Shown: positions 1 to 64,000 of the stretch, in pieces
Position numbering within the stretch: position 1 is the stretch's first letter
How the letters are laid out: each line of letters opens with the position of its first letter
DNA from: a virus
Reading direction: 5' to 3' (one strand)
Length of the DNA stretch: 64,000 bases
Virus record (IMG/VR): IMGVR_UViG_3300005827_000047
Coordinates: 1 to 64,000 of that record
The notes under the pieces: generated by a model
Told to the model about the DNA's origin: nothing
The model's input: only the letters and a program-made list of their open reading frames with translations
Databases searched by the model: none
Position numbers and translations under genes: made by a program

Positions 1-58
1 GATCTTATCTTACCTAAAAGTGGTATTATAATGTAATTAAAATAAAGACTATAAAAAA

Positions 59-334
59 ATGAATACAGAATCAGCACAACCAAAACCTAGAACAGCAGAA
101 GAGCTATTAAACTCTTTTAATGATGCAAATCAACAAGTATCAATTTTAATCTCTAGGTTAGAAAAAGTAGGCAGTAAAATTAATTTTACTTACTTACCAA
201 TTACCACAGAATGTGAAAATACAGAGAAAGATGTAATTACTGTTGAAAGTAAACTTAGAGAGCAGATTAGTACTCTTAACAAGTCTATAGGAAATCTAGA
301 AACTCTTGTTAGAGGACTTGAAGTATTTGTATAA
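59..334 (+). CDS. hypothetical protein (coiled-coil-like)
   Basis: 91-aa ORF, the first of an uninterrupted co-directional + strand gene train. Heptad-like Leu/Ile spacing. No diagnostic motif. Confidence 0.35.
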   Translation: MNTESAQPKPRTAEELLNSFNDANQQVSILISRLEKVGSKINFTYLPITTECENTEKDVITVESKLREQISTLNKSIGNLETLVRGLEVFV

Positions 335-701
335 AACTAATAAGATGATAGAGAAAGAGAGAATCCTATATGCTAACATAAGTAAAGAGGACTTTGCAAG
401 TAAGTTCTTAGAAGTACTTAATGGAGCAGCTAAATTAACACAAAAAGAGAGAAGAGTATTTCTCTCTTTTTGTGATTATTATGAACTTAATAAACCGGAT
501 AATATACTAGATCCTTCAGTAAGAGCTGCTATAAGTGATAAACTAAAGATGAGTAGCTATAATCTGAATAATACTATAGCTGGTTTAAAGAGAAAAAGTG
601 CTATTAGATTTGACTCTAAAAACTCTAAATACTATCTTAATCCTTTATTAGTTCCTAGTACTGAGATAACGCAAATAAGGTTTATAATCAACTATATATG
701 A
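306..701 (+). CDS. hypothetical protein
   Basis: 131-aa ORF. An alternative start ATG at 345 (MIEKERIL) would remove the overlap with the preceding ORF. No diagnostic motif. Confidence 0.4.
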   Translation: MLEDLKYLYKTNKMIEKERILYANISKEDFASKFLEVLNGAAKLTQKERRVFLSFCDYYELNKPDNILDPSVRAAISDKLKMSSYNLNNTIAGLKRKSAIRFDSKNSKYYLNPLLVPSTEITQIRFIINYI

Positions 702-828
702 TAATCTATAAGTTTACTTCTGTAGATAAAATGATCTCCTATGGTATAGGGATTGAGAACATTTATACTAAAGAGAAGGTAGATTATGATATACTTTACA
801 CTATAGGAAAGACTTATAAGATTTTTAT

Positions 829-1074
829 ATGGATAAACTGAGAGAAGAAGTAATACAACAAATAAGCAGTAAAACTAATATACCTGAAAAGGAAGTTAAA
901 AGAATAGTTTACTCTCAATTTGAATATGTACTCCATAGATGTTCTATGTATATGGAGACTAAGTTAAGGTACTTTGGTACTTTTACTGTAAAGAAGAGTA
1001 AGGTAGAAGAAGCTCTAAAGATAATAAATAAAGATGAAACTGGAATCACTGAACATAATAACGGATCTATTTAG
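829..1074 (+). CDS. HU/IHF-like DNA-binding fold protein (short, apparently lacks the beta-arm)
   Basis: The N-terminal pattern 'MDKLREEVIQQISSKTNIPEKEVKRIVYSQFEYV...LRYFGTFTVKK' mirrors the HU/IHF helix-helix-strand layout (M.K.eli..ia...gl.k.....v......v.l.gFGtF.v). Only 81 aa. Confidence 0.4.
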   Translation: MDKLREEVIQQISSKTNIPEKEVKRIVYSQFEYVLHRCSMYMETKLRYFGTFTVKKSKVEEALKIINKDETGITEHNNGSI

Positions 1075-1396
1075 AATAAGGGATATTGCCCATATTCTTC
1101 ATTTACAAACAAGTAGCTATAGTGAGCATAAAGCTCTTAATGAATTTTATGATAGTTGGTTAGATCTATCTGATCAATATATAGAGATTTATCAAGGAAC
1201 TTATGGGAGAATTAAAATTACTTATAAAGAGACTATTCCTCTAAATGTAAATAACTCTACTGCACTTTTAAATAGTGCCTCTAGCCTTATTAAGGTACTA
1301 AGGAGTAAGCATCCCGATAATACCGGATTAAATAATATCTTGGATGAATTCTTGAATCTCATTAATAAAACTAACTACCTTCTAACTCTTAGTTGA
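1034..1396 (+). CDS. hypothetical protein, possible Dps/ferritin-like four-helix bundle
   Basis: 'RDIAHILHLQTSSYSEHKALNEFYDSWLDLSDQYIEIYQG' resembles the Dps helix A/B pattern (H..v.g..f...H..f.e.y......D.iaE). The start overlaps the upstream ORF and may lie further downstream. Confidence 0.3.
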   Translation: MKLESLNIITDLFRIRDIAHILHLQTSSYSEHKALNEFYDSWLDLSDQYIEIYQGTYGRIKITYKETIPLNVNNSTALLNSASSLIKVLRSKHPDNTGLNNILDEFLNLINKTNYLLTLS

Positions 1397-1399
1397 TAT

Positions 1400-2236
1400 A
1401 TGGAAGAGTCAAAAGATATTATAAAAAACGAAAGTTTTAATGCGGGTAAAAAGTATAGACTTAGAAAAGGAGATAAGATAAATAAGTTAACTTATTTAGG
1501 AGTTAGAAAAACTATAAGATCTAAAAAAGGTTTGTTTTTATGTGATTGTGGAAAAGAGATTTATGCAAATGTGTATAATGTGCTAAGAAACAACTCTCCA
1601 ATAAGTTGTGGCTGTGTAAAGAAAAATGGAAGAGGTAAAATCATAAACAAAAAAGAAGATATACATCCGGGAGATGTCTTTGGAAAATTGACTGTAATAG
1701 AAAAACTAAGCAGTAAAGTTACAAACAACAGACCTTATAAATGTAGATGTTCTTGCGGAAAAGAGACTTTTAGTACTAAAAGTCAACTAAATAGTGGAAA
1801 TAAAAAGTCTTGTGGCTGTCTATCTAAAGACCTGTTTATAAGATCTTTAGATAAAGGAGAAGCAGGTTTTAAAAAGGTTTTGTCTAGTTATAAAAAAGGA
1901 GCACTGTATAGAAAAATTTCTTGGTATTTAACAGAAGATGATTTTAGAAATTTAACTCTTAAAAAGTGTGCATATTGTGGAAGTCCTCCTTCAAACGATG
2001 CAGTAGTTAGATATAAAAAAGGAGGGATAGAAAAGATAAAAATTAATGTTGAGCATTCTAAGTATACTTACAACGGAGTAGACAGAGTAGACAACACTAA
2101 AGGATATACTATAGATAATGTTGTACCCTGTTGTGCTAAATGCAACAGAGCTAAGAGAGACAGTTCTTTAGAAGAATTTATTTTATGGGTAAAAACAATT
2201 TATTCTTGTTTAGAAAGTAAAGAATTTAAAATATGA
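1400..2236 (+). CDS. HNH homing-type endonuclease
   Basis: C-terminal HNH signature 'YNGVDRVDNTKGYTIDNVVPCCAKCNRAKRD'. Two N-terminal zinc-knuckle repeats: 'CDCGKE...SCGC' and 'CSCGKE...SCGC'. Confidence 0.8.
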   Translation: MEESKDIIKNESFNAGKKYRLRKGDKINKLTYLGVRKTIRSKKGLFLCDCGKEIYANVYNVLRNNSPISCGCVKKNGRGKIINKKEDIHPGDVFGKLTVIEKLSSKVTNNRPYKCRCSCGKETFSTKSQLNSGNKKSCGCLSKDLFIRSLDKGEAGFKKVLSSYKKGALYRKISWYLTEDDFRNLTLKKCAYCGSPPSNDAVVRYKKGGIEKIKINVEHSKYTYNGVDRVDNTKGYTIDNVVPCCAKCNRAKRDSSLEEFILWVKTIYSCLESKEFKI

Positions 2237-2838
2237 AAATATTTGATGTTGACGATTCTGGAAAAGTTACTTTAGACCCAGAAGTTAGAACAATTAAGTG
2301 GATAAAACGTATTGTAGAAAGAGACAGAGGAGGAACAATTAAGGGGGATCATGATGGGCGTAAAAAGTATAAAGCTTTAAGAGAACTAGCCTATATATAT
2401 TTTATGTGTGATAGTAAAAGTATATACCAAAGAATTCCAGAAGCTGAAAGAGAGCAAACTATAATAGAAGATTTAGATTTTGATGGTAAATGGACTCCTG
2501 ATGAAGTTATTAAGGAGGCTATGGAAAAGTATAAGAGTCTTAAAGAAACTGTATCAGAAAGAACTCTAAAGGAACTTAAAAGGACTCTTGAGAGTTCTGT
2601 AGATACTTTACAATTTATTAGAGAATCTATAGAAGGTATGGTTAAGGCTATTAAAGATGATAAGGATACTTCTAAGCTTCCTGACTTAATAAAGTTATAT
2701 AGTACAGCTATATCTATGGCAGAAGATTTACCTAAGTCTATAGAGAACATAACTAAACTTGAAGAGAAAGTTAAGAAAGAGATACAATCTAGTTCTTCTT
2801 CTATTAGAGGAGCCGGAACCATAGGAGATTATGAATAA
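2233..2838 (+). CDS. hypothetical protein (position compatible with a small terminase subunit)
   Basis: 201-aa helical, charged ORF. Its stop overlaps the start of the large terminase. The assignment is positional only. Confidence 0.4.
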   Translation: MKIFDVDDSGKVTLDPEVRTIKWIKRIVERDRGGTIKGDHDGRKKYKALRELAYIYFMCDSKSIYQRIPEAEREQTIIEDLDFDGKWTPDEVIKEAMEKYKSLKETVSERTLKELKRTLESSVDTLQFIRESIEGMVKAIKDDKDTSKLPDLIKLYSTAISMAEDLPKSIENITKLEEKVKKEIQSSSSSIRGAGTIGDYE

Positions 2839-4814
2839 TGTTTAAAGATGATGTTTTAGAGTTTACAGCAACAAGAAGAGAATTTGAAGAGTTCAAATCC
2901 TATACTAAAGCTATTCCCGGAACAAGATCTTATAAACTATTTTGGGATGAGCAGATAAGAAGATCTATAGAAGGATATCATACAGGAAGAGATTATATAC
3001 CAGGATACTTCTATTTCTATCTCAACTTCTGTCCTATAGAGATGGCAGTAGCTTCCGGATCTATATCTAATGAAATAGGAAAAAATACTAAAGGAAATCT
3101 TGTTAAAGGGTTTCCTTTATTTTATGATGGAGACTATGAGTATTTTCATTATTTAGATGAAGCAGAGAAAGCTGGAGAACATGCTGTAGTAGTTAAATCC
3201 AGAAGAACAGGTTACTCTTGGAAAGGAGCTTCTATGCTGAATAGAAACTATTTTTTAATTCCAGGAAGTAAGAACTATGTATTTGCTGAGAGTATAGAAT
3301 ATCTTACTAAGAATGGTATTCTAAACAAAGCTTGGGATATTATGGGGTCTATAGATACTAATACAGCTTGGTCAAAGAGAAGGCAGTACAAAGATACTGA
3401 TATGCACAAGAGAGCTTCTTATCAAATAATGGATAATGGTAAAAGAATAGAAGCCGGATATAAATCTGAGATAATGGGCCTAGTACTAGATGATCCAAAT
3501 AAGTCGAGGGGTAAAGTGGGAAAGCTTATTTTATGGGAAGAAGCTGGTAATATGAAGCATCTTGAAAAGGGATGGCAAATATCAAGGCACTCTATGGAAC
3601 AAGGTAAAGTTACTTTTGGTCTCTCCTTAGCATTTGGTACAGGAGGTTCTGATATGGAAGAAGCGGAAGGATTAGAGAATCTCTTTTTTAATCCTGAAGG
3701 ATATAAAATTCACTCCGTATATAATACTTGGGAAGAAGGGATGCACGAAAATAAGTGTGGATTCTTTGTACCTGCATATAAAAATATGCTGGGATGTATG
3801 GATGAATATGGTAATTCTGATATAGAGAAAGCTAAAAGTGAAATACTCTCCACAAGAGATACTATTAAAAGAAGTGCAAATAGTCAAAAAGCTCTAGCCC
3901 AAGAAATTGCAGAGAAACCTTTTACTCCTTCTGAAGCTTTTCTTAGAACTAATATCAATATATTTCCTACTGCTGAATTATCTAGTTGGGAAAAGACCCT
4001 AACCCATTCTAATGTAAAAGGATTTGAATTAGTAGGTAATTTAGAATATGATGAATCCGGTAAAGTAAAATTTGTACATAATCCTGATTTATCTCCTATA
4101 GAAGATTTCCCTATTAGAAAAGACTCTGATAAAACAGGAGCTATAGTAATTTACTCAACTCCCTATAAGGACTCACATAATCAGATTCCCTCAAATCTAT
4201 ACTATATATGCCATGACCCCTATGGTCAAGATGGAGAAGGTCAATCTTTAGGTGCAGCTTATGTTATCCTCAGAATGAATGATAAAAGACAACCTGATGA
4301 TTGTATAGTAGCTAGTTATGTAGCAAGACCCCATTCTATGGATGAGTATAACAAGAATCTATTTTTACTTGCTGAATACTATAATGCTAAAATAGGATTT
4401 GAAAATGATAGAGGAGATGTTATATCTTATGCTAAGAGATTTAGAAAACTTCAATGGTTACAAGAAGAGTTTAAGTTACCGGATAATAAGGAACTTCAAA
4501 GCAATAGAAATAGAAGTTATGGTATGCACATGACTGAACAGAGAAAGAGAGTAGGAGAATTATATTTAAGAGATTGGTTATTAGAGGAAAGAAGTATAGA
4601 TGAAAATGGAAACAAGTTATTAAATTTGCACTTAATTTATGATGTAGGTTTAATTAGAGAACTTATAAGATACAATTCAAAGGGTAACTTTGATAGAGTA
4701 TCTGCTTTAATAATTGGTATGTTTTTTAATAGAGAACTTACACATAAAAAGATAGTACAAGCACAAGTAGAAAAAGATCCTAATTCTTTTTTTGAAAGAA
4801 ATTATATAAGATGA
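2838..4814 (+). CDS. terL: terminase large subunit
   Basis: 658 aa. Deviant Walker A like T4 gp17 SRQxGKT ('VVVKSRRTGYSWKG'). Walker B/coupling motif 'KLILWEEAGN'. C-terminal RNaseH-like acidic motifs 'YYICHDPYGQDGEG' and 'GFENDRGD'. Lies immediately upstream of the portal candidate. Confidence 0.8.
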   Translation: MFKDDVLEFTATRREFEEFKSYTKAIPGTRSYKLFWDEQIRRSIEGYHTGRDYIPGYFYFYLNFCPIEMAVASGSISNEIGKNTKGNLVKGFPLFYDGDYEYFHYLDEAEKAGEHAVVVKSRRTGYSWKGASMLNRNYFLIPGSKNYVFAESIEYLTKNGILNKAWDIMGSIDTNTAWSKRRQYKDTDMHKRASYQIMDNGKRIEAGYKSEIMGLVLDDPNKSRGKVGKLILWEEAGNMKHLEKGWQISRHSMEQGKVTFGLSLAFGTGGSDMEEAEGLENLFFNPEGYKIHSVYNTWEEGMHENKCGFFVPAYKNMLGCMDEYGNSDIEKAKSEILSTRDTIKRSANSQKALAQEIAEKPFTPSEAFLRTNINIFPTAELSSWEKTLTHSNVKGFELVGNLEYDESGKVKFVHNPDLSPIEDFPIRKDSDKTGAIVIYSTPYKDSHNQIPSNLYYICHDPYGQDGEGQSLGAAYVILRMNDKRQPDDCIVASYVARPHSMDEYNKNLFLLAEYYNAKIGFENDRGDVISYAKRFRKLQWLQEEFKLPDNKELQSNRNRSYGMHMTEQRKRVGELYLRDWLLEERSIDENGNKLLNLHLIYDVGLIRELIRYNSKGNFDRVSALIIGMFFNRELTHKKIVQAQVEKDPNSFFERNYIR

Positions 4815-7084
4815 GCCAAATACCAAATCAAGCTATACCCTTCTCTAAAAAAGATGAGGATTGGGTAAAAGATACAGTTAATAGCATAATAGATATGAGT
4901 GCTATTAATACTACAGGAAAGAAGTATCTCCTTAAAACTTATTATGATGCTTATACCGGTAATATAGATATATCGGAATACTCTCATCTAATGAAACCTT
5001 GGGGTAAAAACTTTGATAACTTTCCAGCTAAACTTACTAATTGGAATATCCTTAAACCTGTAATAGATAGATTAGCAGGAGAAAAGATACAAAGACCTTT
5101 TATCTATCAAGTAACAGCAGTTAACTCAGATATAGAAACTTTAAAAGAAGAGCAGATAAAGCAAGAAGCTACTAAAGCTCTTTATCAAATGTTTATTAAT
5201 GAACTTAATAAGTTAGGATATCCAACAGATCAACCTTCTGAAGAAGTACAAACTCCTAAGCAAGTAGAAGATTTTGTAAATACTAACTTCAAAGATCAAA
5301 GAGCTATATTAGGACAACAGTCTATGGATTATATAGTTAGCTATAATGAGTTTATAGAAAAGAACTATAAAGGATTCTTAGACTTTATGATATCCGGAGA
5401 AGTCTACACTTATAGAGGTATAGAGCATGATGAGCCTATATTCAATATAGTTAATCCTTTAGAGATAGATTTCCATAGAGATCCTAATAAGGATTATATA
5501 GAAGATGGAGATTGGGTAATCCATTATACTTTAATGACTCCGGGAACTGTACAATCTAAATTCTATGATGACCCTAAGTTAACTAAGGAGATCATAGATG
5601 AGTTTGAGAATCCTGTTAGCCCTATTCAAAATTATCCTTTTTCAATCTATACTAATACTTCAACAGGTCAAAGTCTATATAGCTTACAAAGATTGATACC
5701 TGTAGTGCATATAGTATGGCAAAGTAAACAAAAGATAGGGTTACTTAAATTCATAGATGAATTTGGTATGGAGCAAGAAGATATAGTTACAGAAGATTAT
5801 ACTCCTTCTCCTAATGAAGAAGTAGAGTGGGTTTGGGTTAATCAACCTTGGGAATGCTATAAAGTATATGATAGATATTACTTTAAAGCAAGACCAATAC
5901 CTGAATGCTCTTTAAGTAAGAATAATATTAGTCTTAGAAAACTTCCATATAACGGAAGAATGTACTCTAATAGAAACTCTGATAACATCTCTCTTATTAG
6001 TATAGGGCTTCCTTATCAAGTAACTTACAATATCTATAAGTATAGATATGAACTTATGATAGCTAAGGCTAAGGGAATTATAGGAGTATTTGATTTGCAA
6101 GCTAAACCTAGTGATTGGGAATTAGAAAAGTGGCTTCATTATATTGAGTCTATGAATATGATGATAGTAGATTACTCAGATAAAGAAGGATTGAGATTAA
6201 ATCCTACTCAACAATCTCAAATAGATATGAGTTTAGGTAACTTCATAGATAAGTTTGAAGTACTTTTAGCTTCTATAAGATCTGAATGGGAAGCTCTTTG
6301 TGGGGTAACTAGGCAAAGACAAGGTCAAATATCTGCTAATGAATTAGTAGGGAATGTAGAAGCAGCTATATATCAAAGTTCTGCAATTACTGAAAAGCTA
6401 TTTGCAGATTACTCTAATTTAGAAAGAAGAGATCTTCAATATCTTATAGATCTTAGCCAGATAAGTTGGGTAAATGGTAAGAAAGCTAGTTTCATTACTC
6501 ATGATTCAAGAAGAACTTTTCTAAATGTAGATGGTGCAGAATATGCTAACTCTGAATATTCTGTATTTGTAAATAACACTTCTAAGGAATATAGAAAGTT
6601 AGAACTAGCAAGAAATAATGCTCAAGCTTTTATTCAAAATGGATTAGGAGCTTCTGCTGCATTAGAGATATTGGATTCAGATAACTTTGCTGAGATTAAG
6701 AAGAAAGTAGCTGATGCAGAGTTAGCTATGCAGCAACTAAATAACCAACTAGAAGAAGCATCTAGAAAATCTGCTGAGCTTATTGAAGATAAGATAACTG
6801 AAAGAGAATTGCAGAAACAAGAATTTGAAGCTACTCAAAAACAACTTGATAGAGAGAATAAGATAGAAATAGCTACTATAAGTGCATTAGGTTTTGGCAA
6901 AGCTCAAGATGCAGATAAAGATGGTCAATTAGATATCTTAGAGATAAGAGAAATGGCTTTAAAAGAAAGAGATCAAATACTTAAAGAAAGAAAGCAGATC
7001 TCAGATGAAAAACTTAAAGAGAAAGAATTAGCTATAAAAGAAAAACAAGCTAAACAGAAAAATAATACTAAACCTAAAAAATAA
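4811..7084 (+). CDS. portal protein (candidate)
   Basis: 757 aa, translationally coupled to terL (4-nt overlap). Size and position are typical of podovirus and crAss-like portals. Long Lys/Glu-rich coiled-coil C-terminus. Confidence 0.65.
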   Translation: MSQIPNQAIPFSKKDEDWVKDTVNSIIDMSAINTTGKKYLLKTYYDAYTGNIDISEYSHLMKPWGKNFDNFPAKLTNWNILKPVIDRLAGEKIQRPFIYQVTAVNSDIETLKEEQIKQEATKALYQMFINELNKLGYPTDQPSEEVQTPKQVEDFVNTNFKDQRAILGQQSMDYIVSYNEFIEKNYKGFLDFMISGEVYTYRGIEHDEPIFNIVNPLEIDFHRDPNKDYIEDGDWVIHYTLMTPGTVQSKFYDDPKLTKEIIDEFENPVSPIQNYPFSIYTNTSTGQSLYSLQRLIPVVHIVWQSKQKIGLLKFIDEFGMEQEDIVTEDYTPSPNEEVEWVWVNQPWECYKVYDRYYFKARPIPECSLSKNNISLRKLPYNGRMYSNRNSDNISLISIGLPYQVTYNIYKYRYELMIAKAKGIIGVFDLQAKPSDWELEKWLHYIESMNMMIVDYSDKEGLRLNPTQQSQIDMSLGNFIDKFEVLLASIRSEWEALCGVTRQRQGQISANELVGNVEAAIYQSSAITEKLFADYSNLERRDLQYLIDLSQISWVNGKKASFITHDSRRTFLNVDGAEYANSEYSVFVNNTSKEYRKLELARNNAQAFIQNGLGASAALEILDSDNFAEIKKKVADAELAMQQLNNQLEEASRKSAELIEDKITERELQKQEFEATQKQLDRENKIEIATISALGFGKAQDADKDGQLDILEIREMALKERDQILKERKQISDEKLKEKELAIKEKQAKQKNNTKPKK

Positions 7085-7147
7085 GTTATATAATCTACTA
7101 TAAAAGAGTATAGACTTAATGTTTATTGAATATAAGTAACAACTAAT

Positions 7148-7155
7148 TAATTTTG
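7148..7155 (+). promoter_or_regulatory. Bacteroidota-type -7 promoter box (TAnnTTTG)
   Basis: 'TAATTTTG' in the only sizeable intergenic gap after the portal gene, 10 nt upstream of the ATG at 7166. Confidence 0.4.
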
Positions 7156-7165
7156 CTTTTAAATT

Positions 7166-8224
7166 ATGGACAAAGAGACAAAAGAGACCCAATTACCTGA
7201 AATCACTCCTCAAGCATTTATGAATGCTTTTAATGGAGAAGATGTAGTAATTACTCCTCCTGAAGAGAAAGAGGAAGTAGAAGAAACTCCTGAAGAGGAA
7301 ACTGAAGAAGTAAGTGAAGTTGAAGAAACTGAAACTGAAGAAGTAGAAGAAGGAGAAAGAGCTGAAGATGAAGCAATTGAACAAGATTCAGTAAGAGATA
7401 TCTTCTTAAAAGCTACAGGTTATGATTTAGGAGAAGATGTAGATGATTCAGTAGAAGGCTTTGTAAAAGCTGCTGAAATTATCTCAGAACAAATGGTTCA
7501 GGAAAGACTTGATAACTTCTTTTCAAGTAATGAAGAGATCAAGAAGTTTACTGATTATGTAATTAGTGGAGGAGATCCTGCTAAATACATAAAAACAATA
7601 TCACCGGAAGTAGATTATTCTGAGGTAGATATTACTTCAGAAAGTAATCAAAAGATGATTATTACTGCACAATTGAAAGACCAAGGTTTTGAAAAAGAAG
7701 AAATAGAGGAATACATTAAAACTTATGAAGACTCTAATACTCTTGAAAAACAAGCTAAACTAGGTCAGAAATATCTCTCTAATCAGCAAAAGAAAGCTAA
7801 AGAGAGTTTGTTAGCAGAACAAAAAAAGATTCAAGAAGAAAATAAAGCTAAAGCTGCACAAGCTTGGCAACAAGTTGAATCTACTTTAGATAAAGAAACT
7901 ATAGCCGGATTGCCTATTCCTAAGAAGGAGAAAGATAAGTTCAAAGAATTTTTAGGAAGCCAAACTAAAGATGGTAAACCTTTGAAAGTTGAAAAATATA
8001 ACTCCATGACTCTGGAAGAAAAGTTATTTCTGGATTTCATAGTTTATAAAGGAGTAGGAAGTATTAAAGATTTAGTTAATACTATGGCTACTACTAAGCA
8101 TACCAATAGTTTAAAAGGTATTATAAACAGAGGTAAAAGTAATGGAAGTTCAGGTGCAACACTTAAAACTCCTCCAAGTACTAAAAAACCTACACTTACC
8201 CCCGAAGCATTTAAACAAGAATAA
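7166..8224 (+). CDS. scaffolding-like protein (acidic, coiled-coil)
   Basis: 352 aa. Very acidic N-terminus (EEKEEVEETPEEETEEVSEVEETETEEVEEGE) and Lys/Glu/Gln helical segments. Sits between the portal and capsid candidates. Confidence 0.5.
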   Translation: MDKETKETQLPEITPQAFMNAFNGEDVVITPPEEKEEVEETPEEETEEVSEVEETETEEVEEGERAEDEAIEQDSVRDIFLKATGYDLGEDVDDSVEGFVKAAEIISEQMVQERLDNFFSSNEEIKKFTDYVISGGDPAKYIKTISPEVDYSEVDITSESNQKMIITAQLKDQGFEKEEIEEYIKTYEDSNTLEKQAKLGQKYLSNQQKKAKESLLAEQKKIQEENKAKAAQAWQQVESTLDKETIAGLPIPKKEKDKFKEFLGSQTKDGKPLKVEKYNSMTLEEKLFLDFIVYKGVGSIKDLVNTMATTKHTNSLKGIINRGKSNGSSGATLKTPPSTKKPTLTPEAFKQE

Positions 8225-8227
8225 TAA

Positions 8228-9679
8228 ATGAGACTCTACGAAGATTACTTTAATGGCGAAGGAGTTACTACAGATAATGCGTTAGCTAATGCAATGATGA
8301 TAGTTCCTGAGCAACTTTCTCCTATTTTGACATACTTAACAGGTCAAATGGAATCCTATTTCCCTCTATCCTATATGACTGAGGGTACTGCTGGTGCTAC
8401 TGGAACAGGAAACTCCCCTGCTTTAAAAAGAATTAAAGGGGATACTTATGATTACAACGTTATTTCTAGACAGAATAAAGTAGTCCCTGTTGCTATCACC
8501 AATTCTACAGCTAATGTTGGTATTGGCCATCAAAGGTTTAAAATTACTTTTACAGAAAGATGGTTTGTAAAAGGTTATGTTATTACCGGTAAATCCAATA
8601 CTCATGTAAGGATTATGGAAGAACCTGTTCAAAAAGGTTCTTATTGGGAATATACTGTGCAATTGGTTAATCCTGATCCTTCTGCTACTATGCCCGCTGG
8701 AGATCTAGTTCAAGGTGCTCAATTTGGACAAATGTTTGCTCCTGTAGGTACTGACTTCTCTAGAGGTAATGCTTCTAATTGGATGAGTCCTTCTAAAATT
8801 AGGCATAGACTTACTACTCATAGAAAGAGCTGGGCTTATTCTGGTTCTGCTGCTAACAGGTATATGTGGTTAGACTACAATAAGAAACCTGGTGAAGGAG
8901 CTAATAAGCTATGGATGGATATGGAAGAGTACAGGCATCTTATGATGTGGAAGAAAGAATGTGAGGAGATGTACTGGTATGGCCAACAATCTTATGATGA
9001 TAAGATGAATACTCACCTTATGGATGATGATGCAGGTGGTTCTCCTATTATCATGGGACCTGGTTTGCTAGAGCAGATAGTAAATAAAGATACTTATACT
9101 ACTCTAACTACTGCTAGGTTGAAGTCTATTGTAAGGAATGTACTTTATGGTATGACTGATACTTCTAATAAACAAATCACCCTATATACTGGTATAGGTG
9201 GTGCAGATGCTTTTGATCAAGCTATGAAAGATGAGCTAAGGTCAACTAGCTATAACAGATTTGATAAAGGTACTTTTGTATATGGATCAGGCAGGAATCT
9301 ATCTTTAGGTGGTTTCTTTACTCAATATCAACATGTTGATGGTTATGTAATTAACGTAGTTAAGAATCCTTTCTTTGATCAATCTACTGTATCTATGACA
9401 GCAGAAAAGCATCCAGAAACTGGTCTTTCTCTAGAAAGCCATAGAATGGTATTTGTAGATCAATCTCTATATGATGGTGAACCTAATGTTCAAATGGTAG
9501 TAAGAGAAGGTAGAGAACTTCAATGGGGTGTAGCTGGTTCTACTATTCCTAGAGGTTACAAGAATACTGATCTTAGAGCTTCAGATATAGATGGTGCATC
9601 TGTGCATTTCTTGAAAACTTCTGGTGTTGTTCTAAGGAGGTTTACTACTTCTATTGATTTACAATGTATAGCTTCTTAA
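8228..9679 (+). CDS. major capsid protein (candidate)
   Basis: 483 aa, directly after the scaffold-like gene and followed by a strong intrinsic terminator, which suggests a highly expressed unit. The size fits crAss-like HK97-fold capsid proteins. No motif-level proof. Confidence 0.55.
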   Translation: MRLYEDYFNGEGVTTDNALANAMMIVPEQLSPILTYLTGQMESYFPLSYMTEGTAGATGTGNSPALKRIKGDTYDYNVISRQNKVVPVAITNSTANVGIGHQRFKITFTERWFVKGYVITGKSNTHVRIMEEPVQKGSYWEYTVQLVNPDPSATMPAGDLVQGAQFGQMFAPVGTDFSRGNASNWMSPSKIRHRLTTHRKSWAYSGSAANRYMWLDYNKKPGEGANKLWMDMEEYRHLMMWKKECEEMYWYGQQSYDDKMNTHLMDDDAGGSPIIMGPGLLEQIVNKDTYTTLTTARLKSIVRNVLYGMTDTSNKQITLYTGIGGADAFDQAMKDELRSTSYNRFDKGTFVYGSGRNLSLGGFFTQYQHVDGYVINVVKNPFFDQSTVSMTAEKHPETGLSLESHRMVFVDQSLYDGEPNVQMVVREGRELQWGVAGSTIPRGYKNTDLRASDIDGASVHFLKTSGVVLRRFTTSIDLQCIAS

Positions 9680-9689
9680 TAATCCCATA

Positions 9690-9719
9690 GGGGAGGGGGA
9701 TAATCCTCCCCTTTTTTTT
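9690..9719 (+). terminator. rho-independent terminator
   Basis: GGGGAGG (9690-9696) pairs with CCTCCCC (9705-9711), has an 8-nt loop and is followed by T8 (9712-9719). It is GC-rich in an AT-rich genome. Confidence 0.8.
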
Positions 9720-9730
9720 AAATAATAATT

Positions 9731-10567
9731 ATGAAAGAGACAGGAATAGAAAAGAGAATTGTAAGAATTAACGTAAAAGGTTATCATGGAGATAACTTAC
9801 CTCAAGCTGTGGTTGCAGAGACTACAAAAGGTCTATCTTCTGAATACAAAAACGGAGTTATTCTTAAAGGGATTACAAAAGATGAAGAAGATTTACTTCT
9901 TCCTAAAATCTTAGGTATGGATAAAACAGATCCTAGGTATTTTGAAAAAGTAGATGAGTTTTGGCATAACCTTAGTGTGCCGGTAATGTATTCTAAAGGG
10001 CTTACTTTAGATTGCTCTACTAAAAACGGAGAGCCTATAAACCCTAAAGACTACATACTTTATAAGAGAGCACTTGAATCTTCAAGAGTAGCTAAAAATG
10101 AGATGGAGGCTAGAACAAGTAATAATTATTGGCTCTATATCTATGATGAAGAAGCTACTAAAGTAAACTCTAATAAATCTATTAAGAACATTACTAAAGC
10201 TACAGAATTCTTCACTAAACATGAAGATGATGAGAATACTTTAGATATGCTGGTATGGATGTTTGGAGAAGATCCTAATAAGATGGATAAACTTGAGAAG
10301 CAAAATACTCTATTTGAAAAAGTACAATCTAATCCTAGTGAGTATATTGCTTTTTCTTCAGATAAAGATCTAGCTGTTAAATCAGAGATCTATGCAATGC
10401 TTCACAATAATATCATAAGGAAAGTAGGTACAACCTTCTTAGCTGGAGATTCTATATTAGGAGATAGTGTAGATGAAGTTGTTATTTATGTAAGAGATCC
10501 TAAGAACTCTGCTTTTGTAAATAACCTTAAAGCTCAACTTAAGCAAATAAGAAAAAGTAAAAGTTAA
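9731..10567 (+). CDS. hypothetical virion-block protein
   Basis: 278-aa ORF in the head gene region. No diagnostic motif. Confidence 0.45.
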   Translation: MKETGIEKRIVRINVKGYHGDNLPQAVVAETTKGLSSEYKNGVILKGITKDEEDLLLPKILGMDKTDPRYFEKVDEFWHNLSVPVMYSKGLTLDCSTKNGEPINPKDYILYKRALESSRVAKNEMEARTSNNYWLYIYDEEATKVNSNKSIKNITKATEFFTKHEDDENTLDMLVWMFGEDPNKMDKLEKQNTLFEKVQSNPSEYIAFSSDKDLAVKSEIYAMLHNNIIRKVGTTFLAGDSILGDSVDEVVIYVRDPKNSAFVNNLKAQLKQIRKSKS

Positions 10568-11613
10568 TGAACGTAAAAGCCCTTCATATTAATACTAGAC
10601 TAGAGTTGGATAAAATCAACTCTAGTCTTTATGATTATTTAACAGATGAAGAGATAGATTATTATCTAAATAAGGCTCAAACAGAATTTATCAAGCAAAG
10701 GTATAATCCTGAATCTAATCAATATAGAACAGGATTTGAACAGAATGAGAAGAGAACAGCTGATTTAAAGAACCTACATGTTACCAATTACTCAGATACT
10801 TGTTATCTTACAAATGAGGCTAACAAATATAGGTTTAGGCTGCCAGAAGATTTTATGTACCTCACAAGTCAACAAACATCAGTATACTATAATTACTGTG
10901 CTCAAATAGTATCCAATACTATTACTAGTACTAAGACATATTTTGAGGTTCCTCTGGCATTTAATACTCTACTAAATGAGAGCTTTTCTAACTTTAGACT
11001 TGCTATCACTTCAACTTCTAATTCCCTTATCTCTAGTATAACAAATTACAATTATCCGGAAGATCAAGATAACTATATTATAAGACTAAGAAATTCAGTT
11101 ATCTTGCAAGGATATTCTATAAGCTTTGAAGGATTTTATACTCTATATAGTCAAAATACTTTATTTATAGAAGCCCCTATATCAACTACTCTATTTGTAA
11201 GTTATGATGGAGGAACTAATTGGACTTCATTTAGTTCTAAAACTCTTACATTGCAAAATGTAGTAGGAGTATCTAACGGAACTAGAGAAGTAAATGTACT
11301 TAGAAGATGTCAAATAGATGATCTCTATGTACTCTTAAAAGATTCCTTTGCTACTACTAATCCGGAGTATCCTTTAGCTATTGAGCAGTCTAATTACATA
11401 GATTCCTATGCAAATAGTCAATTTATTATAGAACAATTAATAATCAGCTATATTAGACAGCCAAAACCTATTTCATTATCTTTGAACCAAACTAGTGAAT
11501 TAGCTTCTCCTACTCATCCTGAAATAGTTGCTATGGCAGTAAATATGTGCTTAGAGGCGATAGAAAGCAGAAGATATGAGACTAATAATCTAGAATTAAA
11601 ACGAATAGAATAA
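10567..11613 (+). CDS. hypothetical virion-block protein
   Basis: 348-aa ORF. Its start overlaps the stop of the upstream gene (ATGA-type coupling). No diagnostic motif. Confidence 0.45.
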   Translation: MNVKALHINTRLELDKINSSLYDYLTDEEIDYYLNKAQTEFIKQRYNPESNQYRTGFEQNEKRTADLKNLHVTNYSDTCYLTNEANKYRFRLPEDFMYLTSQQTSVYYNYCAQIVSNTITSTKTYFEVPLAFNTLLNESFSNFRLAITSTSNSLISSITNYNYPEDQDNYIIRLRNSVILQGYSISFEGFYTLYSQNTLFIEAPISTTLFVSYDGGTNWTSFSSKTLTLQNVVGVSNGTREVNVLRRCQIDDLYVLLKDSFATTNPEYPLAIEQSNYIDSYANSQFIIEQLIISYIRQPKPISLSLNQTSELASPTHPEIVAMAVNMCLEAIESRRYETNNLELKRIE

Positions 11614-11631
11614 CCATAAGACAATTAAGTC

Positions 11632-12831
11632 ATGCAAAAAATCCTAGTTGGAAAAAATCAAGCTGTAGGTTCTCCTACCAGCCCTATTGATGTCCCTGAA
11701 GGTGCTATAGCTATCTTCAATGGAGACACTAACACTTTACTAAATCCTGGAGATACCATTACTGATGCTTCTCAGATTTACTTTGTTCAAGGAGTAAGTT
11801 CAGGTAGTCAACCTGTAATCTCTATCCCTGTAGATGGAACCGGAGTAAGAGTTTGGAAAGGTCAAAGCTATGTAGCTCCAGTTAAACAAGTTAGTTATGT
11901 AGGTTACTCAGGTTCCGGTACTTTAACCATTAATACTGTTAACTCTGGTAACTACCTGTTTGGAGTAAATAACCTTGCTAAAGCTTGGATCCCTTTTAAT
12001 CCTAAATCTGTATCTGTAACTGCTGATAGTTCTGCTACAGCTTTTGAAATTGCAGATGCTATAGCTGAGCAAGTAAATGCTGCTCCTACTACTCCTTCTT
12101 ATATTTCTGATCCTAATAACTGGATAGTTAAATTGGAAGTATTGAGTAGCCAATCTAGTACAGCTATTGGTGGAGGTGAAACTTTAACTGTAGTTAACGG
12201 ATCTAACATAGTAACTAGTTCTGGTACTTCTCATGGTATTGTAGCTGGAGATGCTATTAGAATAGGATCTACTACTGCTTTGACAAGTCCAGTTTATCCT
12301 GTTGCATCTGTTAATGGTGCTACTATTACTCTTACTAGAGAGTATGCAGGGGATTCAGCTTCTGGTGTAGCAGCAGGTGAACTTGATGCTTATCCTGATG
12401 CTTCAGATCTAGCAGGTCTTAAAGTAACTGCACTTTCATTTGGAAGCTATTTTTCTATCTTCCTTGCAGAAGATTTTGAAGGTACTCAAGTTACTTACAC
12501 TACTCCTTATACTCCTGGTTCAGGTACTTATGATCTTGTTTTGGATTATGAGAAGAAAACAAGAGCAAATTGGGGTTATACTCTAAACAGAACTATCCTA
12601 CCTATTGAGCAAGATTATTATGCTACATCAGGTACTACTTATGATCTATACTATATAGAAGGTATCAAAGTTATTGTAGATAGGAGTTTCCCTAGCAGAT
12701 TGAGTAATTCTACTTATAGTATTACTATAGCTATTCCTAGTACAGCAACAGCAGTGAAAAATGCTTTTGAAGCTACTATTAATCCTTGGATTAACTCAAC
12801 TCCTGGAGCTTTCCCTTCAGTTAACCTATAA
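11632..12831 (+). CDS. hypothetical structural protein (Ala/Ser/Thr/Gly-rich; abundant-protein candidate)
   Basis: 399 aa with a beta-rich composition. Followed by a small gene and then a strong terminator. Could be a decoration, auxiliary capsid or tail protein. Confidence 0.45.
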   Translation: MQKILVGKNQAVGSPTSPIDVPEGAIAIFNGDTNTLLNPGDTITDASQIYFVQGVSSGSQPVISIPVDGTGVRVWKGQSYVAPVKQVSYVGYSGSGTLTINTVNSGNYLFGVNNLAKAWIPFNPKSVSVTADSSATAFEIADAIAEQVNAAPTTPSYISDPNNWIVKLEVLSSQSSTAIGGGETLTVVNGSNIVTSSGTSHGIVAGDAIRIGSTTALTSPVYPVASVNGATITLTREYAGDSASGVAAGELDAYPDASDLAGLKVTALSFGSYFSIFLAEDFEGTQVTYTTPYTPGSGTYDLVLDYEKKTRANWGYTLNRTILPIEQDYYATSGTTYDLYYIEGIKVIVDRSFPSRLSNSTYSITIAIPSTATAVKNAFEATINPWINSTPGAFPSVNL

Positions 12832-12842
12832 TAAATAATACA

Positions 12843-13259
12843 ATGTCTGGAACTAACATAAAAAATAATAGCTTTACTGTACAAGCAAGATTTAATAGTC
12901 TAGGTAATGCAGGTACTTATACTTCTGTATTATCTTCTACTCCGGTATTACCTGCCGGAGCTATAATTACTAAACTTGTAGTTAGAGAAAGAACTGCTTT
13001 AGCAGGAGGTACTAGTTACCAATTTGTAGTAGATTCTATCTCAGGAACATCAGATACTAACCTAACAGGTGCAGTAACTCTAGCTACCTTTACAGGTCTA
13101 AATAACCTTATGGGTACAGCTTCAACAGGAGTAGAAGCTACTATGATATCATCAGGTAATACAGCAGTAGTAGAAACTGGAGAGCTAAAGCTCATCACAG
13201 TAGGTACTACTTCAGCAGGTGATATTGATGTAGTAGTAGAATACTCTATAGCTCCTTAA
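12843..13259 (+). CDS. hypothetical structural protein
   Basis: 138 aa, Thr/Ser/Gly/Ala-rich. Last gene before the terminator at 13286. Confidence 0.45.
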   Translation: MSGTNIKNNSFTVQARFNSLGNAGTYTSVLSSTPVLPAGAIITKLVVRERTALAGGTSYQFVVDSISGTSDTNLTGAVTLATFTGLNNLMGTASTGVEATMISSGNTAVVETGELKLITVGTTSAGDIDVVVEYSIAP

Positions 13260-13285
13260 ATCTCTTCTCTCTTTCCTATAGTCTT

Positions 13286-13317
13286 GGGAGGGTAGTAAAT
13301 CTATCCTCCCTTTATTT
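13286..13317 (+). terminator. rho-independent terminator
   Basis: GGGAGGGTAG pairs with CTATCCTCCC (10-bp stem including one G-U pair, 5-nt loop), followed by TTTATTT. Confidence 0.75.
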
Positions 13318-13326
13318 AAAATCAAA

Positions 13327-13668
13327 ATGGCAATAAGAGAAATTAACAAACTACAAAGAAAATCTCCTAAATCTACAGATGTAGTACCTTTTAATAATTT
13401 AGGTCAAGATTTTTATGCTCCTGTATCAACTTTACTATCCTTAATAGGTGCAGAAAGTATAGTTATAGGATATGGTGTATATGATCCTTCTGCATCCACT
13501 ACTATTAACTTTATTAAAAATGGGGAGAGCTTTTCTTTTCCTAGTGTGAACTATGCTTTCTTAATGAATGATAATGGAGCAGGAGTTACAGAATTATCAA
13601 GAACTGTAAGTTCTATTACTTTACAAATACCAATAACTACTACAATAAATTTTATCGCAATAATATAA
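13327..13668 (+). CDS. hypothetical protein
   Basis: 113-aa ORF that opens a new transcription unit after the terminator. Confidence 0.4.
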   Translation: MAIREINKLQRKSPKSTDVVPFNNLGQDFYAPVSTLLSLIGAESIVIGYGVYDPSASTTINFIKNGESFSFPSVNYAFLMNDNGAGVTELSRTVSSITLQIPITTTINFIAII

Positions 13669-13935
13669 ATGAACTGCTACAACCCTAATTGCCCTTGTAA
13701 AACTACTTCTTTTGAAGAAAGAAATGGAACTGTACAAATTATCTCAAGTCCTCAGTTTGTTTATTTTGAAGTTGATGGAGAGAGGCTTGGCTTCAGAACT
13801 GATGATTACTCTCTTCTATATAACAGCACCTTAACAGGATCTATTACTATAGAAAAACATGCAGAAGGATTTAAAGTAACTTCCGGAACTACCGGAACTA
13901 TTGATTTCTTTGCTAGAACTAATAAATCTTACTAA
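13669..13935 (+). CDS. hypothetical protein
   Basis: 88-aa ORF, abutting its neighbours. Confidence 0.4.
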   Translation: MNCYNPNCPCKTTSFEERNGTVQIISSPQFVYFEVDGERLGFRTDDYSLLYNSTLTGSITIEKHAEGFKVTSGTTGTIDFFARTNKSY

Positions 13936-15029
13936 TGAAAAAGATACTATTTATACTACTCACACTAATTACCCTACCTGCACTTTCACAAGTATCAGGA
14001 GGTACTATAGCTAATAATGGTAAGCTATTTACTGATTCTATTATATCTATTAGTACTGCTACTTTTCCTTATACTAGGGTAGATACTTTGGATTTTGGAG
14101 GAACTGTTATAAGAAATAAGAATGGTACTATTATAGGCCCTTCTGCATCAGGTGCATTAGTTCCTAAAGTATCTTCTGCAACTACATTAAATCTGTATAC
14201 TAATGATACTTTTTATGTTTATAATGGAGTAACAACAGCTACATGGACATTACCTTTAATATCTGCAAGTGGTAACAAACAGATTTATGTGAAAAACAGA
14301 GGAAGTGAAACTGTAACAATTCAAAGAGCTGGTTCTAATCAAATTTATGCTTCTTCTCCATCAACATTTTTGTACTTATATCCTGGACAATCAGGTACTT
14401 TTTATAATGATGGAACATATTGGATATATGATCAGTATGTAGCAGGAGTACAAGTATTAACTGGAACTTCTACGGTAAACCCTGATTTATTTACGGATAT
14501 CTATAATATAGATCCAACCTCTGTAAGGTCAACCCTTACTATTAACCTTAGTGGGTTTTCAGGTCAAACACAGAAATTTGTTTTTGGCGGACAGATCCCT
14601 AATAGGGATACTGTAGTAAGAACTGTGACTTGGAATACATCTTATGTTTATGGAGATTATCCTACAACAGTATTATCAGGAGATGTAGTAGAAGTAACTT
14701 ACTTGTATAATCCTAATACATTTGATATAATACCTTTTGTTACTAGCACAGCTTCTCCTGGAGGAACAGGTACTCTAGATCAAACTCTTACTGCTGGTAA
14801 TACTTCAGCTTTAGGATTTGGAGTATTCGGAGCTAGTTCTATAGGAACTACTACTCAAGATAGTAAAGCTATACTTACCCTATCTTCTACTACTAGAGGA
14901 TTATTGATACCTAGAATGACTACTGCACAAAGAACAGCTATTAGTTCTCCTACTACTGGATTACTAATATATGATACTACATTGGATACTCAAGTTATGT
15001 TTAATGGAGCTAATTGGGAAGAACTATGA
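13935..15029 (+). CDS. fibre/receptor-binding-like protein with signal-peptide-like N-terminus
   Basis: 364 aa. N-terminus 'MKKILFILLTLITLPALSQV'. Thr/Ser/Gly-rich beta composition. Distinct C-terminal module 'GLLIPRMTTAQRTAISSPTTGLLIYDTTLDTQVMFNGANW'. Confidence 0.45.
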   Translation: MKKILFILLTLITLPALSQVSGGTIANNGKLFTDSIISISTATFPYTRVDTLDFGGTVIRNKNGTIIGPSASGALVPKVSSATTLNLYTNDTFYVYNGVTTATWTLPLISASGNKQIYVKNRGSETVTIQRAGSNQIYASSPSTFLYLYPGQSGTFYNDGTYWIYDQYVAGVQVLTGTSTVNPDLFTDIYNIDPTSVRSTLTINLSGFSGQTQKFVFGGQIPNRDTVVRTVTWNTSYVYGDYPTTVLSGDVVEVTYLYNPNTFDIIPFVTSTASPGGTGTLDQTLTAGNTSALGFGVFGASSIGTTTQDSKAILTLSSTTRGLLIPRMTTAQRTAISSPTTGLLIYDTTLDTQVMFNGANWEEL

Positions 15030-17542
15030 AAAAGATACTAACTATATTACTTTTACTGATTTCAATAATATCTAACTCACAAGTACTTATTCCTTATCAA
15101 GATAAGCAAAGTACTTTTGAACTTGATGGGCAAAGAAAACCTTTAAGATCTTATAAATCTTATATAGGAGATAGTATGCTATACAATGTTAGCTATACTA
15201 CTAATAATGATTATTTTAGGAATCCTAATATCTTCTATATGAATGATACTATGTTCCTTCAATTTATAGTAACTAATGGGCATGATTATCAGCAAGGAGG
15301 CCAAAGAATAGTAAAATATTCTAAAGGATCTAACGGAAGATTTAAATATACTACAGAAGTAAGTGATAGAGCTATCCTTTATAATAATCAAAGCTATGTA
15401 TTTAATAGAGTATCCGGAGACACAATAGTAGGTACTAAGATACAGAGCATTAGTTATCCTAGTGATAGTATATTATTCTTAGATAGAAACTTTAATAGGA
15501 TAGGACCAGGAGCTATATTCTTTGATAAAGCAGCAGCAGGTTTACCTTCTACTTTCCTTAACATATCTAAAGTAGTAGAAGATGATTCAGGTTATTGGTA
15601 CTATGCAGGTTATGACAGAGTAGATACTCCTAGAAATGCTTATATGCTTAGATCTAAGAATAGAGGTAGAAGTTGGACTCTTCAAAAGACCTATACTTTT
15701 TCAGTAAATAGGTTTAGACCTGAAGAGATATCTATTATGAAGAAAGGAGATACCCTTATTGCTTTTATGAGAAGTGATTATGGTAACTTTACTTGGATGT
15801 CTAAATCTTTTAAAGGAGTTACTTGGACTGATGCAGTAAGAGTATTTAAAGGAGCTAATCAACCTAGATCCTTATCCTTAAATGATAGTACTATTATATG
15901 CACAGGAAGACTCTTTGTATGGCAAGATAATGATCAAGGATATAAAGTAATAGATGATACTGCATTGCATAATAATGGTATTTACTATGGTTATGTTACT
16001 TATACTACTTTAAATGTATCTACTAACTATGGTAATACTTGGAGAACAATACTCTTAGGTAAAAAGAGAGTAGATGATTTTGGTAGATATCCTTCTGGTA
16101 AAGCTATGTCGAGTGAAGTAGCTGATGTTATTCAATTAGGAGGAGATACTATTAGAGTTATATGGGCAGATGGAGTTTATGTTGATAATACTAATGATTA
16201 TGGAGGTATCAGTTATACAGATGTAGTTGTTAATACAAGGAAACATGGATTTGTATATATGATAGGAGGTCAAACTATGCCTCAAACTTATTATCAACAA
16301 GTACTAAGAGCAGATAGTATTTCACTACTAGATACTCTGAATAATAGGTATTTTAATCTTGATATTGATAATACTGTACTTAATGTAGAAGATAATATTG
16401 ATACTATTAGATTAAACAGTACTGTTAAAATAGTATCAGGAACTTTATCAGTAAATACTCCTGAAGCTGAAGCTGGTAGAGCTTTTGACCTTAGAAGTAC
16501 AGCTAACAACGAAAGATTTAGCGGTATAGGAGGTAACTTAGCTTATAGCAGAGTAAATACTTCTGCCGGATCTTTCAGGATTAGACAGGCTGAAGGTACT
16601 TTAAGTGCGCCTACTGCAACTAATGCAAATAGAACTTTAGGTTCCTATTCTATGGGAGGATATGAAGGAGGTTACGTAGATAACTTTGAGATACTACTAA
16701 CTTCAGCTGAAGCATTTAGTTCTGCTAATAACAGGGGTACTAACTTGCAATTTAGAAAAGTAAGAAGTGGTCTTGCTTCTCATCTAGTTACTTATTTCTC
16801 AGATAGCTTAAATAACCATTGGTGGGGGAGTTCAAGTACTAGACCAGTTTCTTTATCTCAAAGATTTACATTTGATAATGGTAATATTAGTGCTAAACAA
16901 AATGTTATAGTAGATAGTTCTATTTACACAAGAAACCTATATACTTCTAATGCTCCAGTAAGTAGCAATGGTACTGATAGTATTTATGTAAGAGATGGAG
17001 TTACTGGACAATTAAAAGTAGTTCCTCCTTCTTATATTAGAGGTATAGCTAAATCTTATGTAGATAGCAGCACAGGAGGTATAAGTTATATAGATACTTC
17101 TGTTACTTTGGCTACTCCTAGAAATTACACAGGTGGAATAATATATACTCTCAATTTAGACAGCTTAAAAACTTCAGTATATGATCTGGAAAAACCTCTA
17201 GGAGTTCAAAGATTCTTTAGATTTAGTGATACAGCTATTAGTTTAGATAGTGGAATGTGGATTGATCTATTACTTTATTTTAAAGCACAAGCTACTACTG
17301 TTAATCAAGAAATAGATGTATGGATAGAAATAGGTGGGGGGGCTGCACAACTTTACAGAGAAACATTCTATTTTAGATCTTCTGGAGTAGATAGATCAAT
17401 AACTTATTCTTTACCTGCTTCTTTTGCAAGAACAACTTTTGCTAGTAATGGAGGTAAAATAAAGATATTTAGTTCTAATAACTTTAGTGTTACTTCTAAT
17501 ATAGTTCTTAATGTGGATCTAGATCATAGAAGATTAAGGTAA
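15014..17542 (+). CDS. BNR/Asp-box repeat (sialidase-like beta-propeller) protein, tail-spike/depolymerase candidate
   Basis: 842 aa. Asp-box-like repeats 'SKNRGRSWT' (15653-15679), 'STNYGNTWR' (16019-16045) and 'KSFKGVTWT'. Probable start at 15026 (MKKILTILLLLISIISNSQV), which is signal-peptide-like. Confidence 0.55.
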   Translation: MGRTMKKILTILLLLISIISNSQVLIPYQDKQSTFELDGQRKPLRSYKSYIGDSMLYNVSYTTNNDYFRNPNIFYMNDTMFLQFIVTNGHDYQQGGQRIVKYSKGSNGRFKYTTEVSDRAILYNNQSYVFNRVSGDTIVGTKIQSISYPSDSILFLDRNFNRIGPGAIFFDKAAAGLPSTFLNISKVVEDDSGYWYYAGYDRVDTPRNAYMLRSKNRGRSWTLQKTYTFSVNRFRPEEISIMKKGDTLIAFMRSDYGNFTWMSKSFKGVTWTDAVRVFKGANQPRSLSLNDSTIICTGRLFVWQDNDQGYKVIDDTALHNNGIYYGYVTYTTLNVSTNYGNTWRTILLGKKRVDDFGRYPSGKAMSSEVADVIQLGGDTIRVIWADGVYVDNTNDYGGISYTDVVVNTRKHGFVYMIGGQTMPQTYYQQVLRADSISLLDTLNNRYFNLDIDNTVLNVEDNIDTIRLNSTVKIVSGTLSVNTPEAEAGRAFDLRSTANNERFSGIGGNLAYSRVNTSAGSFRIRQAEGTLSAPTATNANRTLGSYSMGGYEGGYVDNFEILLTSAEAFSSANNRGTNLQFRKVRSGLASHLVTYFSDSLNNHWWGSSSTRPVSLSQRFTFDNGNISAKQNVIVDSSIYTRNLYTSNAPVSSNGTDSIYVRDGVTGQLKVVPPSYIRGIAKSYVDSSTGGISYIDTSVTLATPRNYTGGIIYTLNLDSLKTSVYDLEKPLGVQRFFRFSDTAISLDSGMWIDLLLYFKAQATTVNQEIDVWIEIGGGAAQLYRETFYFRSSGVDRSITYSLPASFARTTFASNGGKIKIFSSNNFSVTSNIVLNVDLDHRRLR

Positions 17543-17562
17543 AATAGTTTATAAACATTTAT

Positions 17563-17570
17563 TAAATTTG
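17563..17570 (+). promoter_or_regulatory. Bacteroidota-type -7 promoter box (TAnnTTTG)
   Basis: 'TAAATTTG', 5 nt upstream of the ATG at 17576, in a 33-nt intergenic gap. Confidence 0.4.
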
Positions 17571-17575
17571 TAATT

Positions 17576-17818
17576 ATGAATCCGGTAAATAACACAAAGA
17601 ATAGTCCTTGGACAAATGGAGTGGGGATATTATTAATAGTATTATCTAGCTTTCTATATGTAGCTGAACACTTCTTTGAATTAAAAAGTGATGTAAATGA
17701 TACCCATCTAGCTATTATAGCAGGAATAGGATTAGTAGTTTTACTAGGGTTTTCAGACGAAGCTTTTAAAATAGCTTTAGACTTCTTTAAAGACTTCTTA
17801 TCTAAATTTAAAAAATGA
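17576..17818 (+). CDS. small two-TMD membrane protein (holin candidate)
   Basis: 80 aa. Hydrophobic segments 'GVGILLIVLSSFLYV' and 'LAIIAGIGLVVLLGF' with a charged C-terminus 'SKFKK'. Lies 4.3 kb from the endolysin, so the holin assignment is weak. Confidence 0.3.
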   Translation: MNPVNNTKNSPWTNGVGILLIVLSSFLYVAEHFFELKSDVNDTHLAIIAGIGLVVLLGFSDEAFKIALDFFKDFLSKFKK

Positions 17819-18384
17819 GTTTAAGCTTAGTAAATAGCGAGAATCTAATAAGTGGTAATGTACTTAAGGTATATGATGTTACTGGTACATATAATGCTAC
17901 TACAAATCCTAATGGCTGGGGAGTACCTAATGCTACAAGAGCAGGAATCTCCTCAGCTACTATAGCTATTTATTTACCGGATAGTACTACTCCTGCTATT
18001 ACTCAAACTGTTACTTCTACAGTGCAAGCTGCTACTTCAGAAGAGTTTCTACTTTATAGCTTTTCACTAAGTGATTTAGGTATATCTAGTGTGACTTTAC
18101 CTGATGGAATTTACCGAATAGTATATACTGTAGTATCTGGAGGAGTAACCTATACTAATGATCAACACTTCTTAAGCTACTACTCAGTTAAATGCTGTGT
18201 ATTTAAGAAGTTTGCTAATTTTATAGATGATAGCTGTAATTGCAAAAAGGATACTAGTGAATTACTTACTCAATGGAGTATGCTAAAAGCTATTATGTTT
18301 GGAGTAGCAGGAGGTAACTTATCTGAAGCTAATACTATGCTTACTAAGCTTCAAAGAATGTGTGATATAAATAAATGTTGTTAA
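17815..18384 (+). CDS. hypothetical fibre-associated protein with Cys-rich C-terminus
   Basis: 189 aa. C-terminal 'KCCVFKK...DDSCNCKKD...RMCDINKCC'. Confidence 0.4.
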   Translation: MSLSLVNSENLISGNVLKVYDVTGTYNATTNPNGWGVPNATRAGISSATIAIYLPDSTTPAITQTVTSTVQAATSEEFLLYSFSLSDLGISSVTLPDGIYRIVYTVVSGGVTYTNDQHFLSYYSVKCCVFKKFANFIDDSCNCKKDTSELLTQWSMLKAIMFGVAGGNLSEANTMLTKLQRMCDINKCC

Positions 18385-18387
18385 GAG

Positions 18388-18969
18388 ATGGGCTGTAATA
18401 ATTGTTATGATTGTTTACCTTTAGTAACTACTCCCAAAGGAGATACAGGTGCTACTGGCTCTACAGGAAGTACTGGACCTTCAGGTCTTAATGGATTTGC
18501 AACAGTATATGCAACTGTAGCTACAGTAAGTACTGGAACTACTATGACTTGGGAGACTCTTGGAAGCTATCTTCTTAACTCTAATTCTACTACTGGTTTA
18601 TTAGCTCAAGATGGAGATGGATATCAAGTAGATGCTATGTTCTGGATGCAATCTAGTGGAGGAAGTAATGGAAGACAAATAAGATTTAACATAGGAGGAG
18701 TAGCAGCTGTAGCTTATACTGCTTCTTCTAATGAATATCTTAGGCTTACTCTTTCTTTAGTAAGAGCTTCTTCTACTTCTGTAAGATGTATGGCTACTGT
18801 ACTTACAAGTTTTGCTACTTATCCTAAGATTCAATACTTAGATGTTACTGTACCTAGTTTAGATAGTAATACTTTAACTTTCCTTCTTGAAGGATATAAT
18901 AATACTGCTGATGCAGCTAATAAGGTAGATTTAGTACTTTCTACTGTTAACTTTATGAATAAATCTTAA
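18388..18969 (+). CDS. collagen-like repeat protein (tail fibre candidate)
   Basis: Six consecutive G-X-Y triplets 'GDTGATGSTGSTGPSGLNG' (18439-18495), preceded by the Cys-rich 'MGCNNCYDC'. Confidence 0.5.
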   Translation: MGCNNCYDCLPLVTTPKGDTGATGSTGSTGPSGLNGFATVYATVATVSTGTTMTWETLGSYLLNSNSTTGLLAQDGDGYQVDAMFWMQSSGGSNGRQIRFNIGGVAAVAYTASSNEYLRLTLSLVRASSTSVRCMATVLTSFATYPKIQYLDVTVPSLDSNTLTFLLEGYNNTADAANKVDLVLSTVNFMNKS

Positions 18970-20258
18970 TGAGTGCAATATTTCAAACTGAAGAGTATAC
19001 AATAGCTAATAATACTTCTCTTACTTTAGATGTAGATAACAATATTAGCTATTATGTTTTTAAAGGTACTGCTACTTTAAGTACCGGTAACTATTCTGTA
19101 AATACAGGTAGTGCTGCTACTAATGGTAAAGTATTCTTTATCTGGTATAAAGCTAGGGCTACTTATCAAGGATATTCTGTTAACTTCTTTGGTACAGTTT
19201 TAACTCAAGAGTTAGCTTTATCTGATCAACTTATAATGGTTAAAGGTAATGGTACAGATTTCGATTTAGTCTTTTTAAAAGACTTTACTGATTTCTATAC
19301 AGGTTACAAAGGAGTAGGTACATATAGTGCAGTTCTAGGCGGAGATACTAAAACTCTAAATCCTAAAGTAGATAAGCAAGCACTCTTAATAACAGGAAAT
19401 GGTACTCTATTAGGAAGTACTACAATAGACTCTACAAGTGAAGTAGAAGGAGACCAATTTCTTATTATCTATAATGCTACTCTTACTCTTAACTCTAATA
19501 ACTTTACTATATTAGGATTAAGCTTAACAGAACAAGAAGCTTTATCCGGAGATCTTTCTATACTAGCAACTTATGATGGATCTACTTGGAAAACTTCTCT
19601 AATGTCTGGACAAGGATTATCTCCTTCTAAAGCTACTCAAGCTCAAGCTGAAACTGGTTCAGATAATACTACTTATATGACTCCTTTGACTACTTCTCAG
19701 AAGTTAGCTCATTGGTTACTAAACTCTAATAAGACTACTTCAGTTCAATGGACATTTTCTAATGCAACTCCTATAACTTTATCTGCTTTAACTGCTAACT
19801 ATGCTTTAGAACTAAATGGATCTAAGCAAGTAGTATCTGTAGCTAAGAATACCGGTTATAACCTTAATCTAGGTACTTCGGGAGGCACTATAATGGAAGG
19901 TAATGATACTAGAGTTATAAATGGACAATTTGAATTTTGGGTATCTTTTGAATCTGGAGAAAAGGGAACTATTTCCTTTGATATGATTCATGGACTTACT
20001 TTAACTTCTGCTTATATAAGAGTTACCGGAGATTTAGCAGCAACAGATCAAGGTACTATAACTATTACTAATGGAGGATCTGCCATAACAGGAGGTACTC
20101 AGAATATACCTGCAAGTACTCCTTTTGGAACAGATTATTCTATAGTATTATCCGGAGCAACTGCTATATTTAATGTAGGAGATAATCTAAGAGTTACTAC
20201 TTCTAAAATAACAAGTGGAGGTAGAGCTTTAGTTGTACTTTATTATACATTAAGCTAA
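18969..20258 (+). CDS. hypothetical tail fibre-like protein
   Basis: 429 aa, Thr/Ser/Gly/Asn-rich beta composition. Coupled to the collagen-like gene (ATG overlaps its stop). Confidence 0.4.
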   Translation: MSAIFQTEEYTIANNTSLTLDVDNNISYYVFKGTATLSTGNYSVNTGSAATNGKVFFIWYKARATYQGYSVNFFGTVLTQELALSDQLIMVKGNGTDFDLVFLKDFTDFYTGYKGVGTYSAVLGGDTKTLNPKVDKQALLITGNGTLLGSTTIDSTSEVEGDQFLIIYNATLTLNSNNFTILGLSLTEQEALSGDLSILATYDGSTWKTSLMSGQGLSPSKATQAQAETGSDNTTYMTPLTTSQKLAHWLLNSNKTTSVQWTFSNATPITLSALTANYALELNGSKQVVSVAKNTGYNLNLGTSGGTIMEGNDTRVINGQFEFWVSFESGEKGTISFDMIHGLTLTSAYIRVTGDLAATDQGTITITNGGSAITGGTQNIPASTPFGTDYSIVLSGATAIFNVGDNLRVTTSKITSGGRALVVLYYTLS

Positions 20259-20515
20259 TGACTAAGCAAGAGATAGAGAACTATATAGTTTATGCTCAAG
20301 ATAAACTAGCTACTAAATGGGCTACTTATACTACAGATCTATCTAATGGTAAATCTAGAAAGTATCCTAATATAGAGCTTATATTCTCTATGGTTTTCTT
20401 AGAAGCTATATTTGAATATGAGCCTGATGAGAATAGTCCTAATTTTGAGACTAATTGCTTATCAGAAGATCAATTTTGTAAAGTAATAGCCTATATCCAA
20501 AAAGTAATAAGATGA
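20258..20515 (+). CDS. hypothetical protein
   Basis: 85-aa ORF coupled to its neighbours. Confidence 0.4.
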   Translation: MTKQEIENYIVYAQDKLATKWATYTTDLSNGKSRKYPNIELIFSMVFLEAIFEYEPDENSPNFETNCLSEDQFCKVIAYIQKVIR

Positions 20516-20793
20516 ACATAGAGGATAAACTAGCTTCTTTAGAAGATAAAGTACATAAACTTACTTCATCTATAGATGAGTTAAGTGATGCTCTTACCGG
20601 TAATAAACTTACTAAGGATAAAGGTCTTATAGATAGAATTATATTGCTTGAGAGCTTTGTAGATAAGTTTAATAAGAAGAAGATGTATTGGCTAGGTTAT
20701 GTTAGTGCAATAACTTTTATTATTGGATTTATCATAGCTTTAGTTAAATTTGGATTTTGGATTGCTGAGGGAATCAACAATCTCAAACCTTAA
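20512..20793 (+). CDS. coiled-coil protein with C-terminal membrane anchor
   Basis: 93 aa. N-terminal heptads 'LASLEDKVHKLTSSIDELSDAL'. C-terminal hydrophobic stretch 'YWLGYVSAITFIIGFIIALVKFGFWI'. Confidence 0.4.
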   Translation: MNIEDKLASLEDKVHKLTSSIDELSDALTGNKLTKDKGLIDRIILLESFVDKFNKKKMYWLGYVSAITFIIGFIIALVKFGFWIAEGINNLKP

Positions 20794-20802
20794 ATTATCT
20801 AT

Positions 20803-21936
20803 ATGAAGAAAGCTATCGTATTGGAATACTTAGATAAGTATCCAGAATCAGGAAGTATTACTTTATCTAAAAAGATACTTGAAGAAAGAGGAGTAAAGAT
20901 CAACTCAAGAACTATAAGGAGATACAGAGAACTAAGAGATGAAAGATCTTCTAACTTAAACTCAATAATTAAAGATTACAATATCTCCCCTAGAGATATT
21001 ACAGTAAATGAGTGGACAGTAACTTCCTTTAAAAATGGTAAACCTGTTACTGCTACAAATACTCAGATTAAAGTTAAAGGTAACGTAACTAAAGAGTTTA
21101 ACTTTGAAGATCATCTAAAAAAATATCAAGCTCCTAAATCTAAAGCTTTCTATCATCCAACTTCTAATATAGCTGTTATAAATATCTATGATGCACACAT
21201 AGATAAGTTGGCTTTTACTTCTTCTAACTCTATAGAAGATAACTTAAACAGCTTTATAGAAAGCTTTAATAATCTACTTAACTCTACTTTATGGTATAAT
21301 CCTGAGACTATAGTATTTCCTGTGGGATCAGATTTCTTTAACTCTAATGGATTATCTTCTTTAACTAAAAAAGGTACTCCACAAGATAACTCAGTTAAAC
21401 CCCATATAGCTTTTGATCTAGGATTAACTGCTATAAGGAAGTGCATAGATCTTGCTAAGTTATCTACTAATATCTATATCCCTATTATCCAAGGTAATCA
21501 TGATGAAGATACTTGCTTTTACTTAGGTAAATGCTTAGAGTTTATCTATGAGTTTGATGATAGAGTACAAATAGATAGTACTTATACTAAGAGGAAATAC
21601 TTTAGCTATAATGATATTTTAATAGGATTTGCACATGGATCTATAGAGAAGAAAATGATAGATAAGTTACCTTTAGTTATGGCAGAAGAACAGAAAGCTT
21701 TATGGGCATCCTCTTCCCACAGATTTTGGTATCTTGGAGATATCCATCATAAGCAAGAATATAAGTTCTTAAGATCTAAAGATTATGTTGGATGTGAAGT
21801 AAACTTCTTAAGATCTATATCTGAATTAGATCAATGGCATCATGATTCCGGATATATAGGAATACCTAAAAGTGCAGAAGCTTCTATATTCTCTACTAAT
21901 AAAGGAGAAGTAGCAAAGTTTAAAGTTAATCTTTAA
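20803..21936 (+). CDS. calcineurin-like metallophosphoesterase
   Basis: Ordered motif set: 'IYDAHID' (DxH), 'GSDFFN' (GD), 'QGNHDE' (GNHD/E, 21493-21507), 'GFAHGS' and 'LGDIHH'. An N-terminal region of about 60 aa looks like a helix-turn-helix. Confidence 0.65.
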   Translation: MKKAIVLEYLDKYPESGSITLSKKILEERGVKINSRTIRRYRELRDERSSNLNSIIKDYNISPRDITVNEWTVTSFKNGKPVTATNTQIKVKGNVTKEFNFEDHLKKYQAPKSKAFYHPTSNIAVINIYDAHIDKLAFTSSNSIEDNLNSFIESFNNLLNSTLWYNPETIVFPVGSDFFNSNGLSSLTKKGTPQDNSVKPHIAFDLGLTAIRKCIDLAKLSTNIYIPIIQGNHDEDTCFYLGKCLEFIYEFDDRVQIDSTYTKRKYFSYNDILIGFAHGSIEKKMIDKLPLVMAEEQKALWASSSHRFWYLGDIHHKQEYKFLRSKDYVGCEVNFLRSISELDQWHHDSGYIGIPKSAEASIFSTNKGEVAKFKVNL

Positions 21937-21941
21937 CTTTG
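21934..21941 (+). promoter_or_regulatory. Bacteroidota-type -7 promoter box (TAnnTTTG)
   Basis: 'TAACTTTG' overlapping the stop of the phosphoesterase gene, 4 nt upstream of the ATG at 21946. Confidence 0.35.
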
Positions 21942-21945
21942 TAAT

Positions 21946-22230
21946 ATGTTCACAAAAGAATATACTATTCCTTTTTGCAAAGGATACATAAACTTAAAGT
22001 GCTCTAAAAAGGAGTATAATAAACTAGTTATACTATTTCCTCTTATAGAATATAATGGTAAAGACTATTATGATCTATTAATAGATAGAGGAACTATAAA
22101 CTTTTCAGAAGATCTTCATAAAGAAGTACTAGAACTACTTAATGAAAATAATAAAATAGGATTTAGATATGGAAGTAATATTAAGAAGCGGACAAGTAAT
22201 AAGTCTAAAGGACTACCAAAAGGTAAATAA
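21946..22230 (+). CDS. hypothetical protein
   Basis: 94-aa ORF with a basic C-terminus. Overlaps the endolysin start by 62 nt. Confidence 0.35.
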   Translation: MFTKEYTIPFCKGYINLKCSKKEYNKLVILFPLIEYNGKDYYDLLIDRGTINFSEDLHKEVLELLNENNKIGFRYGSNIKKRTSNKSKGLPKGK

Positions 22231-22684
22231 GTTAGACTCTACTAAACTATCTGATAATTTTAGTGTATCAGAATTTGACTGCAATGGAGAACTAGTAATA
22301 GCAGAACCTCTTATACATTTTTTAGAGCTATTTAGAGCTACTATTAAAAGACCTGTTAAGATAAACTCTGGATATAGAACCAAAGATTATCAGGAAGATC
22401 TAAAAAAGACTAATAAAGGAGCTGCTACTAACTCTCCTCATACTGTTGGAATGGCAGCAGATATAGATACTTATACTAGAAAAGAAAGTGAAGAGTTTGC
22501 TAAGATTATCTTGGATTTAGCCTCTAAACATTCTTATGATGTAAGAGTAGGTTGGAAACAATACTCAAGACTTGGAAGTACTTTTGTGCATATAGATATA
22601 TGTCCTATGTACTATGGAGAAGGTAAGCCTTATGCAAAAGATAAGGTAGCTGATGCTTGGAGAATAAAAAACTTAGTGTGGTAA
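22169..22684 (+). CDS. peptidase M15-family (D-Ala-D-Ala carboxypeptidase-like) endolysin
   Basis: 'LSDNFSVSEFDC', 'SGYRTKDYQ', zinc ligands 'SPHTVGMAADI' (H-x6-D) and 'FVHIDI'. Confidence 0.75.
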   Translation: MEVILRSGQVISLKDYQKVNKLDSTKLSDNFSVSEFDCNGELVIAEPLIHFLELFRATIKRPVKINSGYRTKDYQEDLKKTNKGAATNSPHTVGMAADIDTYTRKESEEFAKIILDLASKHSYDVRVGWKQYSRLGSTFVHIDICPMYYGEGKPYAKDKVADAWRIKNLVW

Positions 22685-22689
22685 TTAAG

Positions 22690-23127
22690 ATGAAGAATAT
22701 AAAAATAGTGTACCTGATAGCAATACTTCTATTAACTAGTTGTTCTGCTGATTATCATTTAAAGAAAGCTTTAGCTAAAGATCCCTCTATTAGAACTACT
22801 AAAGAAGTAGTTATCAATAAAGTGCATCAATTTACTGATACTATATTAATAGCAGAAGGCATAGATACAGTAATAAAGATGGATACTTTTAAGTTTGAAT
22901 CCATTAGAACAATAGTAAAAAGAGAAGGTTTACAAACTAAGATTATAGAGAAACCTTTTACTGTTATAGAAAGGGATACCATCCATTTAATAGATACAGT
23001 AACTATAGTAGAACATAAAGCTACTAAAGGAAGAAAAGGAATAAGTTGGGTAGAGTTACTATTTTACTTCGTTCTTTTACTAATTGTAATAACTTTACTT
23101 AGATCACTAAAAAATGGCAACTCTTAA
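22690..23127 (+). CDS. unimolecular spanin candidate (N-terminal lipoprotein, C-terminal TMD)
   Basis: Starting at MKNIK: signal plus lipobox 'LLLTSC' and a C-terminal TMD 'WVELLFYFVLLLIVITLL'. Lies immediately downstream of the endolysin. The track ORF begins at 22657, but 22690 is the likelier start. Confidence 0.5.
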   Translation: MKNIKIVYLIAILLLTSCSADYHLKKALAKDPSIRTTKEVVINKVHQFTDTILIAEGIDTVIKMDTFKFESIRTIVKREGLQTKIIEKPFTVIERDTIHLIDTVTIVEHKATKGRKGISWVELLFYFVLLLIVITLLRSLKNGNS

Positions 23128-23785
23128 GCAAATAGTTGATGATATACTTACTACTTGGGAAGGAGGTAGAAGAAGCTCTAATGGATTACCTGATAGGCAA
23201 TATATTGTATTTAAGATACTTGAATATAGAGCTTTTTATATTAGGAGAGATGTAGAAAAAAACTCCTTTATTTCTAATCAAGTAGAGCAAGATTTAGGAT
23301 GCTTAGACTTAGAAGATGTAGATGCAGCAGAATGTTGTGAAGTAGAATTAGGATGTTCAGTAAAAAGAACAATAGATATTATCCCTACTACTTTAAGATT
23401 TAACTATAAAGATGCTATAACTTATGTAGGATCTATAGATAAGACTACTAGCTTTAAGATTATAAGACCTTATGATGCTAGATGGGCTAAGTTCAATAAG
23501 TTTACTAATAAGGGAAATAGAGCTTATCTATTGAATAATAGACTCTATGTTATCTCCGGTAATCCTCTACTAGATAAAATTAATGTTAGAGGAGTATTCT
23601 ATGATCCTAGAGATGTTAGACCCTTTATATGTGATGGAGAACCTTGTTATACTGATAATAGTACTTTTCCTATAGGAACAGATATGATTCAAAGTATAAT
23701 AACAGAAATAGTATCTAAAGATCTTAGACTAGGAATCAATGATACTACTAATAATATGGTAGATGATAAAACTATAAGGACATGA
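23114..23785 (+). CDS. hypothetical virion-block protein
   Basis: 223-aa ORF coupled to its neighbours. No diagnostic motif. Confidence 0.4.
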   Translation: MATLKQIVDDILTTWEGGRRSSNGLPDRQYIVFKILEYRAFYIRRDVEKNSFISNQVEQDLGCLDLEDVDAAECCEVELGCSVKRTIDIIPTTLRFNYKDAITYVGSIDKTTSFKIIRPYDARWAKFNKFTNKGNRAYLLNNRLYVISGNPLLDKINVRGVFYDPRDVRPFICDGEPCYTDNSTFPIGTDMIQSIITEIVSKDLRLGINDTTNNMVDDKTIRT

Positions 23786-24231
23786 AAAATATAGAAAGAT
23801 CCGGTAATACTTTAGAAGCTTATAAGTTCTATAAAAGTAAAGGAGGTACTTACTCTTTAGAAGACTATAATAAGGTTATAGTATACTTTAATAAAGCTGT
23901 AATCAAAGAGATTATATTCAAAGGTAGAGTACTTGTATTACCTAAAGGTATGGGTAAACTATGTGCAGCTGCTATATATAGAAACTTTAATAAGAATATA
24001 GTTAACTGGCATGAAACTATGAAGAACTATAAGCAAGGAATTAAGCAGATGGTTTACTATACAGATGCTTATTCTATAAAGTTTTACTTCATGAAAGGAT
24101 TATTTGTTAATAAGAGCTTCTATAAGTTTAAACCTACTAAAGGAGTAAATGGAAATATAAAGAAGCTCATAGAGGCTAATAAGCAAGATCCTCTTCTTTA
24201 TAAAAGTTATATGCAAATCAATAAAGACTAA
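23782..24231 (+). CDS. hypothetical virion-block protein
   Basis: 149-aa basic ORF with 4-nt overlaps at both ends. Confidence 0.4.
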   Translation: MKNIERSGNTLEAYKFYKSKGGTYSLEDYNKVIVYFNKAVIKEIIFKGRVLVLPKGMGKLCAAAIYRNFNKNIVNWHETMKNYKQGIKQMVYYTDAYSIKFYFMKGLFVNKSFYKFKPTKGVNGNIKKLIEANKQDPLLYKSYMQINKD

Positions 24232-25055
24232 TGATTTACAAAACTATATCCAGTAAATATATTATCTCTAAGATACTCAGAGATGTTAACCCTCAGAATG
24301 ATAACTTTATAGTAGATGCTTTTGAGTGGATAGGAGAAGCTTTAGAGTTTGTAGGATCTGTTCCTCAATATACTTTAAAGACAGCTAAAATAGATATAGA
24401 AGGTCATAAGGCTATGTTACCTTGTGATCTTTATCTTATTGAGCAAGTAAGCTATAAAGGATATCCTTTAAGATATGGAAGTCAAAGTTATCCCTTTGGT
24501 CTCCATTGCTCTGATTGCATATCTACTCCTCAATCTAGTGCTACTTTAACTCCTCATTTTATTTGGGTAACTAATCCTAATGCAGTTCCTACAGATGTTG
24601 AGAATAACTTTCAACCTTTACAAATAGGATTTGATGGGAGGTTCTCAGATGAAGTTTACTATATAGATAATAATTGGATAAAGACTTCTTTTGAAGAAGG
24701 AGAAATATGTATATTTTATAGAGGATTTGTAACTGATGAAGATGGATATCCTGAAGTACCTGATTATGTGCAATTCAAAGAAGCACTATATTGGTTCTGT
24801 AGGATGAAGATGATAGGTGCAGGATTTAATGATCCTGTATTTAATTATAAAGATGCAGAAGATAGATGGTTAAAGTATTGTTCTCAAGCAAGAGCTAAAG
24901 CTAATATTCCTTCTATTCAACAGATGGAGAATATCAAAGATAGGTGGGTTAGGCTTATACCTCAATTAAATACGGATAAAAACTTCTTTAGAGAGCTTGG
25001 AACTGAAGAAACATTAAGTAGGAATTACACTTACAGAAGTTGGTACAGTAGATGA
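24231..25055 (+). CDS. hypothetical virion-block protein
   Basis: 274-aa ORF coupled to the 1339-aa gene. Confidence 0.4.
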   Translation: MIYKTISSKYIISKILRDVNPQNDNFIVDAFEWIGEALEFVGSVPQYTLKTAKIDIEGHKAMLPCDLYLIEQVSYKGYPLRYGSQSYPFGLHCSDCISTPQSSATLTPHFIWVTNPNAVPTDVENNFQPLQIGFDGRFSDEVYYIDNNWIKTSFEEGEICIFYRGFVTDEDGYPEVPDYVQFKEALYWFCRMKMIGAGFNDPVFNYKDAEDRWLKYCSQARAKANIPSIQQMENIKDRWVRLIPQLNTDKNFFRELGTEETLSRNYTYRSWYSR

Positions 25056-28000
25056 AAAAGGGACTTTATAAAGATACTACTTCAGAAAATCAACCTGAAG
25101 GTACTACTAGTTATATGATTAACTGGAATCATAATAAGACTTTGGGATCTATAACTGTAGAAGAAGGTATGTTCTTAAATAACATACTTAATGAGGATTT
25201 CGTACCTATAGGTAAAATAGTACTAGATGCAGAAAGAGCAGTTATTTTTTCAAGAAGTATCTATGATAATGCTGGTCCTACTAGTGAAATAGGTATAGTA
25301 GATAAGCAATCTTATTCTGTACTTATTAGGGACTCCCTACTTAACTTTCAACTAACTAATCAAGTAACCGGTACTTTTAAAGTAAATATAAGAGGAGAAG
25401 AGATTATCTACTTTACAGATAATCTTAATTCTATAAGATACCTTAATCTAGTTACTCTGAATAATGCAGTTAACACTATTAACAATACTATAACTGATTT
25501 AGATGCACTTAGGTTATTTCCTAGTTTTCAAGCCGGTACAATAAATCTTGTATCTGTTAATGATGTAGGAGGAAGTTTAAAATCAGGAGTATATTATGTA
25601 AGTTATGCTTATTTAGATGCTAATAATAATGTTACTAACTTTCTAAATGTATCCGGTCAAATAACTGTAACTAATAAAAGTAAAGGTACAGCTAGTCAAA
25701 ATGCAGCTTACTCTATTTATGATGGAGTATCTGCTAATACTACTACAACTAAATCTTTTACTGTAGAAATAAACGGATTAGATAGCTCTTATCAAACTAT
25801 AAGAGTAGCTGTTATAACTGTTATAAATCAAACCCCATCAGTAAGTTATACAGATTTTCCTGTAAATAACGGATCAGTAAGATTTACTTTCACAGGTAAT
25901 GAAACAGTTACTATAGGAAGTATAGATGATATATTAGTAGATAGACCTACTTATAGAACCGGTAAAGATATAACCCAATATAATTCACAACTCTATATAG
26001 CTAATTTAACTGGCCAAAAGGATTTAGGTTATCAGAAATATGCTAATAACATTAAAGTAAACTATGTAACAAAGTTTGTACCTCTTCAAGTATTTAGAGA
26101 AGATAATACTCAAGTAGCTAATACAGATAAAGATGAAGTAGTTATCTATGATCAATTAGGATTTATGGATGATGAAGTATATGCTTTATATCTAGCTTTC
26201 TTTTTAAAAGATGGAAGTTGGTCTAAAGCTTACCATATTCCAGGTAGAGAAGCATCTATTATAGATCAATCTATGCACGGATTAGGGAATATCTCTAATG
26301 AAACTGATACAGTAGCTCAAGTTATAGCTAATGAACAATTACCCGGAGGTAACTATGGAAACCCTTCTGTAAAGAGTTATTTAGATGGAGGCAACTATAT
26401 TTCAGGAAGTATTCAATCTAAGTTCTATCAAGTATATAATACCTCAACAGGAGGATCAGGTAGAATGGGATTTTGGCAGAATGAAAATGAGTTATATCCG
26501 GATAATGAAGATTGGGATATATTCAACTCTTCTGGTCAAATAGGATCTTTAAGAAATACAAATGTTAGGCATCATAGGTTTCCTAATCCTGCTAACACAT
26601 ATAGAGATAAAGTATATTATGCACAGACTGGTCCTAATACAGCTACGGGGAGTGTGTTGGGAATTAAGTTAAATGATATCTATATACCTGATGAAATTAA
26701 GCAAGATGTGCAAGCTTATGGAATATTTTATGCTCAAAGAAGTGCATCTAATTCCCTAGTACTAGGTCAAGGTAATCCTATCTTTATAAAGAATACTTCA
26801 GGTGGATTCAATAAATGGTCTTCTGATATTAATAGGAAGATTAACTTTTCTGCAACTCATACTTTTGTAGATAACGGATTTACTTTATCCAGCTTTGATA
26901 TCCAAGTAGATACTCAAAGAAGTCCATTAGCTGTATTCATGAAAAATGAATTCAAGAGAACAGGTACTTTGGATATCAATAATTTCACTATTTCAGGTGC
27001 GCCAGTAGAGAGATTTGCAAACTATAATAAAGGACTAATTACCAATAATCAAGTTGTTTTATCGGACTATATAAGGACAATAAAAGCATCTGCACTTATT
27101 CCTCATAATAATGCTACTAATCCTATTACAGGTTTCTCATTTGGATATGATAATACTCTAGGCCAAAGAGTATCTCTATATGAGTTTACTCCTACTAATT
27201 TACCTTTAAGTGCTATTACTAGTGCTAATAGTTTACCTGATGCTAGTTTAGATGTTCCTGGTTATATAACTAATGTATGTGCATATAAGCAAGATATCTA
27301 TAATCAATTTGATCAACAACTACTTTCCTTTACAGGAACACTTATATCAGATTTAGATGCAACTTCATCTATTGATATTTATGGAGGAGATACTTTCTAT
27401 GGATCTTATGGATTCAGAAGTACAGGAAGATATAATACCGGAGCTAATTCTCATTTAAAGGGACTTAACTTCTGCAATATTAAATCCTTCTTTAATCATG
27501 GATATAGGCAAGATGGACCAGATTTAACTACAACTAATGAAGAAGATTTCTACTATCCTAAGCAAACTACTACTCAAGTCTTAGGATTAAGACCTTGGGC
27601 TGAGGAGAAGTTTACTGTTAATAGAGATTACTCTTTAGGTAATTATCTTAATCCGGTATTTCCTAAATCCAAATCCCTAGAATCTAGTATAGAAGACTAT
27701 TCTTGCAGAATAATAAGATCAGAAAAAGATAATCAAGAAAGTCTAACGGATAACTTTAGAACCTTCTTAAGTTTAAATTATAAAGATGTCCCTAGAGATA
27801 AAGGAGCTATATGGAGATTAGAGACTTTTAATAATGTTATGCTTATCCATCATAAGAGAGCTTTAAGGAGAACTATAGGAACAGAAGATATTAAAACCGA
27901 TTCTATATCAGCCACTTTAGGAACTGGAGATATATTCTCTCTTGAACCTAAAGATCTTATTCAGACTAAAGAAGGATATGGAGGTACTCAATCTCAATGG

Positions 28001-29071
28001 AGTTCTATAGTAACTCCTTATGGGTACTTCTTCTTAGATATTTTATCCGGAACTCCTTTACTTCTTTCAGAAGGATTAGAGACTATTAACTACGGTATGC
28101 TTAACTTCTTTAAGGATAATCTGGATCTTACATTACCTAAGATAATGAAGTCTTATGGATTTGATTATACTAATACAGATAATCCTAATAATCCTTATGG
28201 AATAGGTACTAGTTCTTTTTATGATCAAAAGTATAAGAGAATACTCTTTTGCAAAAGAGATTATGAACCTTTAAAAGTAGTTAAGGTTGCTGACTTTACT
28301 GCTCCTTTTGGTACTTATGCTCCTAATGATTTACTATATGGAAATAATAAGTTCTATAAAGTAGAGTTTATCCAAACTAGATTTGTAGATACTTTTAGAC
28401 AGATTATAACAGATACTTTAGGACCTTTCTCTCAAGTACTTACTCAAGTAAGTTTAACGGATAAAGAGTTCTTTAAAGATCTATCTTTTACTTTAAGTTA
28501 CTATCCTGAATATAAGTTTTGGGGAAGCTTCTATGACTTTAAACCTTTATTCATGTACAATGATAATAGTTTTTGTTATAGCTCTATCTATAATCAGATA
28601 TATAGGCATAACTTTGAGAATACCTATTGTAACTTCTATGGAGATACTTATGATTCTGTAGTAGATATAGTTAGTAATGATAACTTAGATCAAAAGACTT
28701 ATGGATCTATTACTTGGGTTACAAGATCAGATCAAGGAGGAGCAGAGATAACACTAGATACTTTCTATAAGGCTATAGTATATAACTCTAATCAATGTTC
28801 AGGAGAAGTACAACTTGTTAACTTAGATTCAATAAGAAGAGCAGAGAATCAATGGAACTTTAATAAGTATAGGGATATCTCTATATCTCCTATATTCTTT
28901 ATAGATGAAGAGTTCCAACCTAACTCTGTAGACCCTAATAGAAGATGGTATCTTAGAAAGAAGTTTCAAGATAGATACTTAATATGTAGGTTATTCTATG
29001 ATAATACTAATCAGAATAAGTTTGTGCTTTTAGATGCTAATTCTGAATACCGTAGAATATCTCCTAGGTAA
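25052..29071 (+). CDS. large tail structural protein (candidate tail hub/muzzle-type protein)
   Basis: 1339 aa with beta-rich composition. The assignment rests on size and on position upstream of the large internal/cargo proteins. Confidence 0.4.
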   Translation: MKKGLYKDTTSENQPEGTTSYMINWNHNKTLGSITVEEGMFLNNILNEDFVPIGKIVLDAERAVIFSRSIYDNAGPTSEIGIVDKQSYSVLIRDSLLNFQLTNQVTGTFKVNIRGEEIIYFTDNLNSIRYLNLVTLNNAVNTINNTITDLDALRLFPSFQAGTINLVSVNDVGGSLKSGVYYVSYAYLDANNNVTNFLNVSGQITVTNKSKGTASQNAAYSIYDGVSANTTTTKSFTVEINGLDSSYQTIRVAVITVINQTPSVSYTDFPVNNGSVRFTFTGNETVTIGSIDDILVDRPTYRTGKDITQYNSQLYIANLTGQKDLGYQKYANNIKVNYVTKFVPLQVFREDNTQVANTDKDEVVIYDQLGFMDDEVYALYLAFFLKDGSWSKAYHIPGREASIIDQSMHGLGNISNETDTVAQVIANEQLPGGNYGNPSVKSYLDGGNYISGSIQSKFYQVYNTSTGGSGRMGFWQNENELYPDNEDWDIFNSSGQIGSLRNTNVRHHRFPNPANTYRDKVYYAQTGPNTATGSVLGIKLNDIYIPDEIKQDVQAYGIFYAQRSASNSLVLGQGNPIFIKNTSGGFNKWSSDINRKINFSATHTFVDNGFTLSSFDIQVDTQRSPLAVFMKNEFKRTGTLDINNFTISGAPVERFANYNKGLITNNQVVLSDYIRTIKASALIPHNNATNPITGFSFGYDNTLGQRVSLYEFTPTNLPLSAITSANSLPDASLDVPGYITNVCAYKQDIYNQFDQQLLSFTGTLISDLDATSSIDIYGGDTFYGSYGFRSTGRYNTGANSHLKGLNFCNIKSFFNHGYRQDGPDLTTTNEEDFYYPKQTTTQVLGLRPWAEEKFTVNRDYSLGNYLNPVFPKSKSLESSIEDYSCRIIRSEKDNQESLTDNFRTFLSLNYKDVPRDKGAIWRLETFNNVMLIHHKRALRRTIGTEDIKTDSISATLGTGDIFSLEPKDLIQTKEGYGGTQSQWSSIVTPYGYFFLDILSGTPLLLSEGLETINYGMLNFFKDNLDLTLPKIMKSYGFDYTNTDNPNNPYGIGTSSFYDQKYKRILFCKRDYEPLKVVKVADFTAPFGTYAPNDLLYGNNKFYKVEFIQTRFVDTFRQIITDTLGPFSQVLTQVSLTDKEFFKDLSFTLSYYPEYKFWGSFYDFKPLFMYNDNSFCYSSIYNQIYRHNFENTYCNFYGDTYDSVVDIVSNDNLDQKTYGSITWVTRSDQGGAEITLDTFYKAIVYNSNQCSGEVQLVNLDSIRRAENQWNFNKYRDISISPIFFIDEEFQPNSVDPNRRWYLRKKFQDRYLICRLFYDNTNQNKFVLLDANSEYRRISPR

Positions 29072-29075
29072 TTAG

Positions 29076-29083
29076 TACCTTTG
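29076..29083 (+). promoter_or_regulatory. Bacteroidota-type -7 promoter box (TAnnTTTG)
   Basis: 'TACCTTTG' in the 34-nt gap, 22 nt upstream of the ATG at 29106. Confidence 0.35.
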
Positions 29084-29105
29084 TATTAACATAACAAATA
29101 AAGTT

Positions 29106-30788
29106 ATGAAGCATAACAAAAAAAATTATAAATACGATATAGGAGGAATAGTTAATCCTATGTTAGAATATGGAGTTACCGGAACTCAATTAGGACTTAA
29201 CTTAGGAGGCCCTTTAGGAGCTGCTATAGGAGGAGGAACTGGGTTATTAACCGGGGCTGTATTAGGATCTATTAATCAGAAAAGAGACCTAGAATCTAAA
29301 AGATTAGTTGAGCAACAACTACTTCAAGAAAAGAAAGTAAATGATACTATGAGATTTAATAATCTTAATGATTTTGAATCCCCTTATTATATGATGTATG
29401 GAGGAGATATTCCTCAATATGATAAAGGAGGTATATACATTAAACCTTCAAAGAGAGGTACTTTCACTAAAGCTGCTAAAGAGAGGGGAATGGGAGTTCA
29501 AGAGTTTGCATCTAAAGTGCTATCCAATAAGGAGGACTACTCTACTGCTGTGGTTAAGAAAGCTAATTTTGCTAAGAATGCTTCTAAATGGAAACATGAA
29601 ATGGGAGGTATTCAACCTAATGCTGAAGTAGAGCACAAGGAAGTTATCCAATTGCCTTATATGTATCCTATGTATGCAGAAGGAGGATATATGAATTCTC
29701 TATCTTCTAATGGATTTGAAGCTGTAGGTAATACCCATTCAGAAGGAGGAATAGATACTCAATTACCTGAAGGAACAAGGATATTCTCTGATAAGCTTAA
29801 ATTATCTAATGGTAAGTCCTATGCTGAAGTAGCTAAGAAGTTAGAAAAGGATAAAGGTAATGCAGAGAAGAAGGGGTTACTCGGAAAGAATACAGCTAAG
29901 AGAATAAATAAGCAACTAGATACTCTATTTCAAGAGCAAGAATCTTCTAAGGTTATTCCTTCTAAAGGAGTATATCAATATGGAGGACCTGTTGAATTAA
30001 CTAAAGCTCCTAATTATTGGGGATTAGAAGATGCACTAAGTACTATGGATCCTAATATTGGAATAGAGAATCCTCAAGTACTACAATCTAAGTTGCCTAG
30101 ATTATCTATAAATAAGGGTAATACTTCTATTCCTCCTATAGGTAACTCAACTATGGTCTCTAAAGATAAAGGAGAATCTTCTACTTTAGATATGATTGGC
30201 TCTACTTTACCTTATATAAGTCCTTTACTTCAAGGTCTAAGTACTTATGGTGAAAGGGAATATGTTCCTCAAAGGAGAATAGATGAATCTATAGCTTCTA
30301 TGTTACCCGGAGATAGAGAAGCTGAGTTAATGACAAGATCTGGTATATCTAGAAATAGAGAAGGATTATTTACTGCTTTAAAAGGAGCACAATCTCTAAG
30401 TTCTCCTGCTTATGGAGCTGTAGCATCTAGTTTATTCTCTAATTATCTAAATAGTACAGGAGATCTTGCTTCACAAGAAGCTCAACTAAAAGCTAATCTA
30501 AAATCTAATAAAGTAAATACTTTACTTGGAATAAGGAGTAATAACCTTAATCAAGCTAGGTTAGAAGATGAAAATAGATTAATGACTAATGCTAATACAA
30601 GGAATATAAGGAGACAAGCTTTTGGAGACATCTCTAAAATAGCTCAATCTCAAGGATATGAGGACTTACTTAGAGATAGAGATAAATTAGCTCTAGCAGC
30701 TACTTTAGCTAAAGGAGATCCTCAAGTAAGAGCTAACTATTTAAAAGGATTAAAAATACCTAAGTCTTACCAATACTTATTTGAATAA
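29106..30788 (+). CDS. hypothetical large virion protein with N-terminal glycine-zipper segment
   Basis: 560 aa. 'GLNLGGPLGAAIGGGTGLLTGAVLGSI' is a glycine-zipper or membrane-active-like segment. First gene of the unit that contains the virion RNAP. Confidence 0.4.
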   Translation: MKHNKKNYKYDIGGIVNPMLEYGVTGTQLGLNLGGPLGAAIGGGTGLLTGAVLGSINQKRDLESKRLVEQQLLQEKKVNDTMRFNNLNDFESPYYMMYGGDIPQYDKGGIYIKPSKRGTFTKAAKERGMGVQEFASKVLSNKEDYSTAVVKKANFAKNASKWKHEMGGIQPNAEVEHKEVIQLPYMYPMYAEGGYMNSLSSNGFEAVGNTHSEGGIDTQLPEGTRIFSDKLKLSNGKSYAEVAKKLEKDKGNAEKKGLLGKNTAKRINKQLDTLFQEQESSKVIPSKGVYQYGGPVELTKAPNYWGLEDALSTMDPNIGIENPQVLQSKLPRLSINKGNTSIPPIGNSTMVSKDKGESSTLDMIGSTLPYISPLLQGLSTYGEREYVPQRRIDESIASMLPGDREAELMTRSGISRNREGLFTALKGAQSLSSPAYGAVASSLFSNYLNSTGDLASQEAQLKANLKSNKVNTLLGIRSNNLNQARLEDENRLMTNANTRNIRRQAFGDISKIAQSQGYEDLLRDRDKLALAATLAKGDPQVRANYLKGLKIPKSYQYLFE

Positions 30789-32494
30789 TGGCAATTAACC
30801 AATTTGACCAATATTTTGGTGCTGAATATATACCTCAATATGCTCCTTTACCTTTAGATGAGTTATCTAGAGGATTAGATTATAGACAAGGTAAGCATGA
30901 AAAGAATCTAGCTGAAATGGATCAGTTAGAAGATTTATGGGCTAATATAAAAGTACTTCCTCAAGATGAGCCTTTAGTAAAACAAAGATTAAAAGGATAC
31001 AGAGATGAGATATCTAAATTTGCAGATCAAGGTGATTATTCACAAGCTTCTCCGTTTATTAGAAGAGCAGCAAGAGCTTATATGGATGATATTACTTCAG
31101 GTTACTTAGGATCTGCTTTACAAAGCTATCAAAATTATTTTAGTGATATAGAGCAGATAGATAAATCTGATAGACCTTCTTATGAAAAGGAATTAGCTAA
31201 GAATATGAGATTTAGACAATACCAAGGAATAGATCCTCAAAGAGAACTATTTTCACAAGTCTACTCTAAATCTACTGTTCCCGGATTTGTAGATCCTTTA
31301 AAAGTAGTGCATGAATATCTTAAGGATATGAAACCTACTGAAATAGCTTCTACTTCTCCTTGGTTTCAAACTCCTGATGGATTAAGGTGGATTAAGAATT
31401 CACAAAAGATAGAAGAGTTACCTGAAGATAGACTAAGAGAAATAGGAGTAAATATATTGAGTAATGATCCTAAGCTTAGAGAATCTTTAGCTTTCTCTGC
31501 ACAAGTTCAAGGTATAGATCCTGATAGATATATAGATGCAGCTATAAATGAAGCAGCTAGTTCTTCTTCTAGAATATTAAGGAGGAGAAATGTAACTACA
31601 GATCAAGATATGAGGTTTACTCCTGAAAATATGCTGGAAGGATTTGGTACTAATAAATTTAGTATGGAAGGAGGATATGAAGATACTGAATATGAAAATA
31701 TCTATGTACCTAAAGTATCTAAAGCAGAAAGAGGAATTAAGTTTAGACCAGGTACAGGATTGTTACCTGGAACATTTTATTGGGATCCGGGAAGAGATTA
31801 TACAGATCCTAAAGTACTAAAAGAAGATGTAGGTCAAGAAGCTTGGGATACTTTATCTGAATTCTTTAAAGGAGATAATGATAATGAAACAGCTTATAAT
31901 ATTTCTGAGTACTTAAAGAGTGTTAAAGATAAACCTGTTTCAGTAAGAAGTATTCCTATTACTACTAATAAAGAGGCTAATGAAGCTCAAGGATATTTAG
32001 AAAGAAACTTCTTAAGTAGAAAATTCTATGTTCCTACTTTAGATAAAACCTTTACTGGAAAAGAGTTACTTACTAATAGTGATATAAGAAAATCACTAGG
32101 AGATGTTAAAGGTAAAACAGTTAAGGATATCTTAAGAGAAATGGATGTAGTAGGAAGATATGACATAGATAATCCTTTTGTAGACAGAACTGGAGATAAG
32201 TCATTCTCTAGACCTTTAAGAGTGAGATTTGGAGATATAGATGTAGTAGCTTCTATGGCTGCTGATGAAGTAAATAGTCCTGAAGGATTACAATCTTATC
32301 TGTCTAATCAAGCTACTAAATCTAGAAGATCTAGATTACCTCAGAATTTAAAAGATCTAGGTATGCCTGAAGTTAAAATAATGTACAATGAAGATGGTAC
32401 TTATACTATAAAAGATGGAGGATTAACAGTAACTTCTACTCAAGAAGATTTGAATAGCACAATTATAGGAATAGCTCAAAGTAAAGATAGATAA
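30788..32494 (+). CDS. hypothetical large virion protein
   Basis: 568 aa. Its ATG overlaps the upstream stop. Directly precedes the RNAP polyprotein. Confidence 0.4.
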   Translation: MAINQFDQYFGAEYIPQYAPLPLDELSRGLDYRQGKHEKNLAEMDQLEDLWANIKVLPQDEPLVKQRLKGYRDEISKFADQGDYSQASPFIRRAARAYMDDITSGYLGSALQSYQNYFSDIEQIDKSDRPSYEKELAKNMRFRQYQGIDPQRELFSQVYSKSTVPGFVDPLKVVHEYLKDMKPTEIASTSPWFQTPDGLRWIKNSQKIEELPEDRLREIGVNILSNDPKLRESLAFSAQVQGIDPDRYIDAAINEAASSSSRILRRRNVTTDQDMRFTPENMLEGFGTNKFSMEGGYEDTEYENIYVPKVSKAERGIKFRPGTGLLPGTFYWDPGRDYTDPKVLKEDVGQEAWDTLSEFFKGDNDNETAYNISEYLKSVKDKPVSVRSIPITTNKEANEAQGYLERNFLSRKFYVPTLDKTFTGKELLTNSDIRKSLGDVKGKTVKDILREMDVVGRYDIDNPFVDRTGDKSFSRPLRVRFGDIDVVASMAADEVNSPEGLQSYLSNQATKSRRSRLPQNLKDLGMPEVKIMYNEDGTYTIKDGGLTVTSTQEDLNSTIIGIAQSKDR

Positions 32495-32495
32495 T

Positions 32496-35400
32496 ATGCC
32501 AAATGATATCCTTAAAGAAATAGCCAAATTATCTGGTAAAGAAGCTCCTAAAGTAGTAGGTACTTATTTGTCTCCTACTACTATGGGTGATTCTCAATAT
32601 GATAAAGGAATACTTCCTACTTATGGAGATGAACAAGGAGCTTTAAATAAAATTAGAGCTAGGAAACAAACTAATTGGGATTCCTTTGCTAATATGCTAG
32701 TAAGAGGAGTAGGTAAAGCTTTAATAACTGTACCTGAAACTGTAGGATACTTAGCAGATATACCTGAGATGTTAGGTATTACAGATGATTATGATAATAA
32801 GTTATCTGAGATATCAAGACAAGGTAAAAGCTGGTTAGATGAGGTAATGCCGGAATATTCAAGAAGTATAGCTGATTCTGGATTTAAACCTTTAGAAGCT
32901 GAATGGTGGTTTAGAAGTGGAGACTCTATAGTAGAATCTTTAGGATATTTAATTCCCGGATATGCAGTAGGTAGAGGTGCAGGAGCTGCATTAAAGCTAC
33001 TAAAAGCTTCAGGAGATATTCAGAAATATGGTTCTACTATTGCAGCTGCTGTAGGATTAAACTATGCAGAGACTATGCAAACTGCTGGAGACCATTATAG
33101 AGAATCTGTAAAGCAATATCTTAATACTAAAGATGAATATGGAAATCCTGTATATTCTGAACAACAAGCAAAAGAATTAGCTTCAGAAGAGGCTAGCTCT
33201 ATAGTTTGGCAAGGTAAAGTAAATACTCTATTTGAGTTACCTGCTATGATGAGTCTATTTAAATCATTAGGTAAATTACCTATCTCTTCAAGATCTTTAA
33301 AAGGAATAGATTCAAGTAAGTTTTCTATAGCTGGAGAACTAGGTAAGCAAATGGGATCTGAATACTTAGAAGAAGTAGGATTAGGATTTATTCAATCAGA
33401 ACAAGAGAGAAAAAGAGATATTAGATTAGGTAAAGAAGTAAAAGAAGGAAATGTTCTATCTAGATTAGTTAATTATGCTTTCTCTGATCAAGGTCTTACA
33501 GAAGGTTTAATGGGAGCTTTAGGAGGAGGACTATTTGGATCTTTAGCAATTAAAGGTCAAAAGGAAGAGTACACTAAGCAACAAAATCTAGTAAAAGAAT
33601 TAACAGGAAAGAACTCAGAAGAGATTACTAAAGTATTTAAAGATATAGGTGAATATAATAAGAAAGAAGCAGAAGCAGCTAAACTAGGGGACTCTATAGG
33701 ATTTACTGTAGCTCAAGAACAGAAGTTAAATGTATTAGCTGCTATGAATGCTAAAGCTGGTACATTTAGTCAATTCTTAGATAATTTAGATTTAGCAGCA
33801 GAAGCAGTAGGAGATACTACTAATCTTGAAGAGTATAAGAAGCAAGCTAAATATGTAGAAAAGATAGTTAATAGGGTAGAGTCTTATCAATATCCTAGAG
33901 AGTTTAAAGATAAGCTTATAGATAATCTTGTTAACCAAAGAGTATATCAGAATACTGCGGGTAAAATCTCTAAGGATATAAATCAGATATATCAAGATAA
34001 TATCTTAGATACTTCTATATCTCCTAATTTAAATCTTCTATATAATAAGAAGAAGATACTAGAGAAGGCTATAAATAAATCAGAAGGTAAGAAGTTAGAG
34101 TTTGCTAAAACTAAATTAAAAGAGTTAGAATCTCAGATAGAAACTCAATTACCCTATACTATAGAAGATGGTAAGGAGGGAATAAAGAGAACATTAGAAG
34201 ATATATCTAAATATTCTAATCCTGTTGTGGATAGTCTTGTGCAACCTTTGATATCTCAAGAATTAAAGTATCAATATGAAGCTCAAGAATCTATAGACTC
34301 TTATAATGATCTTATTAAAGATCCTCAAAAATCTCAAGAGAGGATTATGAAAGAAGATCTTAAAGAGAAAAGAGTAGAAACTGAAGAGGTTATAGAAGAG
34401 GCTAAAACTAAAATAGAAGAATCTCCTATAGAAAAAGCTAAGGAAGTTGTTAAGGATATAGATCCTATATTAGAAGAAGCCGGGTATACTCCAGAAGAGA
34501 TAGAGGATATCACTTCTATGCTTAATGAGAGTATTATAAATAAGGAAAGAGAAGAAGTTAAATCAGAGGAAACTAAACAAGTAGAAGAATCTATAGTTAA
34601 CGGAGTATTTGATAATTACAGAGATCAATATCTTCCTTTAGAAGAAGCTGAAGAATCTCAAGTAAGTGAAGAATCTATAGAAGATAAAGTATATGAAGTT
34701 ACTCCTGAACCTGGATTAGCCTCTACTTCTAGAGAGTTCAAAGAATCTAATAACAAAGTTATCTATAATGAAATAGGTAAACCTATAACTACTGGTCAAG
34801 AAGAGGAATTTGATTTTGGTTATCTTAATTCTCCTTTATTTAATGCAGGTTCAGATGTAGAGCTTTATGTAGATAAAGACTCTAAGTATATGCAAGAAGG
34901 TAAAGGAAATACTCCTGAAACTATCCATATAAAGATAAGAAGTAATGGTAAGATAATAGGTAATTTAAAAAACTTTAGACCTACGGGTAACTCTATAGAG
35001 GACTTAGATACTATGGAAGTAAGGAGTTATCTATTTAATAATCCTGATGCTGTATTAACAACTAAAGTAAGAGAAAAGACTAGAGGATTTATACTTAACT
35101 CTAAAGTACTTGAAGATGGTAAATTAGTGCCTGCAAGGAACTCTGTAAGATCTTTAACTGATACTCCTATATTAGCTATCCCTACTAGTGAAAGTGAAGG
35201 GATGGTGAACTATGAAGGTAAAAGTTATGGGCCTTTAACTAAAGGTAAGTTATATGCTTTGATTCCTTCTGCTAATGGTAGTTTAATACCGGTAACTTTA
35301 AATCCTAGAAAGTTTACTAAGAAAGAATCTCTATCTATAGTTAACTTTATAAGGAGTAACTTCTATCCTTCTATAGCTTCTATAGATAGATTATCTAAAG

Positions 35401-38400
35401 GAGATAATATCATAATTAATGGTAAACCTCTTACTGTAGTATCTATAGGAGATAAGATAATAGGATTCTCTAAGAAAGAATCTAAAGAGTATTCTTTTCC
35501 TTTAGAATCAGAAGTCTACTTAAATAACTATTTAAATAATAAGGAGCAACTAGAATCCTATATTAACTTCCCTTCTCCTAAAGTTAACTTTACCCAAGAT
35601 AGGCTTATCTTGCCGGATAAGTACTATAAATATGATGAATACTCTGATGAGTTCTTAGCTAACTTAATAAGTAATCTATACCTTGATGTCAGTAATAAGA
35701 AACTAAAGGATAACTCTAAGTTTACTTCCATAACTGGTAAAGAGTATAACTCTTATCAAGATTTTATCTTAGATAATAATTTCTATACAACGGATATAGA
35801 TACTATAAGACCTTTCTATGGAGCAGCTGTATATCTAGAGAAACCTATAATCTCTACTAAAGTAGAATCTCTAGAACCTAAAGAGGTGGAGGTTTCAATA
35901 GAACCAGTAAAAGAAGCTGTAGAAAAAGTAAATAAAGCTGATCTATTTGGAGAAGATTCTCCTTTAAGATTTGCTAAAATAGAATCTTTAGGTAAATCTT
36001 CTCTAGTACTTCCTGGAGATAATAAGAGCATTATAGATTTTGCTATAGCTAACTCTAATGAATATAGTGCTAGAGTAGGATCTTTAATTAAGGAAAGACT
36101 AGATCTTAATAAGGATCTTATAGTAGAGATATCAGATAAAGAGACTCTATTTGGACCTAGTAGGTATACTATGTTCTATTCTTCTGAGGATAATAAGATA
36201 GTTATTCCTAAAGAGACTATAGAGAATGTACCTCAAGATATTCTTGCTGAAAAGATTATCCATGAATTTACCCATAGTTACACTGAATATGCTCTATTAA
36301 AAGCTAAATGGTATCCGGATAAATTGACTAAAGAGGAAAGAATATTTACTGATACTATAGGAGATCTATATAGACAAGCTAGTAAGTTCATAGATAAATC
36401 TAACTATGGTATGAGTAATACTTCTGAGTTCTTAGCTGAGCTGGCTAATCCTTTATTTGCTAAGACTCTTGATTCTATAGTAGTAGATAACAGAAGTATC
36501 TTTAAAAGAATAGTAGATGCTATTCTAAAGCTATTAGGATTCAAAGTAGAACCTAAAGAGACTCTTTATAAGAAGACTTTTGATGCTTTAGCTAATTATC
36601 TGACCTCAGCAAATAAAGTAGATTACTCTATTAGCGGAGAAGTAAAATATGCTAGAATACCTTCAATAAGTAGAACAGAGCAAAAGAGGAGAGTAGATAC
36701 CATAAACTTTATGTTTGTGAAAGGAGCAATTAACTTAGTTAAGAAAGGTCCTTACTCTTTTGAGTATCTTACAAAGAATCAAGTAAAGGAAATCTATGAT
36801 CAGATCAAAGACTACTTATCTGATAATCCTCTAGCTAAATCTGTTATAGATAATTGGGATCTATTTGTAATAGAATCTAAGAAGAGTCTAGTTGACTTTG
36901 GATTCTTATATAAGGAAGATGGAGATACTATAGAGATAGATGATACTACTAAAGAAAGTTGGCAAGTAAAAGCTTTTGAGAATAACCTTAAAGATTCTTT
37001 ATCTAAACAAGTTAAACTTTACTTAAGGTTTATAGAAAGAGTAGATAAAGAAGGTAATTATATAAAAGATGATTTAGGAAGAAATACTTTCTTACCTTAT
37101 GATGAGATTAGTATTTACCTAGCTAAGAACTTAGCTGATCTAGATACTAATGAGGAGAAGTTAAATAAGATACTTGAGTTATCTAAGATTAGACCGGAAC
37201 TTAAAAGAATATATATAGATCTTAGTACGGATCTTACTTCTGATAACTTTAAGAATAATTTCTTTACTAACTTCTCTAAGACTAAAGTAAAGTTTATAAC
37301 TGTACTATCAGAAGGTAAAGATTCTAGTTCTGTTTCTAAAGTAATAAATACAAGTAGGAAAAATCTAGCTAAGGATATTCTTTCTGAATGGAAAGTAACT
37401 TATGAAAGAGAATTAGTTAATGGTAAACCTAATAAGGATAAAGTAGATAAGGCTAAAGAACTTATTAAGGTAAGATATGGAGATGTAGTTACTGATGAGC
37501 AAGCTGATAATCTAAGTAAAGCTTTAGATAGTATAGGTATATTCATTCCTTCTAATAGATTTAGTGGGATGAATAAAGAAGATATATCTAAGTATATTAC
37601 CGGACCTAGTTCTGTAAATACTCTATTTGAATCTCTTAGTAAAGGATATGATATCTTCAATATAGTAGAAGAGCAATCCGTTAAAGGAGAGGGCAGGACT
37701 CTAAGGAAATTAGCTGAACTTGAATCCTTACTTAGACCAGAAGACATCACCCCTTCTGTAGTAAATGGGGAGAATAACAGAATATACGCTTTACAAAATA
37801 ATACAGCTATCTCTAAGGAAATAAGGAGATTAAAGAAAAGTGTAACTGATTACTTATCTGATCCTTTCTATGCTTTAGGTACTAATATTAATTGGGGTAT
37901 AGACAGGTTAATGAAGGATAGGGAATTTAGAGAAAACTTTGATGTAGCTGTATTTGATTCAGAGAGATTAAATCAACCTGGAAGAAAAGGTACTCCTTAT
38001 AATAATATTAACCCTTCTCTATGGAATAAAGTAAAGATTAATGCTGTACTTAACCAAGGAGCTAAATATGGATGGTTTCCTTTTCCTACTCCTGCGGATA
38101 AGGAAAATATATACTTTGCTTATCTCCCTAAGCATAGATTAACTAAAGAAGGAGATTTACTTACCGGTGAATCTTTAGAGATGTACCGTAAAATAGTTTT
38201 ATCTGAAACAGCTAGAATATTTAATGCTCATAGTGAACTATTTAATTGGGAAGAGAAAGATCTTATAGTAGGATATCATTATGAATCCAGCTTATCTCCT
38301 AAAGAAGCTAAAGATAGAGCTAAAGAAGGAGTATTCTCAGGTAAAGCTTTTGAGTATCATATCTTTAAGGAACTAAATGATTTAGGCTTTAATAAGAAAG

Positions 38401-41400
38401 CTATAAATACAACAGAGTTCTTACCTTCAGAAATGGATACTATAGATAGAGTAATAAATAGTTACTTCTCTAAAAGAGTAAGTGAAACTATAGATTACTT
38501 TAAGGAGACTAACATCATAAGTGAAGTTAATGGAGTGTACTCTAATATAGAGATAGATGTTACTTCTCTAAGAGAATATAACTCTATAGAAGATGCAATA
38601 GAGAACTATGTATATAATGTGCAAATGGGATATTGGTTCATAGATTCTATTTTACTTGGAGATCCTGCTTTTACTAAAAGTTATGATGATTATACTAAGA
38701 GAGTAGCTTTATGGCAAACTCCCGGTACAGATATAGGGGGGGGTCAATATACTGTTACTATTGTTAAAGATATACTAACTAAGTCTAAGTTTGCAGAAAG
38801 CTATAAGAAAGCTCTTAGTGAAGTAGGAGTATCTAAAGATAAGATAGATGAAATTATAGGAGTAGAAAAAGATTCAAGAGGTAAACCTTCAGGATATTAT
38901 GATATTAATCAAACTGATGCCCAAGGATTATGTACTTGGGATAGGTATCTTGATATTATGAGAAGACAAGGTAATCTAAGACCTGAGATTACTGATAACC
39001 TTGATAGAATATCTAAAGGAGAGATTACTCCTGAAGAAGCTAATATCTTATTTGCGCCGGTTAAAGGAACTAATATAGGTTACAGAATAGTAAATGGTAA
39101 GAGAGTACCTGTTGCAGTTAAGTATTCACTTACTCCTATACTTCCCTCATTTAGGAAATATCCTAAGTTTGCAAGATTATTGGATAACTTAGAGAAAGAA
39201 GGAATAGATGAGTTGATCTTTGAATCTGGATTTAAACTAGGTACTCAACAATTAGGTCAAGTAAATAATCCTAGAAGTTGGAATAAGATTAAGTTGAATA
39301 ATGATTCTTACAGGATTCCTCAAGTAGTTCCTTATAAGGATACCGGTAAGACTTTACTTCCTACTCAATCTATGAAGAATATCATAGTTAACATAAATCC
39401 TGATGCTTTATATAAAGTAGATGATGAAGTAGTTAGTGGAGAATCTCTAGTAATGGAGTATCAAGAAGTAATAGCTCAAAATATTAAAGATGATTTTAAA
39501 AAGGTAATCAAGAAGTTAGATCCTAATGATAAATCTAGTCTGCTTAAGAATCTTCAAAAGCTATTTCTATCCGAATCTAGGAGAAGGAATAATATGCCGG
39601 ATAACCATATAAAGGCTTTAGATATAGTAGATGATGATTTCAGAGTACCTTTATCTTTTCCTTTATTCTCTTCTTCAAGAGAAAGTATGCTATTCTCTTT
39701 ATTCAAGAAGAAAGTATCTACAAGGAAAGTACCTGGATTCTCAGCTGTGAATGTATCTGATTTTGCTACTACTTATGATGAAGATAATAAACTTAACTTC
39801 TATACTGTTAGTTACACAGACCCAACAGATTCACAAGTATTTACTATAGAAGCAGCTGAGATAGCAGTAAGTCAAGATTACTTTAGGAATATAATTAAAG
39901 CTAAATATCCTGAATATAACTTAGAAGGAGATATAGTGTTAGATAAGATACCTGAAGATCTTAGGTATATGATAGCTAATAGGATACCTAACCAAGCTAA
40001 GAACTCTATGGTTATGTGCAAAATAGTATCCCTACTTCCTAAAGAAGCAGCTAGTCAAATTATGCTTCCTAAAGAAGGTACTAGACAAGGAGGATATGAC
40101 TTTGATATAGATAAGAGCTTTATACTAACTAAGAATTTTAAGATAGTTGAAGGAGAGCTTAAAACTATTAAATACTATTCTAAAGAAGATCAAACTAAAT
40201 TAAGATATGGTCAATACTTAGAAGAACTTGCTAAATCAGATCAACTAAGAGAAATACTTAGAGAGTATAAAGTAGATCTCCAAGAGCAAGAAGATATTTA
40301 CTTTATATTAGGTAATGAACTTGAAGAAAAGATCAATAAAGTATTAAGTATAGATTCTTCATCTATTGAAGAAGAGGAGTACTTTGAGTTACTTACTGAT
40401 TACTTATCTATGGAGGGAATTAGTGAAGAAGAGTTCTCTAAACTTTCTATAATAGAGCAGAACACTAAACAAGCTAGAGAGAATAGGATAGTAGACTTCT
40501 ATATAGCTGTATTAAGCTCTAGCCATAACTTCTATGAAAGTATCTTACCTAATAATATGGATACTCTAGCTTCAGTAAGAAAGAAGATTCTCCAAATCCT
40601 TAATCCTATAGAATCCGGTAGAGATATTATAAATGATTATCAACAAAGTCTCACAAGAGAAAAGAATCAAGCTGGTAAGCAACTAGTAGGAGTGCATTCT
40701 AACTCTGCTGTTGCAAGAGCTTATCTTCAAATATTGAAATATGAATCTGATACTGCTGCTTACTTTGATGGTAAAGAGTTATTCTCTATGGGAGCATTTA
40801 AAGACTACAAGGATAACCTAATAACTGATAATCATCTAGAGCTACAAACTGCTGCTGTAGATAATGCTAAAGATCCTATACTTGGAGATTTAAATGATAA
40901 TATTTATACTGCTGATGTATGGGACTTCTTAGTAGATCTAGGAGTACCTTTAGAAACTATAGCTTATTTTATGACTCAACCTATATTAGTAGAGTTAAGT
41001 AAGAGATGGAATAATGGAGGTAGGACTACTTCTGCTGCTGAAAGTGCATATAAATCTTTGAAAGAAGAATACTTTCTATCCGGAGCAGAAGAGATGAAGG
41101 ATAAAAATCTTAATACAAAAGATCTGATTGAGCAGCTTAAGGCAAGTGATCCTTCTTATCAACTAAATGTACTTAATCAATTTATAACATATAAAGAAGG
41201 AGCAAAATCATATACTAACCTTATTCAATCTTTAAGAGCAGATTCTGTTAGAACCTTACCTTCTGTAGTAGGTAATCAACTATATATGGATAGATACAAT
41301 AAAGTAGTTACTAAGGAGATGAAAGATAAACTTCCTATGGTGGACGCATTTACTAAATATGGAATAGATAAACCTTTAGAGTTAGCCTCTGATCTATTTA

Positions 41401-42491
41401 TATGGCCTTCTAAGCTAGTTACTGATGTTAAAGAGGTATTCTCTTCTATTCAATCTGATTTCTTAACTGAGGACATTATAAATGCTTTAAACTATGATCT
41501 ATTTACTTATCTGTTTACTTTACCTGGAAGTCCTTTAACTTATGCTAATCTAAGTGAGTATCTATATGGAGGAGAGAAACCTCCTTTAGCTGATAGAGTT
41601 AAAAGACTTCAAGATAGAGAAAGAGCTTTATTTAAGGAAGATCCTAATTATGTAATGAATCCTTTTATAATGTCTCTTTCTGAAAAAGAAGTTAAAGTAG
41701 ATTCTGTATTCTATGAAGAGGATATGAAAGTTACTAAAAGTAGGGTAGATCATAAACTAGTTATCTTTGATGATACTTCAGGAAGTAGAACTAAAGATCA
41801 AAAATCTGATATCTCAGATAGTTGGTATGATCTATTCTTAGAAGATAAAACAAGTGATTTAGCTTGGGATCTAGCTTTGTACTCTTTCTTTATAAACGGA
41901 TTCAATAGAGGAGCTTATACCTTTATGGATTATATTCCTATTGAGATGCTTGAGGATATGGGAGTTATAGATTACTATAAGAAGATAGAAGGAGCTATTA
42001 AAGCTGGAAGTACATTAAACATAGATATCCAAGACTTTATAGAGAAGTTCACTAGGAATACTAAGAACCAAGGATTAAACTTTATAAAGAGGATTAAGAA
42101 AGAAGGTAAGATACTTGTAGGAGCAACACTAACTAAAGATGAATTAACTGTAGAGGATTCTTATACTATTCAAACTGATACAGGTAGGTACTTTCCTAGA
42201 ATAATAGGATTACCGGATAAAGGATTAAGACTATTTAAGTTTGTTAAGATGGAAGGAGATAAAGGATTATATAAAGAGATTAATCCTCTAGGTACTAATA
42301 TTATAAGAGAGTATATGCCTAATAAGCAAATAGAATCTATCTTTGCACAGAATAATAAGACTAAGGAAGAAGTGATAAGTGAAGATAACTTTATACCTGA
42401 TACTTTACCTGAAGTAATGTATGAACCTGAATTAGATATAGATCAAGTATCAAATGAAGAAGCAAGAGAAAGGATGAAAGATTGTGAATAA
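32496..42491 (+). CDS. giant polyvalent virion protein with zincin metallopeptidase motif and crAss-like two-barrel (DPBB) RNA polymerase domain
   Basis: 3331 aa. 'IIHEFTHSY' HExxH at 36261-36275. 'MIANRIPNQAKNSMVMCKIV...IMLPKEGTRQGGYDFDIDKS' (NRIPNQ 39978-39995; DFDID 40098-40112) parallels bacterial beta-prime 'NRAPTLH...AYNADFDGDQ'. Confidence 0.75.
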   Translation: MPNDILKEIAKLSGKEAPKVVGTYLSPTTMGDSQYDKGILPTYGDEQGALNKIRARKQTNWDSFANMLVRGVGKALITVPETVGYLADIPEMLGITDDYDNKLSEISRQGKSWLDEVMPEYSRSIADSGFKPLEAEWWFRSGDSIVESLGYLIPGYAVGRGAGAALKLLKASGDIQKYGSTIAAAVGLNYAETMQTAGDHYRESVKQYLNTKDEYGNPVYSEQQAKELASEEASSIVWQGKVNTLFELPAMMSLFKSLGKLPISSRSLKGIDSSKFSIAGELGKQMGSEYLEEVGLGFIQSEQERKRDIRLGKEVKEGNVLSRLVNYAFSDQGLTEGLMGALGGGLFGSLAIKGQKEEYTKQQNLVKELTGKNSEEITKVFKDIGEYNKKEAEAAKLGDSIGFTVAQEQKLNVLAAMNAKAGTFSQFLDNLDLAAEAVGDTTNLEEYKKQAKYVEKIVNRVESYQYPREFKDKLIDNLVNQRVYQNTAGKISKDINQIYQDNILDTSISPNLNLLYNKKKILEKAINKSEGKKLEFAKTKLKELESQIETQLPYTIEDGKEGIKRTLEDISKYSNPVVDSLVQPLISQELKYQYEAQESIDSYNDLIKDPQKSQERIMKEDLKEKRVETEEVIEEAKTKIEESPIEKAKEVVKDIDPILEEAGYTPEEIEDITSMLNESIINKEREEVKSEETKQVEESIVNGVFDNYRDQYLPLEEAEESQVSEESIEDKVYEVTPEPGLASTSREFKESNNKVIYNEIGKPITTGQEEEFDFGYLNSPLFNAGSDVELYVDKDSKYMQEGKGNTPETIHIKIRSNGKIIGNLKNFRPTGNSIEDLDTMEVRSYLFNNPDAVLTTKVREKTRGFILNSKVLEDGKLVPARNSVRSLTDTPILAIPTSESEGMVNYEGKSYGPLTKGKLYALIPSANGSLIPVTLNPRKFTKKESLSIVNFIRSNFYPSIASIDRLSKGDNIIINGKPLTVVSIGDKIIGFSKKESKEYSFPLESEVYLNNYLNNKEQLESYINFPSPKVNFTQDRLILPDKYYKYDEYSDEFLANLISNLYLDVSNKKLKDNSKFTSITGKEYNSYQDFILDNNFYTTDIDTIRPFYGAAVYLEKPIISTKVESLEPKEVEVSIEPVKEAVEKVNKADLFGEDSPLRFAKIESLGKSSLVLPGDNKSIIDFAIANSNEYSARVGSLIKERLDLNKDLIVEISDKETLFGPSRYTMFYSSEDNKIVIPKETIENVPQDILAEKIIHEFTHSYTEYALLKAKWYPDKLTKEERIFTDTIGDLYRQASKFIDKSNYGMSNTSEFLAELANPLFAKTLDSIVVDNRSIFKRIVDAILKLLGFKVEPKETLYKKTFDALANYLTSANKVDYSISGEVKYARIPSISRTEQKRRVDTINFMFVKGAINLVKKGPYSFEYLTKNQVKEIYDQIKDYLSDNPLAKSVIDNWDLFVIESKKSLVDFGFLYKEDGDTIEIDDTTKESWQVKAFENNLKDSLSKQVKLYLRFIERVDKEGNYIKDDLGRNTFLPYDEISIYLAKNLADLDTNEEKLNKILELSKIRPELKRIYIDLSTDLTSDNFKNNFFTNFSKTKVKFITVLSEGKDSSSVSKVINTSRKNLAKDILSEWKVTYERELVNGKPNKDKVDKAKELIKVRYGDVVTDEQADNLSKALDSIGIFIPSNRFSGMNKEDISKYITGPSSVNTLFESLSKGYDIFNIVEEQSVKGEGRTLRKLAELESLLRPEDITPSVVNGENNRIYALQNNTAISKEIRRLKKSVTDYLSDPFYALGTNINWGIDRLMKDREFRENFDVAVFDSERLNQPGRKGTPYNNINPSLWNKVKINAVLNQGAKYGWFPFPTPADKENIYFAYLPKHRLTKEGDLLTGESLEMYRKIVLSETARIFNAHSELFNWEEKDLIVGYHYESSLSPKEAKDRAKEGVFSGKAFEYHIFKELNDLGFNKKAINTTEFLPSEMDTIDRVINSYFSKRVSETIDYFKETNIISEVNGVYSNIEIDVTSLREYNSIEDAIENYVYNVQMGYWFIDSILLGDPAFTKSYDDYTKRVALWQTPGTDIGGGQYTVTIVKDILTKSKFAESYKKALSEVGVSKDKIDEIIGVEKDSRGKPSGYYDINQTDAQGLCTWDRYLDIMRRQGNLRPEITDNLDRISKGEITPEEANILFAPVKGTNIGYRIVNGKRVPVAVKYSLTPILPSFRKYPKFARLLDNLEKEGIDELIFESGFKLGTQQLGQVNNPRSWNKIKLNNDSYRIPQVVPYKDTGKTLLPTQSMKNIIVNINPDALYKVDDEVVSGESLVMEYQEVIAQNIKDDFKKVIKKLDPNDKSSLLKNLQKLFLSESRRRNNMPDNHIKALDIVDDDFRVPLSFPLFSSSRESMLFSLFKKKVSTRKVPGFSAVNVSDFATTYDEDNKLNFYTVSYTDPTDSQVFTIEAAEIAVSQDYFRNIIKAKYPEYNLEGDIVLDKIPEDLRYMIANRIPNQAKNSMVMCKIVSLLPKEAASQIMLPKEGTRQGGYDFDIDKSFILTKNFKIVEGELKTIKYYSKEDQTKLRYGQYLEELAKSDQLREILREYKVDLQEQEDIYFILGNELEEKINKVLSIDSSSIEEEEYFELLTDYLSMEGISEEEFSKLSIIEQNTKQARENRIVDFYIAVLSSSHNFYESILPNNMDTLASVRKKILQILNPIESGRDIINDYQQSLTREKNQAGKQLVGVHSNSAVARAYLQILKYESDTAAYFDGKELFSMGAFKDYKDNLITDNHLELQTAAVDNAKDPILGDLNDNIYTADVWDFLVDLGVPLETIAYFMTQPILVELSKRWNNGGRTTSAAESAYKSLKEEYFLSGAEEMKDKNLNTKDLIEQLKASDPSYQLNVLNQFITYKEGAKSYTNLIQSLRADSVRTLPSVVGNQLYMDRYNKVVTKEMKDKLPMVDAFTKYGIDKPLELASDLFIWPSKLVTDVKEVFSSIQSDFLTEDIINALNYDLFTYLFTLPGSPLTYANLSEYLYGGEKPPLADRVKRLQDRERALFKEDPNYVMNPFIMSLSEKEVKVDSVFYEEDMKVTKSRVDHKLVIFDDTSGSRTKDQKSDISDSWYDLFLEDKTSDLAWDLALYSFFINGFNRGAYTFMDYIPIEMLEDMGVIDYYKKIEGAIKAGSTLNIDIQDFIEKFTRNTKNQGLNFIKRIKKEGKILVGATLTKDELTVEDSYTIQTDTGRYFPRIIGLPDKGLRLFKFVKMEGDKGLYKEINPLGTNIIREYMPNKQIESIFAQNNKTKEEVISEDNFIPDTLPEVMYEPELDIDQVSNEEARERMKDCE

Positions 42492-45400
42492 GTGTCCAAT
42501 AAAAAATGATTCTTGGATTAAGTTAGTAAATGAAGTAGGTGAAGTTAATGCCTATAAGTACTTTATACTTAATAATGAAGAGACTCCTTCAGAAGAGCAA
42601 GTAAATAAGATTATAGAGAATAGGAAACCTACTCCCTCTAAACTACTTAAATTGTATAATGCGGATATTAATGGCTTCATACCTAAGAATGTTATAGTAG
42701 AGAAGCTTAGAATAGATGCTAAGAAATTAGGATTAGAAGTTAGAGAAGCTTCAAATGGTAAATACTATTTAACTAAAGAAGGTAAGAAGATTAACTTTTA
42801 TTCCTTATCCGGAGAAGGAGATAGAAATAGTGAACTTGAGAATAAGTTAAAAGGAATACTCTCTAATATAGGAATAAAAGTAGAATCCTATAGTTCTCTA
42901 GTAAATAAATTAGGAGTAGATGCTTCAGGTGCAGCAGATATCTTAAATAAGATAATCTATATTTCAGAAGATAAAGCTAAGTTAGATACTTTACCAGAAG
43001 AAGTAGCTCACTTCTTTATAGCTGGATTAGGTACGGATAATCCTTTAGTAAGTAGATTAATGAACTCTATTAAAGATCATCCTATCTATAAAGAAGTAGA
43101 GAAAGAGTACTCTTCTTTAAACTTATCTGAAGATATCCTTAAGGAAGAAGCTGTAGGTAAGTTGCTAGGTAAGTATATAGTTCAAGAGTTCAATAACTCA
43201 GAAGGAGTAACTATTTGGAATAAGTTTAAAGGTACTTTAGATCTTATTATAGATAAAGTACTTAAGCTATTCAAGAAGATAACCAATAAAGATCTCTATT
43301 CACAAGTAGAGGAGATATACGGAGATTTTGCTAAAGATATACTTAAGGGTAACATCAATCCTTCTAAAGAAGATAAGGTATTCTATCAATTAAGTAAAGA
43401 GTTAAAAGAGTATTCTAAAATAGTTGAGGATAAACTTAAAGCTATTAAATCTAGAGTAATTAAGTATTCCGTATATCAAAATGAGTATAAGTCTTCTGAG
43501 AAGATACAGGAATACTTAGATACTACTATTCAAAGAGCTAAAGAGATAGAAGAGTTAAATAAGTTAAATCACGAAGAAGCTTACTCAAAGTTATTACTCT
43601 TAGTTAATGATGGGCTAAAGGATATAAAAGAGAGGATATCATCTGCTCCTTTAAGTCAAATGGGATTATCTAGATCTATAGAATTTGTAACTTCTTATAA
43701 GGATATAAATCTAGTAGAATCAGATAGTGAAGTGATAAAAAAAATAGCTGGCTCTATAGAGGGAGAAAGAGTAAGGATAGAAGCTGAGTTACTAAAGTTG
43801 AGTCAAGAATCTTTATCTGAAATAGTGCAAGAAGAATCTTTATCTGATAAAGAAGATTTGATTACTCCTATAAAAGATCTATCCTTTGATCAAAGATGGT
43901 TAGGAGCTATGGCTAATGCTGATGATACTTTATTAGCTGTTGTAGATAAACTATATAAGAGAGAAGTAGTAGATAAGACTAGTGATATTATAAGAACCTT
44001 TAAGTATAATCATGATAAGCTATATGAGAAGGTTAATAAAGAAGATCTAAGTTTACTTTTTGAGAAAGTAGATAGTAGACCTAATTTCTATATGCTTCAA
44101 ACTAATGATCCTATTAGGTTTACTTCTAAGTATAAGTATGAATACTACTTATTGATGGATAAAGCTAAGATGGAAGCTGATGCTTATCCTAAAGGATCTG
44201 AAGGAAGAAAAGATGTATGGAAAAAGTTCTTTAGTGAAAATCATACTAGAGGATATAGAGATGAATATGGTAATTGGATAAATGGAGAACCCTTAGCTAA
44301 GTTTGAGAATGAGGATTATAAAAAGATTCAAAGTAATAAGGATCTTAAAGAGTACTATGATTTCATAATGAGATGGAAAGAGAACTCTGATAATCTTATG
44401 GGATTATCTTCTTATCCTTTAAGAAAGTCTAGTATTCCTTATTTCTTTTCTGATTTATCTGAGAAGATAGCTAAGAATAAATTATGGAACAGCTTAAAAG
44501 GATTAGGTAAAGAGATCTCTTCTTCTATAGAGTATACTAAAGGAGATAGAGCTTTAGTAGATGAATCCGATAAAGAAGTTAAAGTAATCAGAAAGCAAGG
44601 AGTAGCTAGAATAGATGAATCTCAAAGAACTTATAATATTCCTGATATTATATCAGCTTATGTATATTCAGCTAATCTTTATAGAGCTAAAAGAGAAGTT
44701 CAGGGAATCATAGAATTAGCTAAGACTTATGCTGAAGCAAGAAAGATTCCTAAAACTAATTGGAGAGGTAAGGTACTTGATCAAAATGGAGATCTAGTAA
44801 ATATAGAAGGAGCTAGTTCTGCTTCTTACCAAAGATTCAAAGATTGGTATAATATGATCTATATAGGAGATACTGATAAAGAGAAAGGCTTTAAGATCTT
44901 CGGTAAAGAAGTTTCAGATAAAAAGATAGCTAAAGCATTTGGTAAGTATTCTTCTATAACAGCTTTAGGATTAAACTTATTCTCTGCTGTATCCAACATA
45001 GTATATGGAGGATCTATGCAAGTAATAGAAGCTATGGGAGGAGAGTTCTATTCTGCTAAAGATTATTTATGGGCTACTAAGAAATATGGAGAAAGTGCAT
45101 TATCTGATAAGATGAAGTTAATGCTTGATTACTATAGAGTATTACAAGATACTTCTTACTTCGGAGATAAGAAGAGTATGATAAGCAAAATACTATTTGG
45201 AGCTAACTCAGCTGGAGAGCACATGATGCAGTCCAGAATATTCTTAGCTATGAGTCATAACTATAAAGTTAAAGATGCTAAAGGAGTAGAATATAACTTA
45301 TGGGATGCTTATGAAGTAGTAGAAGGAAGACTTAAACTTAAAGAAGGTATAGAGTTATCTCAAAGAGAGATATCTGATTTTAGAAGAAAAGTAGAGGGAG

Positions 45401-46080
45401 TTAACCAAAGACTTCATGGTAGATATACAGATTTAGATAATGCAGCTTTAAGTCAAACAGCTTTAGGATATCTAGCTTTACAATATAGGAAATGGATTCA
45501 TCCGGGATATGAAGCTAGATTTAGAAATCAATACTTTGATGAAAGGTTAGGTCAATATATTAAAGGTAGATACTTATCTTATCTAGACTTCTTTAAAAGC
45601 ATTAAAGAGCTTAAATCTATTGCAGCAGGTTGGAATAATCTATCTGATCATGATAAAGCTAATATGAAGAGGAATATAGCTGAATTAGTATACTTAACAG
45701 GAACCATCCTACTATTATCTGTATTAAGATCTTTATCAGAAGATGATGATGAACTTGATGATTCTAAAGCTTTTAACTTCTTTATGTATCAAGTAGATAG
45801 GTTTAACTCTGAATTGAAATTCTATAACATAGGTATAGTAACTGGAGATCTTACTAAACTAATAAGAACTCCAGCTGCATCTATCTCTGTTATAGAAAAT
45901 GTAGGTAGGTTATTAAATGATACTCTTCAATATCCTTTTAGAGATGAAGAAGAGAATATAGTTAAGGGAGAAGAGTATACTAAGATTCAAAGAGACTTTG
46001 AAAGACTTATTCCTCTTATTAAAGAAACAAGGAGATGGTCAAACTTAGAAGATCAAGCTACTTACTTTAAGACTTACTAG
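42484..46080 (+). CDS. large virion/ejection-associated protein (unknown function)
   Basis: 1198 aa, 8-nt overlap with the RNAP gene. Mostly helical, with hydrophobic segments 'SSITALGLNLFSAVSNIVYGG' and 'ELVYLTGTILLLSVL'. Last gene of the + strand arm. Confidence 0.4.
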   Translation: MNKCPIKNDSWIKLVNEVGEVNAYKYFILNNEETPSEEQVNKIIENRKPTPSKLLKLYNADINGFIPKNVIVEKLRIDAKKLGLEVREASNGKYYLTKEGKKINFYSLSGEGDRNSELENKLKGILSNIGIKVESYSSLVNKLGVDASGAADILNKIIYISEDKAKLDTLPEEVAHFFIAGLGTDNPLVSRLMNSIKDHPIYKEVEKEYSSLNLSEDILKEEAVGKLLGKYIVQEFNNSEGVTIWNKFKGTLDLIIDKVLKLFKKITNKDLYSQVEEIYGDFAKDILKGNINPSKEDKVFYQLSKELKEYSKIVEDKLKAIKSRVIKYSVYQNEYKSSEKIQEYLDTTIQRAKEIEELNKLNHEEAYSKLLLLVNDGLKDIKERISSAPLSQMGLSRSIEFVTSYKDINLVESDSEVIKKIAGSIEGERVRIEAELLKLSQESLSEIVQEESLSDKEDLITPIKDLSFDQRWLGAMANADDTLLAVVDKLYKREVVDKTSDIIRTFKYNHDKLYEKVNKEDLSLLFEKVDSRPNFYMLQTNDPIRFTSKYKYEYYLLMDKAKMEADAYPKGSEGRKDVWKKFFSENHTRGYRDEYGNWINGEPLAKFENEDYKKIQSNKDLKEYYDFIMRWKENSDNLMGLSSYPLRKSSIPYFFSDLSEKIAKNKLWNSLKGLGKEISSSIEYTKGDRALVDESDKEVKVIRKQGVARIDESQRTYNIPDIISAYVYSANLYRAKREVQGIIELAKTYAEARKIPKTNWRGKVLDQNGDLVNIEGASSASYQRFKDWYNMIYIGDTDKEKGFKIFGKEVSDKKIAKAFGKYSSITALGLNLFSAVSNIVYGGSMQVIEAMGGEFYSAKDYLWATKKYGESALSDKMKLMLDYYRVLQDTSYFGDKKSMISKILFGANSAGEHMMQSRIFLAMSHNYKVKDAKGVEYNLWDAYEVVEGRLKLKEGIELSQREISDFRRKVEGVNQRLHGRYTDLDNAALSQTALGYLALQYRKWIHPGYEARFRNQYFDERLGQYIKGRYLSYLDFFKSIKELKSIAAGWNNLSDHDKANMKRNIAELVYLTGTILLLSVLRSLSEDDDELDDSKAFNFFMYQVDRFNSELKFYNIGIVTGDLTKLIRTPAASISVIENVGRLLNDTLQYPFRDEEENIVKGEEYTKIQRDFERLIPLIKETRRWSNLEDQATYFKTY

Positions 46081-46285
46081 CTTTCTCTACTAGAACAGTA
46101 GCAAATTTATAGAAATCTACTTCTCCAGTAAGACGAAAAGTATACAAAATCCCTTTTCCTGTTACAATCCCTTTGAGAGAAGAAATAATTTCTTTACTTA
46201 GGAATAAGTTAGCATATAGTACATTTCCTCTTAGTACACCTCTATTCTGTAATTCCTTGTGTAAGTTTTTTATATTCATCATCAC
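46067..46285 (-). CDS. NLF[IL]P-motif small protein family, array A copy 1
   Basis: 72 aa. Family core 'NVLYANLFLSKEIISSLKG'. Its 3' end overlaps the convergent + strand gene by 14 nt. Confidence 0.55.
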   Translation of the reverse strand: MMMNIKNLHKELQNRGVLRGNVLYANLFLSKEIISSLKGIVTGKGILYTFRLTGEVDFYKFATVLVEKASKS

Positions 46286-46472
46286 TAATTATTTTATATT
46301 CTAATCCAAACTCATTTATTCTTCCATTAAGTATAACCGGTATATTATAATGACTAAGTAATAGATTAGAAAGATAGCTTGCTATGGTTTTAGGCAAGTA
46401 TAAACCTAATTGAGCAGTATGATATATTATACTTCTACCTTTTAATTGTTTATATAGTTCTATTTTTTCCAT
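46242..46472 (-). CDS. NLF[IL]P-motif small protein family, array A copy 2
   Basis: 76 aa. Core 'TAQLGLYLPKTIASYLSN'. Confidence 0.55.
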   Translation of the reverse strand: MEKIELYKQLKGRSIIYHTAQLGLYLPKTIASYLSNLLLSHYNIPVILNGRINEFGLEYKIISDDEYKKLTQGITE

Positions 46473-46485
46473 AGATAATTACTAA

Positions 46486-46680
46486 TTATTTTATTATAGC
46501 GTAATCTAAACCATAAGAATCTACTGTTCCTGTATATCTAATAGTAGTGCCTTTACGAGTAATCTCTAAACCTTCAAGCCTATTTATTATACTCTCTGGC
46601 AAGCACAGATTCTTATGAAAAATATCTATCAGTATTATATCTTTAAATACTAAGTATTCGTGTATTTCTTTATTATTCAT
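46486..46680 (-). CDS. NLF[IL]P-motif small protein family, array A copy 3
   Basis: 64 aa. Core 'IFHKNLCLPESIINRLEG'. Confidence 0.55.
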   Translation of the reverse strand: MNNKEIHEYLVFKDIILIDIFHKNLCLPESIINRLEGLEITRKGTTIRYTGTVDSYGLDYAIIK

Positions 46681-46904
46681 ATTTTAGACTTTATAAATTT
46701 TAAATGTAGATATACTCCGTTAGAAGCATATCCTATTTCTCCTGAATAAGCTAATCCGTAGTTAAACTTAACTCCTACAGAAGCAAGTTTAATTCCTTTC
46801 ATATTAAAGAGAACTACAGAAGGTATAAACAAATTACTTAAAATAGCTGCTCTTCTAATAATGCTTTTATCCGATAATTCTTCTGGTAAACTTTTAATAA
46901 TCAT
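46677..46904 (-). CDS. NLF[IL]P-motif small protein family, array A copy 4
   Basis: 75 aa. Core 'AAILSNLFIPSVVLFNMKG'. 4-nt overlap with copy 3. Confidence 0.6.
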   Translation of the reverse strand: MIIKSLPEELSDKSIIRRAAILSNLFIPSVVLFNMKGIKLASVGVKFNYGLAYSGEIGYASNGVYLHLKFIKSKI

Positions 46905-46924
46905 ATTAATGTTATTTTCATAGT

Positions 46925-47146
46925 CTAATCTCCTAAGAGTAAATACCTTTTTTCTAGATATAGTCTAGTGTAAAATCTTTCTTTACTAACGCTAGTAACT
47001 GTACCTTTAAACTCTATATAATTAAAATTAGGATATTTAATCCCCTTTAAGCTAGCAACTATTGAAGGAGTTAAATATAAGTTGTTAATAAAAAGTGGAT
47101 CTTCTCCAACAATCTCTCTACTAATTAATTCTTCTATTCTATTCAT
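46925..47146 (-). CDS. NLF[IL]P-motif small protein family, array A copy 5
   Basis: 73 aa. 'MNRIEELISREIV...INNLYLTPSIVASLKG'. Confidence 0.6.
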   Translation of the reverse strand: MNRIEELISREIVGEDPLFINNLYLTPSIVASLKGIKYPNFNYIEFKGTVTSVSKERFYTRLYLEKRYLLLGD

Positions 47147-47330
47147 AATCTAAATAAATTCCTATTGAAGGGTATATGTTAATTTTACCTGTGAATTTAA
47201 AATTTAAAAAACCAAATGGAATAACTATATCTGCTTTAATCTTAGATAAAGTAATAGGCGTTATAAATAAACTTCTTACTTTGGCTCCACTTACTATCTT
47301 TCTTTCTCTTAATTCTTCTATCGTATTCAT
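47139..47330 (-). CDS. NLF[IL]P-motif small protein family, array A copy 6
   Basis: 63 aa. 'MNTIEELRERKIV...RSLFITPITLSKIKA'. 8-nt overlap with copy 5. Confidence 0.6.
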   Translation of the reverse strand: MNTIEELRERKIVSGAKVRSLFITPITLSKIKADIVIPFGFLNFKFTGKINIYPSIGIYLDYE

Positions 47331-47335
47331 AACTC

Positions 47336-47515
47336 TTAAAGCTCTGAGGCTAAATAAACTTTATTATCATCAAATGCTGTTTCACCAGTAAGTTCATAGT
47401 CAGCATTAGGAAATAAAGGATTACCTTTACAATTTAAAGCAATAGTTTTAGGTAGATATAAGTTATGTACAGCACATCCATAAACTATTTCATGATCTTT
47501 TAAGCGGGTTAGCAT
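47336..47515 (-). CDS. NLF[IL]P-motif small protein family, array A copy 7 (not in ORF track)
   Basis: Hand-translated 59-aa ORF MLTRLKDHEIVYGCAVHNLYLPKTIALNCKGNPLFPNADYELTGETAFDDNKVYLASEL. Its ATG overlaps the stop of copy 8. Confidence 0.5.
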   Translation of the reverse strand: MLTRLKDHEIVYGCAVHNLYLPKTIALNCKGNPLFPNADYELTGETAFDDNKVYLASEL

Positions 47516-47712
47516 CTTCGTATTTTTTGAATCATTATACCTATAGCTTTTAAACCTTCAAATTCAATAAAAGGTCTAGTATAGCCATGATTTATTTTAA
47601 CTCTTAATATATGTAACATAGATCTTGGTAAAAACATATTATCTATGTAGGGGTAATATTTTATACCCTTCTGAAGGATATCTCTTCTTTTAAGTTCTTC
47701 TTTTAAAATCAT
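47509..47712 (-). CDS. NLF[IL]P-motif small protein family, array A copy 8
   Basis: 67 aa. 'MILKEELKRRDIL...IDNMFLPRSMLHILRV'. Confidence 0.55.
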   Translation of the reverse strand: MILKEELKRRDILQKGIKYYPYIDNMFLPRSMLHILRVKINHGYTRPFIEFEGLKAIGIMIQKIRRC

Positions 47713-47722
47713 ATCTTTATCT

Positions 47723-48166
47723 TTATATTTCTATTACTAAATAATAAGTTATACCTTCATCAGTATAGATATCTACAATCCTAATTAAACTTTGACCTAT
47801 TCCTAATAATATAACTTTACTTTCATAAGTAATACTCTTAGAGCTTAATATCTTAAAGCTAATATCTTTATCAGATGTAGGTTCTGTTACAGTAACCATA
47901 GCAGCTCTAGGATTACTGGTATAGAAATGAGCTTCTATAATATACTGAAAGTAATCACAAGCAAACTTTAATAGACTTTCAGTAATAAATAGATTTGGTA
48001 TTCTAAATGCTTTAGTAAGAAGTACTTGTTTAGTTCTGCAATGAATGTAAGTATTAACAGAATAAGTATATCCTTCTCTAACATTAGAATCAATGAGAGA
48101 GTAAACAAAGTAACTTCTTTCACCTAGTAACTCTATTACCTTCTTAAAATTAATAATCTCCTTCAT
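47723..48166 (-). CDS. NLF[IL]P-motif family, array A copy 9 (longer, extra C-terminal region)
   Basis: 147 aa. Core 'AFRIPNLFITESLLKFAC' in mid-protein. Confidence 0.5.
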   Translation of the reverse strand: MKEIINFKKVIELLGERSYFVYSLIDSNVREGYTYSVNTYIHCRTKQVLLTKAFRIPNLFITESLLKFACDYFQYIIEAHFYTSNPRAAMVTVTEPTSDKDISFKILSSKSITYESKVILLGIGQSLIRIVDIYTDEGITYYLVIEI

Positions 48167-48464
48167 CTATCAAATCCATTAATTGCTTTCTAAACTTTCC
48201 ATCTCCTGATAAATAATCTACTGTAGCTATAGGGATAAATAGATTATCCCTACGAATCTGAAACTCATATAGAATATGCTTATAGCTTTTAGTTTTGGAG
48301 TATGTAATATCAGTAAGTGAAGCATAAGGGTATCTTTTGTCAACATTATAAACTGGTACATAGTATTCAATTTCATCATCAGCTAATCTATTACATACTT
48401 CAATATAGAGTTTATATTTCTCTTTTATATTATTATAGGATTTACCTAACTCTTTTCTCTTCAT
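48150..48464 (-). CDS. NLF[IL]P-motif family, array A copy 10 (N-terminally extended)
   Basis: 104 aa. Core 'IRRDNLFIPIATVDYLSG' near the C-terminus. 17-nt overlap with copy 9. Confidence 0.5.
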   Translation of the reverse strand: MKRKELGKSYNNIKEKYKLYIEVCNRLADDEIEYYVPVYNVDKRYPYASLTDITYSKTKSYKHILYEFQIRRDNLFIPIATVDYLSGDGKFRKQLMDLIDEGDY

Positions 48465-48467
48465 AAG

Positions 48468-48632
48468 TTACTTCTTTATAAACATTACTATATTCCCAAA
48501 AGTAGACATATTGTACCCCTTACATAAAGAAGTAGGAGTAAACAAGCTATATAAAATCACAGCATAGTTTGAGCTAGTAAAAAATCCACTATAATAAACT
48601 ATTTCTCTTTTTATTAACTGTTTAACTCTCAT
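48468..48632 (-). CDS. NLF[IL]P-motif small protein family, array A copy 11 (not in ORF track)
   Basis: Hand-translated 54-aa ORF MRVKQLIKREIVYYSGFFTSSNYAVILYSLFTPTSLCKGYNMSTFGNIVMFIKK. The motif is degenerate ('SLFTP'). Confidence 0.4.
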   Translation of the reverse strand: MRVKQLIKREIVYYSGFFTSSNYAVILYSLFTPTSLCKGYNMSTFGNIVMFIKK

Positions 48633-48801
48633 ATTTTAAAATGTTATGCTTAGTTTTAAATTCAAAAAGTGTACTTCCTCTTATAATTATACCAATGTTG
48701 CAACTATTAGCTATAGCTGAACTAATAAATAAGTTATCCGTTTTTATAAGATTACTCCCAAAATGTATAAAAACTAATTCTCTTTGTATGAACTCTCCCA
48801 T
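48622..48801 (-). CDS. NLF[IL]P-motif small protein family, array A copy 12 (not in ORF track)
   Basis: Hand-translated 59-aa ORF MGEFIQRELVFIHFGSNLIKTDNLFISSAIANSCNIGIIIRGSTLFEFKTKHNILKYES. Its stop overlaps the ATG of copy 11 (ATGAGAGTTAA). Confidence 0.45.
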   Translation of the reverse strand: MGEFIQRELVFIHFGSNLIKTDNLFISSAIANSCNIGIIIRGSTLFEFKTKHNILKYES

Positions 48802-48953
48802 TAACTTTTAAAATGAAACATTCTATTACTAGAAACAAACCTTTTGATGCTGTATTCACTGGCTATAGTAGAGTATATAAATAAGTTATTTAACAGTATT
48901 ATATCCATTACAAAATCTACAACAGCTAATTTTCTTTCTCTAAACTCTATCAT
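48801..48953 (-). CDS. NLF[IL]P-motif small protein family, array A copy 13 (not in ORF track)
   Basis: Hand-translated 50-aa ORF MIEFRERKLAVVDFVMDIILLNNLFIYSTIASEYSIKRFVSSNRMFHFKS. TAATG overlap with copy 12. Confidence 0.45.
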   Translation of the reverse strand: MIEFRERKLAVVDFVMDIILLNNLFIYSTIASEYSIKRFVSSNRMFHFKS

Positions 48954-48960
48954 AAAAGTG

Positions 48961-49000
48961 AAAATAAAAAGAGGAGCAGGAAATACTTCCTAACTCCTCT
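48961..49000 (-). terminator. rho-independent terminator
   Basis: On the - strand: AGAGGAG...17-nt loop...CUCCUCU followed by UUUUUAUUUU. Lies immediately downstream of the gene at 49025..49342. Confidence 0.7.
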
Positions 49001-49024
49001 TACATTAACTAAACACACAAATTC

Positions 49025-49342
49025 TTAATCCAATACTGGAATGTTCTTTCTTGCATAAGGATCATAAGATACTTGAATAGTTTTTACCCAAGTTCCTTTT
49101 TCTACTTTATGAGCAAAGTGCTCATGATGAGTTAGAATTCCATCTTCAGTAATCTGAAGTTTATCTAGGAATATCTCATCTCCTGAATAATCCTTAACAT
49201 CTTTACTAAGGTCTACTACTTCACAAGAAGTATTCAATAAGTGGTGATGTCCAGTTACTTCACCATGTTGAAGGATTGCTCCTTTAGTGTAACCTTTAAC
49301 TGCTACACTGCTTTGATAAGTTTTTAAATCTACTTTCTCCAT
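49025..49342 (-). CDS. His-rich hypothetical protein (possible metal-binding small beta-barrel)
   Basis: 105 aa. 'HGEVTGHHHLL' and 'ILTHHEHFAHKVEKGTW'. Flanked by its own TAnnTTTG box and terminator. Confidence 0.45.
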   Translation of the reverse strand: MEKVDLKTYQSSVAVKGYTKGAILQHGEVTGHHHLLNTSCEVVDLSKDVKDYSGDEIFLDKLQITEDGILTHHEHFAHKVEKGTWVKTIQVSYDPYARKNIPVLD

Positions 49343-49365
49343 TTTGTTTTGTTTTTATTGTTTTA

Positions 49366-49373
49366 CAAAGTTA
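49366..49373 (-). promoter_or_regulatory. Bacteroidota-type -7 promoter box (TAnnTTTG)
   Basis: The - strand reads 'TAACTTTG', 23 nt upstream of the ATG at 49342. Overlaps the stop of the upstream gene. Confidence 0.35.
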
Positions 49374-49652
49374 AACTTTCTTATTATAATTAGTATAGAA
49401 TTCAAAAGCTGCTAAAGAATAAAATACATTTTCCGATACAAATAAGCTGTTTCTCCAAACAGTAAAATGATAGAATAAACTTTCTATTTCCACAGCTAAC
49501 TCAGTACATGTTGAGTCAATTAGTGGATCCATTAATCCAAGAGCTTCCCAAATGCTTATTGTAGTCTCTGAATTATTAGCTTTATCATCTAACCTTTTTC
49601 TGAATTCTTTTACTGTTTTTTCATTTAATACATTAAAAGATTTTAAATCCAT
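49371..49652 (-). CDS. hypothetical protein
   Basis: 93-aa ORF. ATG/stop overlap with the upstream 292-aa gene. Confidence 0.4.
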   Translation of the reverse strand: MDLKSFNVLNEKTVKEFRKRLDDKANNSETTISIWEALGLMDPLIDSTCTELAVEIESLFYHFTVWRNSLFVSENVFYSLAAFEFYTNYNKKV

Positions 49653-50530
49653 TAGCTTTCTGAGATAATCATATTCAAGTATTGATCTTTTGTTAGAGAT
49701 TTAGAACAAGTAAACTCAGCTCCTTCATATTCTTCTTTAAGTTTACCCAATAGTACATCTCCTTGTCTTTGTATATATTGATATACATCTTCTATTTCTA
49801 AAGATTCATGAGGTAAAGCAAGCTTAAGAGTAGAAGCTATAGCCTCAATAGGATCAGTAATCCAAGATATAGAAGCTCCGGTTCTAGGATCTCTTTGTGT
49901 AGTTATATCTACATATAACCAATATACTCTATCCGTAGAAGTATCTTTGCATTTAATTACTCCAAATACTGATTTACCTGCTCTGGTATCTATCTCTCTC
50001 TTATAAAGAGTATAAGTATCTGAGAATTTAACTTTCTCTTCTATCATATTACCCTCTTCATCTACTGTCCATCTTAACTGCTCTTTCTCAATAGTTTCTT
50101 CAGCTAAGAATTGAAACCCTCCTTTTTCTGCAATCTCTTCAGGTGAGAATCCTTTTAATGCTTTAGCTTTTTGTTCTTCATTTTGAAAGTTAAGAGCTTC
50201 CTCTACAGTTAGAGGTTTAATAGGAGACTCAGGATTACTGTACATATCTTCAATTACAGATTTAATATCTAGAACTACATCTTGATTTTGAAAACTGTAA
50301 TCTAGATTTACTAACCAAGGAAGGTTATCTCCAATATGCTTAATTCCCCAAGGATCTTCTACTCTGTATAGTAATGCTCCTACTTTAAATCCTTCGATGA
50401 AAGAGAATACTACTTCATCTACTATAAACTTATCTTGAATAGTATCTTGTTTAGAATACCTTTCCATTTCAACTAGCCATTCAGAAGCTGTTGATATAAC
50501 TCTTTGTTGTGCTTTAGTTTCTGTTGTCAT
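49652..50530 (-). CDS. hypothetical protein
   Basis: 292-aa ORF, first gene after the terminator at about 50570. No diagnostic motif. Confidence 0.45.
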   Translation of the reverse strand: MTTETKAQQRVISTASEWLVEMERYSKQDTIQDKFIVDEVVFSFIEGFKVGALLYRVEDPWGIKHIGDNLPWLVNLDYSFQNQDVVLDIKSVIEDMYSNPESPIKPLTVEEALNFQNEEQKAKALKGFSPEEIAEKGGFQFLAEETIEKEQLRWTVDEEGNMIEEKVKFSDTYTLYKREIDTRAGKSVFGVIKCKDTSTDRVYWLYVDITTQRDPRTGASISWITDPIEAIASTLKLALPHESLEIEDVYQYIQRQGDVLLGKLKEEYEGAEFTCSKSLTKDQYLNMIISES

Positions 50531-50554
50531 ATTTATTTTTCTTAGATTTTTAAA

Positions 50555-50584
50555 TTAAAAAAGCTAAGGGAGACTATATCTCCC
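50555..50584 (-). terminator. rho-independent terminator (candidate)
   Basis: On the - strand: GGGAGA-UAUAG-UCUCCC, which overlaps the stop codon of the RusA-like gene, followed by UUAGCUUUUUUAAUUU. Confidence 0.5.
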
Positions 50585-51191
50585 AAAGCTTAAGTTGTTG
50601 TACCTCTGCTCTTAAATCCTGATAGAATGTATATATTATCTTTCTATCATCGATACTAGCTACCGGAGTAAACTTAGGACCACTACCAGGTTGAGTAATA
50701 AACCTAACTGAATCATCAGGTATCTTACCTTCACTTACTAGTAAATCATTAAATACTTTAGAATAGATTACTCCAAAGTTTTCAATATCCCAATTAGCTG
50801 CTCCGGGTATAGTAAATAACTCACAATCTATAATAACAGGTAATTCTCTAATTATTGGTAAATTAACTACATAAGGATATAGGAATTCCTTTAATCCATT
50901 TACTATTCTTACCCTAGTTAAATAGTTACCTGCATATATATGCTGATTGTTTATAGATAGATATTTAGGAGTACCTGCTGATCTTGAATTAGCCATAATT
51001 CTATTACCAGCTTCATCTAAAATATATCCTTCTATATCTGTTAAGTTATTCTTATACCTTTTAGGTATTTTAGTTTTTCGTAGCTTACCAGGATTCTTAT
51101 TATAGTATATAGGCTTCCTCTTCTTTGAGAGAGTTACCTTCATTAAGAACTGGGGTATCACTACTTTGAATAATAACCTTTTTTCTTCCAT
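50574..51191 (-). CDS. RusA-like Holliday junction resolvase (candidate)
   Basis: 'IIDCELFTIPGAANWDIENFGVIYSKVFNDLLVSEGKIPDDSVRFI' parallels the RusA core '[36 protein letters not shown]'. The true start may be the internal Met at 51143. Confidence 0.5.
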   Translation of the reverse strand: MEEKRLLFKVVIPQFLMKVTLSKKRKPIYYNKNPGKLRKTKIPKRYKNNLTDIEGYILDEAGNRIMANSRSAGTPKYLSINNQHIYAGNYLTRVRIVNGLKEFLYPYVVNLPIIRELPVIIDCELFTIPGAANWDIENFGVIYSKVFNDLLVSEGKIPDDSVRFITQPGSGPKFTPVASIDDRKIIYTFYQDLRAEVQQLKLWEI

Positions 51192-51915
51192 TCTCCTCTA
51201 ATCGTTTTTCTTCAAGAAATTTTATTACTTTGGATGCAACCTTATTCCTTTTAGTGGGAGTTTTGGATAGCTTTAAGGATTGTACACCGAATAATTTATT
51301 AAGGTTTGCACTCTTTGCTATAATTGGTGTAGAATCAAATATTGATATAATAGATGTTGAACGGATTACTTTATCTAAAGTATAAGAATACCAAAATTGA
51401 AATATAGAATAATCCGGTTCAATACGATCTTTAATGCAACTTTTATAGTATTCTACATCTTTCCTATGCACCATAATTGCATAAGCTATTTCAAAATAAC
51501 CTTTAGCAAAAGATAGATTTATATTATTTAAAGTACTAGAATTATCAAACCATCTATTTCTATACACAAATCCAAGTAATCCATTCCAAGCTAATGAATA
51601 TTCTTTTGATCTGTAAATAAATGGACTTGTTCTTACAACTTCTATTCTTTCAGTTTCTCTAAGAGAATTACTAGAGAATCCATAAGAGTCAAGATTACGA
51701 GGTATCCTTAACTTAAAACTAGTTGAGTTTTCATCAAAGTTAGGATCACAAATAATAGCAGATGCAGGAACATACTCTGAATCATTTATCTGGATATTAA
51801 TATACTTATCATCTACACTAATATAAGGATCTTCCTTAAAAGCTAAAGAATTATATAGATGCTTTTCACTTTTAGTAGCTATTGATATTATATCATCTTT
51901 AATATTCAACCTCAT
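51100..51915 (-). CDS. hypothetical protein (partner ORF of the Ubl/E1/JAB operon)
   Basis: 271-aa ORF. Its start overlaps the stop of the E1-like gene by 17 nt. No diagnostic motif. Confidence 0.45.
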   Translation of the reverse strand: MRLNIKDDIISIATKSEKHLYNSLAFKEDPYISVDDKYINIQINDSEYVPASAIICDPNFDENSTSFKLRIPRNLDSYGFSSNSLRETERIEVVRTSPFIYRSKEYSLAWNGLLGFVYRNRWFDNSSTLNNINLSFAKGYFEIAYAIMVHRKDVEYYKSCIKDRIEPDYSIFQFWYSYTLDKVIRSTSIISIFDSTPIIAKSANLNKLFGVQSLKLSKTPTKRNKVASKVIKFLEEKRLEENGRKKVIIQSSDTPVLNEGNSLKEEEAYIL

Positions 51916-52750
51916 AATATAGACTTGTTAATTCTGTTTTAATACTAAAAGGCAAAGAAGTTATCTCTGCTCCTTTTATATAGTTACTTAAATAATTAGT
52001 CAGCATAGAAACCATATAAGCAGCTATCATATAAGCATAGTGGGTAGTTACTTTTAAAGCACAGTTCTCTCTAACTACTTCAGAATCCTCAAATAGAGTT
52101 TCTTTATATCTATCCATATTATCTTTAGTGACAATATAGATTTGAATATTGCTATACAATAATCTACCATCTATAAATACACAAGGAATATCTCCTTCAT
52201 TATCTATAGCTTCTTCTTTCCAACTTTCAAATAGATTTTTCCTTGCTTCCATATTATCAAAGCAAGAAAAGCAAATAGATTCTATAAGAGATTCATTTGT
52301 TACCTTTTCAAATCTAGGGATTACATTATTTTCACCTGAGAATAACTTACTTAACTCTTGTACAGCATATACTTTTTTCACGTGTATCTGAGATACAGTA
52401 TAAGCTTGACCTCCTATATTCTCTTCTCCTACTGAATCATTATCCCATACAGTTATAGTATGACCTAATCTAGATAATAACATAGTTAAATGAGATCCTA
52501 TTCCTCCTGCTCCTCCTACTGTTATTTTGTAGAACTTATTATACCAAATTGCATCTTTAAATCTAGATGTTCTTCTATTATAATCAGTTACTTCAATATA
52601 ATCACTAATAGGTTCTTCAGAGGATTCTTCATCATCTTCTTCATCCTCATAATTATGATAATCTTCATCTTCTATATCTTGATTTTGATACCTAGAGTCT
52701 TTATCAAGATTTAAGATATTGTGATATCCGGGAATATTAACTAACTCCAT
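51899..52750 (-). CDS. ThiF/MoeB/E1-like adenylyltransferase
   Basis: 283 aa. Rossmann signature 'KITVGGAGGIGSHLTMLLSRLGHTITVWDNDSVGEENIGGQ' (GxGxxG at 52493-52516). Upstream 'RRTSRF' (RxSRQ-like) and 'CFDNMEARKNL' (DNxxxR). Acidic N-terminal extension. Confidence 0.75.
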   Translation of the reverse strand: MELVNIPGYHNILNLDKDSRYQNQDIEDEDYHNYEDEEDDEESSEEPISDYIEVTDYNRRTSRFKDAIWYNKFYKITVGGAGGIGSHLTMLLSRLGHTITVWDNDSVGEENIGGQAYTVSQIHVKKVYAVQELSKLFSGENNVIPRFEKVTNESLIESICFSCFDNMEARKNLFESWKEEAIDNEGDIPCVFIDGRLLYSNIQIYIVTKDNMDRYKETLFEDSEVVRENCALKVTTHYAYMIAAYMVSMLTNYLSNYIKGAEITSLPFSIKTELTSLYYEVEY

Positions 52751-54014
52751 TTTGATACTTCTTTTTAGGACCTTTGTTAGAAACAGTTTTATTAAAAAGT
52801 GCTAGATGTTTATTAAATTCATCTTTGCAAACTTCTTTTAAAGATTCTCTTATGCTTATTTGATATTCTCCTAAAGTATGATAGATAAGAATAGATTCAT
52901 AAAGTAACTTAAATGCCTCTACTTTAATCATCTTATAGTAGATAATATTCTTTACTTCTTTAGTTTTATAAGCAGTTTTATAAGCAGATTCAAACTCTGA
53001 GAATACTTGCTCTAAGTTTAATACTACAGCTTCTTTAATACCTTTCTTATCTTTAATATTAATACTCTTTAAATCCCTTATGTCTTCTAAAAGAGCTTTA
53101 CATAGTTCATTTATAACTGCATAAATACTTTCAAAGTCAACATTTAAAAGAATCCTTAACACAGATAATGTATTAGTTTCTTTTATATTAAAAGTCTCTT
53201 TCCAAGAATTGTAAGGATTTCCAGTTACTAATTTATTAGGAAAAGTATCATCTTCTTCAAATGAAAAAGCTCTGTTATAATTATCAAGAGTATCCCATTC
53301 TTTAGGATAATATCCATGAATACCGGAGAATCCAATGCTTCTAGTTTTCTTAGCTTCTTTAAGTTTATTAAATCTATCTACAACATCCGGATAAGGGAAA
53401 TCCTCTACTTCTTTAAATATTTCACATTCATAATAATGCACTACATCAGGTACTATAGTTTTATGCTCTATCAATTGAGAAGTTCTAGGATCTCTATAGC
53501 TAACTGTATTAGTAATATCAGCTACAAAGCAGGCTCTTGCACAACAATCTCCTTTAGCATTTACTATAACTGATAAATAAGGAGATCCTACTTTATGTCC
53601 TTGATTGTATATTTTAGTATTATCTTCTAGCTCTTCCTCATCTGTTCCACTAAAGAACACAGACATATTATGGTGACTATGGCAATATCCCCTAAATCTA
53701 TACTCTCCATTAGAGTATTTAGAATCATATTCCATAATTTGCTCTATATGTTCTACAGGTTCCCATCCAGTAGCTCCACTAGTTCCAAGATCACATAGAA
53801 AGAAATCTTCAACTAGAAACTCTAAACTTTCAGGATCTTGTAAAGTACCTTCACTTTTATAGAATAAAGCACCACTCCATTCTAAATTAGGATAAGCTGA
53901 ATGAAGATAATCTACTATCTTTAAGAACTTTAAACTTAATGTTACTTTAGGCTTCCCACTCAATTTCACCATAGATGATGTTAGAGCAGAAGAATTCTTT
54001 ATATTCGTTGTCAT
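52737..54014 (-). CDS. JAB/MPN (JAMM) metalloprotease domain protein with about 250-aa helical C-terminal extension
   Basis: 425 aa. Complete JAMM signature: 'NLEWSGALF' (Glu) and 'HSHHNMSVFFSGTD' = HxH-x7-S-x2-D (53640-53681). Confidence 0.75.
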   Translation of the reverse strand: MTTNIKNSSALTSSMVKLSGKPKVTLSLKFLKIVDYLHSAYPNLEWSGALFYKSEGTLQDPESLEFLVEDFFLCDLGTSGATGWEPVEHIEQIMEYDSKYSNGEYRFRGYCHSHHNMSVFFSGTDEEELEDNTKIYNQGHKVGSPYLSVIVNAKGDCCARACFVADITNTVSYRDPRTSQLIEHKTIVPDVVHYYECEIFKEVEDFPYPDVVDRFNKLKEAKKTRSIGFSGIHGYYPKEWDTLDNYNRAFSFEEDDTFPNKLVTGNPYNSWKETFNIKETNTLSVLRILLNVDFESIYAVINELCKALLEDIRDLKSINIKDKKGIKEAVVLNLEQVFSEFESAYKTAYKTKEVKNIIYYKMIKVEAFKLLYESILIYHTLGEYQISIRESLKEVCKDEFNKHLALFNKTVSNKGPKKKYQNGVS

Positions 54015-55326
54015 ATTTACTTTTAATATTATTGTACTTTTCTATAATTAGGTTAACTAAACTGTTATAAGTTGCAGCTGCTAATATTGAAGAATCTATA
54101 GAGTTTTCTTTAACTCTTAAGGATAACTTTTCTACTTCATGATCTATATCTTCTAAAGGTATAGTTCTCATAAGTATAGTAGAATCTCCCCACTCTACTC
54201 CTTCACCTAAAGACCTATCTCTACTGCTATCAAATCCTCTGAATTCAACAAAAGAGTTATACAAAAAAGAATAAGGATGAGTAACTTCTATGCTATTAGA
54301 ATTGATTATACTACATAAGTAATCAGCTACTTTATTATAAGGTAAGAAATCTATTTGAGCTTCAAACTTCTCATTAATCTCAAAACTATTTATAAGTTTA
54401 GTGCAATCTAAAGAAGATTCAGGATTATTAAGCAGATCTAAAGCTACCTCTTTAGCCTTAACATCAAGTAATACACTTGGAATACTTTGATAATTTAATA
54501 CTCCTACTAGATTTATATGAGGAGTACCTTCTATACTTTCATAGCTCATGTGTTCAGGTAATTGAGCTAAAAATGCTTCAAAATATGTTTCTTCAAACTT
54601 AGTAGATAGCTTTGAAATAAGCTCTACTAGTGCTGATTCTCCTAAACAAAAATTAGTATAGTTACGAGTAATTCCACTACTTAAATGAGAATGTCTATAA
54701 CCATAATCAACTTCTATTCTAGTGTAAGTAGCTCTTGTTCCTTCTAAAGATCCTATAAATTTAGGAGTATCAACTATATTAATTTTAAATCTTACCAATA
54801 AATCTCTAAGAAGTTTAGATTCTGAGTTTCTATTGGTGATAATTATCTTAGGAAATCTTAAGTATAAAGTTAATACTCCTAATTCTGTTTCAGAATAAGT
54901 ATAATTATCTTCTCCATAAATAACCTTAGCTAAAGAAGTAAATGAGTCTAATACTCTTTTCTTATTTGCTTCTACCTTACTTAAATCTATTTTGTTTAAG
55001 CTTAATAGCTTTTTGATTGTTGTTAGAGGTAAAAGCAAAATAATATTTAAAGAATAAATATTACTAAAATCTTCTTCTATAATAGCTAAAGGTGCATATC
55101 CTGATGCTTCTGAAAATATATAATAAGTTATTCCTGAATCTATGATAATACCTAAGTAGCAATATCTATTACCTTCAGGAATATTTTTATTTACAATAGA
55201 AGGAGGAATATGTTCTCTAAACTCTAGAAAACGGTTTTTAGTAGACTCACTAAATCTATATAGCTCTCCAAAGCTTGCTGTTTCCGGATTAAAGTTTGTA
55301 TCTTCTTTGGTTAATTCTATTTTCAT
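53947..55326 (-). CDS. hypothetical protein (partner ORF of the Ubl/E1/JAB operon; speculative E2-like or substrate role)
   Basis: 459 aa, between the Ubl-like and JAB genes, overlapping the JAB ORF by 68 nt. Contains 'YRHSHLSSGITRNYTNFCLGES', which loosely resembles an E2 HPN...C active-site loop. This is weak evidence. Confidence 0.4.
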   Translation of the reverse strand: MKIELTKEDTNFNPETASFGELYRFSESTKNRFLEFREHIPPSIVNKNIPEGNRYCYLGIIIDSGITYYIFSEASGYAPLAIIEEDFSNIYSLNIILLLPLTTIKKLLSLNKIDLSKVEANKKRVLDSFTSLAKVIYGEDNYTYSETELGVLTLYLRFPKIIITNRNSESKLLRDLLVRFKINIVDTPKFIGSLEGTRATYTRIEVDYGYRHSHLSSGITRNYTNFCLGESALVELISKLSTKFEETYFEAFLAQLPEHMSYESIEGTPHINLVGVLNYQSIPSVLLDVKAKEVALDLLNNPESSLDCTKLINSFEINEKFEAQIDFLPYNKVADYLCSIINSNSIEVTHPYSFLYNSFVEFRGFDSSRDRSLGEGVEWGDSTILMRTIPLEDIDHEVEKLSLRVKENSIDSSILAAATYNSLVNLIIEKYNNIKSKYDNEYKEFFCSNIIYGEIEWEA

Positions 55327-55329
55327 AAT

Positions 55330-55361
55330 AAATAAATTAAAGAGGGGTTTTACCCCCTCTT
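55330..55361 (-). terminator. GC-rich hairpin (attenuating terminator or regulatory stem)
   Basis: On the - strand: AGAGGGG-GUAAAA-CCCCUCU followed by UUAAUUUAUUUAUU. Sits between the Ubl-like gene and the 459-aa gene, 14 nt before the latter's ATG. Confidence 0.5.
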
Positions 55362-55362
55362 A

Positions 55363-55608
55363 TTAATTACCAGCTTTAGTTCTAGTTTCTATGATGTAAA
55401 TAGTTACACCATCATCATTAGGAAGAGTATCATTAGGAGATAATACCCACTGTTTACCTCCAGACCAAGTATTTCCTACTTTAGCTCTTTTACCTTCTAA
55501 TTCAGGATATTTATCACATACTTCTTTCCAAGTAATGTTTTCACCTACTTGATACTCTTCTACTGTACCTCCAGAAAAGGTATCTACTATTTTAATTGTT
55601 CTAGCCAT
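55363..55608 (-). CDS. ubiquitin-like / ThiS-MoaD-like beta-grasp protein (candidate)
   Basis: 81 aa. 'TIKIVD..GGTVEEYQVGENITWKEVCDKYPEL...VLSPNDTLPNDDGVTIYIIETRTKAGN' fits the beta-beta-alpha...beta layout of ThiS/MoaD/Ub. The penultimate Gly is followed by a single Asn. Confidence 0.5.
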   Translation of the reverse strand: MARTIKIVDTFSGGTVEEYQVGENITWKEVCDKYPELEGKRAKVGNTWSGGKQWVLSPNDTLPNDDGVTIYIIETRTKAGN

Positions 55609-56486
55609 TTTAACTGTTTTTTAATTTCTGTTTCTGTTTTTAGTTTACCTGAAGATTTAACCATATCAGTAAAATCTTTAGTAGGACTTATTATTGAAGG
55701 TAGTCCAAACTTCTCTTTATAATAATTACTTGCTTTTATTCCCGGAGCATCATTATCAAAATTTATGATTACTCTAAATCTAGAGATTAAATATTGCATC
55801 ATAGAATCACTTATAAAAGTATTCTCACTAGCAGGAGATATAGCATTAATACCTATTGTACTAAAGAACATTACATCTTTTAAAGACTTAGTAATTACTA
55901 AAGTCTTATCAGATAAATTAATTTGATTTATTCCTTGAAGGCAATTACCTTTAGAATAGAATCTTTTACTTAAAGGTATATATACTTTATATCCTCTTCT
56001 AAACTTATATAGGAAAGCAAGATTATCCTTATAATCAACATATAAAGGGTAGTCCCCCTTAAGTAGAATCTTAAGAGGGAAAACCTTATATTTAATTAAG
56101 GTAGATTTTTCAATAGAATACTGATTCCAATACTCAAAGTGTTTACTCTGATAATCACTAACTTTAAAAGTTAGTTCACTTTTCTCCTCTACTATAGTCT
56201 CTTCTTGGAATCTATGTTTCTTAGTAATCTCTTTACTAAGTATAATATTTAAAGCCCCACTAAAATTGACATTATACATTTTCATTATAAAGTCAAATAT
56301 ATCTCCTCCACTGTTGCATCCAAAGCATTTAAACTTTTTACCCCTAATAGATAAACTAGGAGTATCATCCTTATGAAAAGGACATATAACTTTACCTTGA
56401 GATGTTCCTGCAAACTTTTCAAAAAGCATCTCTTCAGTAAATAAACTTAAAATTTCTTGTTTCTTATCTTTTAAGTTTATGATCAT
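55587..56486 (-). CDS. DnaG-type DNA primase (CHC2 zinc finger + Toprim)
   Basis: 'CPFHKDDTPSLSIRGKKFKCFGCNSGGDIFDFIMKMY' is a zf-CHC2 signature. Toprim-like 'LVITKSLKDVMF' and 'INFDNDAPG'. Confidence 0.8.
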   Translation of the reverse strand: MIINLKDKKQEILSLFTEEMLFEKFAGTSQGKVICPFHKDDTPSLSIRGKKFKCFGCNSGGDIFDFIMKMYNVNFSGALNIILSKEITKKHRFQEETIVEEKSELTFKVSDYQSKHFEYWNQYSIEKSTLIKYKVFPLKILLKGDYPLYVDYKDNLAFLYKFRRGYKVYIPLSKRFYSKGNCLQGINQINLSDKTLVITKSLKDVMFFSTIGINAISPASENTFISDSMMQYLISRFRVIINFDNDAPGIKASNYYKEKFGLPSIISPTKDFTDMVKSSGKLKTETEIKKQLKWLEQLK

Positions 56487-56488
56487 TC

Positions 56489-56989
56489 TTAGAAAGGAAG
56501 ATCAGAAGCAGAGCTTTTTGATTCCTCTTTTACTACAGTTTTGATATTTTTAGCATCCTCAATAGCCTCTAACTCTTTATCATTAAAAGATAGTGTATCT
56601 CCATATTCAGCTTTTCTAATAAAGTTAGAATAAGGCATTTGATAATATACTTTACCGTTAGTCTTATCTATATTAGGTACTAGCTTAAATGTTACTTCTA
56701 CTCCTACCATCTCTTTAAAAGAATCTGAATCAACACTAGTTCCTATTTCCTTATTCAGAGTATAGGTAAGTAGTTCTTTAATCCTCATTCTAGTTCCTGT
56801 AGTAATATAGAATCTCTCTGAGTGTTGAATCCCAGGTAAATCTATTTTAACTTGAACATAAGGAGTCTTAACAGGATCTCCATTTCCATCTTTCTCTACT
56901 ACTTCTACAGAGCTTATTTTACCTGTAAAAATACCATGAGTGCTTAACCTAGCTGGTTGCAGGTTATCTGTTCCTAAATCTATTTGCAT
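56489..56989 (-). CDS. ssb: single-stranded DNA-binding protein
   Basis: 166 aa between the ATPase and primase genes. OB-fold-like beta composition and a C-terminal tail ending 'SSASDLPF', matching the bacterial SSB tip D-[IL]-P-F. Confidence 0.6.
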   Translation of the reverse strand: MQIDLGTDNLQPARLSTHGIFTGKISSVEVVEKDGNGDPVKTPYVQVKIDLPGIQHSERFYITTGTRMRIKELLTYTLNKEIGTSVDSDSFKEMVGVEVTFKLVPNIDKTNGKVYYQMPYSNFIRKAEYGDTLSFNDKELEAIEDAKNIKTVVKEESKSSASDLPF

Positions 56990-56995
56990 TTATCT

Positions 56996-57295
56996 TTAAA
57001 AATTAGTTACGTTGTTTTGTCCTTCAAAAGGAATTTGCATTACAGCAGGTTCCATAGCAGGTTCTTCATCTACTAGTTCTATAGTAGCTTTCTCTCTGAA
57101 TCTTTTAACAGAGAATTCTAATGCTGCAATAATATCTTTAACATCTGAAACAGATATCTCATATTTATTCGCTAATGACTTATAGATATCCATAGCTTTC
57201 ATGGTTCCATTTAGCTCATTAAAAGCAGCTTCAAACTCACTTTTTATTATTTTTATATGTTTCATTTTTGTAATGAAGGGAATACTAGTTCCCAA
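56996..57295 (-). CDS. hypothetical protein
   Basis: 99-aa ORF within the replication operon. Confidence 0.4.
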   Translation of the reverse strand: MGTSIPFITKMKHIKIIKSEFEAAFNELNGTMKAMDIYKSLANKYEISVSDVKDIIAALEFSVKRFREKATIELVDEEPAMEPAVMQIPFEGQNNVTNF

Positions 57296-58038
57296 TTAGT
57301 TATTAATTTACCGTCTTTCTTTGTAGAGATAACAAATTCTTTACCTGAAAGATGCTCTAATCTAGCTCCTGTAGCTAAATCCTGTTCTGATGTTCTGAAG
57401 GAAAGTATATTATCATTAGTATCCTTATTCCGATACATATATCCTATAGCATCAGCATCTTGACAAACTATAGTTTTTAGTTTACCGGTTAATTGGATAT
57501 CTCTGGCTTGTAAATCCTTACCTTCTTTATTAATAGAGGCATTTTTAACGTGTCCTACTAATATTAAGCATTTAGATGCAAGACCAGAAAACTGATCATA
57601 TATCTTCTTAAAAGCATTTCTTAAGATTTCATAACCCTGACCATTAGATAACTCTGTAACTACATCATGGCCAGTAAAGTTTTTACCGGCAACAGTAGTT
57701 TTATACATCTCTGTAGCATAAGATCTTGCAATCTCCTCTAAAGCTGTCGTAGTATCTATAACTATAAAGTCATATTGAAATCCTTTAACCGCTTCTTCTC
57801 TCAATTTACTGTTAATCTCAGCAAGAATAACTATAGGTTTCTTACCTTCTTTAACAGCTAAAGATTTAACATCAATATATGCACTTTCATAAGTACTTGA
57901 CCCCTCTTCTAAGTCTATAATAAGACTATTAGGAAGTTGAGCCATTAAACTTGTTTTCCCTACCTTAGCTTGGCTAAATATAAATAGCCTCCTAGGCTCT
58001 ACTACTTTAGGTTTTATTTTACCCTTTGGTAATTCCAT
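57262..58038 (-). CDS. AAA_24 / Sak4-like RecA-fold ATPase
   Basis: Walker A 'IFSQAKVGKTSL', then 'LIIDLEEGS', and Walker B 'FDFIVIDTTT'. This layout is typical of phage Sak4-type recombination ATPases. Confidence 0.6.
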   Translation of the reverse strand: MELPKGKIKPKVVEPRRLFIFSQAKVGKTSLMAQLPNSLIIDLEEGSSTYESAYIDVKSLAVKEGKKPIVILAEINSKLREEAVKGFQYDFIVIDTTTALEEIARSYATEMYKTTVAGKNFTGHDVVTELSNGQGYEILRNAFKKIYDQFSGLASKCLILVGHVKNASINKEGKDLQARDIQLTGKLKTIVCQDADAIGYMYRNKDTNDNILSFRTSEQDLATGARLEHLSGKEFVISTKKDGKLITNWELVFPSLQK

Positions 58039-58055
58039 TTTTCTAATTTACTGTT

Positions 58056-58271
58056 TTAACTTTTTATTTCTCTCCACCACTCAATCTTAGTACCCGGATG
58101 TAATTTACTTTTACTAAATACAATAGGTCTAGATTCATCATGAGCTATTAATGTTAGTGTATATTCTTTAGTAATTATATTAATAGGAATAAAGAGATTA
58201 GAAGAAAATAATAAATCTGTAATAGTCCAGGGGATCTTAGCAACTTCTCTATCCTTTAACTCTTTTATCAT
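58056..58271 (-). CDS. NLF[IL]P-motif small protein family, isolated copy
   Basis: 71 aa. 'MIKELKDREVA...LLFSSNLFIPINIITKEY'. Embedded between the helicase and ATPase genes. Confidence 0.55.
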   Translation of the reverse strand: MIKELKDREVAKIPWTITDLLFSSNLFIPINIITKEYTLTLIAHDESRPIVFSKSKLHPGTKIEWWREIKS

Positions 58272-58272
58272 A

Positions 58273-59247
58273 TTACAATTCTTTTACTAGTCCTACTTGT
58301 GCATTAAATAGCATAGGTACATATAAATCAGCTTCTCCATTTCTATTCAACATCACCTTTAGTGATCTATATTTATCCTTATAAGGAGTTATATCCATAC
58401 CATTATGCTTTTTAATTTTATGTTTCTGAGGCATATATAGTCCTAATAGTAAATCACAATCTCTAACTACTGTTTTTGCATCTCCCATTCCATCTATAGA
58501 AGGTTCAAATCTATCTTCAATTAAAGCTCCACTATTAGTATATTGAGCTTGCTCTTTTATCATAGATTGCTGTTGTACTACAGCCCAACTACATCCATAT
58601 ACATTTCTGGTAAATACACAATATTCAGAAGTCTTTTCCATAGCTTCTCTTTTAGTTAATCCCTTTTCTGTATTAACTAAGGCAAGATGATCAATAATGC
58701 CTATAAATATAGAATTAGGATCATTAGGAGTATATGACCCATTAACCATAGTACCATTAGCTAGCATATAGTTTTTAGCTCCCATATAGATACCAGTAGG
58801 ATTTTCAGATCCTTCAAATATGACTAAATAATCCTCAAGCTTTTCAAAGTATTCTCTTTGTTCCAATATTAAGTTATACTTATCTGCTGATAGTCTATTT
58901 TTAGAAAAGGAGAGTACTTCATTTCTATCTAAAATAATACCCGTATTCAAGTAAACTCTCCTTATTATCCCCTTAACTATCATTTCTATAAGAGATATCT
59001 CCATAGACCAATAGAATATTTTGAGGGGAATATTATTAGCTATAGCAAACTCATAAGCATTATAAACATAAAGATGATTAAGTAATAAAGTCTTACCTAC
59101 TTTGGTTCCGGAAGTTATGATACAGAAAGTAGACTTAGTTATACCGGGAACATAATTCTCTAATTTGGGAAACCCAAAAGGAATACAATTATGTTCTCTA
59201 TTTCTATTCTCGTCAATAGCTTTTATAGCTCTTTCAAAGTACTTCAT
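58273..59247 (-). CDS. DnaB-like replicative helicase (RecA-fold C-terminal domain type)
   Basis: 324 aa. 'IPFGFPKLENYVPGITKSTFCIITSGTKVGKTLLL' (Walker A), 'IFIGIIDHLALV' (Walker B) and 'WAVVQQQS'. Confidence 0.6.
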   Translation of the reverse strand: MKYFERAIKAIDENRNREHNCIPFGFPKLENYVPGITKSTFCIITSGTKVGKTLLLNHLYVYNAYEFAIANNIPLKIFYWSMEISLIEMIVKGIIRRVYLNTGIILDRNEVLSFSKNRLSADKYNLILEQREYFEKLEDYLVIFEGSENPTGIYMGAKNYMLANGTMVNGSYTPNDPNSIFIGIIDHLALVNTEKGLTKREAMEKTSEYCVFTRNVYGCSWAVVQQQSMIKEQAQYTNSGALIEDRFEPSIDGMGDAKTVVRDCDLLLGLYMPQKHKIKKHNGMDITPYKDKYRSLKVMLNRNGEADLYVPMLFNAQVGLVKEL

Positions 59248-59840
59248 AGTATCTTCTTCTCCTCTTCTTCATCTCTACCCATCATATCGTTGAAAGTATC
59301 CCAATGACGACTTAAAATGAATTTCTCTATTCCAATAGATATAATTCCAAGCTCCTTTGCTTTAACTAAAGTTCGTAATATAGATTCATGCAAAGACTTA
59401 TCCTTACCTATTGTACTAAGATACTTTTCTTTAAGTACATCATAATCCCCACTTCTTGCCGGTATAACCTTATCTTGAATCAGAATAGTAGTAGGGTACT
59501 CTTCCCAAAGTTCTTCAAAAGCATCTCTGCTTATAAAGAATTTATCACAAAACTTCTGAGTTAAAAATAGTTGATCGAAATAAAAAGTCTTTCCTTGATT
59601 TAAATCTATAATAAGTTCTTTTTCCTTTAGTACATTAATATCTTCCATAGTTATATTATCTGCTAATCTTAAAGCAGCTAAACTATTGGAATCTCCATAT
59701 ACTAATAACTTTTTAGTCTTCCCTCTCTCCTTTACATAATGTTTATAGAGAGGGTCATTAAATAAGCACCAAAGTAGCAGGAATTGTCTTGATGTTATTT
59801 GTTCTTCTACCATAAAGGCAGTTATCTTGTTTATATCCAT
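59244..59840 (-). CDS. hypothetical protein (position compatible with helicase loader/initiator)
   Basis: 198-aa ORF with a 4-nt overlap with the DnaB-like gene. No diagnostic motif. Confidence 0.4.
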   Translation of the reverse strand: MDINKITAFMVEEQITSRQFLLLWCLFNDPLYKHYVKERGKTKKLLVYGDSNSLAALRLADNITMEDINVLKEKELIIDLNQGKTFYFDQLFLTQKFCDKFFISRDAFEELWEEYPTTILIQDKVIPARSGDYDVLKEKYLSTIGKDKSLHESILRTLVKAKELGIISIGIEKFILSRHWDTFNDMMGRDEEEEKKIL

Positions 59841-59884
59841 AAGGCAAATAATTGCTCAGAGGATAAGGAAAAGAACTAGATTAA

Positions 59885-60346
59885 TCAAAGTAAAGCAATA
59901 ATAACAGTAGCAGCACAAGCTAGTATAGTAATGATCATAGCTCCTATAGTATACTTCATACAATCCTTGCACTCTTTTAAAGTCCAATTAAGTTCACCAG
60001 AAGATAATATATCCTCTTCCTCACTATCACCTACTTCAACTTCTTTAGTTAATATAGGTTCTTTATACTCTTTCTTTCTTCCTGGAAGATTCTTTATCTT
60101 ATTGCAATAATCATTGTATAAAGTCTCAGCTAGCTTAAAAGTAACAGGAATCTTCTTATTCCATACTATTTTATTATTTTCATCATGAAATAGTATATTC
60201 TTACTAAATAATACTAATTGTACTGCTCTTAGATCTGGTCTTCCTAAACTTTTACCTAAATCTCTCTTAGAGTAAAAAGTTTCATTATCAACTACTTTTT
60301 TTAAAGTAGCCAATAACTCTTCTAAATTGTTTATGTTTTTATTCAT
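59885..60346 (-). CDS. hypothetical protein with C-terminal transmembrane anchor
   Basis: 153 aa. C-terminal 'YTIGAMIITILACAATVIIALL'. Confidence 0.4.
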   Translation of the reverse strand: MNKNINNLEELLATLKKVVDNETFYSKRDLGKSLGRPDLRAVQLVLFSKNILFHDENNKIVWNKKIPVTFKLAETLYNDYCNKIKNLPGRKKEYKEPILTKEVEVGDSEEEDILSSGELNWTLKECKDCMKYTIGAMIITILACAATVIIALL

Positions 60347-60524
60347 AGATTTTACTTAATATTCTAGGTTCATGAAGTACTACTAAGTACTCTTCTATTA
60401 ATACCGGATCTATACCGGTAGATTTACTTATAGTAAATACTCTCTCTTCAAAAGAGAAATCCATTAATTCAGGATTCTCTTTAAATATAGAATCTAAAAG
60501 ACTTACATGTTCTTTAGTCAACAT
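60339..60524 (-). CDS. hypothetical protein
   Basis: 61-aa ORF coupled on both sides. Confidence 0.35.
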   Translation of the reverse strand: MLTKEHVSLLDSIFKENPELMDFSFEERVFTISKSTGIDPVLIEEYLVVLHEPRILSKIYE

Positions 60525-60960
60525 CTTTATCTATAACAAGCTGTTTAAATTCTAATACTCTTTTCTCTATCGCTTTACTTATTAGAGATACAATCTTATT
60601 AAACTTATCTCTATACTCTTTATCTGTTACATAAAGATCTTCATGCCTTCTTCTAGAGTTTAATATAGTTGTATGATTAACTCCACCAGTAAGCTCTATA
60701 ATCTTTTTCTGACTTAGATTAGTGTAGTTATATAGTATTACTCTTATTTGATGTCTAGCATCTACATATTCTTCTTTCCTTCCTGTAAATACTTTATCCC
60801 TAGCAATACTATGCACATCACATACTAAGTTAATAACAAAGTCTACATCTAATTCAGTAAGTCCAGATTCTCCAGTTAAGAACCCTAGAATATGATTAAA
60901 TCTCTCATTAAAGTCTTTAAGTAAATTCTTTAGTTCATTTACTACATCTATTCTTGTCAT
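60514..60960 (-). CDS. DnaA domain IV-like helix-turn-helix DNA-binding protein
   Basis: 'VDARHQIRVILYNYTNLSQKKIIELTGGVNHTTILNSRRRHEDL' parallels DnaA C-terminal 'R..a.yL.r.lt..S...IG..fg.rDHtTVlha..ki'. Confidence 0.5.
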   Translation of the reverse strand: MTRIDVVNELKNLLKDFNERFNHILGFLTGESGLTELDVDFVINLVCDVHSIARDKVFTGRKEEYVDARHQIRVILYNYTNLSQKKIIELTGGVNHTTILNSRRRHEDLYVTDKEYRDKFNKIVSLISKAIEKRVLEFKQLVIDKDVD

Positions 60961-61145
60961 TGATCTAGTGGTTTATGCAATTTTTTAATTCTGATTAGAC
61001 TATGCTTTCTTGAAGTTTCTAAGTTATTTGCGGGAACATCAAATAGATTAGTAATTTTAAAATAATATGTTTCAATATTAATTCTATTTACATCAAAACT
61101 ACCCAATATACCTCTATCACACATCTGAATTAATTGTGTATCCAT
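60957..61145 (-). CDS. small hypothetical protein (weak NLF-motif family member)
   Basis: 62 aa. 'YFKITNLFDVPANNLE'. Similarity is marginal. Confidence 0.3.
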   Translation of the reverse strand: MDTQLIQMCDRGILGSFDVNRINIETYYFKITNLFDVPANNLETSRKHSLIRIKKLHKPLDQ

Positions 61146-61498
61146 ATAGTTACATTAGGATTATAGTTATAATTTCCAAAATACTTTAAGTCGGGAAAAA
61201 AGGCTGTAAATAGATTTTTAGTTGTAATACGTAAACCTATAATTTTTGCGCTGGCAGGCTTTCTGTAAATATCAGAATCAGATATTTCTCTATTTCTTAC
61301 ATCTATAGAAAATAAATATCCTCCATAAACATTAAAGTAAACTCTACTAATACTAGAGTATAAATTTACCTTTACTAAAGTAATCTTTTCTATTTTAGGA
61401 GGTATAAATAACCCCGATAATATAAAAGCATCACCTCCAATTTTAACACTTAGATCTTTTAAAATAAGATCTTTAGCTGATTTTATTAACCTTTCCAT
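61130..61498 (-). CDS. NLF[IL]P-motif family, array B copy (122 aa, motif present twice)
   Basis: 'AFILSGLFIPPKIEKITL' plus a second 'TTKNLFTAFFPDL'. Possibly a fused duplicate. Confidence 0.5.
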   Translation of the reverse strand: MERLIKSAKDLILKDLSVKIGGDAFILSGLFIPPKIEKITLVKVNLYSSISRVYFNVYGGYLFSIDVRNREISDSDIYRKPASAKIIGLRITTKNLFTAFFPDLKYFGNYNYNPNVTIWIHN

Positions 61499-61659
61499 AT
61501 ACTCATAAGGGGTCTTAGGATATTATGTGCTACAAATTTCATTTCAGGAGAAGCTATTATGAATAGATTTTGAGTAATAGTATAATCATAAGGATAGAAT
61601 CTTCCAAAATAAGAATTGAATATCCCTCTTTCTGCTGCTTCTTCTAAATATTTTTCCAT
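61486..61659 (-). CDS. NLF[IL]P-motif small protein family, array B copy (not in ORF track)
   Basis: Hand-translated 57-aa ORF MEKYLEEAAERGIFNSYFGRFYPYDYTITQNLFIIASPEMKFVAHNILRPLMSIWKG. Overlaps both neighbours. Confidence 0.4.
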   Translation of the reverse strand: MEKYLEEAAERGIFNSYFGRFYPYDYTITQNLFIIASPEMKFVAHNILRPLMSIWKG

Positions 61660-61832
61660 ATTAATAAAGGATGATCAGAGAACTTAAAATCATAAGAACA
61701 AGTACTCAAATTAGGTAAAGAAGTAATGAATAAGTTAAATACTTTAAAATACCCACATTTAGAGTATGTTGCCCTCCAACTATAACATATATCTCTTCTA
61801 TCGGCTTCTTCTAGAACTTCTATTGTTATCAT
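61644..61832 (-). CDS. NLF[IL]P-motif small protein family, array B copy
   Basis: 62 aa. 'YFKVFNLFITSLPNLS'. Confidence 0.45.
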   Translation of the reverse strand: MITIEVLEEADRRDICYSWRATYSKCGYFKVFNLFITSLPNLSTCSYDFKFSDHPLLIWKNI

Positions 61833-61986
61833 CTATGTATATTAAATTTAATCCGTCAAAAGTCCTAAAATAGATCTTTATTCCTTCTATCTTAGGTAAA
61901 AAAAGATTGGTATTAAAAGCAGTATTTAAATATCTACTTCCAACCATATCTCTATTTAAAAGCTCTCTCATAGTTACCTTATTCAT
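61798..61986 (-). CDS. NLF[IL]P-motif small protein family, array B copy
   Basis: 62 aa. 'MRELLNRDMV...AFNTNLFLPKIEGIKI'. Confidence 0.5.
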   Translation of the reverse strand: MNKVTMRELLNRDMVGSRYLNTAFNTNLFLPKIEGIKIYFRTFDGLNLIYIDDNNRSSRRSR

Positions 61987-62182
61987 TTCTTATGGGGGTT
62001 ATAGCAACAAGAATTCTTTCAGAACTTGATAAAACAATGGAACTTATAAATCTAATTCCTTTTCCTTCTATAGGGGGAATAAATAGATTATTTGCTAAGG
62101 AATACTGATCCCAAGCAAAACTATTAAGCAGATCCCTATATAATAGATTATATATTAATTCATTTACTTCTATTACTCTCAT
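61979..62182 (-). CDS. NLF[IL]P-motif small protein family, array B copy
   Basis: 67 aa. 'YSLANNLFIPPIEGKGI'. The motif context closely matches the copy at 61798..61986. Confidence 0.5.
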   Translation of the reverse strand: MRVIEVNELIYNLLYRDLLNSFAWDQYSLANNLFIPPIEGKGIRFISSIVLSSSERILVAITPIRNE

Positions 62183-62426
62183 TATTATAGTTCTTAGTTA
62201 GTATTAACCTAGGTGAAAAAACAAAATCTTTGTGAAATCCAAATTTAACTACTAAGCTGCTAGGAAAGAAGCCACTATTAATATCAATTATAAATTGTAC
62301 TGCATCTAATTCTGTAGTATAAAATACATAAGGATCATAATTAAATCTCCATTCAATACGACTAAATATATCCCTATTATAAAATAGGTCTAGATAGTCT
62401 TTATCTTTATTAAATTCTATATCCAT
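62160..62426 (-). CDS. small hypothetical protein (degenerate family member?)
   Basis: 88 aa. 'INSGFFPSSLVVKFG'. Its ATG overlaps the stop of helicase exon 2 by 10 nt. Confidence 0.4.
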   Translation of the reverse strand: MDIEFNKDKDYLDLFYNRDIFSRIEWRFNYDPYVFYTTELDAVQFIIDINSGFFPSSLVVKFGFHKDFVFSPRLILTKNYNNESNRSK

Positions 62427-62543
62427 TGCACATTTGGTAAATCTTTCTGAGCCTTTATTAAAGTTGATCTTTCTTTAGTTCCTTTTAGATAAAGGAATAT
62501 TATTAGAGCTTTCTTATTTTCTTTATATCTTAATATTCTACCT
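62417..62543 (-). CDS. SF2 (DEAD/DEAH-type) helicase, exon 2
   Basis: After splicing this exon encodes (I)GRILRYKENKKALIIFLYLKGTKERSTLIKAQKDLPNVQWI*. It completes helicase motif VI, QRIGRILR, begun in exon 1. TAG stop at 62417-62419. Confidence 0.8.
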
Positions 62544-62844
62544 CTAAATTAATATGTGCTTAGGCTATACTTGCACATCAAGATTTTCATCTTGGTTCGG
62601 ACTATATCTTAGTCTAAATTCTTGAAGAGCTTGATAAGCCTCTTCTTCTGTTAGAAATCCAATAAATGAATTAAAAGAATTTTTAGACTGCAACCTTTTC
62701 CAAGAAAGTAACCAACTTTCTCGTACTCCCCTAAGGGATAGTCTCTACACCTTCTCTATTTTAATAGAGCTTGGCTCGGTATTAGCATATATTTCTACTT
62801 AGCTTTCACCGAATTAAATTGCTTTATAGAGGACAGGTATGTTT
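62544..62844 (-). ncRNA. group I self-splicing intron (301 nt, no internal ORF)
   Basis: P1: the exon end AGAGGAU pairs with the intron guide GUCCUCU (62828-62834), with the U-G wobble at the splice site. R-like 'GUAGAGACUAUC' (AGAGACUA at 62739-62746). Exact S consensus 'AAGAUAUAGUCC' (62599-62610). GACUA/UAGUC forms P7. CAAGAU-GAAA-AUCUUG tetraloop hairpin. The terminal nucleotide is G. Confidence 0.85.
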
Positions 62845-63854
62845 ATCCTCTGTATAGTTGATCTCATAATAGAAGTAGTAGATACTACTATTCCCATATC
62901 TACATCAGGAGCATCAAAACCCCTTTCAAAGATCTTTATAGAATTAAGTACTCTATACTTATTATTCTTAAAGTCTTCTATTAGAGCATTTCTATCCTTA
63001 TCTTTCATATCACTTGTAATGCAGATAGAATCAGGTACTTCACTAGTTAACTTTTCAGCAAAGGATTTAGTTAGACTAAAAGTAATTATCTTCTTATCGG
63101 AATATCTATTTATTAAATCTTTAGCTAGTTTCAACTTCTCTTCAGATTCATAAATAAGCTCATTTCTCTTTTGCATAGCTAATCTACATCTTTTAGCTAT
63201 ACCTATCACTTCTCCCGGAGATAGATCTAATCTGGAATTTGCTATAAACTGTTTAGCTCCATTATAATTCATGCAGCTAAACATAATATCCAAATCATCA
63301 TAAAAGAAAGCTAAATCCTTTCTAAATGAGTTATCTATTTCTTCATAAGAGCTAGGCTTATCTACTTGCATATTATAGATTTCAAAGTCACATATCCACT
63401 TATTCTCTAAAGCTTCTTTAAATCCAATAGAGCTTATTATAGGAGCATATTTTTGAATAAGTATATGCTTACCATCTTTTCTCTCTAAAGAAGCTGTAAC
63501 ACAAAATATGTACCTGTAAGAACATATAGTAAATATCTTACTAAAAGTAGGAGCTGCCATTAAATCACATTCATCTACTAATAGTAAATCACATTTTCTT
63601 TCTTGCTTAATGTAAGTATTTATAATAAATACCTTTACTCTGCTATCTACTAAGTTCTTTACTTGATCTTTAAGTAATTTAGAATGGACTATAAAATGGA
63701 TTTCAGATTCCGGATATTTAGCTAATCTTAGATTACAAATCTTATTAAGCATAGTACTCTTTCCAAAACCAGTTACAGCTTCTAAAGAGCCTCTTCCTCC
63801 AAGTTTTACCCAAGTATCTATTATCTCATTTTGCCTTTCAGCTTTACTTATCAT
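62845..63854 (-). CDS. SF2 (DEAD/DEAH-type) helicase, exon 1
   Basis: Walker A 'AVTGFGKSTM', motif II 'LLLVDECDL', motif III 'VTASLER', and 'ERGFDAPDVDMGIVVSTTS'. Ends at 'STIQRI', inside motif VI. The track ORF (62814..63854) reads 9 further codons into the intron. Confidence 0.85.
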
Positions 63855-63856
63855 AA

Positions 63857-64000
63857 TTATTGTACTTTTTCTAGTTGATTTTCATTAAATATATGAAGCA
63901 ATCCATCTTCATGTTCTCCAACTACTCTTACTTCACCTTTAGTATTAGTAAATACTGCTACTATTGTACAGTTAAACTTATATCCATTAGGTTTAGTTGC
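63857..64000 (-). CDS. hypothetical protein, 3' fragment (gene continues beyond the window)
   Basis: The open frame from the window edge reads ...ATKPNGYKFNCTIVAVFTNTKGEVRVVGEHEDGLLHIFNENQLEKVQ*. The stop is 2 nt before the helicase ATG. Confidence 0.4.
   Translation of the reverse strand, partial: ATKPNGYKFNCTIVAVFTNTKGEVRVVGEHEDGLLHIFNENQLEKVQ

Follow-up and report, generated by a model that had tools for sequence, protein, structure and literature searches.

Layout of the small-gene array

The window, that is the whole 64,000-nucleotide stretch of viral DNA analysed here, carries thirteen small ORFs on the minus strand that fill 98% of positions 46067-48953. All of those described in an earlier reading of the letters (the sequence-only reading) were found; they encode 50-147 aa and four of the 13 are shorter than 60 aa. 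Seven of the 13 junctions are overlaps of 1-41 nt and five are gaps of 3-20 nt, and 71 nt separate A13 from the gene upstream. At the opposite end, the stop of A01 overlaps a convergent gene for a 1198-aa protein by 14 nt. The array ORFs are protein-coding. With stops expected at 9.4% of codons in this region, the probability that 60 codons in a row stay open is about 0.003. Codon-usage scores are positive in frame and negative in both other frames for all copies, the in-frame values (0.2-0.73) being lower than the mean of 0.65 for long genes. The features are listed below with E values and ranks from leave-one-out HMM searches unless stated otherwise.

46067..46282, minus strand: A01, 71 aa, alternative GTG start at 46285, core ANLFLSKEIISSLKG; E 1.7e-8, rank 1
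46242..46472, minus strand: A02, 76 aa, core LGLYLPKTIASYLSN; E 1e-4, rank 1
46486..46680, minus strand: A03, 64 aa, core KNLCLPESIINRLEG; E 4e-3, rank 1
46677..46904, minus strand: A04, 75 aa, core SNLFIPSVVLFNMKG; E 5e-8, rank 1
46925..47146, minus strand: A05, 73 aa, core NNLYLTPSIVASLKG; E 9e-11, rank 1; AlphaFold model made
47139..47330, minus strand: A06, 63 aa, core RSLFITPITLSKIKA; E 9e-9, rank 1; AlphaFold model made
47336..47515, minus strand: A07, 59 aa, core HNLYLPKTIALNCKG; E 4e-7, rank 1
47509..47712, minus strand: A08, 67 aa, core DNMFLPRSMLHILRV; E 4e-4, rank 1
47723..48166, minus strand: A09, 147 aa, PNLFITESLL at residue 57; borderline, E 1.0, 3e-4 after iteration
48150..48464, minus strand: A10, 104 aa, long N-terminal extension, core DNLFIPIATVDYLSG at residue 73; E 9e-3, rank 1
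48468..48632, minus strand: A11, 54 aa, core YSLFTPTSLCKG; E 2e-4, rank 1
48622..48801, minus strand: A12, 59 aa, core DNLFISSAIANS; E 7e-8, rank 1
48801..48953, minus strand: A13, 50 aa, core NNLFIYSTIASE, first transcribed array gene; E 2e-4, rank 1
49371..49652, minus strand: C1, 93 aa, NSLFVSENVFYSL near the C-terminus, fast-evolving among relatives; motif likeness only, E 1.1, rank 13
58056..58271, minus strand: D1, 71 aa, SNLFIPINIITKEY, lone member; E 1.8e-5 with the HMM from array A only
60957..61145, minus strand: B0, 62 aa, TNLFDVPANNL; marginal, E 0.36, 0.047 after iteration
61130..62182, minus strand: B1-B5, second cluster of five members (61130-61498, 61486-61659, 61644-61832, 61798-61986, 61979-62182); each rank 1, E 2e-4 to 6e-3
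62160..62426, minus strand: B6, 88 aa, N-terminal '..LFYNRDIF' helix, no clear core; E 8.6

Family membership and the conserved core

When each array ORF was left out of the HMM in turn, 12 of the 13 ranked first of 337 six-frame ORFs (E 1e-10 to 9e-3). The expanded paralog family proposed there is real and has six further supported copies in the window, D1 and the five of the second cluster. C1, B0 and B6 are without statistical support as members in the leave-one-out HMM. In total the family counts 48 members, the window's 18 included; in the window phage it amounts to 18-22 very diverged copies of one protein of about 65 residues, or about 5% of the genome.

The members share an N-terminal core of about 40 residues, in which M..ELy.EL..R.I[VI] is followed, after 8-20 variable residues, by N-[LI]-[FY]-[IL]-P..I[VA]..L[KE]G. 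Its informative columns are M1, E8, L9, R12, I14, N27, L28, F29, I30, P31, I34, L38 and G40. The NLFIP motif had been placed 18-30 residues into each protein; this is so for 11 of the 13 array ORFs, the motif lying much further in for A09 and A10. Leu is encoded in the motif by TTA, CTA, CTG, TTG, CTC or CTT (the last two only in copies outside the array), Asn by AAT or AAC, and Ile by ATA, ATT or ATC. Conservation is therefore at the protein level, just as the sequence-only reading had it. An element acting as DNA or RNA (promoter, recombination site or repeat) that falls in open frames by chance is scarcely credible, even in an AT-rich region (27% GC) where short AT-rich words recur. Every position of the motif shows synonymous codon changes, among them Leu changes in the first codon position (TTA against CTN), and conservation spans the whole core with variable spacing. 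Promoter- and terminator-like sites are not in excess, and the sole DNA repeat found is a 40-nt stretch, 78% identical, common to A06 and the 5' end of A05. Moreover, an HMM trained on array A alone ranked the distant copies above every other six-frame ORF; this result, the leave-one-out searches and the codon variation effectively refute such an element.

No matching family was found by sequence in Pfam, PHROGs, NCBIfam, PADLOC or the PDB, and Foldseek returned no homologue of known role. GenBank phages gave no match, nor did 42 unrelated phage loci, and no known family was matched in a word-index search of 5.8 billion proteins or an exhaustive search of 1.84 billion. The family is previously undescribed and confined to one clade of closest relatives, which bears out its earlier description as lineage-specific and unrecognised.

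The proteins, mostly of about 50-80 aa, are for the most part basic, with a median pI of 9.0 and a pI above 8 in 28 of 48. AlphaFold models of A05 and A06 are of low confidence (pLDDT 59-60, pTM 0.30-0.39) and agree on a helix, a loop, a helix and then three beta strands. These properties would suit small basic architectural or regulatory proteins acting on phage or host DNA or RNA, in host shut-off or the timing of transcription. The predicted helix-helix-beta-hairpin layout could accommodate winged-helix-like binders, and a place in the replication and transcription arm would suit such a role. We nevertheless regard this explanation as improbable: no HTH, RHH, AbrB or HhH family was matched, five members are acidic, and there is no obvious need for some 20 fast-diverging regulators. 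An alpha-CTD-like repeat protein (P0024) and designed PPR proteins appeared as matches; these were rejected as sums of weak per-repeat scores (2-5 bits each).

Relatives and evolutionary rate

The family occurs at the same place in four related metagenomic phages (L001, L004, L005 and L002/L010), with 7-8 members each. Between the window and L001, L004 and L005, flanking genes are 65-89% identical; best matches of array members are 25-47% identical over partial length. One-to-one orthologues of array members were as a rule not found in these three phages, the exceptions being A09, with positional orthologues of 134-142 aa in relatives (28-40% identity), and A10, with orthologues of 93-97 aa in all three (34% identity). 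Comparison of L001, L004 and L005 gave dN of 0.07-0.52 and omega of 0.23-1.17 (pooled about 0.65) for the family, and omega of 0.06-0.35 for most flanking genes. The family evolves several-fold faster than neighbouring genes. With an overall omega below 1, relaxed constraint accounts for this as well as diversifying selection does. The fast divergence noted in the sequence-only reading is supported; the arms race suggested with it is no more than a possibility, since dN/dS is raised but does not exceed 1 overall.

The pooled value is close to that of spurious opposite-strand ORFs in the same comparison (0.5-1.0), as would be expected if the array were near-neutral filler, dispensable ORFs without specific function kept by duplication and recombination under weak selection. 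A copy number that differs among relatives and the low codon scores point the same way. This seems quite improbable, given the strong size constraint on phage genomes and the clear purifying selection (omega 0.23-0.38) in several orthologue pairs. All 48 copies also keep open frames and the core motif, although the conserved proteins of these phages are by now only about 50% identical. On the core columns, identity between paralogues is about 25% throughout, no higher for neighbours; since only one short DNA repeat accompanies this divergence, the copies are old and were retained intact, rather than produced by recent amplification.

In a sister phage contig, L003 (JGI 3300068448), the small ORFs at this place, about 7 against 13 in the window, all carry an N-G-F-[ILV]-[CH]-x-K-[LV] core. 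The two arrays are alike in position, strand, gene size and an N-terminal 'M..h..L...I' helix, and their cores in the spacing N-x-F-[IL]-x-x-x-h-x-x-x-L; L003 differs in having Gly for Leu and Cys or His for Pro, with the motif often near the C-terminus. Such a lineage-wide switch is the outcome expected from co-evolution with a single partner. This brings in an adaptor model, in which the N-terminal module (helix and NLFIP core) would dock all copies onto one shared partner, a phage or host machine such as the replisome, the RNAP of the host or the ThiF/JAB-like system of the phage itself, while the C-terminal halves add different second specificities. A C-terminal part that varies, with conservation concentrated in roughly the first 40 residues, is consistent with it. 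So is the fixed place of D1, which is flanked by a DnaB-like helicase gene and an AAA_24 gene and has a positional counterpart in L005. An HMM of the L003 family also favoured NLFIP members, which made up 12 of its 21 top non-L003 matches, all weak (P = 2e-5). However, the link between the two families was not significant by hhalign (probability 0.14%) or by iterative HMM search, and a founder effect explains a lineage-wide core equally well. Omega is similar in the N-terminal (0.67) and C-terminal (0.61) halves, and no lower in the former.

The conserved residues are mostly hydrophobics of the buried type together with Asn, Pro and Gly, not surface-like, and this is the pattern that a fold core usually shows. 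The conserved core thus looks like a fold nucleus rather than a docking motif, a reading drawn from the residue pattern because the structure models are of low confidence. Docking of NLFIP onto a common partner, as first proposed, becomes less likely, and we consider the adaptor model rather unlikely.

Genome setting and possible role

Judged by its sequence, the source phage, which comes from a metagenome, is crAss-like (Crassvirales) and not N4-like. Its TerL is 41% identical to crAss-like TerL and its 1198-aa protein 26% identical to a crAss protein annotated 'putative RNA-polymerase subunit'; a DFDID motif in a 3331-aa ORF agrees with this identity. The genome size is about 85 kb. The array is the last part of the replication arm, in convergent orientation with the virion-RNA-polymerase block next to it.

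In Cellulophaga phage phi14:2, early transcription by the virion RNAP covers the whole strand of the replicative module (bioRxiv 10.1101/2020.03.07.982082). By analogy with this distant relative, the arm holding the array is presumed to be early as well. The window phage shares its genome plan with phi14:2 and other Crassvirales: the virion RNAP carries a DFDxD motif, a large virion protein is encoded next to it, and a replication arm, early in phi14:2, runs in the opposite direction. No small-gene array occurs at the junction in two more distant crAss-like contigs (L007 and L008) or in crAss001-like genomes; ordinary replication genes or a different large gene are found there instead. The early position assumed by the sequence-only reading stands by the phi14:2 analogy only; the array sits at the arm's far, 3' end, which is neither the genome-entry nor the promoter-proximal or first-injected end.

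Internal proteins of phage T4 carry a capsid-targeting sequence. By analogy, the shared N-terminal module might be a signal by which small proteins, unrelated in other respects, are packaged in the virion and injected together with the DNA; a conserved N-terminus with a variable rest, in tandem hypervariable genes adjoining a block of virion-packaged proteins, would be in keeping with this. We hold it to be very improbable, as the genes are on the replication-arm strand, outside the structural and late block, A09, A10 and several copies of relatives have the motif well away from the N-terminus, and no protease-site pattern was seen.

We tentatively favour a shared scaffold with variable surfaces, an early-expressed repertoire acting on host targets, as a possible rather than a probable reading of the sequences. 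The copies would be single-domain binders with one common fold nucleus, the surface and C-terminal half of each varying freely, co-expressed from a densely packed early operon. Each might disable a different variable host protein by binding it, for instance a component of a defence system or another takeover target, and continual gene turnover with rapid sequence change would keep the family going. A host-directed function in anti-defence or takeover, or in superinfection exclusion as the sequence-only reading also proposed, is plausible; no member matches a described anti-defence or takeover protein in general family libraries or PADLOC.

The MGF110, MGF360 and MGF505 families of ASFV and the host-range families of poxviruses are clustered diverged paralogues with a conserved N-terminal part and a copy number that varies by isolate, and host-interaction roles are presumed for them. 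The array resembles them in these structural features. It differs in belonging to a bacteriophage of about 85 kb, in its much smaller proteins with no sequence relationship to theirs, and in a saturated divergence (about 25% identity) with no recent accordion-type amplification seen.

Virulent phages have hypervariable clusters of accessory, anti-defence or host-takeover genes, for instance anti-CRISPR loci, the host-takeover module of SPO1 and the internal-protein locus of T4. Such clusters are transcribed along with early functions, as is presumed for the array, and their genes are mostly unrelated to each other. Like the array, they consist of tandem, packed small genes of unknown fold, their content shifts between similar phages and they have no homologues beyond a narrow clade. 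Unlike in these clusters, some 18-22 genes per genome belong here to one family, in which a single scaffold is reused.

Phage context and coding status of the array

Judged from its gene content, the window belongs to a crAss-like phage (Crassvirales) with a giant DFDxD virion RNA polymerase (RNAP), a crAss-type TerL and a neighbouring large virion protein. The 3331-aa ORF that precedes the 1198-aa ORF matches no Pfam family and carries DFDID at residue 2535; DFDxD is described in bioRxiv 10.1101/2020.03.07.982082 as the motif by which the virion RNAP of crAss phages is recognised. Against Crassvirales, TerL reaches no more than 41% identity, and the 1198-aa ORF aligns over 90% of its length with a crAss "RNA-polymerase subunit" (26% identity). 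The phage is not N4-like. Structural genes, with that of the virion RNAP among them, make up the plus-strand block (1–46080). Replication genes lie in the minus-strand block (primase, DnaB-like helicase, AAA_24, RusA-like resolvase, DnaA-C HTH protein and SNF2-type helicase), of which the array forms the last part.

Features of the window referred to in the text.
32496–42491 (+): 3331-aa ORF with DFDID
42484–46080 (+): 1198-aa ORF, large virion protein
46067–48953 (−): array of thirteen small ORFs, A01 to A13, A13 being the first transcribed
47723–48166 (−): A09, 147 aa
48150–48464 (−): A10, 104 aa
49025–49342 (−): 105-aa His-rich protein
51100–51915 (−): 271-aa ORF
51899–52750 (−): ThiF/E1-like protein
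52737–54014 (−): 425-aa protein
55363–55608 (−): 81-aa ORF
58056–58271 and 61130–62182 (−): further copies of the array family

The ORF listing of the window contains the thirteen back-to-back minus-strand ORFs (50–147 aa, four of them below 60 aa) that the sequence-only reading had reported. They fill 98% of the interval 46067–48953. Seven of the 13 junctions overlap by 1–41 nt, five have gaps of 3–20 nt, and A13 is separated from the gene upstream by 71 nt. At the other end the array closes with A01, which shares its last 14 nt with the 1198-aa gene running towards it. Stops make up 9.4% of random codons at the composition of the array, so that a 60-codon open frame has P ~0.003. Under a codon-usage model derived from the window's long genes, all copies score positively (0.2–0.73 bits/codon) and their two other frames negatively. 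A promoter and terminator scan found no excess of such sites inside the array. At 46067–46080, where the convergent early-arm and virion-block genes overlap at their stops, no terminator-like hairpin lies between the two.

The array had been placed where early genes are expected. It does lie in the replication arm, and early expression is plausible only by analogy with phi14:2, in which, according to the same source (bioRxiv 10.1101/2020.03.07.982082), the whole strand of the replicative module is the early class, transcribed by the virion RNAP.

Several neighbours deserve mention in their own right. The 105-aa protein immediately upstream of the array (GHHHLL ... THHEH) is 58–73% identical in all relatives, and some 40 unrelated phage contigs of IMG/VR encode versions with 25–40% identity. 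It belongs to no Pfam or PHROG family, and metal binding is a possible role for so small a His-rich protein. The ThiF/E1-like gene (Pfam E 7.6e-13) is kept in all relatives and adjoins the gene of the 425-aa protein, which has a weak, sub-threshold match to Prok-JAB (E 0.002). The 81-aa ORF, 1.3 kb transcription-upstream of this pair at higher coordinates, ends in ...TKAGN and has no Pfam match; it could be a ubiquitin-like partner.

A protein family apparently confined to one clade

Membership was evaluated with an HMM trained on the 13 array ORFs only and run against the 337 six-frame ORFs of at least 40 aa in the window. The five best non-training matches were five small minus-strand ORFs with the motif, at 58056–58271 and 61130–62182. 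In leave-one-out HMMs, 18 of the 19 copies ranked first among non-training ORFs (E 9e-11 to 9e-3), and the similarity, which might have proved insignificant by HMM, is thus significant for these 18. A09 has the motif but failed this test and joined only after iteration (E 3e-4). Three motif-like ORFs (49371–49652, 60957–61145 and 62160–62426) received no leave-one-out support. The window therefore holds 18–19 supported copies of this NLFIP family, named after its common core, plus up to three doubtful ones.

The core codons vary synonymously (Leu TTA/CTA/CTG/TTG/CTC/CTT, Asn AAT/AAC, Phe TTT/TTC, Ile ATA/ATT/ATC), and the only DNA repeat family is a short stretch of 40 nt, 68–78% identical, that the 5' ends of A05, A06 and A08 have in common. 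Conservation therefore resides in the protein, in agreement with the initial claim, and the alternative that the motif is a DNA-level element is effectively refuted.

Single-protein searches of IMG/VR returned no close relatives. Relatives were found through the neighbouring 1198-aa protein, whose homologues (80%, 54% and 55% identity) lie on contigs of 82–92 kb, and two further contigs through an enlarged profile. All five related loci (L001–L005) have small minus-strand genes at exactly the junction of the array. An iterative HMM search assigned 48 members to five phages: 18 to the window, 8 to L001, 7 to L004, 8 to L005 and 7 to L002. L010 and L011 represent the same phage as L002. The profile scan took in about 600 kb, all 52 fetched loci; in the 42 unrelated phage loci (L012–L052) nothing was found below E 0.2. 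In the distant crAss-like contigs L007 and L008 and in a crAss001-like genome, the junction is occupied by ordinary genes. Word-index homologue searches, and an exhaustive HMM search of 1.84 billion representatives, gave, among the matches listed, only proteins of this clade and one 528-aa repeat protein (P0024). With the family profile, these database-scale searches listed no clade proteins other than those of this contig. As far as detectable, the family thus appears confined to a single small group of crAss-like phages from the environment, which bears out its description as lineage-specific.

The related loci show further particularities. In L002 a second run of 69–78-aa ORFs (16819–17914, −) lies beyond the homologue of a 292-aa gene, likewise in the sister phage contig L003 (JGI 3300068448); one of these ORFs is a supported family member, and others have S/N-[LI]-F-L-P-Y at the extreme C-terminus. 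An ART-PolyVal (ADP-ribosyltransferase) domain, absent from the window's 1198-aa virion protein, is present in its L003 homologue (10001–13897, +). In L001 the genes of the virion RNAP and of a 1205-aa protein are separated by an inserted ORF with a weak Pfam match to GIY-YIG (9307–10008, +). L001 (21152–22030, +) and L004 (2621–3499, −) share, in the replication arm, a 99% identical opposite-strand ORF with a faint LAGLIDADG Pfam match.

Divergence of the copies and of the sister lineage

Between the window and L001, L004 and L005, flanking proteins are 65–89% identical, array members only 25–47% over partial matches, and one-to-one orthologues are limited to the 147-aa and 104-aa "anchor" genes (34–40%). 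The three loci are much closer to one another (their 1205-aa proteins are 95% identical). Within this trio, orthologous family pairs are 39–87% identical with dN 0.07–0.52 and omega 0.23–1.17, compared to an omega of 0.06–0.35 for most flanking genes. Pooled omega does not differ between the N-terminal (0.67) and C-terminal (0.61) halves. The dN/dS comparison proposed at the outset thus confirms rapid evolution, and the raised omega fits diversifying selection at part of the sites and relaxed constraint equally well. Near-neutral filler seems to us quite unlikely with so many intact copies retained.

The paralogues of the window are uniformly about 25% identical over core columns, with neither an adjacency effect nor a difference between the two clusters. 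Apart from the 40-nt stretch of A05, A06 and A08, the array bears no signal of recent tandem duplication. Together with the raised omega, the uniform identity and the missing adjacency effect indicate that the copies are old, retained and fast-evolving, and not a recent amplification. Between the large virion gene and the conserved 105-aa gene, the count of small genes goes from about 7 in L003 up to 13 in the window.

The 271-aa ORF matches the array in its pace of evolution (omega 0.44–0.64): it is 35–39% identical to its L001, L004 and L005 counterparts, its neighbours 65–77%. The L001 orthologue contains an "NLYIPK" stretch with a weak match to the family profile.

At the syntenic place in L003 (13884–17265, −), about eight small ORFs have an N-terminal helix like that of the NLFIP family and a different common core, N-G-F-[ILV]-[CH]-x-K-[LV]...L, often near the C-terminus. 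Hhalign lines up the two cores without significance; NLFIP members are strongly over-represented among the weak matches of the L003 profile, where they take 12 of the top 21 places (P = 2e-5). Common ancestry of the two families is likely on these grounds, and the L003 core looks like a lineage-wide change of the core motif. A core that is uniform in each genome and not the same from one lineage to the next could have arisen by co-evolution with a single partner, or simply because the lineages descend from different founders.

Predicted fold, possible role and comparison with known families

The consensus, derived by hmmalign of 48 members, has about 40 informative columns in the N-terminal part. 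It starts with M-x-x-[EN]-[LI]-[YL]-x-E-[LI]-x-x-R-x-[IL]-[VI], followed by a variable spacer of 8–20 residues and the core N-[LI]-[FY]-[IL]-[PTS]-x-x-I-[VAI]-x-x-[LI]-[KE]-[GN]. That these columns would serve as a virion-targeting signal, as in T4 internal proteins, is very improbable. The C-terminal 25–35 residues are variable, with a weak h-x-F-x-G pattern in a subset of copies. As the family's median pI is 9.0, basic nucleic-acid binders were also considered; we judge this unlikely.

Modelling of single copies was another suggested check: two AlphaFold2 models from 23-sequence alignments agree on a helix (residues 4–9), a loop, a helix right after the N-L-F-x-P core and three strands, at low confidence (pLDDT 60 and 59). 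Foldseek searches of PDB and BFVD with these models gave nothing with E < 2. The invariant-type positions are the Asn, a hydrophobic run with an aromatic, the Pro just before the predicted second helix and the closing Gly; this helix has hydrophobic residues at i/i+4, and the first helix an E...R pair one turn apart. Such a pattern usually marks a fold nucleus and not an exposed docking peptide, which favours one scaffold with many surfaces. The earlier suggestion that the core binds a common partner is disfavoured by this pattern, and an adaptor family in which all copies share one partner is accordingly rather unlikely.

One scaffold with many surfaces would provide a repertoire of small candidate binders against variable host proteins. 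Because the copies are probably expressed together early, are restricted to one clade and turn over rapidly, and because many of them have stayed intact, we tentatively regard such a repertoire, acting in anti-defence or takeover, as the most probable role. It is improbable, on present evidence, that the copies are interchangeable specificity modules all plugging into one conserved machine through the common core. If they were, the whole repertoire would co-evolve with its partner, and this would explain why the sister phage has N-G-F-I-[CH] throughout in place of N-L-F-I-P. Crassvirales would then possess a multi-target adaptor system of a new kind, serving host takeover or anti-defence, which might feed host proteins to the ThiF/JAB-like enzymes of the phage or give the host polymerase new targets.

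Few known phages are as abundant as Crassvirales and, to our knowledge, almost nothing is known of how they take over or disarm their Bacteroidota hosts; the host of the present phage is probably an AT-rich bacterium of this group. With about 50 small proteins, the family is a defined set that can be synthesised and screened for inhibition of the host or of its defences. Should the copies bind different targets, they would form a natural library on one fold; should they have a partner in common, they would point to a hub of the infection process.

Scans of all members against Pfam, PHROGs and NCBIfam gave no match at E <= 1e-3 (best single-member E 0.028), PADLOC defence-system profiles did not match the family, and GenBank phages were not matched by blastn with the DNA or by tblastn with A05 and A09. 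As for anti-defence proteins (anti-CRISPR, anti-RM, anti-CBASS and others), no named protein was among the matches listed in the general protein and GenBank phage searches. An AbrB/MazE/SpoVT swapped hairpin, prompted by a "..v.IP..i...Lgl..gd.v" likeness, was rejected: the hhalign probability of the family alignment against AbrB-N and MazE test sequences was at most 0.3%, and Pfam MazE_antitoxin did not match the family at E up to 1. An RNAP alpha-CTD/helix-hairpin-helix relationship was dismissed likewise, without Pfam RNA_pol_A_CTD or HhH matches and with a different hairpin residue spacing; its only lead, P0024 (E 4e-4 summed over three repeats), is an artefact of summing weak per-repeat scores. 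The pentatricopeptide repeat matches in PDB are designed PPR proteins at 2–5 bits per repeat against the N-terminal helix, again a summed-E repeat artefact. Ubiquitin-like and RiPP-precursor readings were tried because a ThiF-like gene lies nearby. The beta-grasp was rejected on the order predicted by the low-confidence models (helix, helix, three strands) and on the missing terminal Gly of most copies. The RiPP precursor was rejected on C-terminal parts that are rich in Lys/Glu/Tyr/Phe, with predicted beta strands and the semi-conserved h-x-F-x-G; no RiPP modifying enzyme is encoded in or adjoining the array.

The array thus belongs to a genuine family of phage proteins that had not been described before and that Pfam, PHROGs and NCBIfam do not contain. 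As a feature it is of a known kind, comparable to hypervariable clusters of early accessory genes or to the multigene families of viruses; it is unusual for a phage of about 85 kb to have a single scaffold in about 20 copies per genome that diverge several-fold faster than neighbouring genes.

Follow-up and report, generated by a model that had tools for sequence, protein, structure and literature searches.

A candidate Bil-like ubiquitin-like protein conjugation pathway encoded within the crAss-like phage replication module

The stretch of viral DNA analysed here (the window; 64,000 nucleotides, positions 1 to 64,000 of IMG/VR record IMGVR_UViG_3300005827_000047) encodes a cassette which, on balance, is best read as a phage-borne, Bil-like pathway for the conjugation of a ubiquitin-like protein (Ubl), situated in the replication module of a crAss-like phage. 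The cassette has Ubl, JAB and E1 domains, conserved catalytic residues, a strict five-gene synteny and a linkage to the primase gene. A preliminary description had proposed a phage-borne set of Ubl, E1 and JAB proteins in which trimming by the JAB precedes adenylation by the E1, and this proposal has withstood every test named for it: the predicted fold of the Ubl, the nucleotide-binding site and affiliation of the E1, and the co-location of the three genes elsewhere. Three roles had been offered for the set, namely conjugation, a sulfur relay and antagonism of host defences; the first is favoured, with a 459-residue protein as the E2-like component.

Table 1. Positions of the cassette features and of the upstream primase gene in the window
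Feature	Position	Strand	Evidence
DnaG-type primase gene	55587-56486	-	Pfam Zn_ribbon_DnaG 1.8e-15; PHROG DNA primase
Ubl precursor gene, 81 aa	55363-55608	-	ORF; AF2 beta-grasp; Foldseek
Terminator-like (or attenuator-like) GC-rich stem-loop and T-rich run	55340-55361	-	terminator scan
459-aa gene, probably E2-like conjugating enzyme	53947-55326	-	ORF; family profile; AF2; Foldseek
E2-like core (residues 108-305) of 459-aa gene	54412-55005	-	computed from residue numbers
425-aa JAB/JAMM (MPN+) metallopeptidase gene	52737-54014	-	motif conservation; profile matches
283-aa ThiF/E1-like adenylating enzyme gene	51899-52750	-	Pfam ThiF; profile matches
271-aa protein gene, fifth cassette member	51100-51915	-	synteny; weak homology

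Organisation and conservation of the cassette

All six ORFs and the hairpin lie where they had previously been placed (Table 1). The reported start-to-stop overlap of the genes for the 459-, 425-, 283- and 271-residue proteins is real, with successive overlaps of 68, 14 and 17 nt, albeit not of the simple 4-nt start/stop type. The 3' end of the primase gene overlaps the start of the Ubl gene by 22 nt. The GC-rich hairpin that had been noted after the Ubl gene reads AAGAGGGG-GTAAAA-CCCCTCTT, then TAATTTATTT, on the minus strand, and was scored as terminator-like. Of 21 homologous loci, 16 have an equivalent hairpin with a T-run between the Ubl and enzyme genes, those of crAss001 and of the closest relative, L039, among them; in these its position is kept whilst its sequence is not conserved.

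The order Ubl, E2-like protein, JAB, E1 is found in 73 of the 76 IMG/VR loci with enough flanking sequence, in all 14 of the first viral loci examined, in crAss001 (Gp79 to Gp76), cr111_1 and FpV4, and in most MAG loci. Such recurrence in independent viral loci, like the ThiF score and the conserved JAMM and Gly residues described below, is more than chance would give. Relatives of the E1 are encoded on 523 IMG/VR contigs. Co-location of the Ubl, E1 and JAB genes in other genomes is thus almost always seen, and the cassette is common to hundreds of related phages, cultured ones included. The cassette is no peculiarity of this phage: it is widespread among crAss-like phages, and the annotation of crAss001 already gives two of its genes the names 'ThiF' and 'metalloprotease'. 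No description of the cassette was found in the searchable literature. Within a 5-kb flank, the primase gene lies directly upstream in 51 of the 76 IMG/VR loci, as it does in the majority of MAG loci, and the cassette adjoins it in the core replication module across very divergent phages. The primase is a conserved upstream neighbour, context rather than a demonstrated member of the cassette.

The ubiquitin-like protein and its putative protease

The 81-residue protein ends in ...TRTKAGN and matches no Pfam or NCBIfam family. As had been anticipated, it is predicted to form a beta-grasp: the AF2 model has the order strand-strand-helix-strand-strand...strand, and ubiquitin, SUMO and other ubiquitin-like domains make up nearly all of its best 50 Foldseek matches in the PDB (TM 0.5-0.67). 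With a pLDDT of 78 and fold-search E-values of about 1e-3, confidence in this model is only moderate, and this tells to some degree against the conjugation reading.

Beyond the predicted fold the protein continues with K-A-G80 and one extra residue, Asn81. Across the family the beta-grasp is closed by K-x-[KR]-[AS]-G; Gly80 is invariant in an alignment of 13 Ubl sequences, and of 77 distinct homologues 75 have a Gly where the fold is predicted to end. What follows is variable, the tail ranging from 0 to 217 residues. Most homologues have long C-terminal extensions (50-217 aa), the closest relative stops precisely at ...TRTKAG, lacking the Asn, and the terminal Asn is not kept in the family, whose members end in Gly, Lys, Ala or long extensions. 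The range of tails strengthens, at the level of sequence, the earlier idea that residues after the Gly would be removed. The same pattern of a terminal Gly and a tail has been reported for type II BilA, and BilC pre-processes the Ubl (Chambers et al., PMC10557695).

The candidate processing enzyme is the 425-residue protein, which contains EWSG...HSHHNMSVFFSGTD. Its catalytic residues are E45, H112-x-H114, S122 and D125, and H-x-H-x7-S-x2-D with the upstream Glu is invariant in 16 homologues, so that the complete JAMM signature recognised earlier is borne out. The family profile matches CSN5, RPN11, AMSH-LP and archaeal Rpn11-like chains (E 0.002-0.4), and the protein matches Pfam Prok-JAB at E=0.0021, under the gathering score. 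About 250 further residues, mostly of uncharacterised type, form the C-terminus. In two relatives, homing group I introns interrupt the gene precisely where the HxH is encoded, as would suit a functional gene under strong constraint.

The adenylating enzyme

The 283-residue protein, which contains VGGAGGIGS...VWDNDSVGEENIGGQ...FDNMEARK, comprises an acidic N-terminal extension (residues 1-60) and a single adenylation domain, from about residue 60 to residue 283. It matches Pfam ThiF (7.6e-13, 48.6 bits; gathering cutoff 28.1), its top NCBIfam match is ThiS adenylyltransferase ThiF, and the family profile matches MccB, UBA5, PaaA, ThiF, TcdA, UBA3, UBA1, MoeB, SAE2 and Cap2, the resemblance to Cap2 E1 domains being weak. 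By its Pfam and profile matches it groups with ThiF/E1 enzymes and not with dehydrogenases. The family invariants are R63, W69, G80, G82, D105, N111, Q115, K126, F-D165-N-M-x-A-R-K, I-D-G-R196 and C230-x-x-K-x-T; the GxGxxG, Asp, Lys and DNM motifs of the nucleotide-binding site are retained. In every family member the canonical N-x-x-R-Q ATP-binding motif has Gly, Ala or Ser in place of its Arg, and the preliminary view of the enzyme needs correction at this ATP-contacting residue.

In the PDB, the profile finds its best sequence matches in MccB (2e-11) and PaaA (1.9e-9), peptide-adenylating enzymes which feed no E2. This counts against conjugation and raises an alternative in which the small protein would itself be modified at its C-terminus by the enzyme, in the manner of the MccB/PaaA class, for example by nucleotidylation or cyclisation to give a modified peptide or protein effector, the 459-residue protein having an unrelated role. 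MccB acts on Asn, the residue with which the Ubl of the window ends. However, in the family it is the Gly and not this Asn that is invariant, the matches to MccB and PaaA are confined to the generic nucleotide-binding half of the domain, and the substrate is predicted to be a folded beta-grasp rather than a short peptide. This alternative is considered very improbable.

The E2-like candidate

The 459-residue protein, which contains YRHSHL...NFCLGES, founds, as judged by sequence clustering, an extensive family without annotation, which numbers about 3,000 clusters (2,997 cluster representatives at 50% identity, E<=1e-3). It matches PHROG 15310 ('unknown function'), and none of 78 family members has a Pfam Prok-E2, NCBIfam or PDB sequence match. 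The conserved core, at about residues 108-305, carries the motif Y210-x-H212-S213-H214 ... F226-C227-x-G229, invariant in the 78 sequences, and a second motif, E263-S264-x-E-G267-x-P269. In the AF2 model of the core (pLDDT 87-97) a helix (115-137) precedes four antiparallel strands (142-202), the His/Cys loop and then further helices, a UBC/E2 layout followed by the invariant His...Cys loop. These are the features by which prokaryotic E2-like domains have been recognised (Iyer et al. 2006, PMC1779556). The top Foldseek matches in the PDB are 8tz0_D/C and 8tyz_C, the E2 (BilB) of a bacterial E1-E2-Ubl complex, albeit weak (E 0.16, prob 0.6, 90 columns); the eukaryotic E2 Ube2W ranks 12, and hhalign against four eukaryotic E2s gave a probability of 0.5%. 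The protein is probably an E2-like conjugating enzyme, although on these values, and with no family match, the assignment is statistically not secure, which weighs against the conjugation reading. The earlier suggestion that it is the missing E2-like component draws support from the fold topology, the invariant His and Cys, the BilB matches and a BilABCD-like gene order, short of proof.

The weakness of this assignment lends some weight to a sulfur-carrier pathway on the lines of ThiS/ThiF, MoaD/MoeB, CysO/Mec+ or QbsE/QbsD. Here the ThiF-like enzyme would adenylate the Ubl to yield a C-terminal thiocarboxylate, and the 459-residue Cys/His protein would use the sulfur, for example in the thiolation of phage DNA, tRNA or a nucleotide, which would suit the tight linkage to DNA replication genes. 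QbsD and Mec+ are established cases of a JAB that trims a sulfur carrier, and the E1 is a minimal adenylation domain of ThiF/MoeB size with ThiF as its best NCBIfam match. Trimming of this kind is discussed also in PMC1779556. Against this, no rhodanese, cysteine desulfurase, ThiG/MoaE/CysM-like or other sulfur-handling gene was found in the neighbourhood within the window or conserved in the loci. The nearest structures to the Ubl model are ubiquitin and SUMO, not ThiS or MoaD, and its tail is [AS]-G, not G-G; the extensions on most Ubls resemble ubiquitin-fusion precursors more, and the 459-residue core has E2 topology with its best fold matches to an E2. Sulfur transfer is judged unlikely.

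The fifth member

The 271-residue protein, previously called unassignable, has no Pfam, PHROG or NCBIfam match; it is nevertheless a conserved part of the cassette, which goes beyond the earlier reading. L039 has a full-length homologue at the same locus position (39% identity), and each of 30 loci has a gene start between -47 and +2 nt from the end of the E1 gene. When a profile built from the window and L039 proteins was searched against 2,059 ORFs of 37 loci, its six best matches (E 0.014-0.29) were the ORFs directly after the E1 in six other loci. It is a fifth member that is conserved yet evolves fast; its gene is coupled in translation to that of the E1, and the protein might serve as an adaptor, target or specificity factor.

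Fast evolution is also a property of arms-race genes, and a further alternative is that the primary job of the cassette is to antagonise host Ubl immunity (Bil, type II CBASS Cap2/Cap3) rather than to tag targets of its own. The JAB could free phage or host proteins of conjugated host Ubl or cGAS, or the phage Ubl and E1 could act as decoys or competitors. Bil systems tag phage tail proteins with a Ubl, and CBASS employs Cap2/Cap3 (10.1101/2023.09.04.556158; PMC10557695), so that a phage would profit from a JAB or a decoy Ubl, and the weak similarity of the E1 to Cap2 is in keeping with this. A plain antagonist, however, would not call for a set of four or five genes so strictly conserved together, with the catalytic residues of the E1, the JAB and the Cys/His protein intact; the cassette sits beside the primase rather than in a variable accessory region, and none of its proteins belongs by sequence to the Bil or CBASS families. 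Counter-defence as the main function is judged improbable.

A proposed pathway and its relation to known systems

In the favoured conjugation reading, the Ubl would be made as a precursor whose tail is a single Asn in this phage and reaches 217 residues in relatives. The JAMM peptidase would cut after the Gly, as the family pattern and the precedents of BilC, QbsD and Rpn11 suggest. The small ThiF/UBA5-like E1, probably a homodimer, would then use ATP to adenylate the exposed Gly carboxylate, its replaced N-x-x-R-Q Arg weighing against this scheme, and Cys230 would probably receive the Ubl as a thioester. Transfer to Cys227, an invariant residue of the E2-like core, would follow, with His212 and His214 filling the role of the E2 HPN histidine, and the Ubl would pass onto lysines of phage or host targets. 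Specificity may come from the large non-catalytic parts of the 459- and 425-residue proteins or from the 271-residue protein, the JAB may also undo conjugation, and the hairpin may allow an excess of tag over enzymes. Such a pathway may serve the control of replication or host takeover, or else counter-defence.

Sequence membership in the Bil, PRTRC, CBASS or sulfur-carrier families was found for none of the cassette proteins. The closest parallel is with BilABCD: the gene order (Ubl, E2, JAB, E1) is identical, whilst the protein families of the phage cassette are different and very divergent.

Gene organisation of the cassette and its viral setting

The ubiquitin-like protein (Ubl) gene and its companions follow a DnaG-type primase gene in the order of transcription. 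The primase gene, open reading frames and hairpin named in the preliminary description were all found on the - strand, at the positions it had assigned to them. The genes for the 459-aa E2-like protein, the JAMM/MPN+ peptidase (JAB), the ThiF-like adenylating enzyme (E1) and the 271-aa protein overlap consecutively, by 68, 14 and 17 nt.

Features of the cassette and the adjoining primase gene in the window
Feature	Position	Strand	Evidence
DnaG-type primase	55587-56486	-	Pfam Zn_ribbon_DnaG 1.8e-15
Ubl, 81 aa	55363-55608	-	ORF; C-terminus ...TRTKAGN
Terminator-like hairpin	55340-55361	-	8-bp GC-rich stem, 6-nt loop, T-rich tail (terminator scan)
E2-like protein, 459 aa	53947-55326	-	ORF
JAB, 425 aa	52737-54014	-	ORF with EWSG ... 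HSHHNMSVFFSGTD
E1, 283 aa	51899-52750	-	ORF with VGGAGGIGS ... DNDSVGEENIGGQ ... FDNMEARK; residues 1-60 acidic
Fifth-gene protein, 271 aa	51100-51915	-	ORF

The 3' end of the primase gene and the start codon region of the Ubl gene share 22 nt (window 55587-55608), and the two genes are possibly coupled in translation. The hairpin lies between the Ubl gene and the 459-aa gene. A strong stem-loop with a T-run is kept in this position in 16 of the 21 loci examined, including crAss001 and the closest relative, L039; its site in the relatives is the gap between the Ubl gene, or a small ORF following it, and the E2-like gene, and its sequence is not conserved. It is likely that the primase and Ubl genes are co-transcribed and that the hairpin closes that unit.

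Judged by its putative capsid gene, a 483-aa ORF (8228-9679) whose product is approximately 30% identical to Crassvirales major capsid proteins, the window represents a distant crAss-like phage. The protein occurs on an 85-kb metagenomic contig. Three very large ORFs close the + strand block, at 25052-29071 (1,339 aa), 32496-42491 (3,331 aa) and 42484-46080 (1,198 aa), and may constitute a candidate crAss-like virion-RNA-polymerase/cargo region. Coding strand and GC skew both flip at approximately 46,000. Past the cassette, a 205-aa ORF (50574-51191, - strand) weakly resembles RusA-like Holliday junction resolvases in PHROG (best E 1e-5); L039 and a second related locus, L003, likewise carry a homologue of this ORF 3' of the cassette.

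Distribution and synteny

Compared by blastn with phage records, the locus had no match; its relatives are too divergent at the nucleotide level, so that protein searches were needed. Loci were gathered with an alignment of the E1, the 78-sequence alignment of the E2-like family having no stretch conserved enough for a degenerate pattern. Relatives of the E1 were found in phages of the FpV4 group of Flavobacterium psychrophilum, in crAss-like phages of Bacteroides (crAss001, DAC15, the PhiCrAssBcn series and Kolpuevirus) and in uncultured crAss-like genomes; in IMG/VR, 523 contigs encode one. Existing annotation in FpV4, cr111_1 and crAss001 describes the cassette proteins as 'hypothetical', 'metalloprotease domain' or 'thiamine biosynthesis protein ThiF'.

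All 14 of the loci first collected preserve the order 459-aa homologue, JAB, E1, and in each of them the gene directly upstream of the 459-aa homologue starts with a counterpart of the 81-aa Ubl. With HMMs for the four families, the order Ubl, E2-like, JAB, E1 was recovered in 73 of the 76 IMG/VR loci with enough upstream sequence, and the primase lies directly upstream, within a 5-kb flank, in 51 of these loci. The cassette keeps its place beside primase, helicase and Sak4-like genes, a gene context that hints at a function linked to the replication programme in its early or middle part.

The species-representative genome collection contributed just 23 loci, all on contigs of metagenome-assembled genomes (MAGs), most of which carry the cassette together with crAss-like replication genes. 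One full cassette, in L022 (JAZGEW010000157.1), is on a contig binned to the MAG of a Promethearchaeia archaeon (Asgard); two others, in L025 and L026, come from a Bacilli and a Puia MAG and lie on very long contigs (640 kb and 374 kb, respectively). crAss-like replication genes are mostly present in these three loci too. The occurrence of the cassette on such contigs could reflect mis-binning, a phage that is integrated or was co-assembled, or a broader range of hosts.

A minimal E1-like enzyme

With 48.6 bits (E 7.6e-13), the window E1 exceeds the Pfam ThiF (PF00899) cutoff of 28.1. Searched against the PDB, a profile of 12 members of the E1 family matches MccB, UBA5, PaaA, ThiF, TcdA, UBA1, UBA3, SAE2, MoeB and Cap2, and this sequence comparison places the protein among the E1-like enzymes with no particular affinity to one branch. 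Its core of approximately 225 residues forms a single adenylation domain, making this a minimal E1 of the size of ThiF, MoeB or UBA5. Invariant features of the family are an N-terminal Arg and Trp, GxGxIG, N111, Q115, K126, F-D-N-M-x-A-R-K and I-D-G-R. The nucleotide-site residues G80/G82, D103/D105 (the Asp after strand 2), N111, Q115, K126 and D165-N166 are invariant or nearly so. Where the canonical N-x-x-R-Q motif has its Arg, preceding Q115, 12 of 12 aligned members have Gly, Ala or Ser. Cys230 is invariant, in the context C-x-x-K-x-T, and may be the counterpart of the crossover-loop Cys of ThiF, MoeB or UBA5.

The top PDB match of the window E1 as a single sequence is 9egb, a 265-aa 'THIF-type NAD/FAD binding fold domain-containing protein'. 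Along with 9egc and 9egd it is a recent deposit with seven chains per entry, for which no paper was traced; the biology of this protein might be relevant to the window E1.

The Ubl and its C-terminal tails

Scans of the single Ubl protein against Pfam, NCBIfam and PADLOC gave no match, and neither did Pfam and NCBIfam scans of 23 family members; a PDB profile search with the family found no Ubl, and sequence membership in ThiS, MoaD, ubiquitin, Prok_Ub or PRTRC_C was not recovered. Modelled by AlphaFold2 from 23 homologues (pLDDT 78), the protein shows the order strand-strand-helix-strand-strand...strand of a beta-grasp, with a disordered tail. When this model was compared with the PDB by Foldseek, ubiquitin, SUMO, Caldiarchaeum ubiquitin, ISG15 and other ubiquitin-like domains made up nearly all of the best 50 matches listed (probability 1.00, TM 0.5-0.67, E approximately 1e-3). 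The predicted structure thus has the beta-grasp fold.

The family domain is approximately 78 residues long and ends in the motif K-x-[KR]-[AS]-G. Its closing Gly was invariant in the first alignment and is present in 75 of 77 distinct homologues, followed in these by 1-217 non-conserved residues; the Ubl of L039, approximately 66% identical to that of the window, has no tail at all and terminates in ...TRTKAG. A near-invariant Gly followed by variable tails is the signature of a modifier that needs a peptidase to expose its C-terminal Gly. The same pattern of Gly and tail is reported for type II BilA, which is pre-processed by BilC (PMC10557695).

The same C-termini bear on whether the E1 carries out a C-terminal modification of the MccB/PaaA type. 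Such proteins are indeed among the top matches of the E1, and the window Ubl does end in Asn, yet it is the Gly that is conserved in the Ubl family and not the Asn, so that this kind of chemistry appears very improbable. The MccB-type reading with the C-terminal Asn as substrate was dropped on the same grounds.

Most members of the Ubl family possess a C-terminal extension of 50-217 residues, examples being crAss001 Gp79 (L038:3420-4097) and the homologues at L001:2652-3521 and L006:5153-5755. Within it are a conserved sub-domain (consensus LSYKELRAAIKK...KNYTQKSTEDLRELLNKY), which has no match in Pfam, and a tail that is helical and acidic. In the short-Ubl phages inspected (L004/L005, L009 and L011/L012), a separate small acidic ORF follows the Ubl instead; in the window neither a counterpart of the extension nor such an ORF was found. 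By analogy with ubiquitin-ribosomal protein fusions, the extension may be a functional partner released from the Ubl.

The JAMM peptidase and its introns

In the JAB, the JAMM residues E45, H112, H114, S122 and D125 (E ... H-x-H-x7-S-x2-D) are invariant among 16 homologues. The window protein scores 18.3 bits against Pfam Prok-JAB, below the cutoff of 25, and the family profile matches CSN5, RPN11, AMSH-LP and an archaeal Rpn11-like protein (E 0.002-0.4).

In two different phages the JAB gene is split by group I introns (RF00028) at the same site, exactly after the H-x-H codons (L010:6687-7140, 79.5 bits; L039:8654-8913, 57 bits). Homing introns usually strike the most conserved sites in functional genes, and their location at the H-x-H codons is therefore an independent sign of constraint on the JAB. 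The insert in L039 also bears an antisense LAGLIDADG-like ORF (8825-9703). No intron was found in the JAB gene of the window. The replication module of L039 has a second group I intron (2690-2882, 58.5 bits), and this one overlaps a GIY-YIG/NUMOD1 homing-endonuclease-like gene at the 3' end of that gene.

The 459-aa protein, a probable E2

Neither the 459-aa protein nor its 77 relatives have a sequence match in Pfam, NCBIfam, PADLOC or the PDB, and in PHROG it belongs to family 15310, labelled 'unknown function'. Word-indexed searches returned 7 homologues for this protein and 2 for the Ubl, and depth was obtained through alignment-seeded and exhaustive HMM searches. The exhaustive search recovered 2,997 cluster representatives (E<=1e-3), on which basis the 459-aa protein founds, by sequence similarity, a large unannotated family. 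Across 78 members S213, H214, C227, G229, E263, S264 and P269 are invariant, with Y210, H212 and F226 nearly so; the string 'HSH...FCLGE' to which the preliminary description had drawn attention falls among these conserved residues.

The AlphaFold2 model is confident over residues ~110-345 (pLDDT 87-97) and poor at both ends. Its core comprises a long helix, four antiparallel strands, a His/Cys loop and several helices, with H214 and C227 (and H212) in the loop directly after the four-strand meander. In the model this topology is the layout of a UBC/E2 domain, and it fits the criteria for prokaryotic E2-like domains used by Iyer et al. (PMC1779556). Foldseek places E2 chains of a bacterial E1-E2-Ubl complex at ranks 1, 2 and 6 (8tz0_D/C and 8tyz_C) and Ube2W at rank 12, all with weak scores (best E 0.16, with probability 0.6 over 90 columns; E range 0.16-1.3; TM low). 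An hhalign comparison of the family with four eukaryotic E2s gave a non-significant probability of 0.5%, and a fold search of BFVD with the model found uncharacterised crAss-like proteins only. Since the Foldseek scores are weak and the hhalign result is not significant, the protein is regarded as a probable, not an established, E2. Whether it truly is one is the main uncertainty of the analysis.

The E2-like core also bears on the possibility that the cassette operates as a sulfur-carrier pathway. A minimal ThiF-like E1 would suit that role, and carriers trimmed by a JAMM peptidase are already known. On the other hand, no sulfur-transfer or cofactor-biosynthesis genes were found near the cassette, either in the window or in relatives that have been annotated, the modelled Ubl resembles ubiquitin and SUMO rather than ThiS or MoaD, and the co-conserved 459-aa protein has an E2-like topology. 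A sulfur relay consequently seems unlikely.

The fifth gene

No match to the 271-aa protein was found in Pfam, PHROG or NCBIfam. In 30 of 30 loci, a gene following E1 starts between -47 and +2 nt from the E1 stop codon. A full-length homologue, 39% identical, is encoded in L039, and when a profile of these two proteins was searched against 2,059 ORFs of 37 loci, the six best matches were in each case the ORF immediately after E1, in six other loci. Each match is weak (E 0.014-0.29); their positional coincidence is far beyond chance. Pairwise comparison with crAss001 Gp75 revealed no similarity, and homology of the gene after E1 is supported, by profile search, for a subset of the loci. The 271-aa protein is a fast-evolving fifth member of the cassette.

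A putative phage-encoded conjugation pathway

The Ubl, JAB and E1 have recognisable domain identities, and the cassette displays conserved catalytic residues, strict synteny and linkage to the primase. The best-supported reading, which we consider somewhat probable, is that of a phage-encoded Ubl conjugation pathway, its biochemical steps, targets and role being inferred. The JAMM peptidase would expose the Gly of the Ubl, which the minimal E1 would then adenylate, probably forming a Ubl thioester on Cys230. The Ubl would pass to Cys227 in the E2-like core, assisted by His212 and His214, and end on lysines of target proteins; the JAB may also undo the conjugation. Targets may be selected by the large additional parts of the E2-like protein and the JAB, or by the fifth protein, which evolves fast. 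The hairpin, for its part, could yield more of the tag than of the enzymes.

It is attractive to consider instead that the cassette is a counter-defence module directed against host Bil or CBASS. The idea has biological appeal, but it leaves unexplained both the strict conservation of all catalytic components and their place in the core replication module, and as a separate explanation it is improbable. Counter-defence may nevertheless be the purpose of a genuine conjugation system, in which case it would not be an alternative to conjugation.

A fuller proposition extends the conjugation pathway to a complete virus-encoded machinery, comprising, besides a processed Ubl and a minimal E1, an E2-like enzyme of giant size, a JAMM protease and an adaptor. 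It would be an ancient core component of the crAss-like replication module, and in infected cells it would tag proteins of the host or the phage, such as those of the replisome or nucleoid, or host defence factors. For this proposition belief and doubt are evenly balanced. If true, it would provide a phage-side counterpart both of bacterial Bil and CBASS and of the hijacking of ubiquitin by eukaryotic viruses.

To our knowledge, prokaryotic Ubl conjugation has so far been demonstrated solely as an antiviral weapon of bacteria (Bil, CBASS Cap2); archaeal Ubl conjugation supplies a housekeeping-like modifier. A complete and strictly conserved set of Ubl, E2-like, JAB and E1 proteins on the virus side would show that phages use Ubl chemistry too; the set adjoins a primase gene and occurs in a phage group that ranks among the most abundant in the human gut. 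It would open the questions of what phages tag during infection, whether replication or takeover is controlled by tagging, and whether such a system interacts with host Ubl-based immunity. For annotation, it would provide a probable function for the unannotated E2-like family, with its approximately 3,000 protein clusters, and for several PHROGs labelled 'unknown function'. The cassette is present in the cultured phage-host pairs crAss001/Bacteroides intestinalis, DAC15/B. thetaiotaomicron and FpV4/Flavobacterium psychrophilum, and the hypothesis is therefore directly testable. No prior description of the cassette was found in the searchable literature, including the crAss001 genome paper, a search in which subscription journals were incompletely covered; an earlier mention could exist, for instance in comparative-genomics surveys of E1-like proteins.

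Comparison with known systems

The closest parallels are with BilABCD, whose types I and II correspond to operon classes 6E and 6C/CEHH of Iyer, Burroughs and Aravind. Both systems have four activities in one order, Ubl, E2, JAB deubiquitinase and E1, the identity of the E2 being only probable in the window, and the Ubl Gly, pre-processed in Bil, is predicted to be so here. In Bil the Gly of the Ubl is universally conserved and followed by non-conserved residues that the JAB cuts off (PMC10557695). Furthermore, the BilB E2 of 8tz0/8tyz is the best, albeit weak, PDB fold match of the 459-aa core. The differences are nonetheless numerous. The present cassette resides in the replication module of lytic crAss-like phages, whereas Bil occupies bacterial defence islands, and its E2-like and JAB proteins are of approximately 400-460 aa, compared with approximately 134-146 residues for the E2 chains of 8tz0/8tyz. 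Its E1 is a single adenylation domain of approximately 225 aa with the Cys apparently in the crossover loop, as in UBA5, while BilD comprises an IAD, an AAD and an alpha-helical CYS insertion (PMC10557695). The conserved His precedes the Cys, which is the classical HPN arrangement, and does not follow it as in BilB; Ubl tails reach 217 aa, against at most nine in BilA; and there is a fifth coupled gene. Defence-system and NCBIfam models gave generic E1 matches and no assignment to Bil, models of which may not be contained in PADLOC 2.0 (2023).

A second parallel is PRTRC (ParB-related, ThiF-related cassette), which we take to be operon type 6d of Iyer et al. 2006. Type 6d encodes a small Ubl with a C-terminal Gly, an E2-like protein, a JAB, an E1 and extra uncharacterised proteins (PMC1779556). 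Both are Ubl-type cassettes borne by mobile elements and associated with genes of DNA replication or partition; a phage carries the present one, a plasmid or ICE that of PRTRC. Membership was considered on account of weak NCBIfam matches, of PRTRC_A to the window JAB (16.4 bits, cutoff 101.8) and of PRTRC_ThiF to the window E1 (41.1 bits, cutoff 144.75), and dropped after family-wide scans. PRTRC models, including PRTRC_B and PRTRC_C, had no match among the 78 E2-like and 23 Ubl family members, and no ParB homologue was found by Pfam or PHROG among the window neighbours.

Type II CBASS likewise combines an E1 adenylation domain with a JAB peptidase acting on a C-terminal Gly, and the window E1 has weak PADLOC and PDB matches to the E1 domain of Cap2, confined to the nucleotide-binding region. 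Cap2, by contrast, is a fusion of E1 and E2, which are separate proteins here, and its substrate is a CD-NTase, not a Ubl. The window neighbours include no CD-NTase or effector gene, and the cassette does not fall within type II CBASS.

With the sulfur-carrier systems CysO/Mec+, QbsE/QbsD, ThiS/ThiF and MoaD/MoeB the cassette shares a small beta-grasp protein with a C-terminal Gly and a minimal ThiF-type enzyme, and with the JAMM-trimmed carriers (CysO/Mec+ and QbsE/QbsD) also the removal, predicted here, of residues beyond the Gly by a JAMM peptidase. It differs from them in the strict co-conservation of an E2-like Cys/His protein and in the absence of sulfur-transfer or biosynthetic partners. 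The sole phage Ubl/JAB pair that we know from the literature is formed by the lambda/T1 tail-assembly proteins I and K. In protein I the conserved C-terminal Gly of the Ubl is followed by another domain, and the adjoining JAB of protein K (JAB + NlpC/P60) is predicted to release the Ubl (PMC1779556). That pair belongs to a tail module with neither an E1 nor an E2-like protein, in contrast to the replication module considered here, which has both. The cassette is thus distinguished from Bil, PRTRC, CBASS and the sulfur carriers by its carrier, its setting, the families and sizes of its proteins, a single-domain E1 lacking the canonical Arg, long Ubl extensions and a fifth gene.

Follow-up and report, generated by a model that had tools for sequence, protein, structure and literature searches.

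An interrupted helicase gene in a phage replication module

The window analyzed here is a 64,000-nucleotide stretch of viral DNA (positions 1 to 64,000 of IMG/VR record IMGVR_UViG_3300005827_000047). Near its right-hand end, the minus strand carries a gene for an XPB/Rad25-like SF2 helicase that is split within motif VI (Table 1). The uninterrupted open reading frame call for this gene (63854..62814) ends nine codons beyond ...STIQRI and specifies 346 amino acids. The frame resumes 301 nucleotides downstream, and joining exon 1 (63854..62845) to exon 2 (62543..62420) yields a protein of 378 amino acids that contains QRIGRILR. The insertion point lies between the second and third bases of an Ile codon (Q-R-I|G-R-I-L-R), and the predicted ligated junction reads ...CAGAGGAU|AGGUAGA... 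in RNA and ...ATACAGAGGAT|AGGTAGAATATTA... in DNA.

Table 1. Exons, splice-site elements and RNA helices at the helicase locus, in window coordinates.
Feature	Position	Strand	Basis or remark
Exon 1, XPB/Rad25-like SF2 helicase, codons 1-336 and two bases of codon 337 (...STIQR-I)	62845..63854	(-)	ORF list, translation, Pfam, homologue alignment
P1 5′ strand, exon AGAGGAU; its final U makes the wobble pair (U.G) at the 5′ splice site	62845..62851	(-)	helix map
Group I intron, 301 nt, ORF-less, IA2-type architecture	62544..62844	(-)	Rfam RF00028, helix map, restored reading frame
Internal guide: UACCU 62839..62835 (P10 5′ strand), then GUCCUCU 62834..62828 (P1 3′ strand)	62828..62839	(-)	helix map
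P3 5′ strand GCAAUUU, partner AGGUUGC 62696..62690	62816..62822	(-)	helix map; kept in sister introns L130 and L133
TAA at intron nt 29-31, the earliest in-frame stop; located where the P3 5′ strand ends (3′ side)	62814..62816	(-)	exon 1 ribosomes would terminate here
P4-P5-P6 domain: P4 UUCGGUG/UACCGAG, P5, P5a, P6 GCC/GGU, P6a CUCUAU/AUAGAG	62749..62813	(-)	helix map
P7 5′ strand GACUA, in R element	62739..62743	(-)	partner UAGUC 62604..62600 in S element
P7.1 UCCC-UUAG-GGGA, G-U-A linker 62726..62724, P7.2 CGAGAAAGU-UGGUU-ACUUUCUUG	62701..62738	(-)	helix map; intron nt 107-118 (P7.1), 119-121 (GUA), 122-144 (P7.2)
P8 GUCUAAA/UUUAGAC with 63-nt internal extension holding further hairpins	62612..62688	(-)	helix map
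P9 CAAGAU-GAAA-AUCUUG 62594..62579; P9.1 AUGUGC...GCACAU 62578..62554, 13-nt loop	62554..62594	(-)	helix map
Terminal G (omega G), 3′ splice site	62544	(-)	last intron base
Exon 2, last base of codon 337, then GRILRYKENKK...PNVQWI; stop TAG 62419..62417	62417..62543	(-)	translation, alignment
P10 3′ strand, exon 2 AGGUA	62539..62543	(-)	helix map

An earlier reading of this DNA, made from its letters alone (the sequence-only reading), had described an interruption within motif VI, the early termination, the resumed frame and the 378-residue product, all missed by the open reading frame track. Each of these points is borne out, and the ORF, product, P1, R and S elements and terminal G that it listed are found where it placed them, on the minus strand. 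The public protein collection has missed the second exon as well, since its entry P0001 is exactly the truncated 346-amino-acid product.

Comparison with intron-less homologues, which that reading had proposed, agrees with the reconstruction. The 378-residue product aligns over its whole length and without gaps, through motif VI up to the last residue, with four uninterrupted and colinear homologues (P0002-P0005; 377-384 amino acids, 75-51% identity). Pfam recognizes ResIII, Helicase_C and ERCC3_RAD25_C in the helicase, with Helicase_C at residues 239-343 (profile positions 1-109 of 110). The best solved relatives are the archaeal XPB structures XPBII 6p4f and 5tnu (E about 4e-22), which align across QRIGRILR as ...QRlGRilRkK.... 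The motif VI residues Q335, G338, R339 and R342 are invariant or nearly so among homologues, and the most lineage-specific stretch of the whole helicase (rank 1 of 371) is IMRSTIQR, the eight codons immediately upstream of the insertion.

Exon 2 is under purifying selection. Relative to its counterpart in the intron-less contig L001, it has a pN of 0.14 and a pS of 0.77, similar to exon 1. Upstream of exon 2, its frame stays open for just two codons and offers no start codon. Because a sequence under such selection lacks a start codon of its own, exon 2 would have to be expressed through splicing.

The surrounding genes identify the kind of virus. Searching with the MCP by tblastn matched 138 records; those inspected all come from crAss-like, Bacteroides or Flavobacterium phages, at identities of about 29-32% among the 12 matches listed. 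Terminase, portal and head/capsid proteins match PHROGs phage families, and the neighbors of the helicase gene are DnaA_C-like, DnaB_C-like, AAA_24 and DnaG-primase genes. These observations uphold the assignment of the gene to the replication functions of a crAss-like phage, and because MCP identity is low, the host appears to be a distant relative of that group.

Architecture of the intron RNA

When applied to the 62844..62544 locus alone, the Rfam model Intron_gpI (RF00028) reaches 76.1 bits, with a gathering threshold of 50 (E 1.6e-19), and is aligned over its full length (1-253). Rfam scans of the whole 64-kb window, at the gathering threshold and at an E-value threshold, returned no RF00028 match, and a 21.5-kb chunk likewise yielded no intron match; a match emerges only from a search of about 0.7 kb. 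We attribute the misses at 21.5-64 kb to speed filters, given that this model reaches 76 bits when 0.7 kb is supplied. The Rfam scan suggested by the sequence-only reading thus favors a group I intron on the isolated locus and finds nothing at the two larger scales. Together with the complete set of helices and the covariation in relatives, the 76.1-bit match upholds the group I assignment.

The alignment reported by Rfam (62578..62899) places P1/P2 wrongly, inside exon 1. For this reason the exact 5′ boundary was taken from P1/P10 analysis and the protein alignment, which agree on 62544-62844. The correct boundaries are therefore those of the sequence-only reading and not those of Rfam. Throughout, intron nucleotides are numbered so that nucleotide i lies at window position 62845 - i.

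Allowing standard pairs only, all of the helices P1, P10, P3-P9 and P9.1 can be formed. P1, as proposed from the sequence, pairs AGAGGAU with GUCCUCU through seven standard pairs ending in the U.G pair at the splice site (duplex energy -8.6 kcal/mol), and P10 pairs UACCU with AGGUA through five. The R element GUAGAGACUAUC (62748..62737) and the S element AAGAUAUAGUCC (62610..62599), which had been called R-like and exact, respectively, both fit the group I consensus; their GACUA/UAGUC pairing forms P7, which makes a pseudoknot with P3. The additional hairpins mentioned in that reading are also present, with GAAA tetraloops on both P5a and P9. An unconstrained fold reproduces most of the intron's helices, and the fold z-score on the sense strand is -3.47. 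Among 18 related phage introns, compensatory changes affect five of the six pairs of P4 as well as the base of P5.

By its architecture, and not by a classifier, the intron is assigned to the IA2 type: P7.1 and P7.2 are present and joined by G-U-A, while P9.0 and P9.2 were not identified among the elements of the P9 domain, where P9 and P9.1 are seen. The window intron lacks P2. P7.1 and P7.2 joined by G-U-A, without P2, were the basis on which a self-splicing phage intron was assigned to IA2 (PMC3428280), and an extended P9 domain (P9.0, P9.1, P9.2) has been described for the IA2 ribozymes of IStrons.

These features bear on whether the two frames could be joined without RNA splicing, by translational bypass or frameshifting, by an assembly error, or by two polypeptides that assemble with each other. 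A helicase split into two chains would be workable in principle, and the direct evidence of joining is bioinformatic only. However, 301 nucleotides with five in-frame stops far exceed known bypassing, a second polypeptide would have to begin in an exon that has no start codon, and none of these routes accounts for a 76-bit group I intron whose guides are complementary to both exon ends. An assembly error is further contradicted by independent contigs that hold related inserts at the identical codon (see below). We consider any such joining exceedingly improbable. Recoding of stop codons was also rejected, as the intron is 3n+1 nucleotides long and the in-frame stops include TAA as well as TAG.

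Sister introns at the same codon

Related introns occupy exactly this motif VI codon, in the same phase, in four viral contigs: L130 (IMGVR_UViG_3300044846_001842), L132 (partial), L133 (IMGVR_UViG_3300049828_000118) and L135 (IMGVR_UViG_3300047476_001020). The helicases hosting these sister introns are about 27% identical to that of the window, in the C-terminal domain only, and the exon flanks that they have in common with it are CAGAGGAT|...G|AGGTAG. The first 17 intron nucleotides are the same in all five. Identity to the window intron is 70-78% over nucleotides 1 to 106-151, and the 3′ halves cannot be aligned by sequence.

Conservation of structure extends further. L130 and L133 keep P3, P4, P5, P5a, P6a, P7.1, P7.2, P8, P9 and P9.1 with different sequences, and covariation among the sister introns is seen in P3, P6a, P8 and P9, the support for P7.2, P8 and P9.1 coming from just two independent sister sequences. 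Helix order, the G-U-A linker, GAAA loops on P5 and P9, and the P9.1 hairpin are all as in the window. The sister introns seen whole are much longer (1084-1111 nt), however, and carry in P8 a GIY-YIG/NUMOD1-type gene that runs into the 3′ strand of P7, where the window intron has its 63-nt extension. The P8 open reading frames of L130 and L133 encode 269 and 298 amino acids and are 43% identical to each other; that of L130 is above the Pfam cut-offs for GIY-YIG and NUMOD1, and that of L133 has a sub-threshold NUMOD1 match only.

The distribution of these introns is patchy. The helicase site is empty in the four other members of the clade (P0002-P0005) and in 80 more distant relatives, with the intron-less site of L001 reading …AAGCAGGTAAT|AGGGAGGCTA…, and is occupied in helicases that are only about 27% identical. 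The proposal that the intron derives from homing is strengthened accordingly, as the same codon in distant helicases holds sister introns with GIY-YIG/NUMOD1 genes.

Searches for closer relatives returned no whole-intron relative of the window intron's own 3′ half. In metagenome or genome collections nothing matched a 23-mer from P7-P7.1-P7.2, and the viral collection contained neither a 31-mer (S element to P9) nor an 18-mer (guide). Several candidates were set aside: 27 viral contigs with the P7-P7.1 motif have only the core in common and carry it in other genes (e.g. terminase-like); L131 and L134 hold a different intron with an HNH ORF, outside the helicase; and L136, from an Oscillospiraceae MAG, is a chance match without intron features.

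A filter-free nhmmer scan of the window, using a P3-P7 core profile of this intron type, recovered only this intron and a weak match at 46581-46546 (E 0.0055). The latter was rejected as a second intron after an Rfam scan of 46.0-49.7 kb showed none. A DnaB-like gene (58273-59247) considered as possibly split proved to be a complete 324-amino-acid DnaB_C-type gene, colinear with its L137 homologue minus the intron of the latter. In the closest relative, the invaded helicase is instead another one (DnaB-like, Walker A), which shows that introns turn over quickly in the replication module of these phages.

Absence of an endonuclease gene

All three of the intron's reading frames are full of stops, and none holds an ORF with a family match above threshold. 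A 42-amino-acid intron ORF (62693..62565) was rejected as a gene: its Arm-DNA-bind_4 match is sub-threshold (E 0.012; 15.6 bits against a cut-off of 22.3), and it is out of frame with the sister endonucleases. No similarity to the GIY-YIG proteins of the sister introns occurs anywhere in the 64-kb window, which agrees with the description of the intron as ORF-less. The window also yielded no candidate for an endonuclease acting in trans, and the genome continues beyond position 64000. The free-standing GIY-YIG gene of L001 and L137 was dismissed as the source of the sister endonucleases, being distant from them (28% identity, E 4e-5).

Predicted splicing and mobility

We conclude that 62844..62544 is very probably an endonuclease-free IA2-type group I intron in an XPB/Rad25-like helicase gene, within the replication module of a phage distantly related to the crAss-like group. 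Judging from its sequence and modeled fold, the intron is predicted to be self-splicing through established group I chemistry. The pre-mRNA would fold into the P3-P9 core and the guide GUCCUCU would pair with the exon end AGAGGAU to form P1, whereupon an external guanosine bound in P7 would attack after the wobble-paired U. UACCU would then pair with AGGUA of exon 2 to form P10, the terminal G would move into the G site, and ligation of the exons at ...CAGAGGAU|AGGUAGA... would produce an mRNA for the 378-amino-acid helicase. On unspliced RNA, ribosomes would halt at the UAA at intron nucleotides 29-31.

The intron might alternatively be a dead relic that splices poorly or not at all, so that only the 346-amino-acid helicase truncated in motif VI is made and the gene is being lost. 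Elements degenerate towards the end of the homing cycle, and the lack of an endonuclease gene would fit that stage; the intron is present in only one of five clade members, and the eight codons upstream of it are unusually divergent. Decay would nevertheless be hard to reconcile with core and peripheral helices that are all intact in standard pairs, with R and S elements that fit the consensus, and with P1 and P10 guides that still match the exons perfectly. Moreover, exon 2 is under selection as strong as that on exon 1, is full length and has its stop, and the near-invariance of motif VI means that the truncated protein would probably be inactive. A relic is thus distinctly unlikely.

Splicing in vivo could also be non-autonomous, requiring a protein of the host or the phage (RNA chaperone or maturase-like factor), or conditional, with the amount of helicase regulated by it. 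In vivo, numerous group I introns need proteins or benefit from them (PMC3984707), the splicing efficiency of phage introns may vary with conditions (PMC10914365), and this intron has no P2, a long, AU-rich P8 extension and a G+C content of 34%. However, its sequence bears no sign of a cofactor or sensor domain, and a compact IA2-type phage intron that also lacks P2 self-splices in vitro (PMC3428280). We regard dependence of this kind as very unlikely; it is a refinement of the autonomous self-splicing described above and not another identity for the element.

With respect to mobility, the intron appears to be a member of a mobile family aimed at the motif VI coding sequence CAGAGGAT|AGGTAG. 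Those family members that are seen whole carry a GIY-YIG/NUMOD1 gene in P8, which the window copy has presumably lost or never had, and its movement would now require an endonuclease supplied in trans. Tentatively, as a scenario that falls a little short of probable, we propose that these introns form a new IA2 family that moves horizontally among very distant phage SF2 helicases by way of this target, and that the endonuclease-free window copy was acquired through endonuclease-driven repair that overwrote about eight upstream codons. The divergent tract measures 24-26 nt; I-TevI, for comparison, cuts 23-25 nt upstream. The exon flanks of the sister introns were rejected as donors of the divergent eight-codon tract, having only CAGAGGAT in common with it.

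Implications for annotation

The window intron is notable mainly since standard gene and RNA annotation missed it. The correct helicase product has 378 amino acids and an intact motif VI, where the ORF list and P0001 give a truncated 346. A 76-bit intron went unseen by Rfam scans at 21-64 kb and is invisible to searches for endonuclease domains. Because such introns escape both types of search, the intron loads of crAss-like and other uncultured phages may be underestimates. If the proposed new family is real, surveys of phage metagenomes systematically count too few ORF-less introns of this kind, which are lost in filtered covariance-model scans as well as in endonuclease-based ones.

The element is ordinary in kind, group I introns being already known in phages, crAss-like phages included, and it leaves knowledge of how these introns work unchanged. 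It does extend the range of catalytic-motif sites that mobile phage introns occupy to motif VI of an SF2 helicase. Copies with an endonuclease, a copy without one and empty sites, in hosts that share little beyond the motif, also constitute a natural set for studies of homing.

Comparison with known phage introns

The introns of the T4 genes td, nrdB and nrdD belong to subgroup IA2. These introns and those of the Pf-WMP3, PhiI and W31 DNA polymerase genes have the same P3-P9 core and consensus R and S elements as the window intron. Also common to both are P7.1/P7.2 with G-U-A, a P10 of 4-5 base pairs, a U.G pair at the 5′ site and a terminal G, as well as insertion into DNA-metabolism genes at codons for critical residues, followed by an early in-frame stop (PMC3428280; PMC3984707). 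The Pf-WMP3 intron resembles it further in the absence of P2 (PMC3428280). The window intron differs from these examples in its host gene, an XPB/Rad25-like SF2 helicase, in its site, motif VI, and in having no endonuclease ORF. Deposited phage introns resemble it in sequence only within the P3-P7 core (about 75-85%, on under 30% of its length), and no description of a motif VI insertion site in a helicase was found in the literature searched.

Introns of the self-splicing type have been reported in core genes of crAss-like phages, where, as here, they complicated annotation (Yutin et al. 2021, PMC7886860). Passages of that study on introns place them in the Delta and Zeta groups, in MCP, PolB, primase, ATP_43b and RNAP genes, and do not name a helicase among these hosts. 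As described there, the introns were detected through the endonuclease domains that they encode, and the ORF-less window intron escapes detection of that kind.

Endonuclease-free introns, homing in trans, in-frame stops and the targeting of critical codons have all been described previously (PMC3984707; PMC2790892). For introns of the T4 nrdB/mobE type, mobility relies on an endonuclease encoded elsewhere (PMC2790892). The nrdB intron with mobE thus offers a parallel to the window intron, as both are introns without a working endonuclease of their own that persist in a gene of replication or nucleotide metabolism (PMC2790892).

Reading frame and spliced product of the helicase gene

The XPB/Rad25-like SF2 helicase gene is interrupted on the minus strand within motif VI (QxxGRxxR, here QRI|GRILR, with the bar marking the insertion site). 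After ...STIQRI the annotated ORF continues for nine residues (NIPVLYKAI) and terminates at a TAA (62816..62814), while AGGTAGAATATTAAGA... starts exactly 301 nt beyond T62845. Together with the unused final AT of exon 1, AGGTAGAATATTAAGA is translated as I-G-R-I-L-R-Y-K-E-N-K-K... through W-I to a TAG stop at 62419..62417, and joining the exons yields a 378-aa product containing QRIGRILR.

Pfam profiles assign Helicase_C (residues 239-343, profile positions 1-109 of 110), ResIII and ERCC3_RAD25_C to the spliced protein. Four uninterrupted homologues, each aligning over 100% of the spliced protein, are present in a collection of 5.8 billion proteins, and the alignment is colinear across motif VI up to the C-terminus (...IPN..W[IV]), with Q335 invariant and G338, R339 and R342 nearly so. 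The best solved relatives are the archaeal XPB/Rad25 ATPases 6p4f and 5tnu (E about 4e-22), whose structure alignment crosses the junction straight (rstiQRiGRilRyKenKkal versus rqflQRlGRilRkK-dKeal). An earlier reading made from the sequence alone had placed the split in motif VI and proposed both the 378-aa product and a comparison with intron-less homologues; translation, the colinear homologues and the XPB structures all agree with it.

P0001, encoded on an 85,121-nt JGI contig, is also in the collection and is the 346-aa truncated form, identical to the ORF of the window. Because it is exactly the truncated product, the helicase mis-call caused by the intron has evidently spread into databases, and this annotation failure is one point of interest of the locus.

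The intron is 3n+1 nt long, the exon 1 frame meets five stop codons inside it, and the exon 2 frame has only two open codons before the junction and lacks a start codon. Exon 2 is therefore not expressible by read-through, recoding or independent translation. Measured against an intron-less helicase locus (L001), exon 2 has a pN of 0.141 and a pS of 0.766 (exon 1: 0.175 and 0.496), and therefore it is kept as coding sequence in the spliced frame. This maintenance suggests that exon 2 is expressed by splicing.

Features of the split gene, uninterrupted homologues and group I introns in deposited phage genomes (intron position i = window position 62845 - i)
Feature	Position	Description
Truncated helicase ORF	63854..62814, minus	346 aa, ORF list
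Intron	62844..62544, minus	301 nt
P1	i11-17 (3' side)	exon AGAGGAU / GUCCUCU; U.G at splice site
P10	i6-10 (5' side)	UACCU / exon 2 AGGUA
P3	i23-29 / i149-155	GCAAUUU / AGGUUGC
P4		UUCGGUG / UACCGAG
P5 + P5a		GAAA cap
P6		GCC / GGU
P6a		CUCUAU / AUAGAG
P7	i102-106 / i241-245	GACUA / UAGUC; within the R and S elements first noted
P7.1		UCCC-UUAG-GGGA
G-U-A linker	i119-121	
P7.2		nine pairs
P8		GUCUAAA / UUUAGAC; 63-nt internal extension
P9		CAAGAU-GAAA-AUCUUG
P9.1		six pairs, 13-nt loop
Terminal G	i301 = 62544	
P0002		uninterrupted homologue, 75% identity, 378 aa
P0003		uninterrupted homologue, 65% identity, 377 aa
P0004		uninterrupted homologue, 64% identity, 378 aa
P0005		uninterrupted homologue, 51% identity, 384 aa
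L082 Bacillus phage Tavor_SA	KY963369, about 9192-9428	group I intron, Rfam 85 bits, not annotated in record
L091 Chosvirus KM23C739	KT997847	group I intron, Rfam 78 bits, not annotated in record
L085 Flavobacterium phage immuto		group I intron, Rfam 77 bits, not annotated in record
L083 Alteromonas phage AD45-P1		group I intron, Rfam 56 bits, not annotated in record

Intron architecture and detection

All pairs in the helix map are standard, and P2 is absent from it. The map contains every element that the sequence-only reading had described, namely P1 with its U.G pair, R and S elements forming a GACUA/UAGUC P7, a GAAA stem and the terminal G. Folding the precursor without constraints recovers P1, P3, P4, P5, P6a, P7.1, P7.2, P8, P9 and P9.1 at -79.3 kcal/mol (z = -3.47), and the antisense strand folds more weakly (z = -2.35). 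P7 is missing from this fold because the P7/P3 pseudoknot cannot appear there.

The Rfam model Intron_gpI (RF00028, gathering score 50) matches 62300-63000 alone (0.7 kb) over its full length, with 76.1 bits and an E-value of 1.6e-19. The match expected from a covariance-model scan was thus obtained at this scale but not at larger ones: no intron was reported from the whole 64-kb window, whether at the gathering threshold or at permissive E-values, nor was it reported from 21.5 kb (42500-64000) at a permissive E-value threshold. Infernal speed filters tighten as the search space grows, and we attribute the misses at 21.5-64 kb to them. ORF-less phage introns may be missed routinely at genome scale. 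In the Rfam alignment the model P1/P2 fall in exon 1 and the true P1 counts as inserted sequence, and therefore the alignment coordinates (62578..62899) are not the intron boundaries.

Group I identity is supported by this score, by the full helix map and by compensatory changes in relatives. Every detail of the original observation is confirmed and its interpretation is supported, with self-splicing as a prediction.

Sister introns at the same codon

A search of viral contigs with GAGGATAAACNNNCCTGTCCTC, which spans the exon end, the start of the intron and the guide, found six contigs. L130, L133, L135 and the partial L132 matched through the 5' end of an intron whose position is identical to that in the window. 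Exon 1 of these sister hosts ends in ...VQRI, ...SVQRI or ...SAQRI, and exon 2 of L130, L133 and L135 resumes as GRIIRYRPG... or GRLLRLNPD...; L132 ends within the intron, leaving exon 2 outside the contig. The flanks are the same as in the window (CAGAGGAT|...G|AGGTAG), the first 17 intron nucleotides are identical, and identity to the window intron is 70-78% across nt 1 to 106-151. Among the window, L130 and L133 introns, P3, P4, P5, P5a, P6a, P7.1, P7.2, P8, P9 and P9.1 are kept with different sequences, P8 being fully paired (CAUUUGUAUA / UAUGCAAAUG), and the three do not differ in P1, P10, P6, P7, the G-U-A linker or the GAAA loops.

The L130 and L133 introns (1084 and 1111 nt) carry ORFs of 269 and 298 aa that begin in P8 and extend through the S element. 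The L130 product scores above Pfam cut-offs for GIY-YIG and NUMOD1; that of L133, 43% identical to it, has a sub-threshold NUMOD1 match only. A tblastn search of the window gave no trace of the sister endonuclease (best E-value 0.26), and the replication module showed no homing endonuclease domains. Identification of an intron family at helicase motif VI, whose members either have or lack the endonuclease, is a further point of interest.

In L131 and L134 (IMGVR_UViG_3300042923_000470 and 3300042922_000255), a nearly identical intron 5' end, AAACAAACCTGTCCTCC, follows exon ...GGAGGAT; the intron, which has an HNH-type ORF inside, is located upstream of a terminase-like ORF. Introns in different genes appear to share the guide region.

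Distribution and origin

The helicase clade has five known members, of which one carries the intron; the same site is intron-free in 80 viral and 11 metagenome relatives. None of the collections searched contains an exact match to the lineage-specific parts of the intron. Sister host helicases are about 27% identical to that of the window, in the C-terminal domain alone, and are more distant from it than the 80 intron-less relatives (29-65% identity).

Adjoining the insertion upstream, residues 329-336 read IMRSTIQR (DNA 62870-62847, minus strand) where the closest relatives have VDRRAKQV. They are the part of the protein that diverges most specifically in the window (rank 1 of 371 stretches compared). 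The junction DNA is CAGAGGAT|AGGTAGA in the window versus CAGGTAAT|AGGGAGG and CAAGTAAT|AGGTCGT in intron-less relatives. Co-conversion of flanking exon is a documented feature of homing (PMC3943268; PMC2790892), and the eight divergent codons would fit such co-conversion during endonuclease-initiated repair from a donor outside the sister hosts; they would also fit an exon that adapted to the guide sequence later on. Sequence comparison ruled out all sister hosts as donors of the IMRSTIQR tract.

In the closest relative (L137, Logan SRR33465376_1111), the XPB-like helicase is uninterrupted and the DnaB-like helicase is split within Walker A (...SGTKV | GKT...). The segment concerned, 13434-15463, corresponds to 58273-59247 (minus strand) of the window, where the DnaB-like gene is intact. 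The insert, a group I intron (Rfam 58.4 bits at 14388-14580), harbours a GIY-YIG/NUMOD1 gene of 280 aa (13642-14484). Different replication helicases have therefore been invaded in sister phages, at catalytic motifs, and this intron turnover is also of interest.

Phage identity and neighboring genes

Among the matches listed, the major capsid protein resembles crAss-like phages only, at about 30% identity; the terminase, portal and head proteins have phage family matches; and the helicase neighbors are DnaA_C-like, DnaB_C-like, AAA_24 and DnaG-type primase genes. These matches therefore support a distant crAss-like phage and a replication module, and the assignment to a crAss-like replication gene holds. 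No tRNA genes were found.

Small overlapping ORFs (57-122 aa) occupy 61130-62426 (minus) directly downstream of the helicase, with one more at 58056-58271 (minus) near the DnaB-like gene. They have a common M..E(L)..RD...NLFIP pattern, belong to no Pfam family and look like paralogues; L001 and L137 have similar small ORFs beside the helicase. Two very large plus-strand ORFs, 32496-42491 (3331 aa) and 42484-46080 (1198 aa), follow a 1339-aa ORF matching virion structural protein families; they end the plus-strand block and adjoin a strand switch at about 46-49 kb.

Related cores in deposited phages

Sequences similar to the P3-P7 core (about 75-85% identity) occur in 171 deposited phage records, the similarity never exceeding 30% of the intron, and the guide and exon part of the family was found in no deposited phage. 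Ten such loci were fetched; Rfam matched seven as group I introns, with scores that exceed the gathering score in five. A P4-P6 alignment of 18 sequences has compensatory changes at five of six P4 pairs and at the P5 base, and the window retains every pair.

Among the seven Rfam-matched loci are those in Tavor_SA and KM23C739, where the intron divides the tape-measure and the capsid gene, respectively, and each gene is entered as two CDSs sharing one product name. In uncultured crAss-like phage cr116_1 (MT774389.1 / NC_055882.1), positions 21781-21862, where no feature is annotated, are 84% identical to the P4-P6 core of a sister intron, probably marking a further group I intron that the annotation of a crAss-like genome omits.

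Comparison with known introns

Phage genes of DNA metabolism are a classic setting for group I introns. Also well documented are critical-codon targeting, in-frame stops early in the intron, forms that lack an endonuclease, and mobilisation in trans (PMC3984707; PMC2790892). The self-splicing Pf-WMP3 intron was assigned to IA2 from its G-U-A-linked P7.1/P7.2 and absence of P2 (PMC3428280), and the window intron, itself predicted to be of the self-splicing type, likewise has G-U-A between P7.1 and P7.2 and is without P2. For crAss-like phages, group I introns detected via endonuclease domains have been reported in MCP, PolB, primase, ATP_43b and RNAP genes (PMC7886860). The literature searched, whose coverage is incomplete, yielded no report of an SF2 helicase interrupted by an intron at motif VI. 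What is new is the site and the host; the kind of element is already known.
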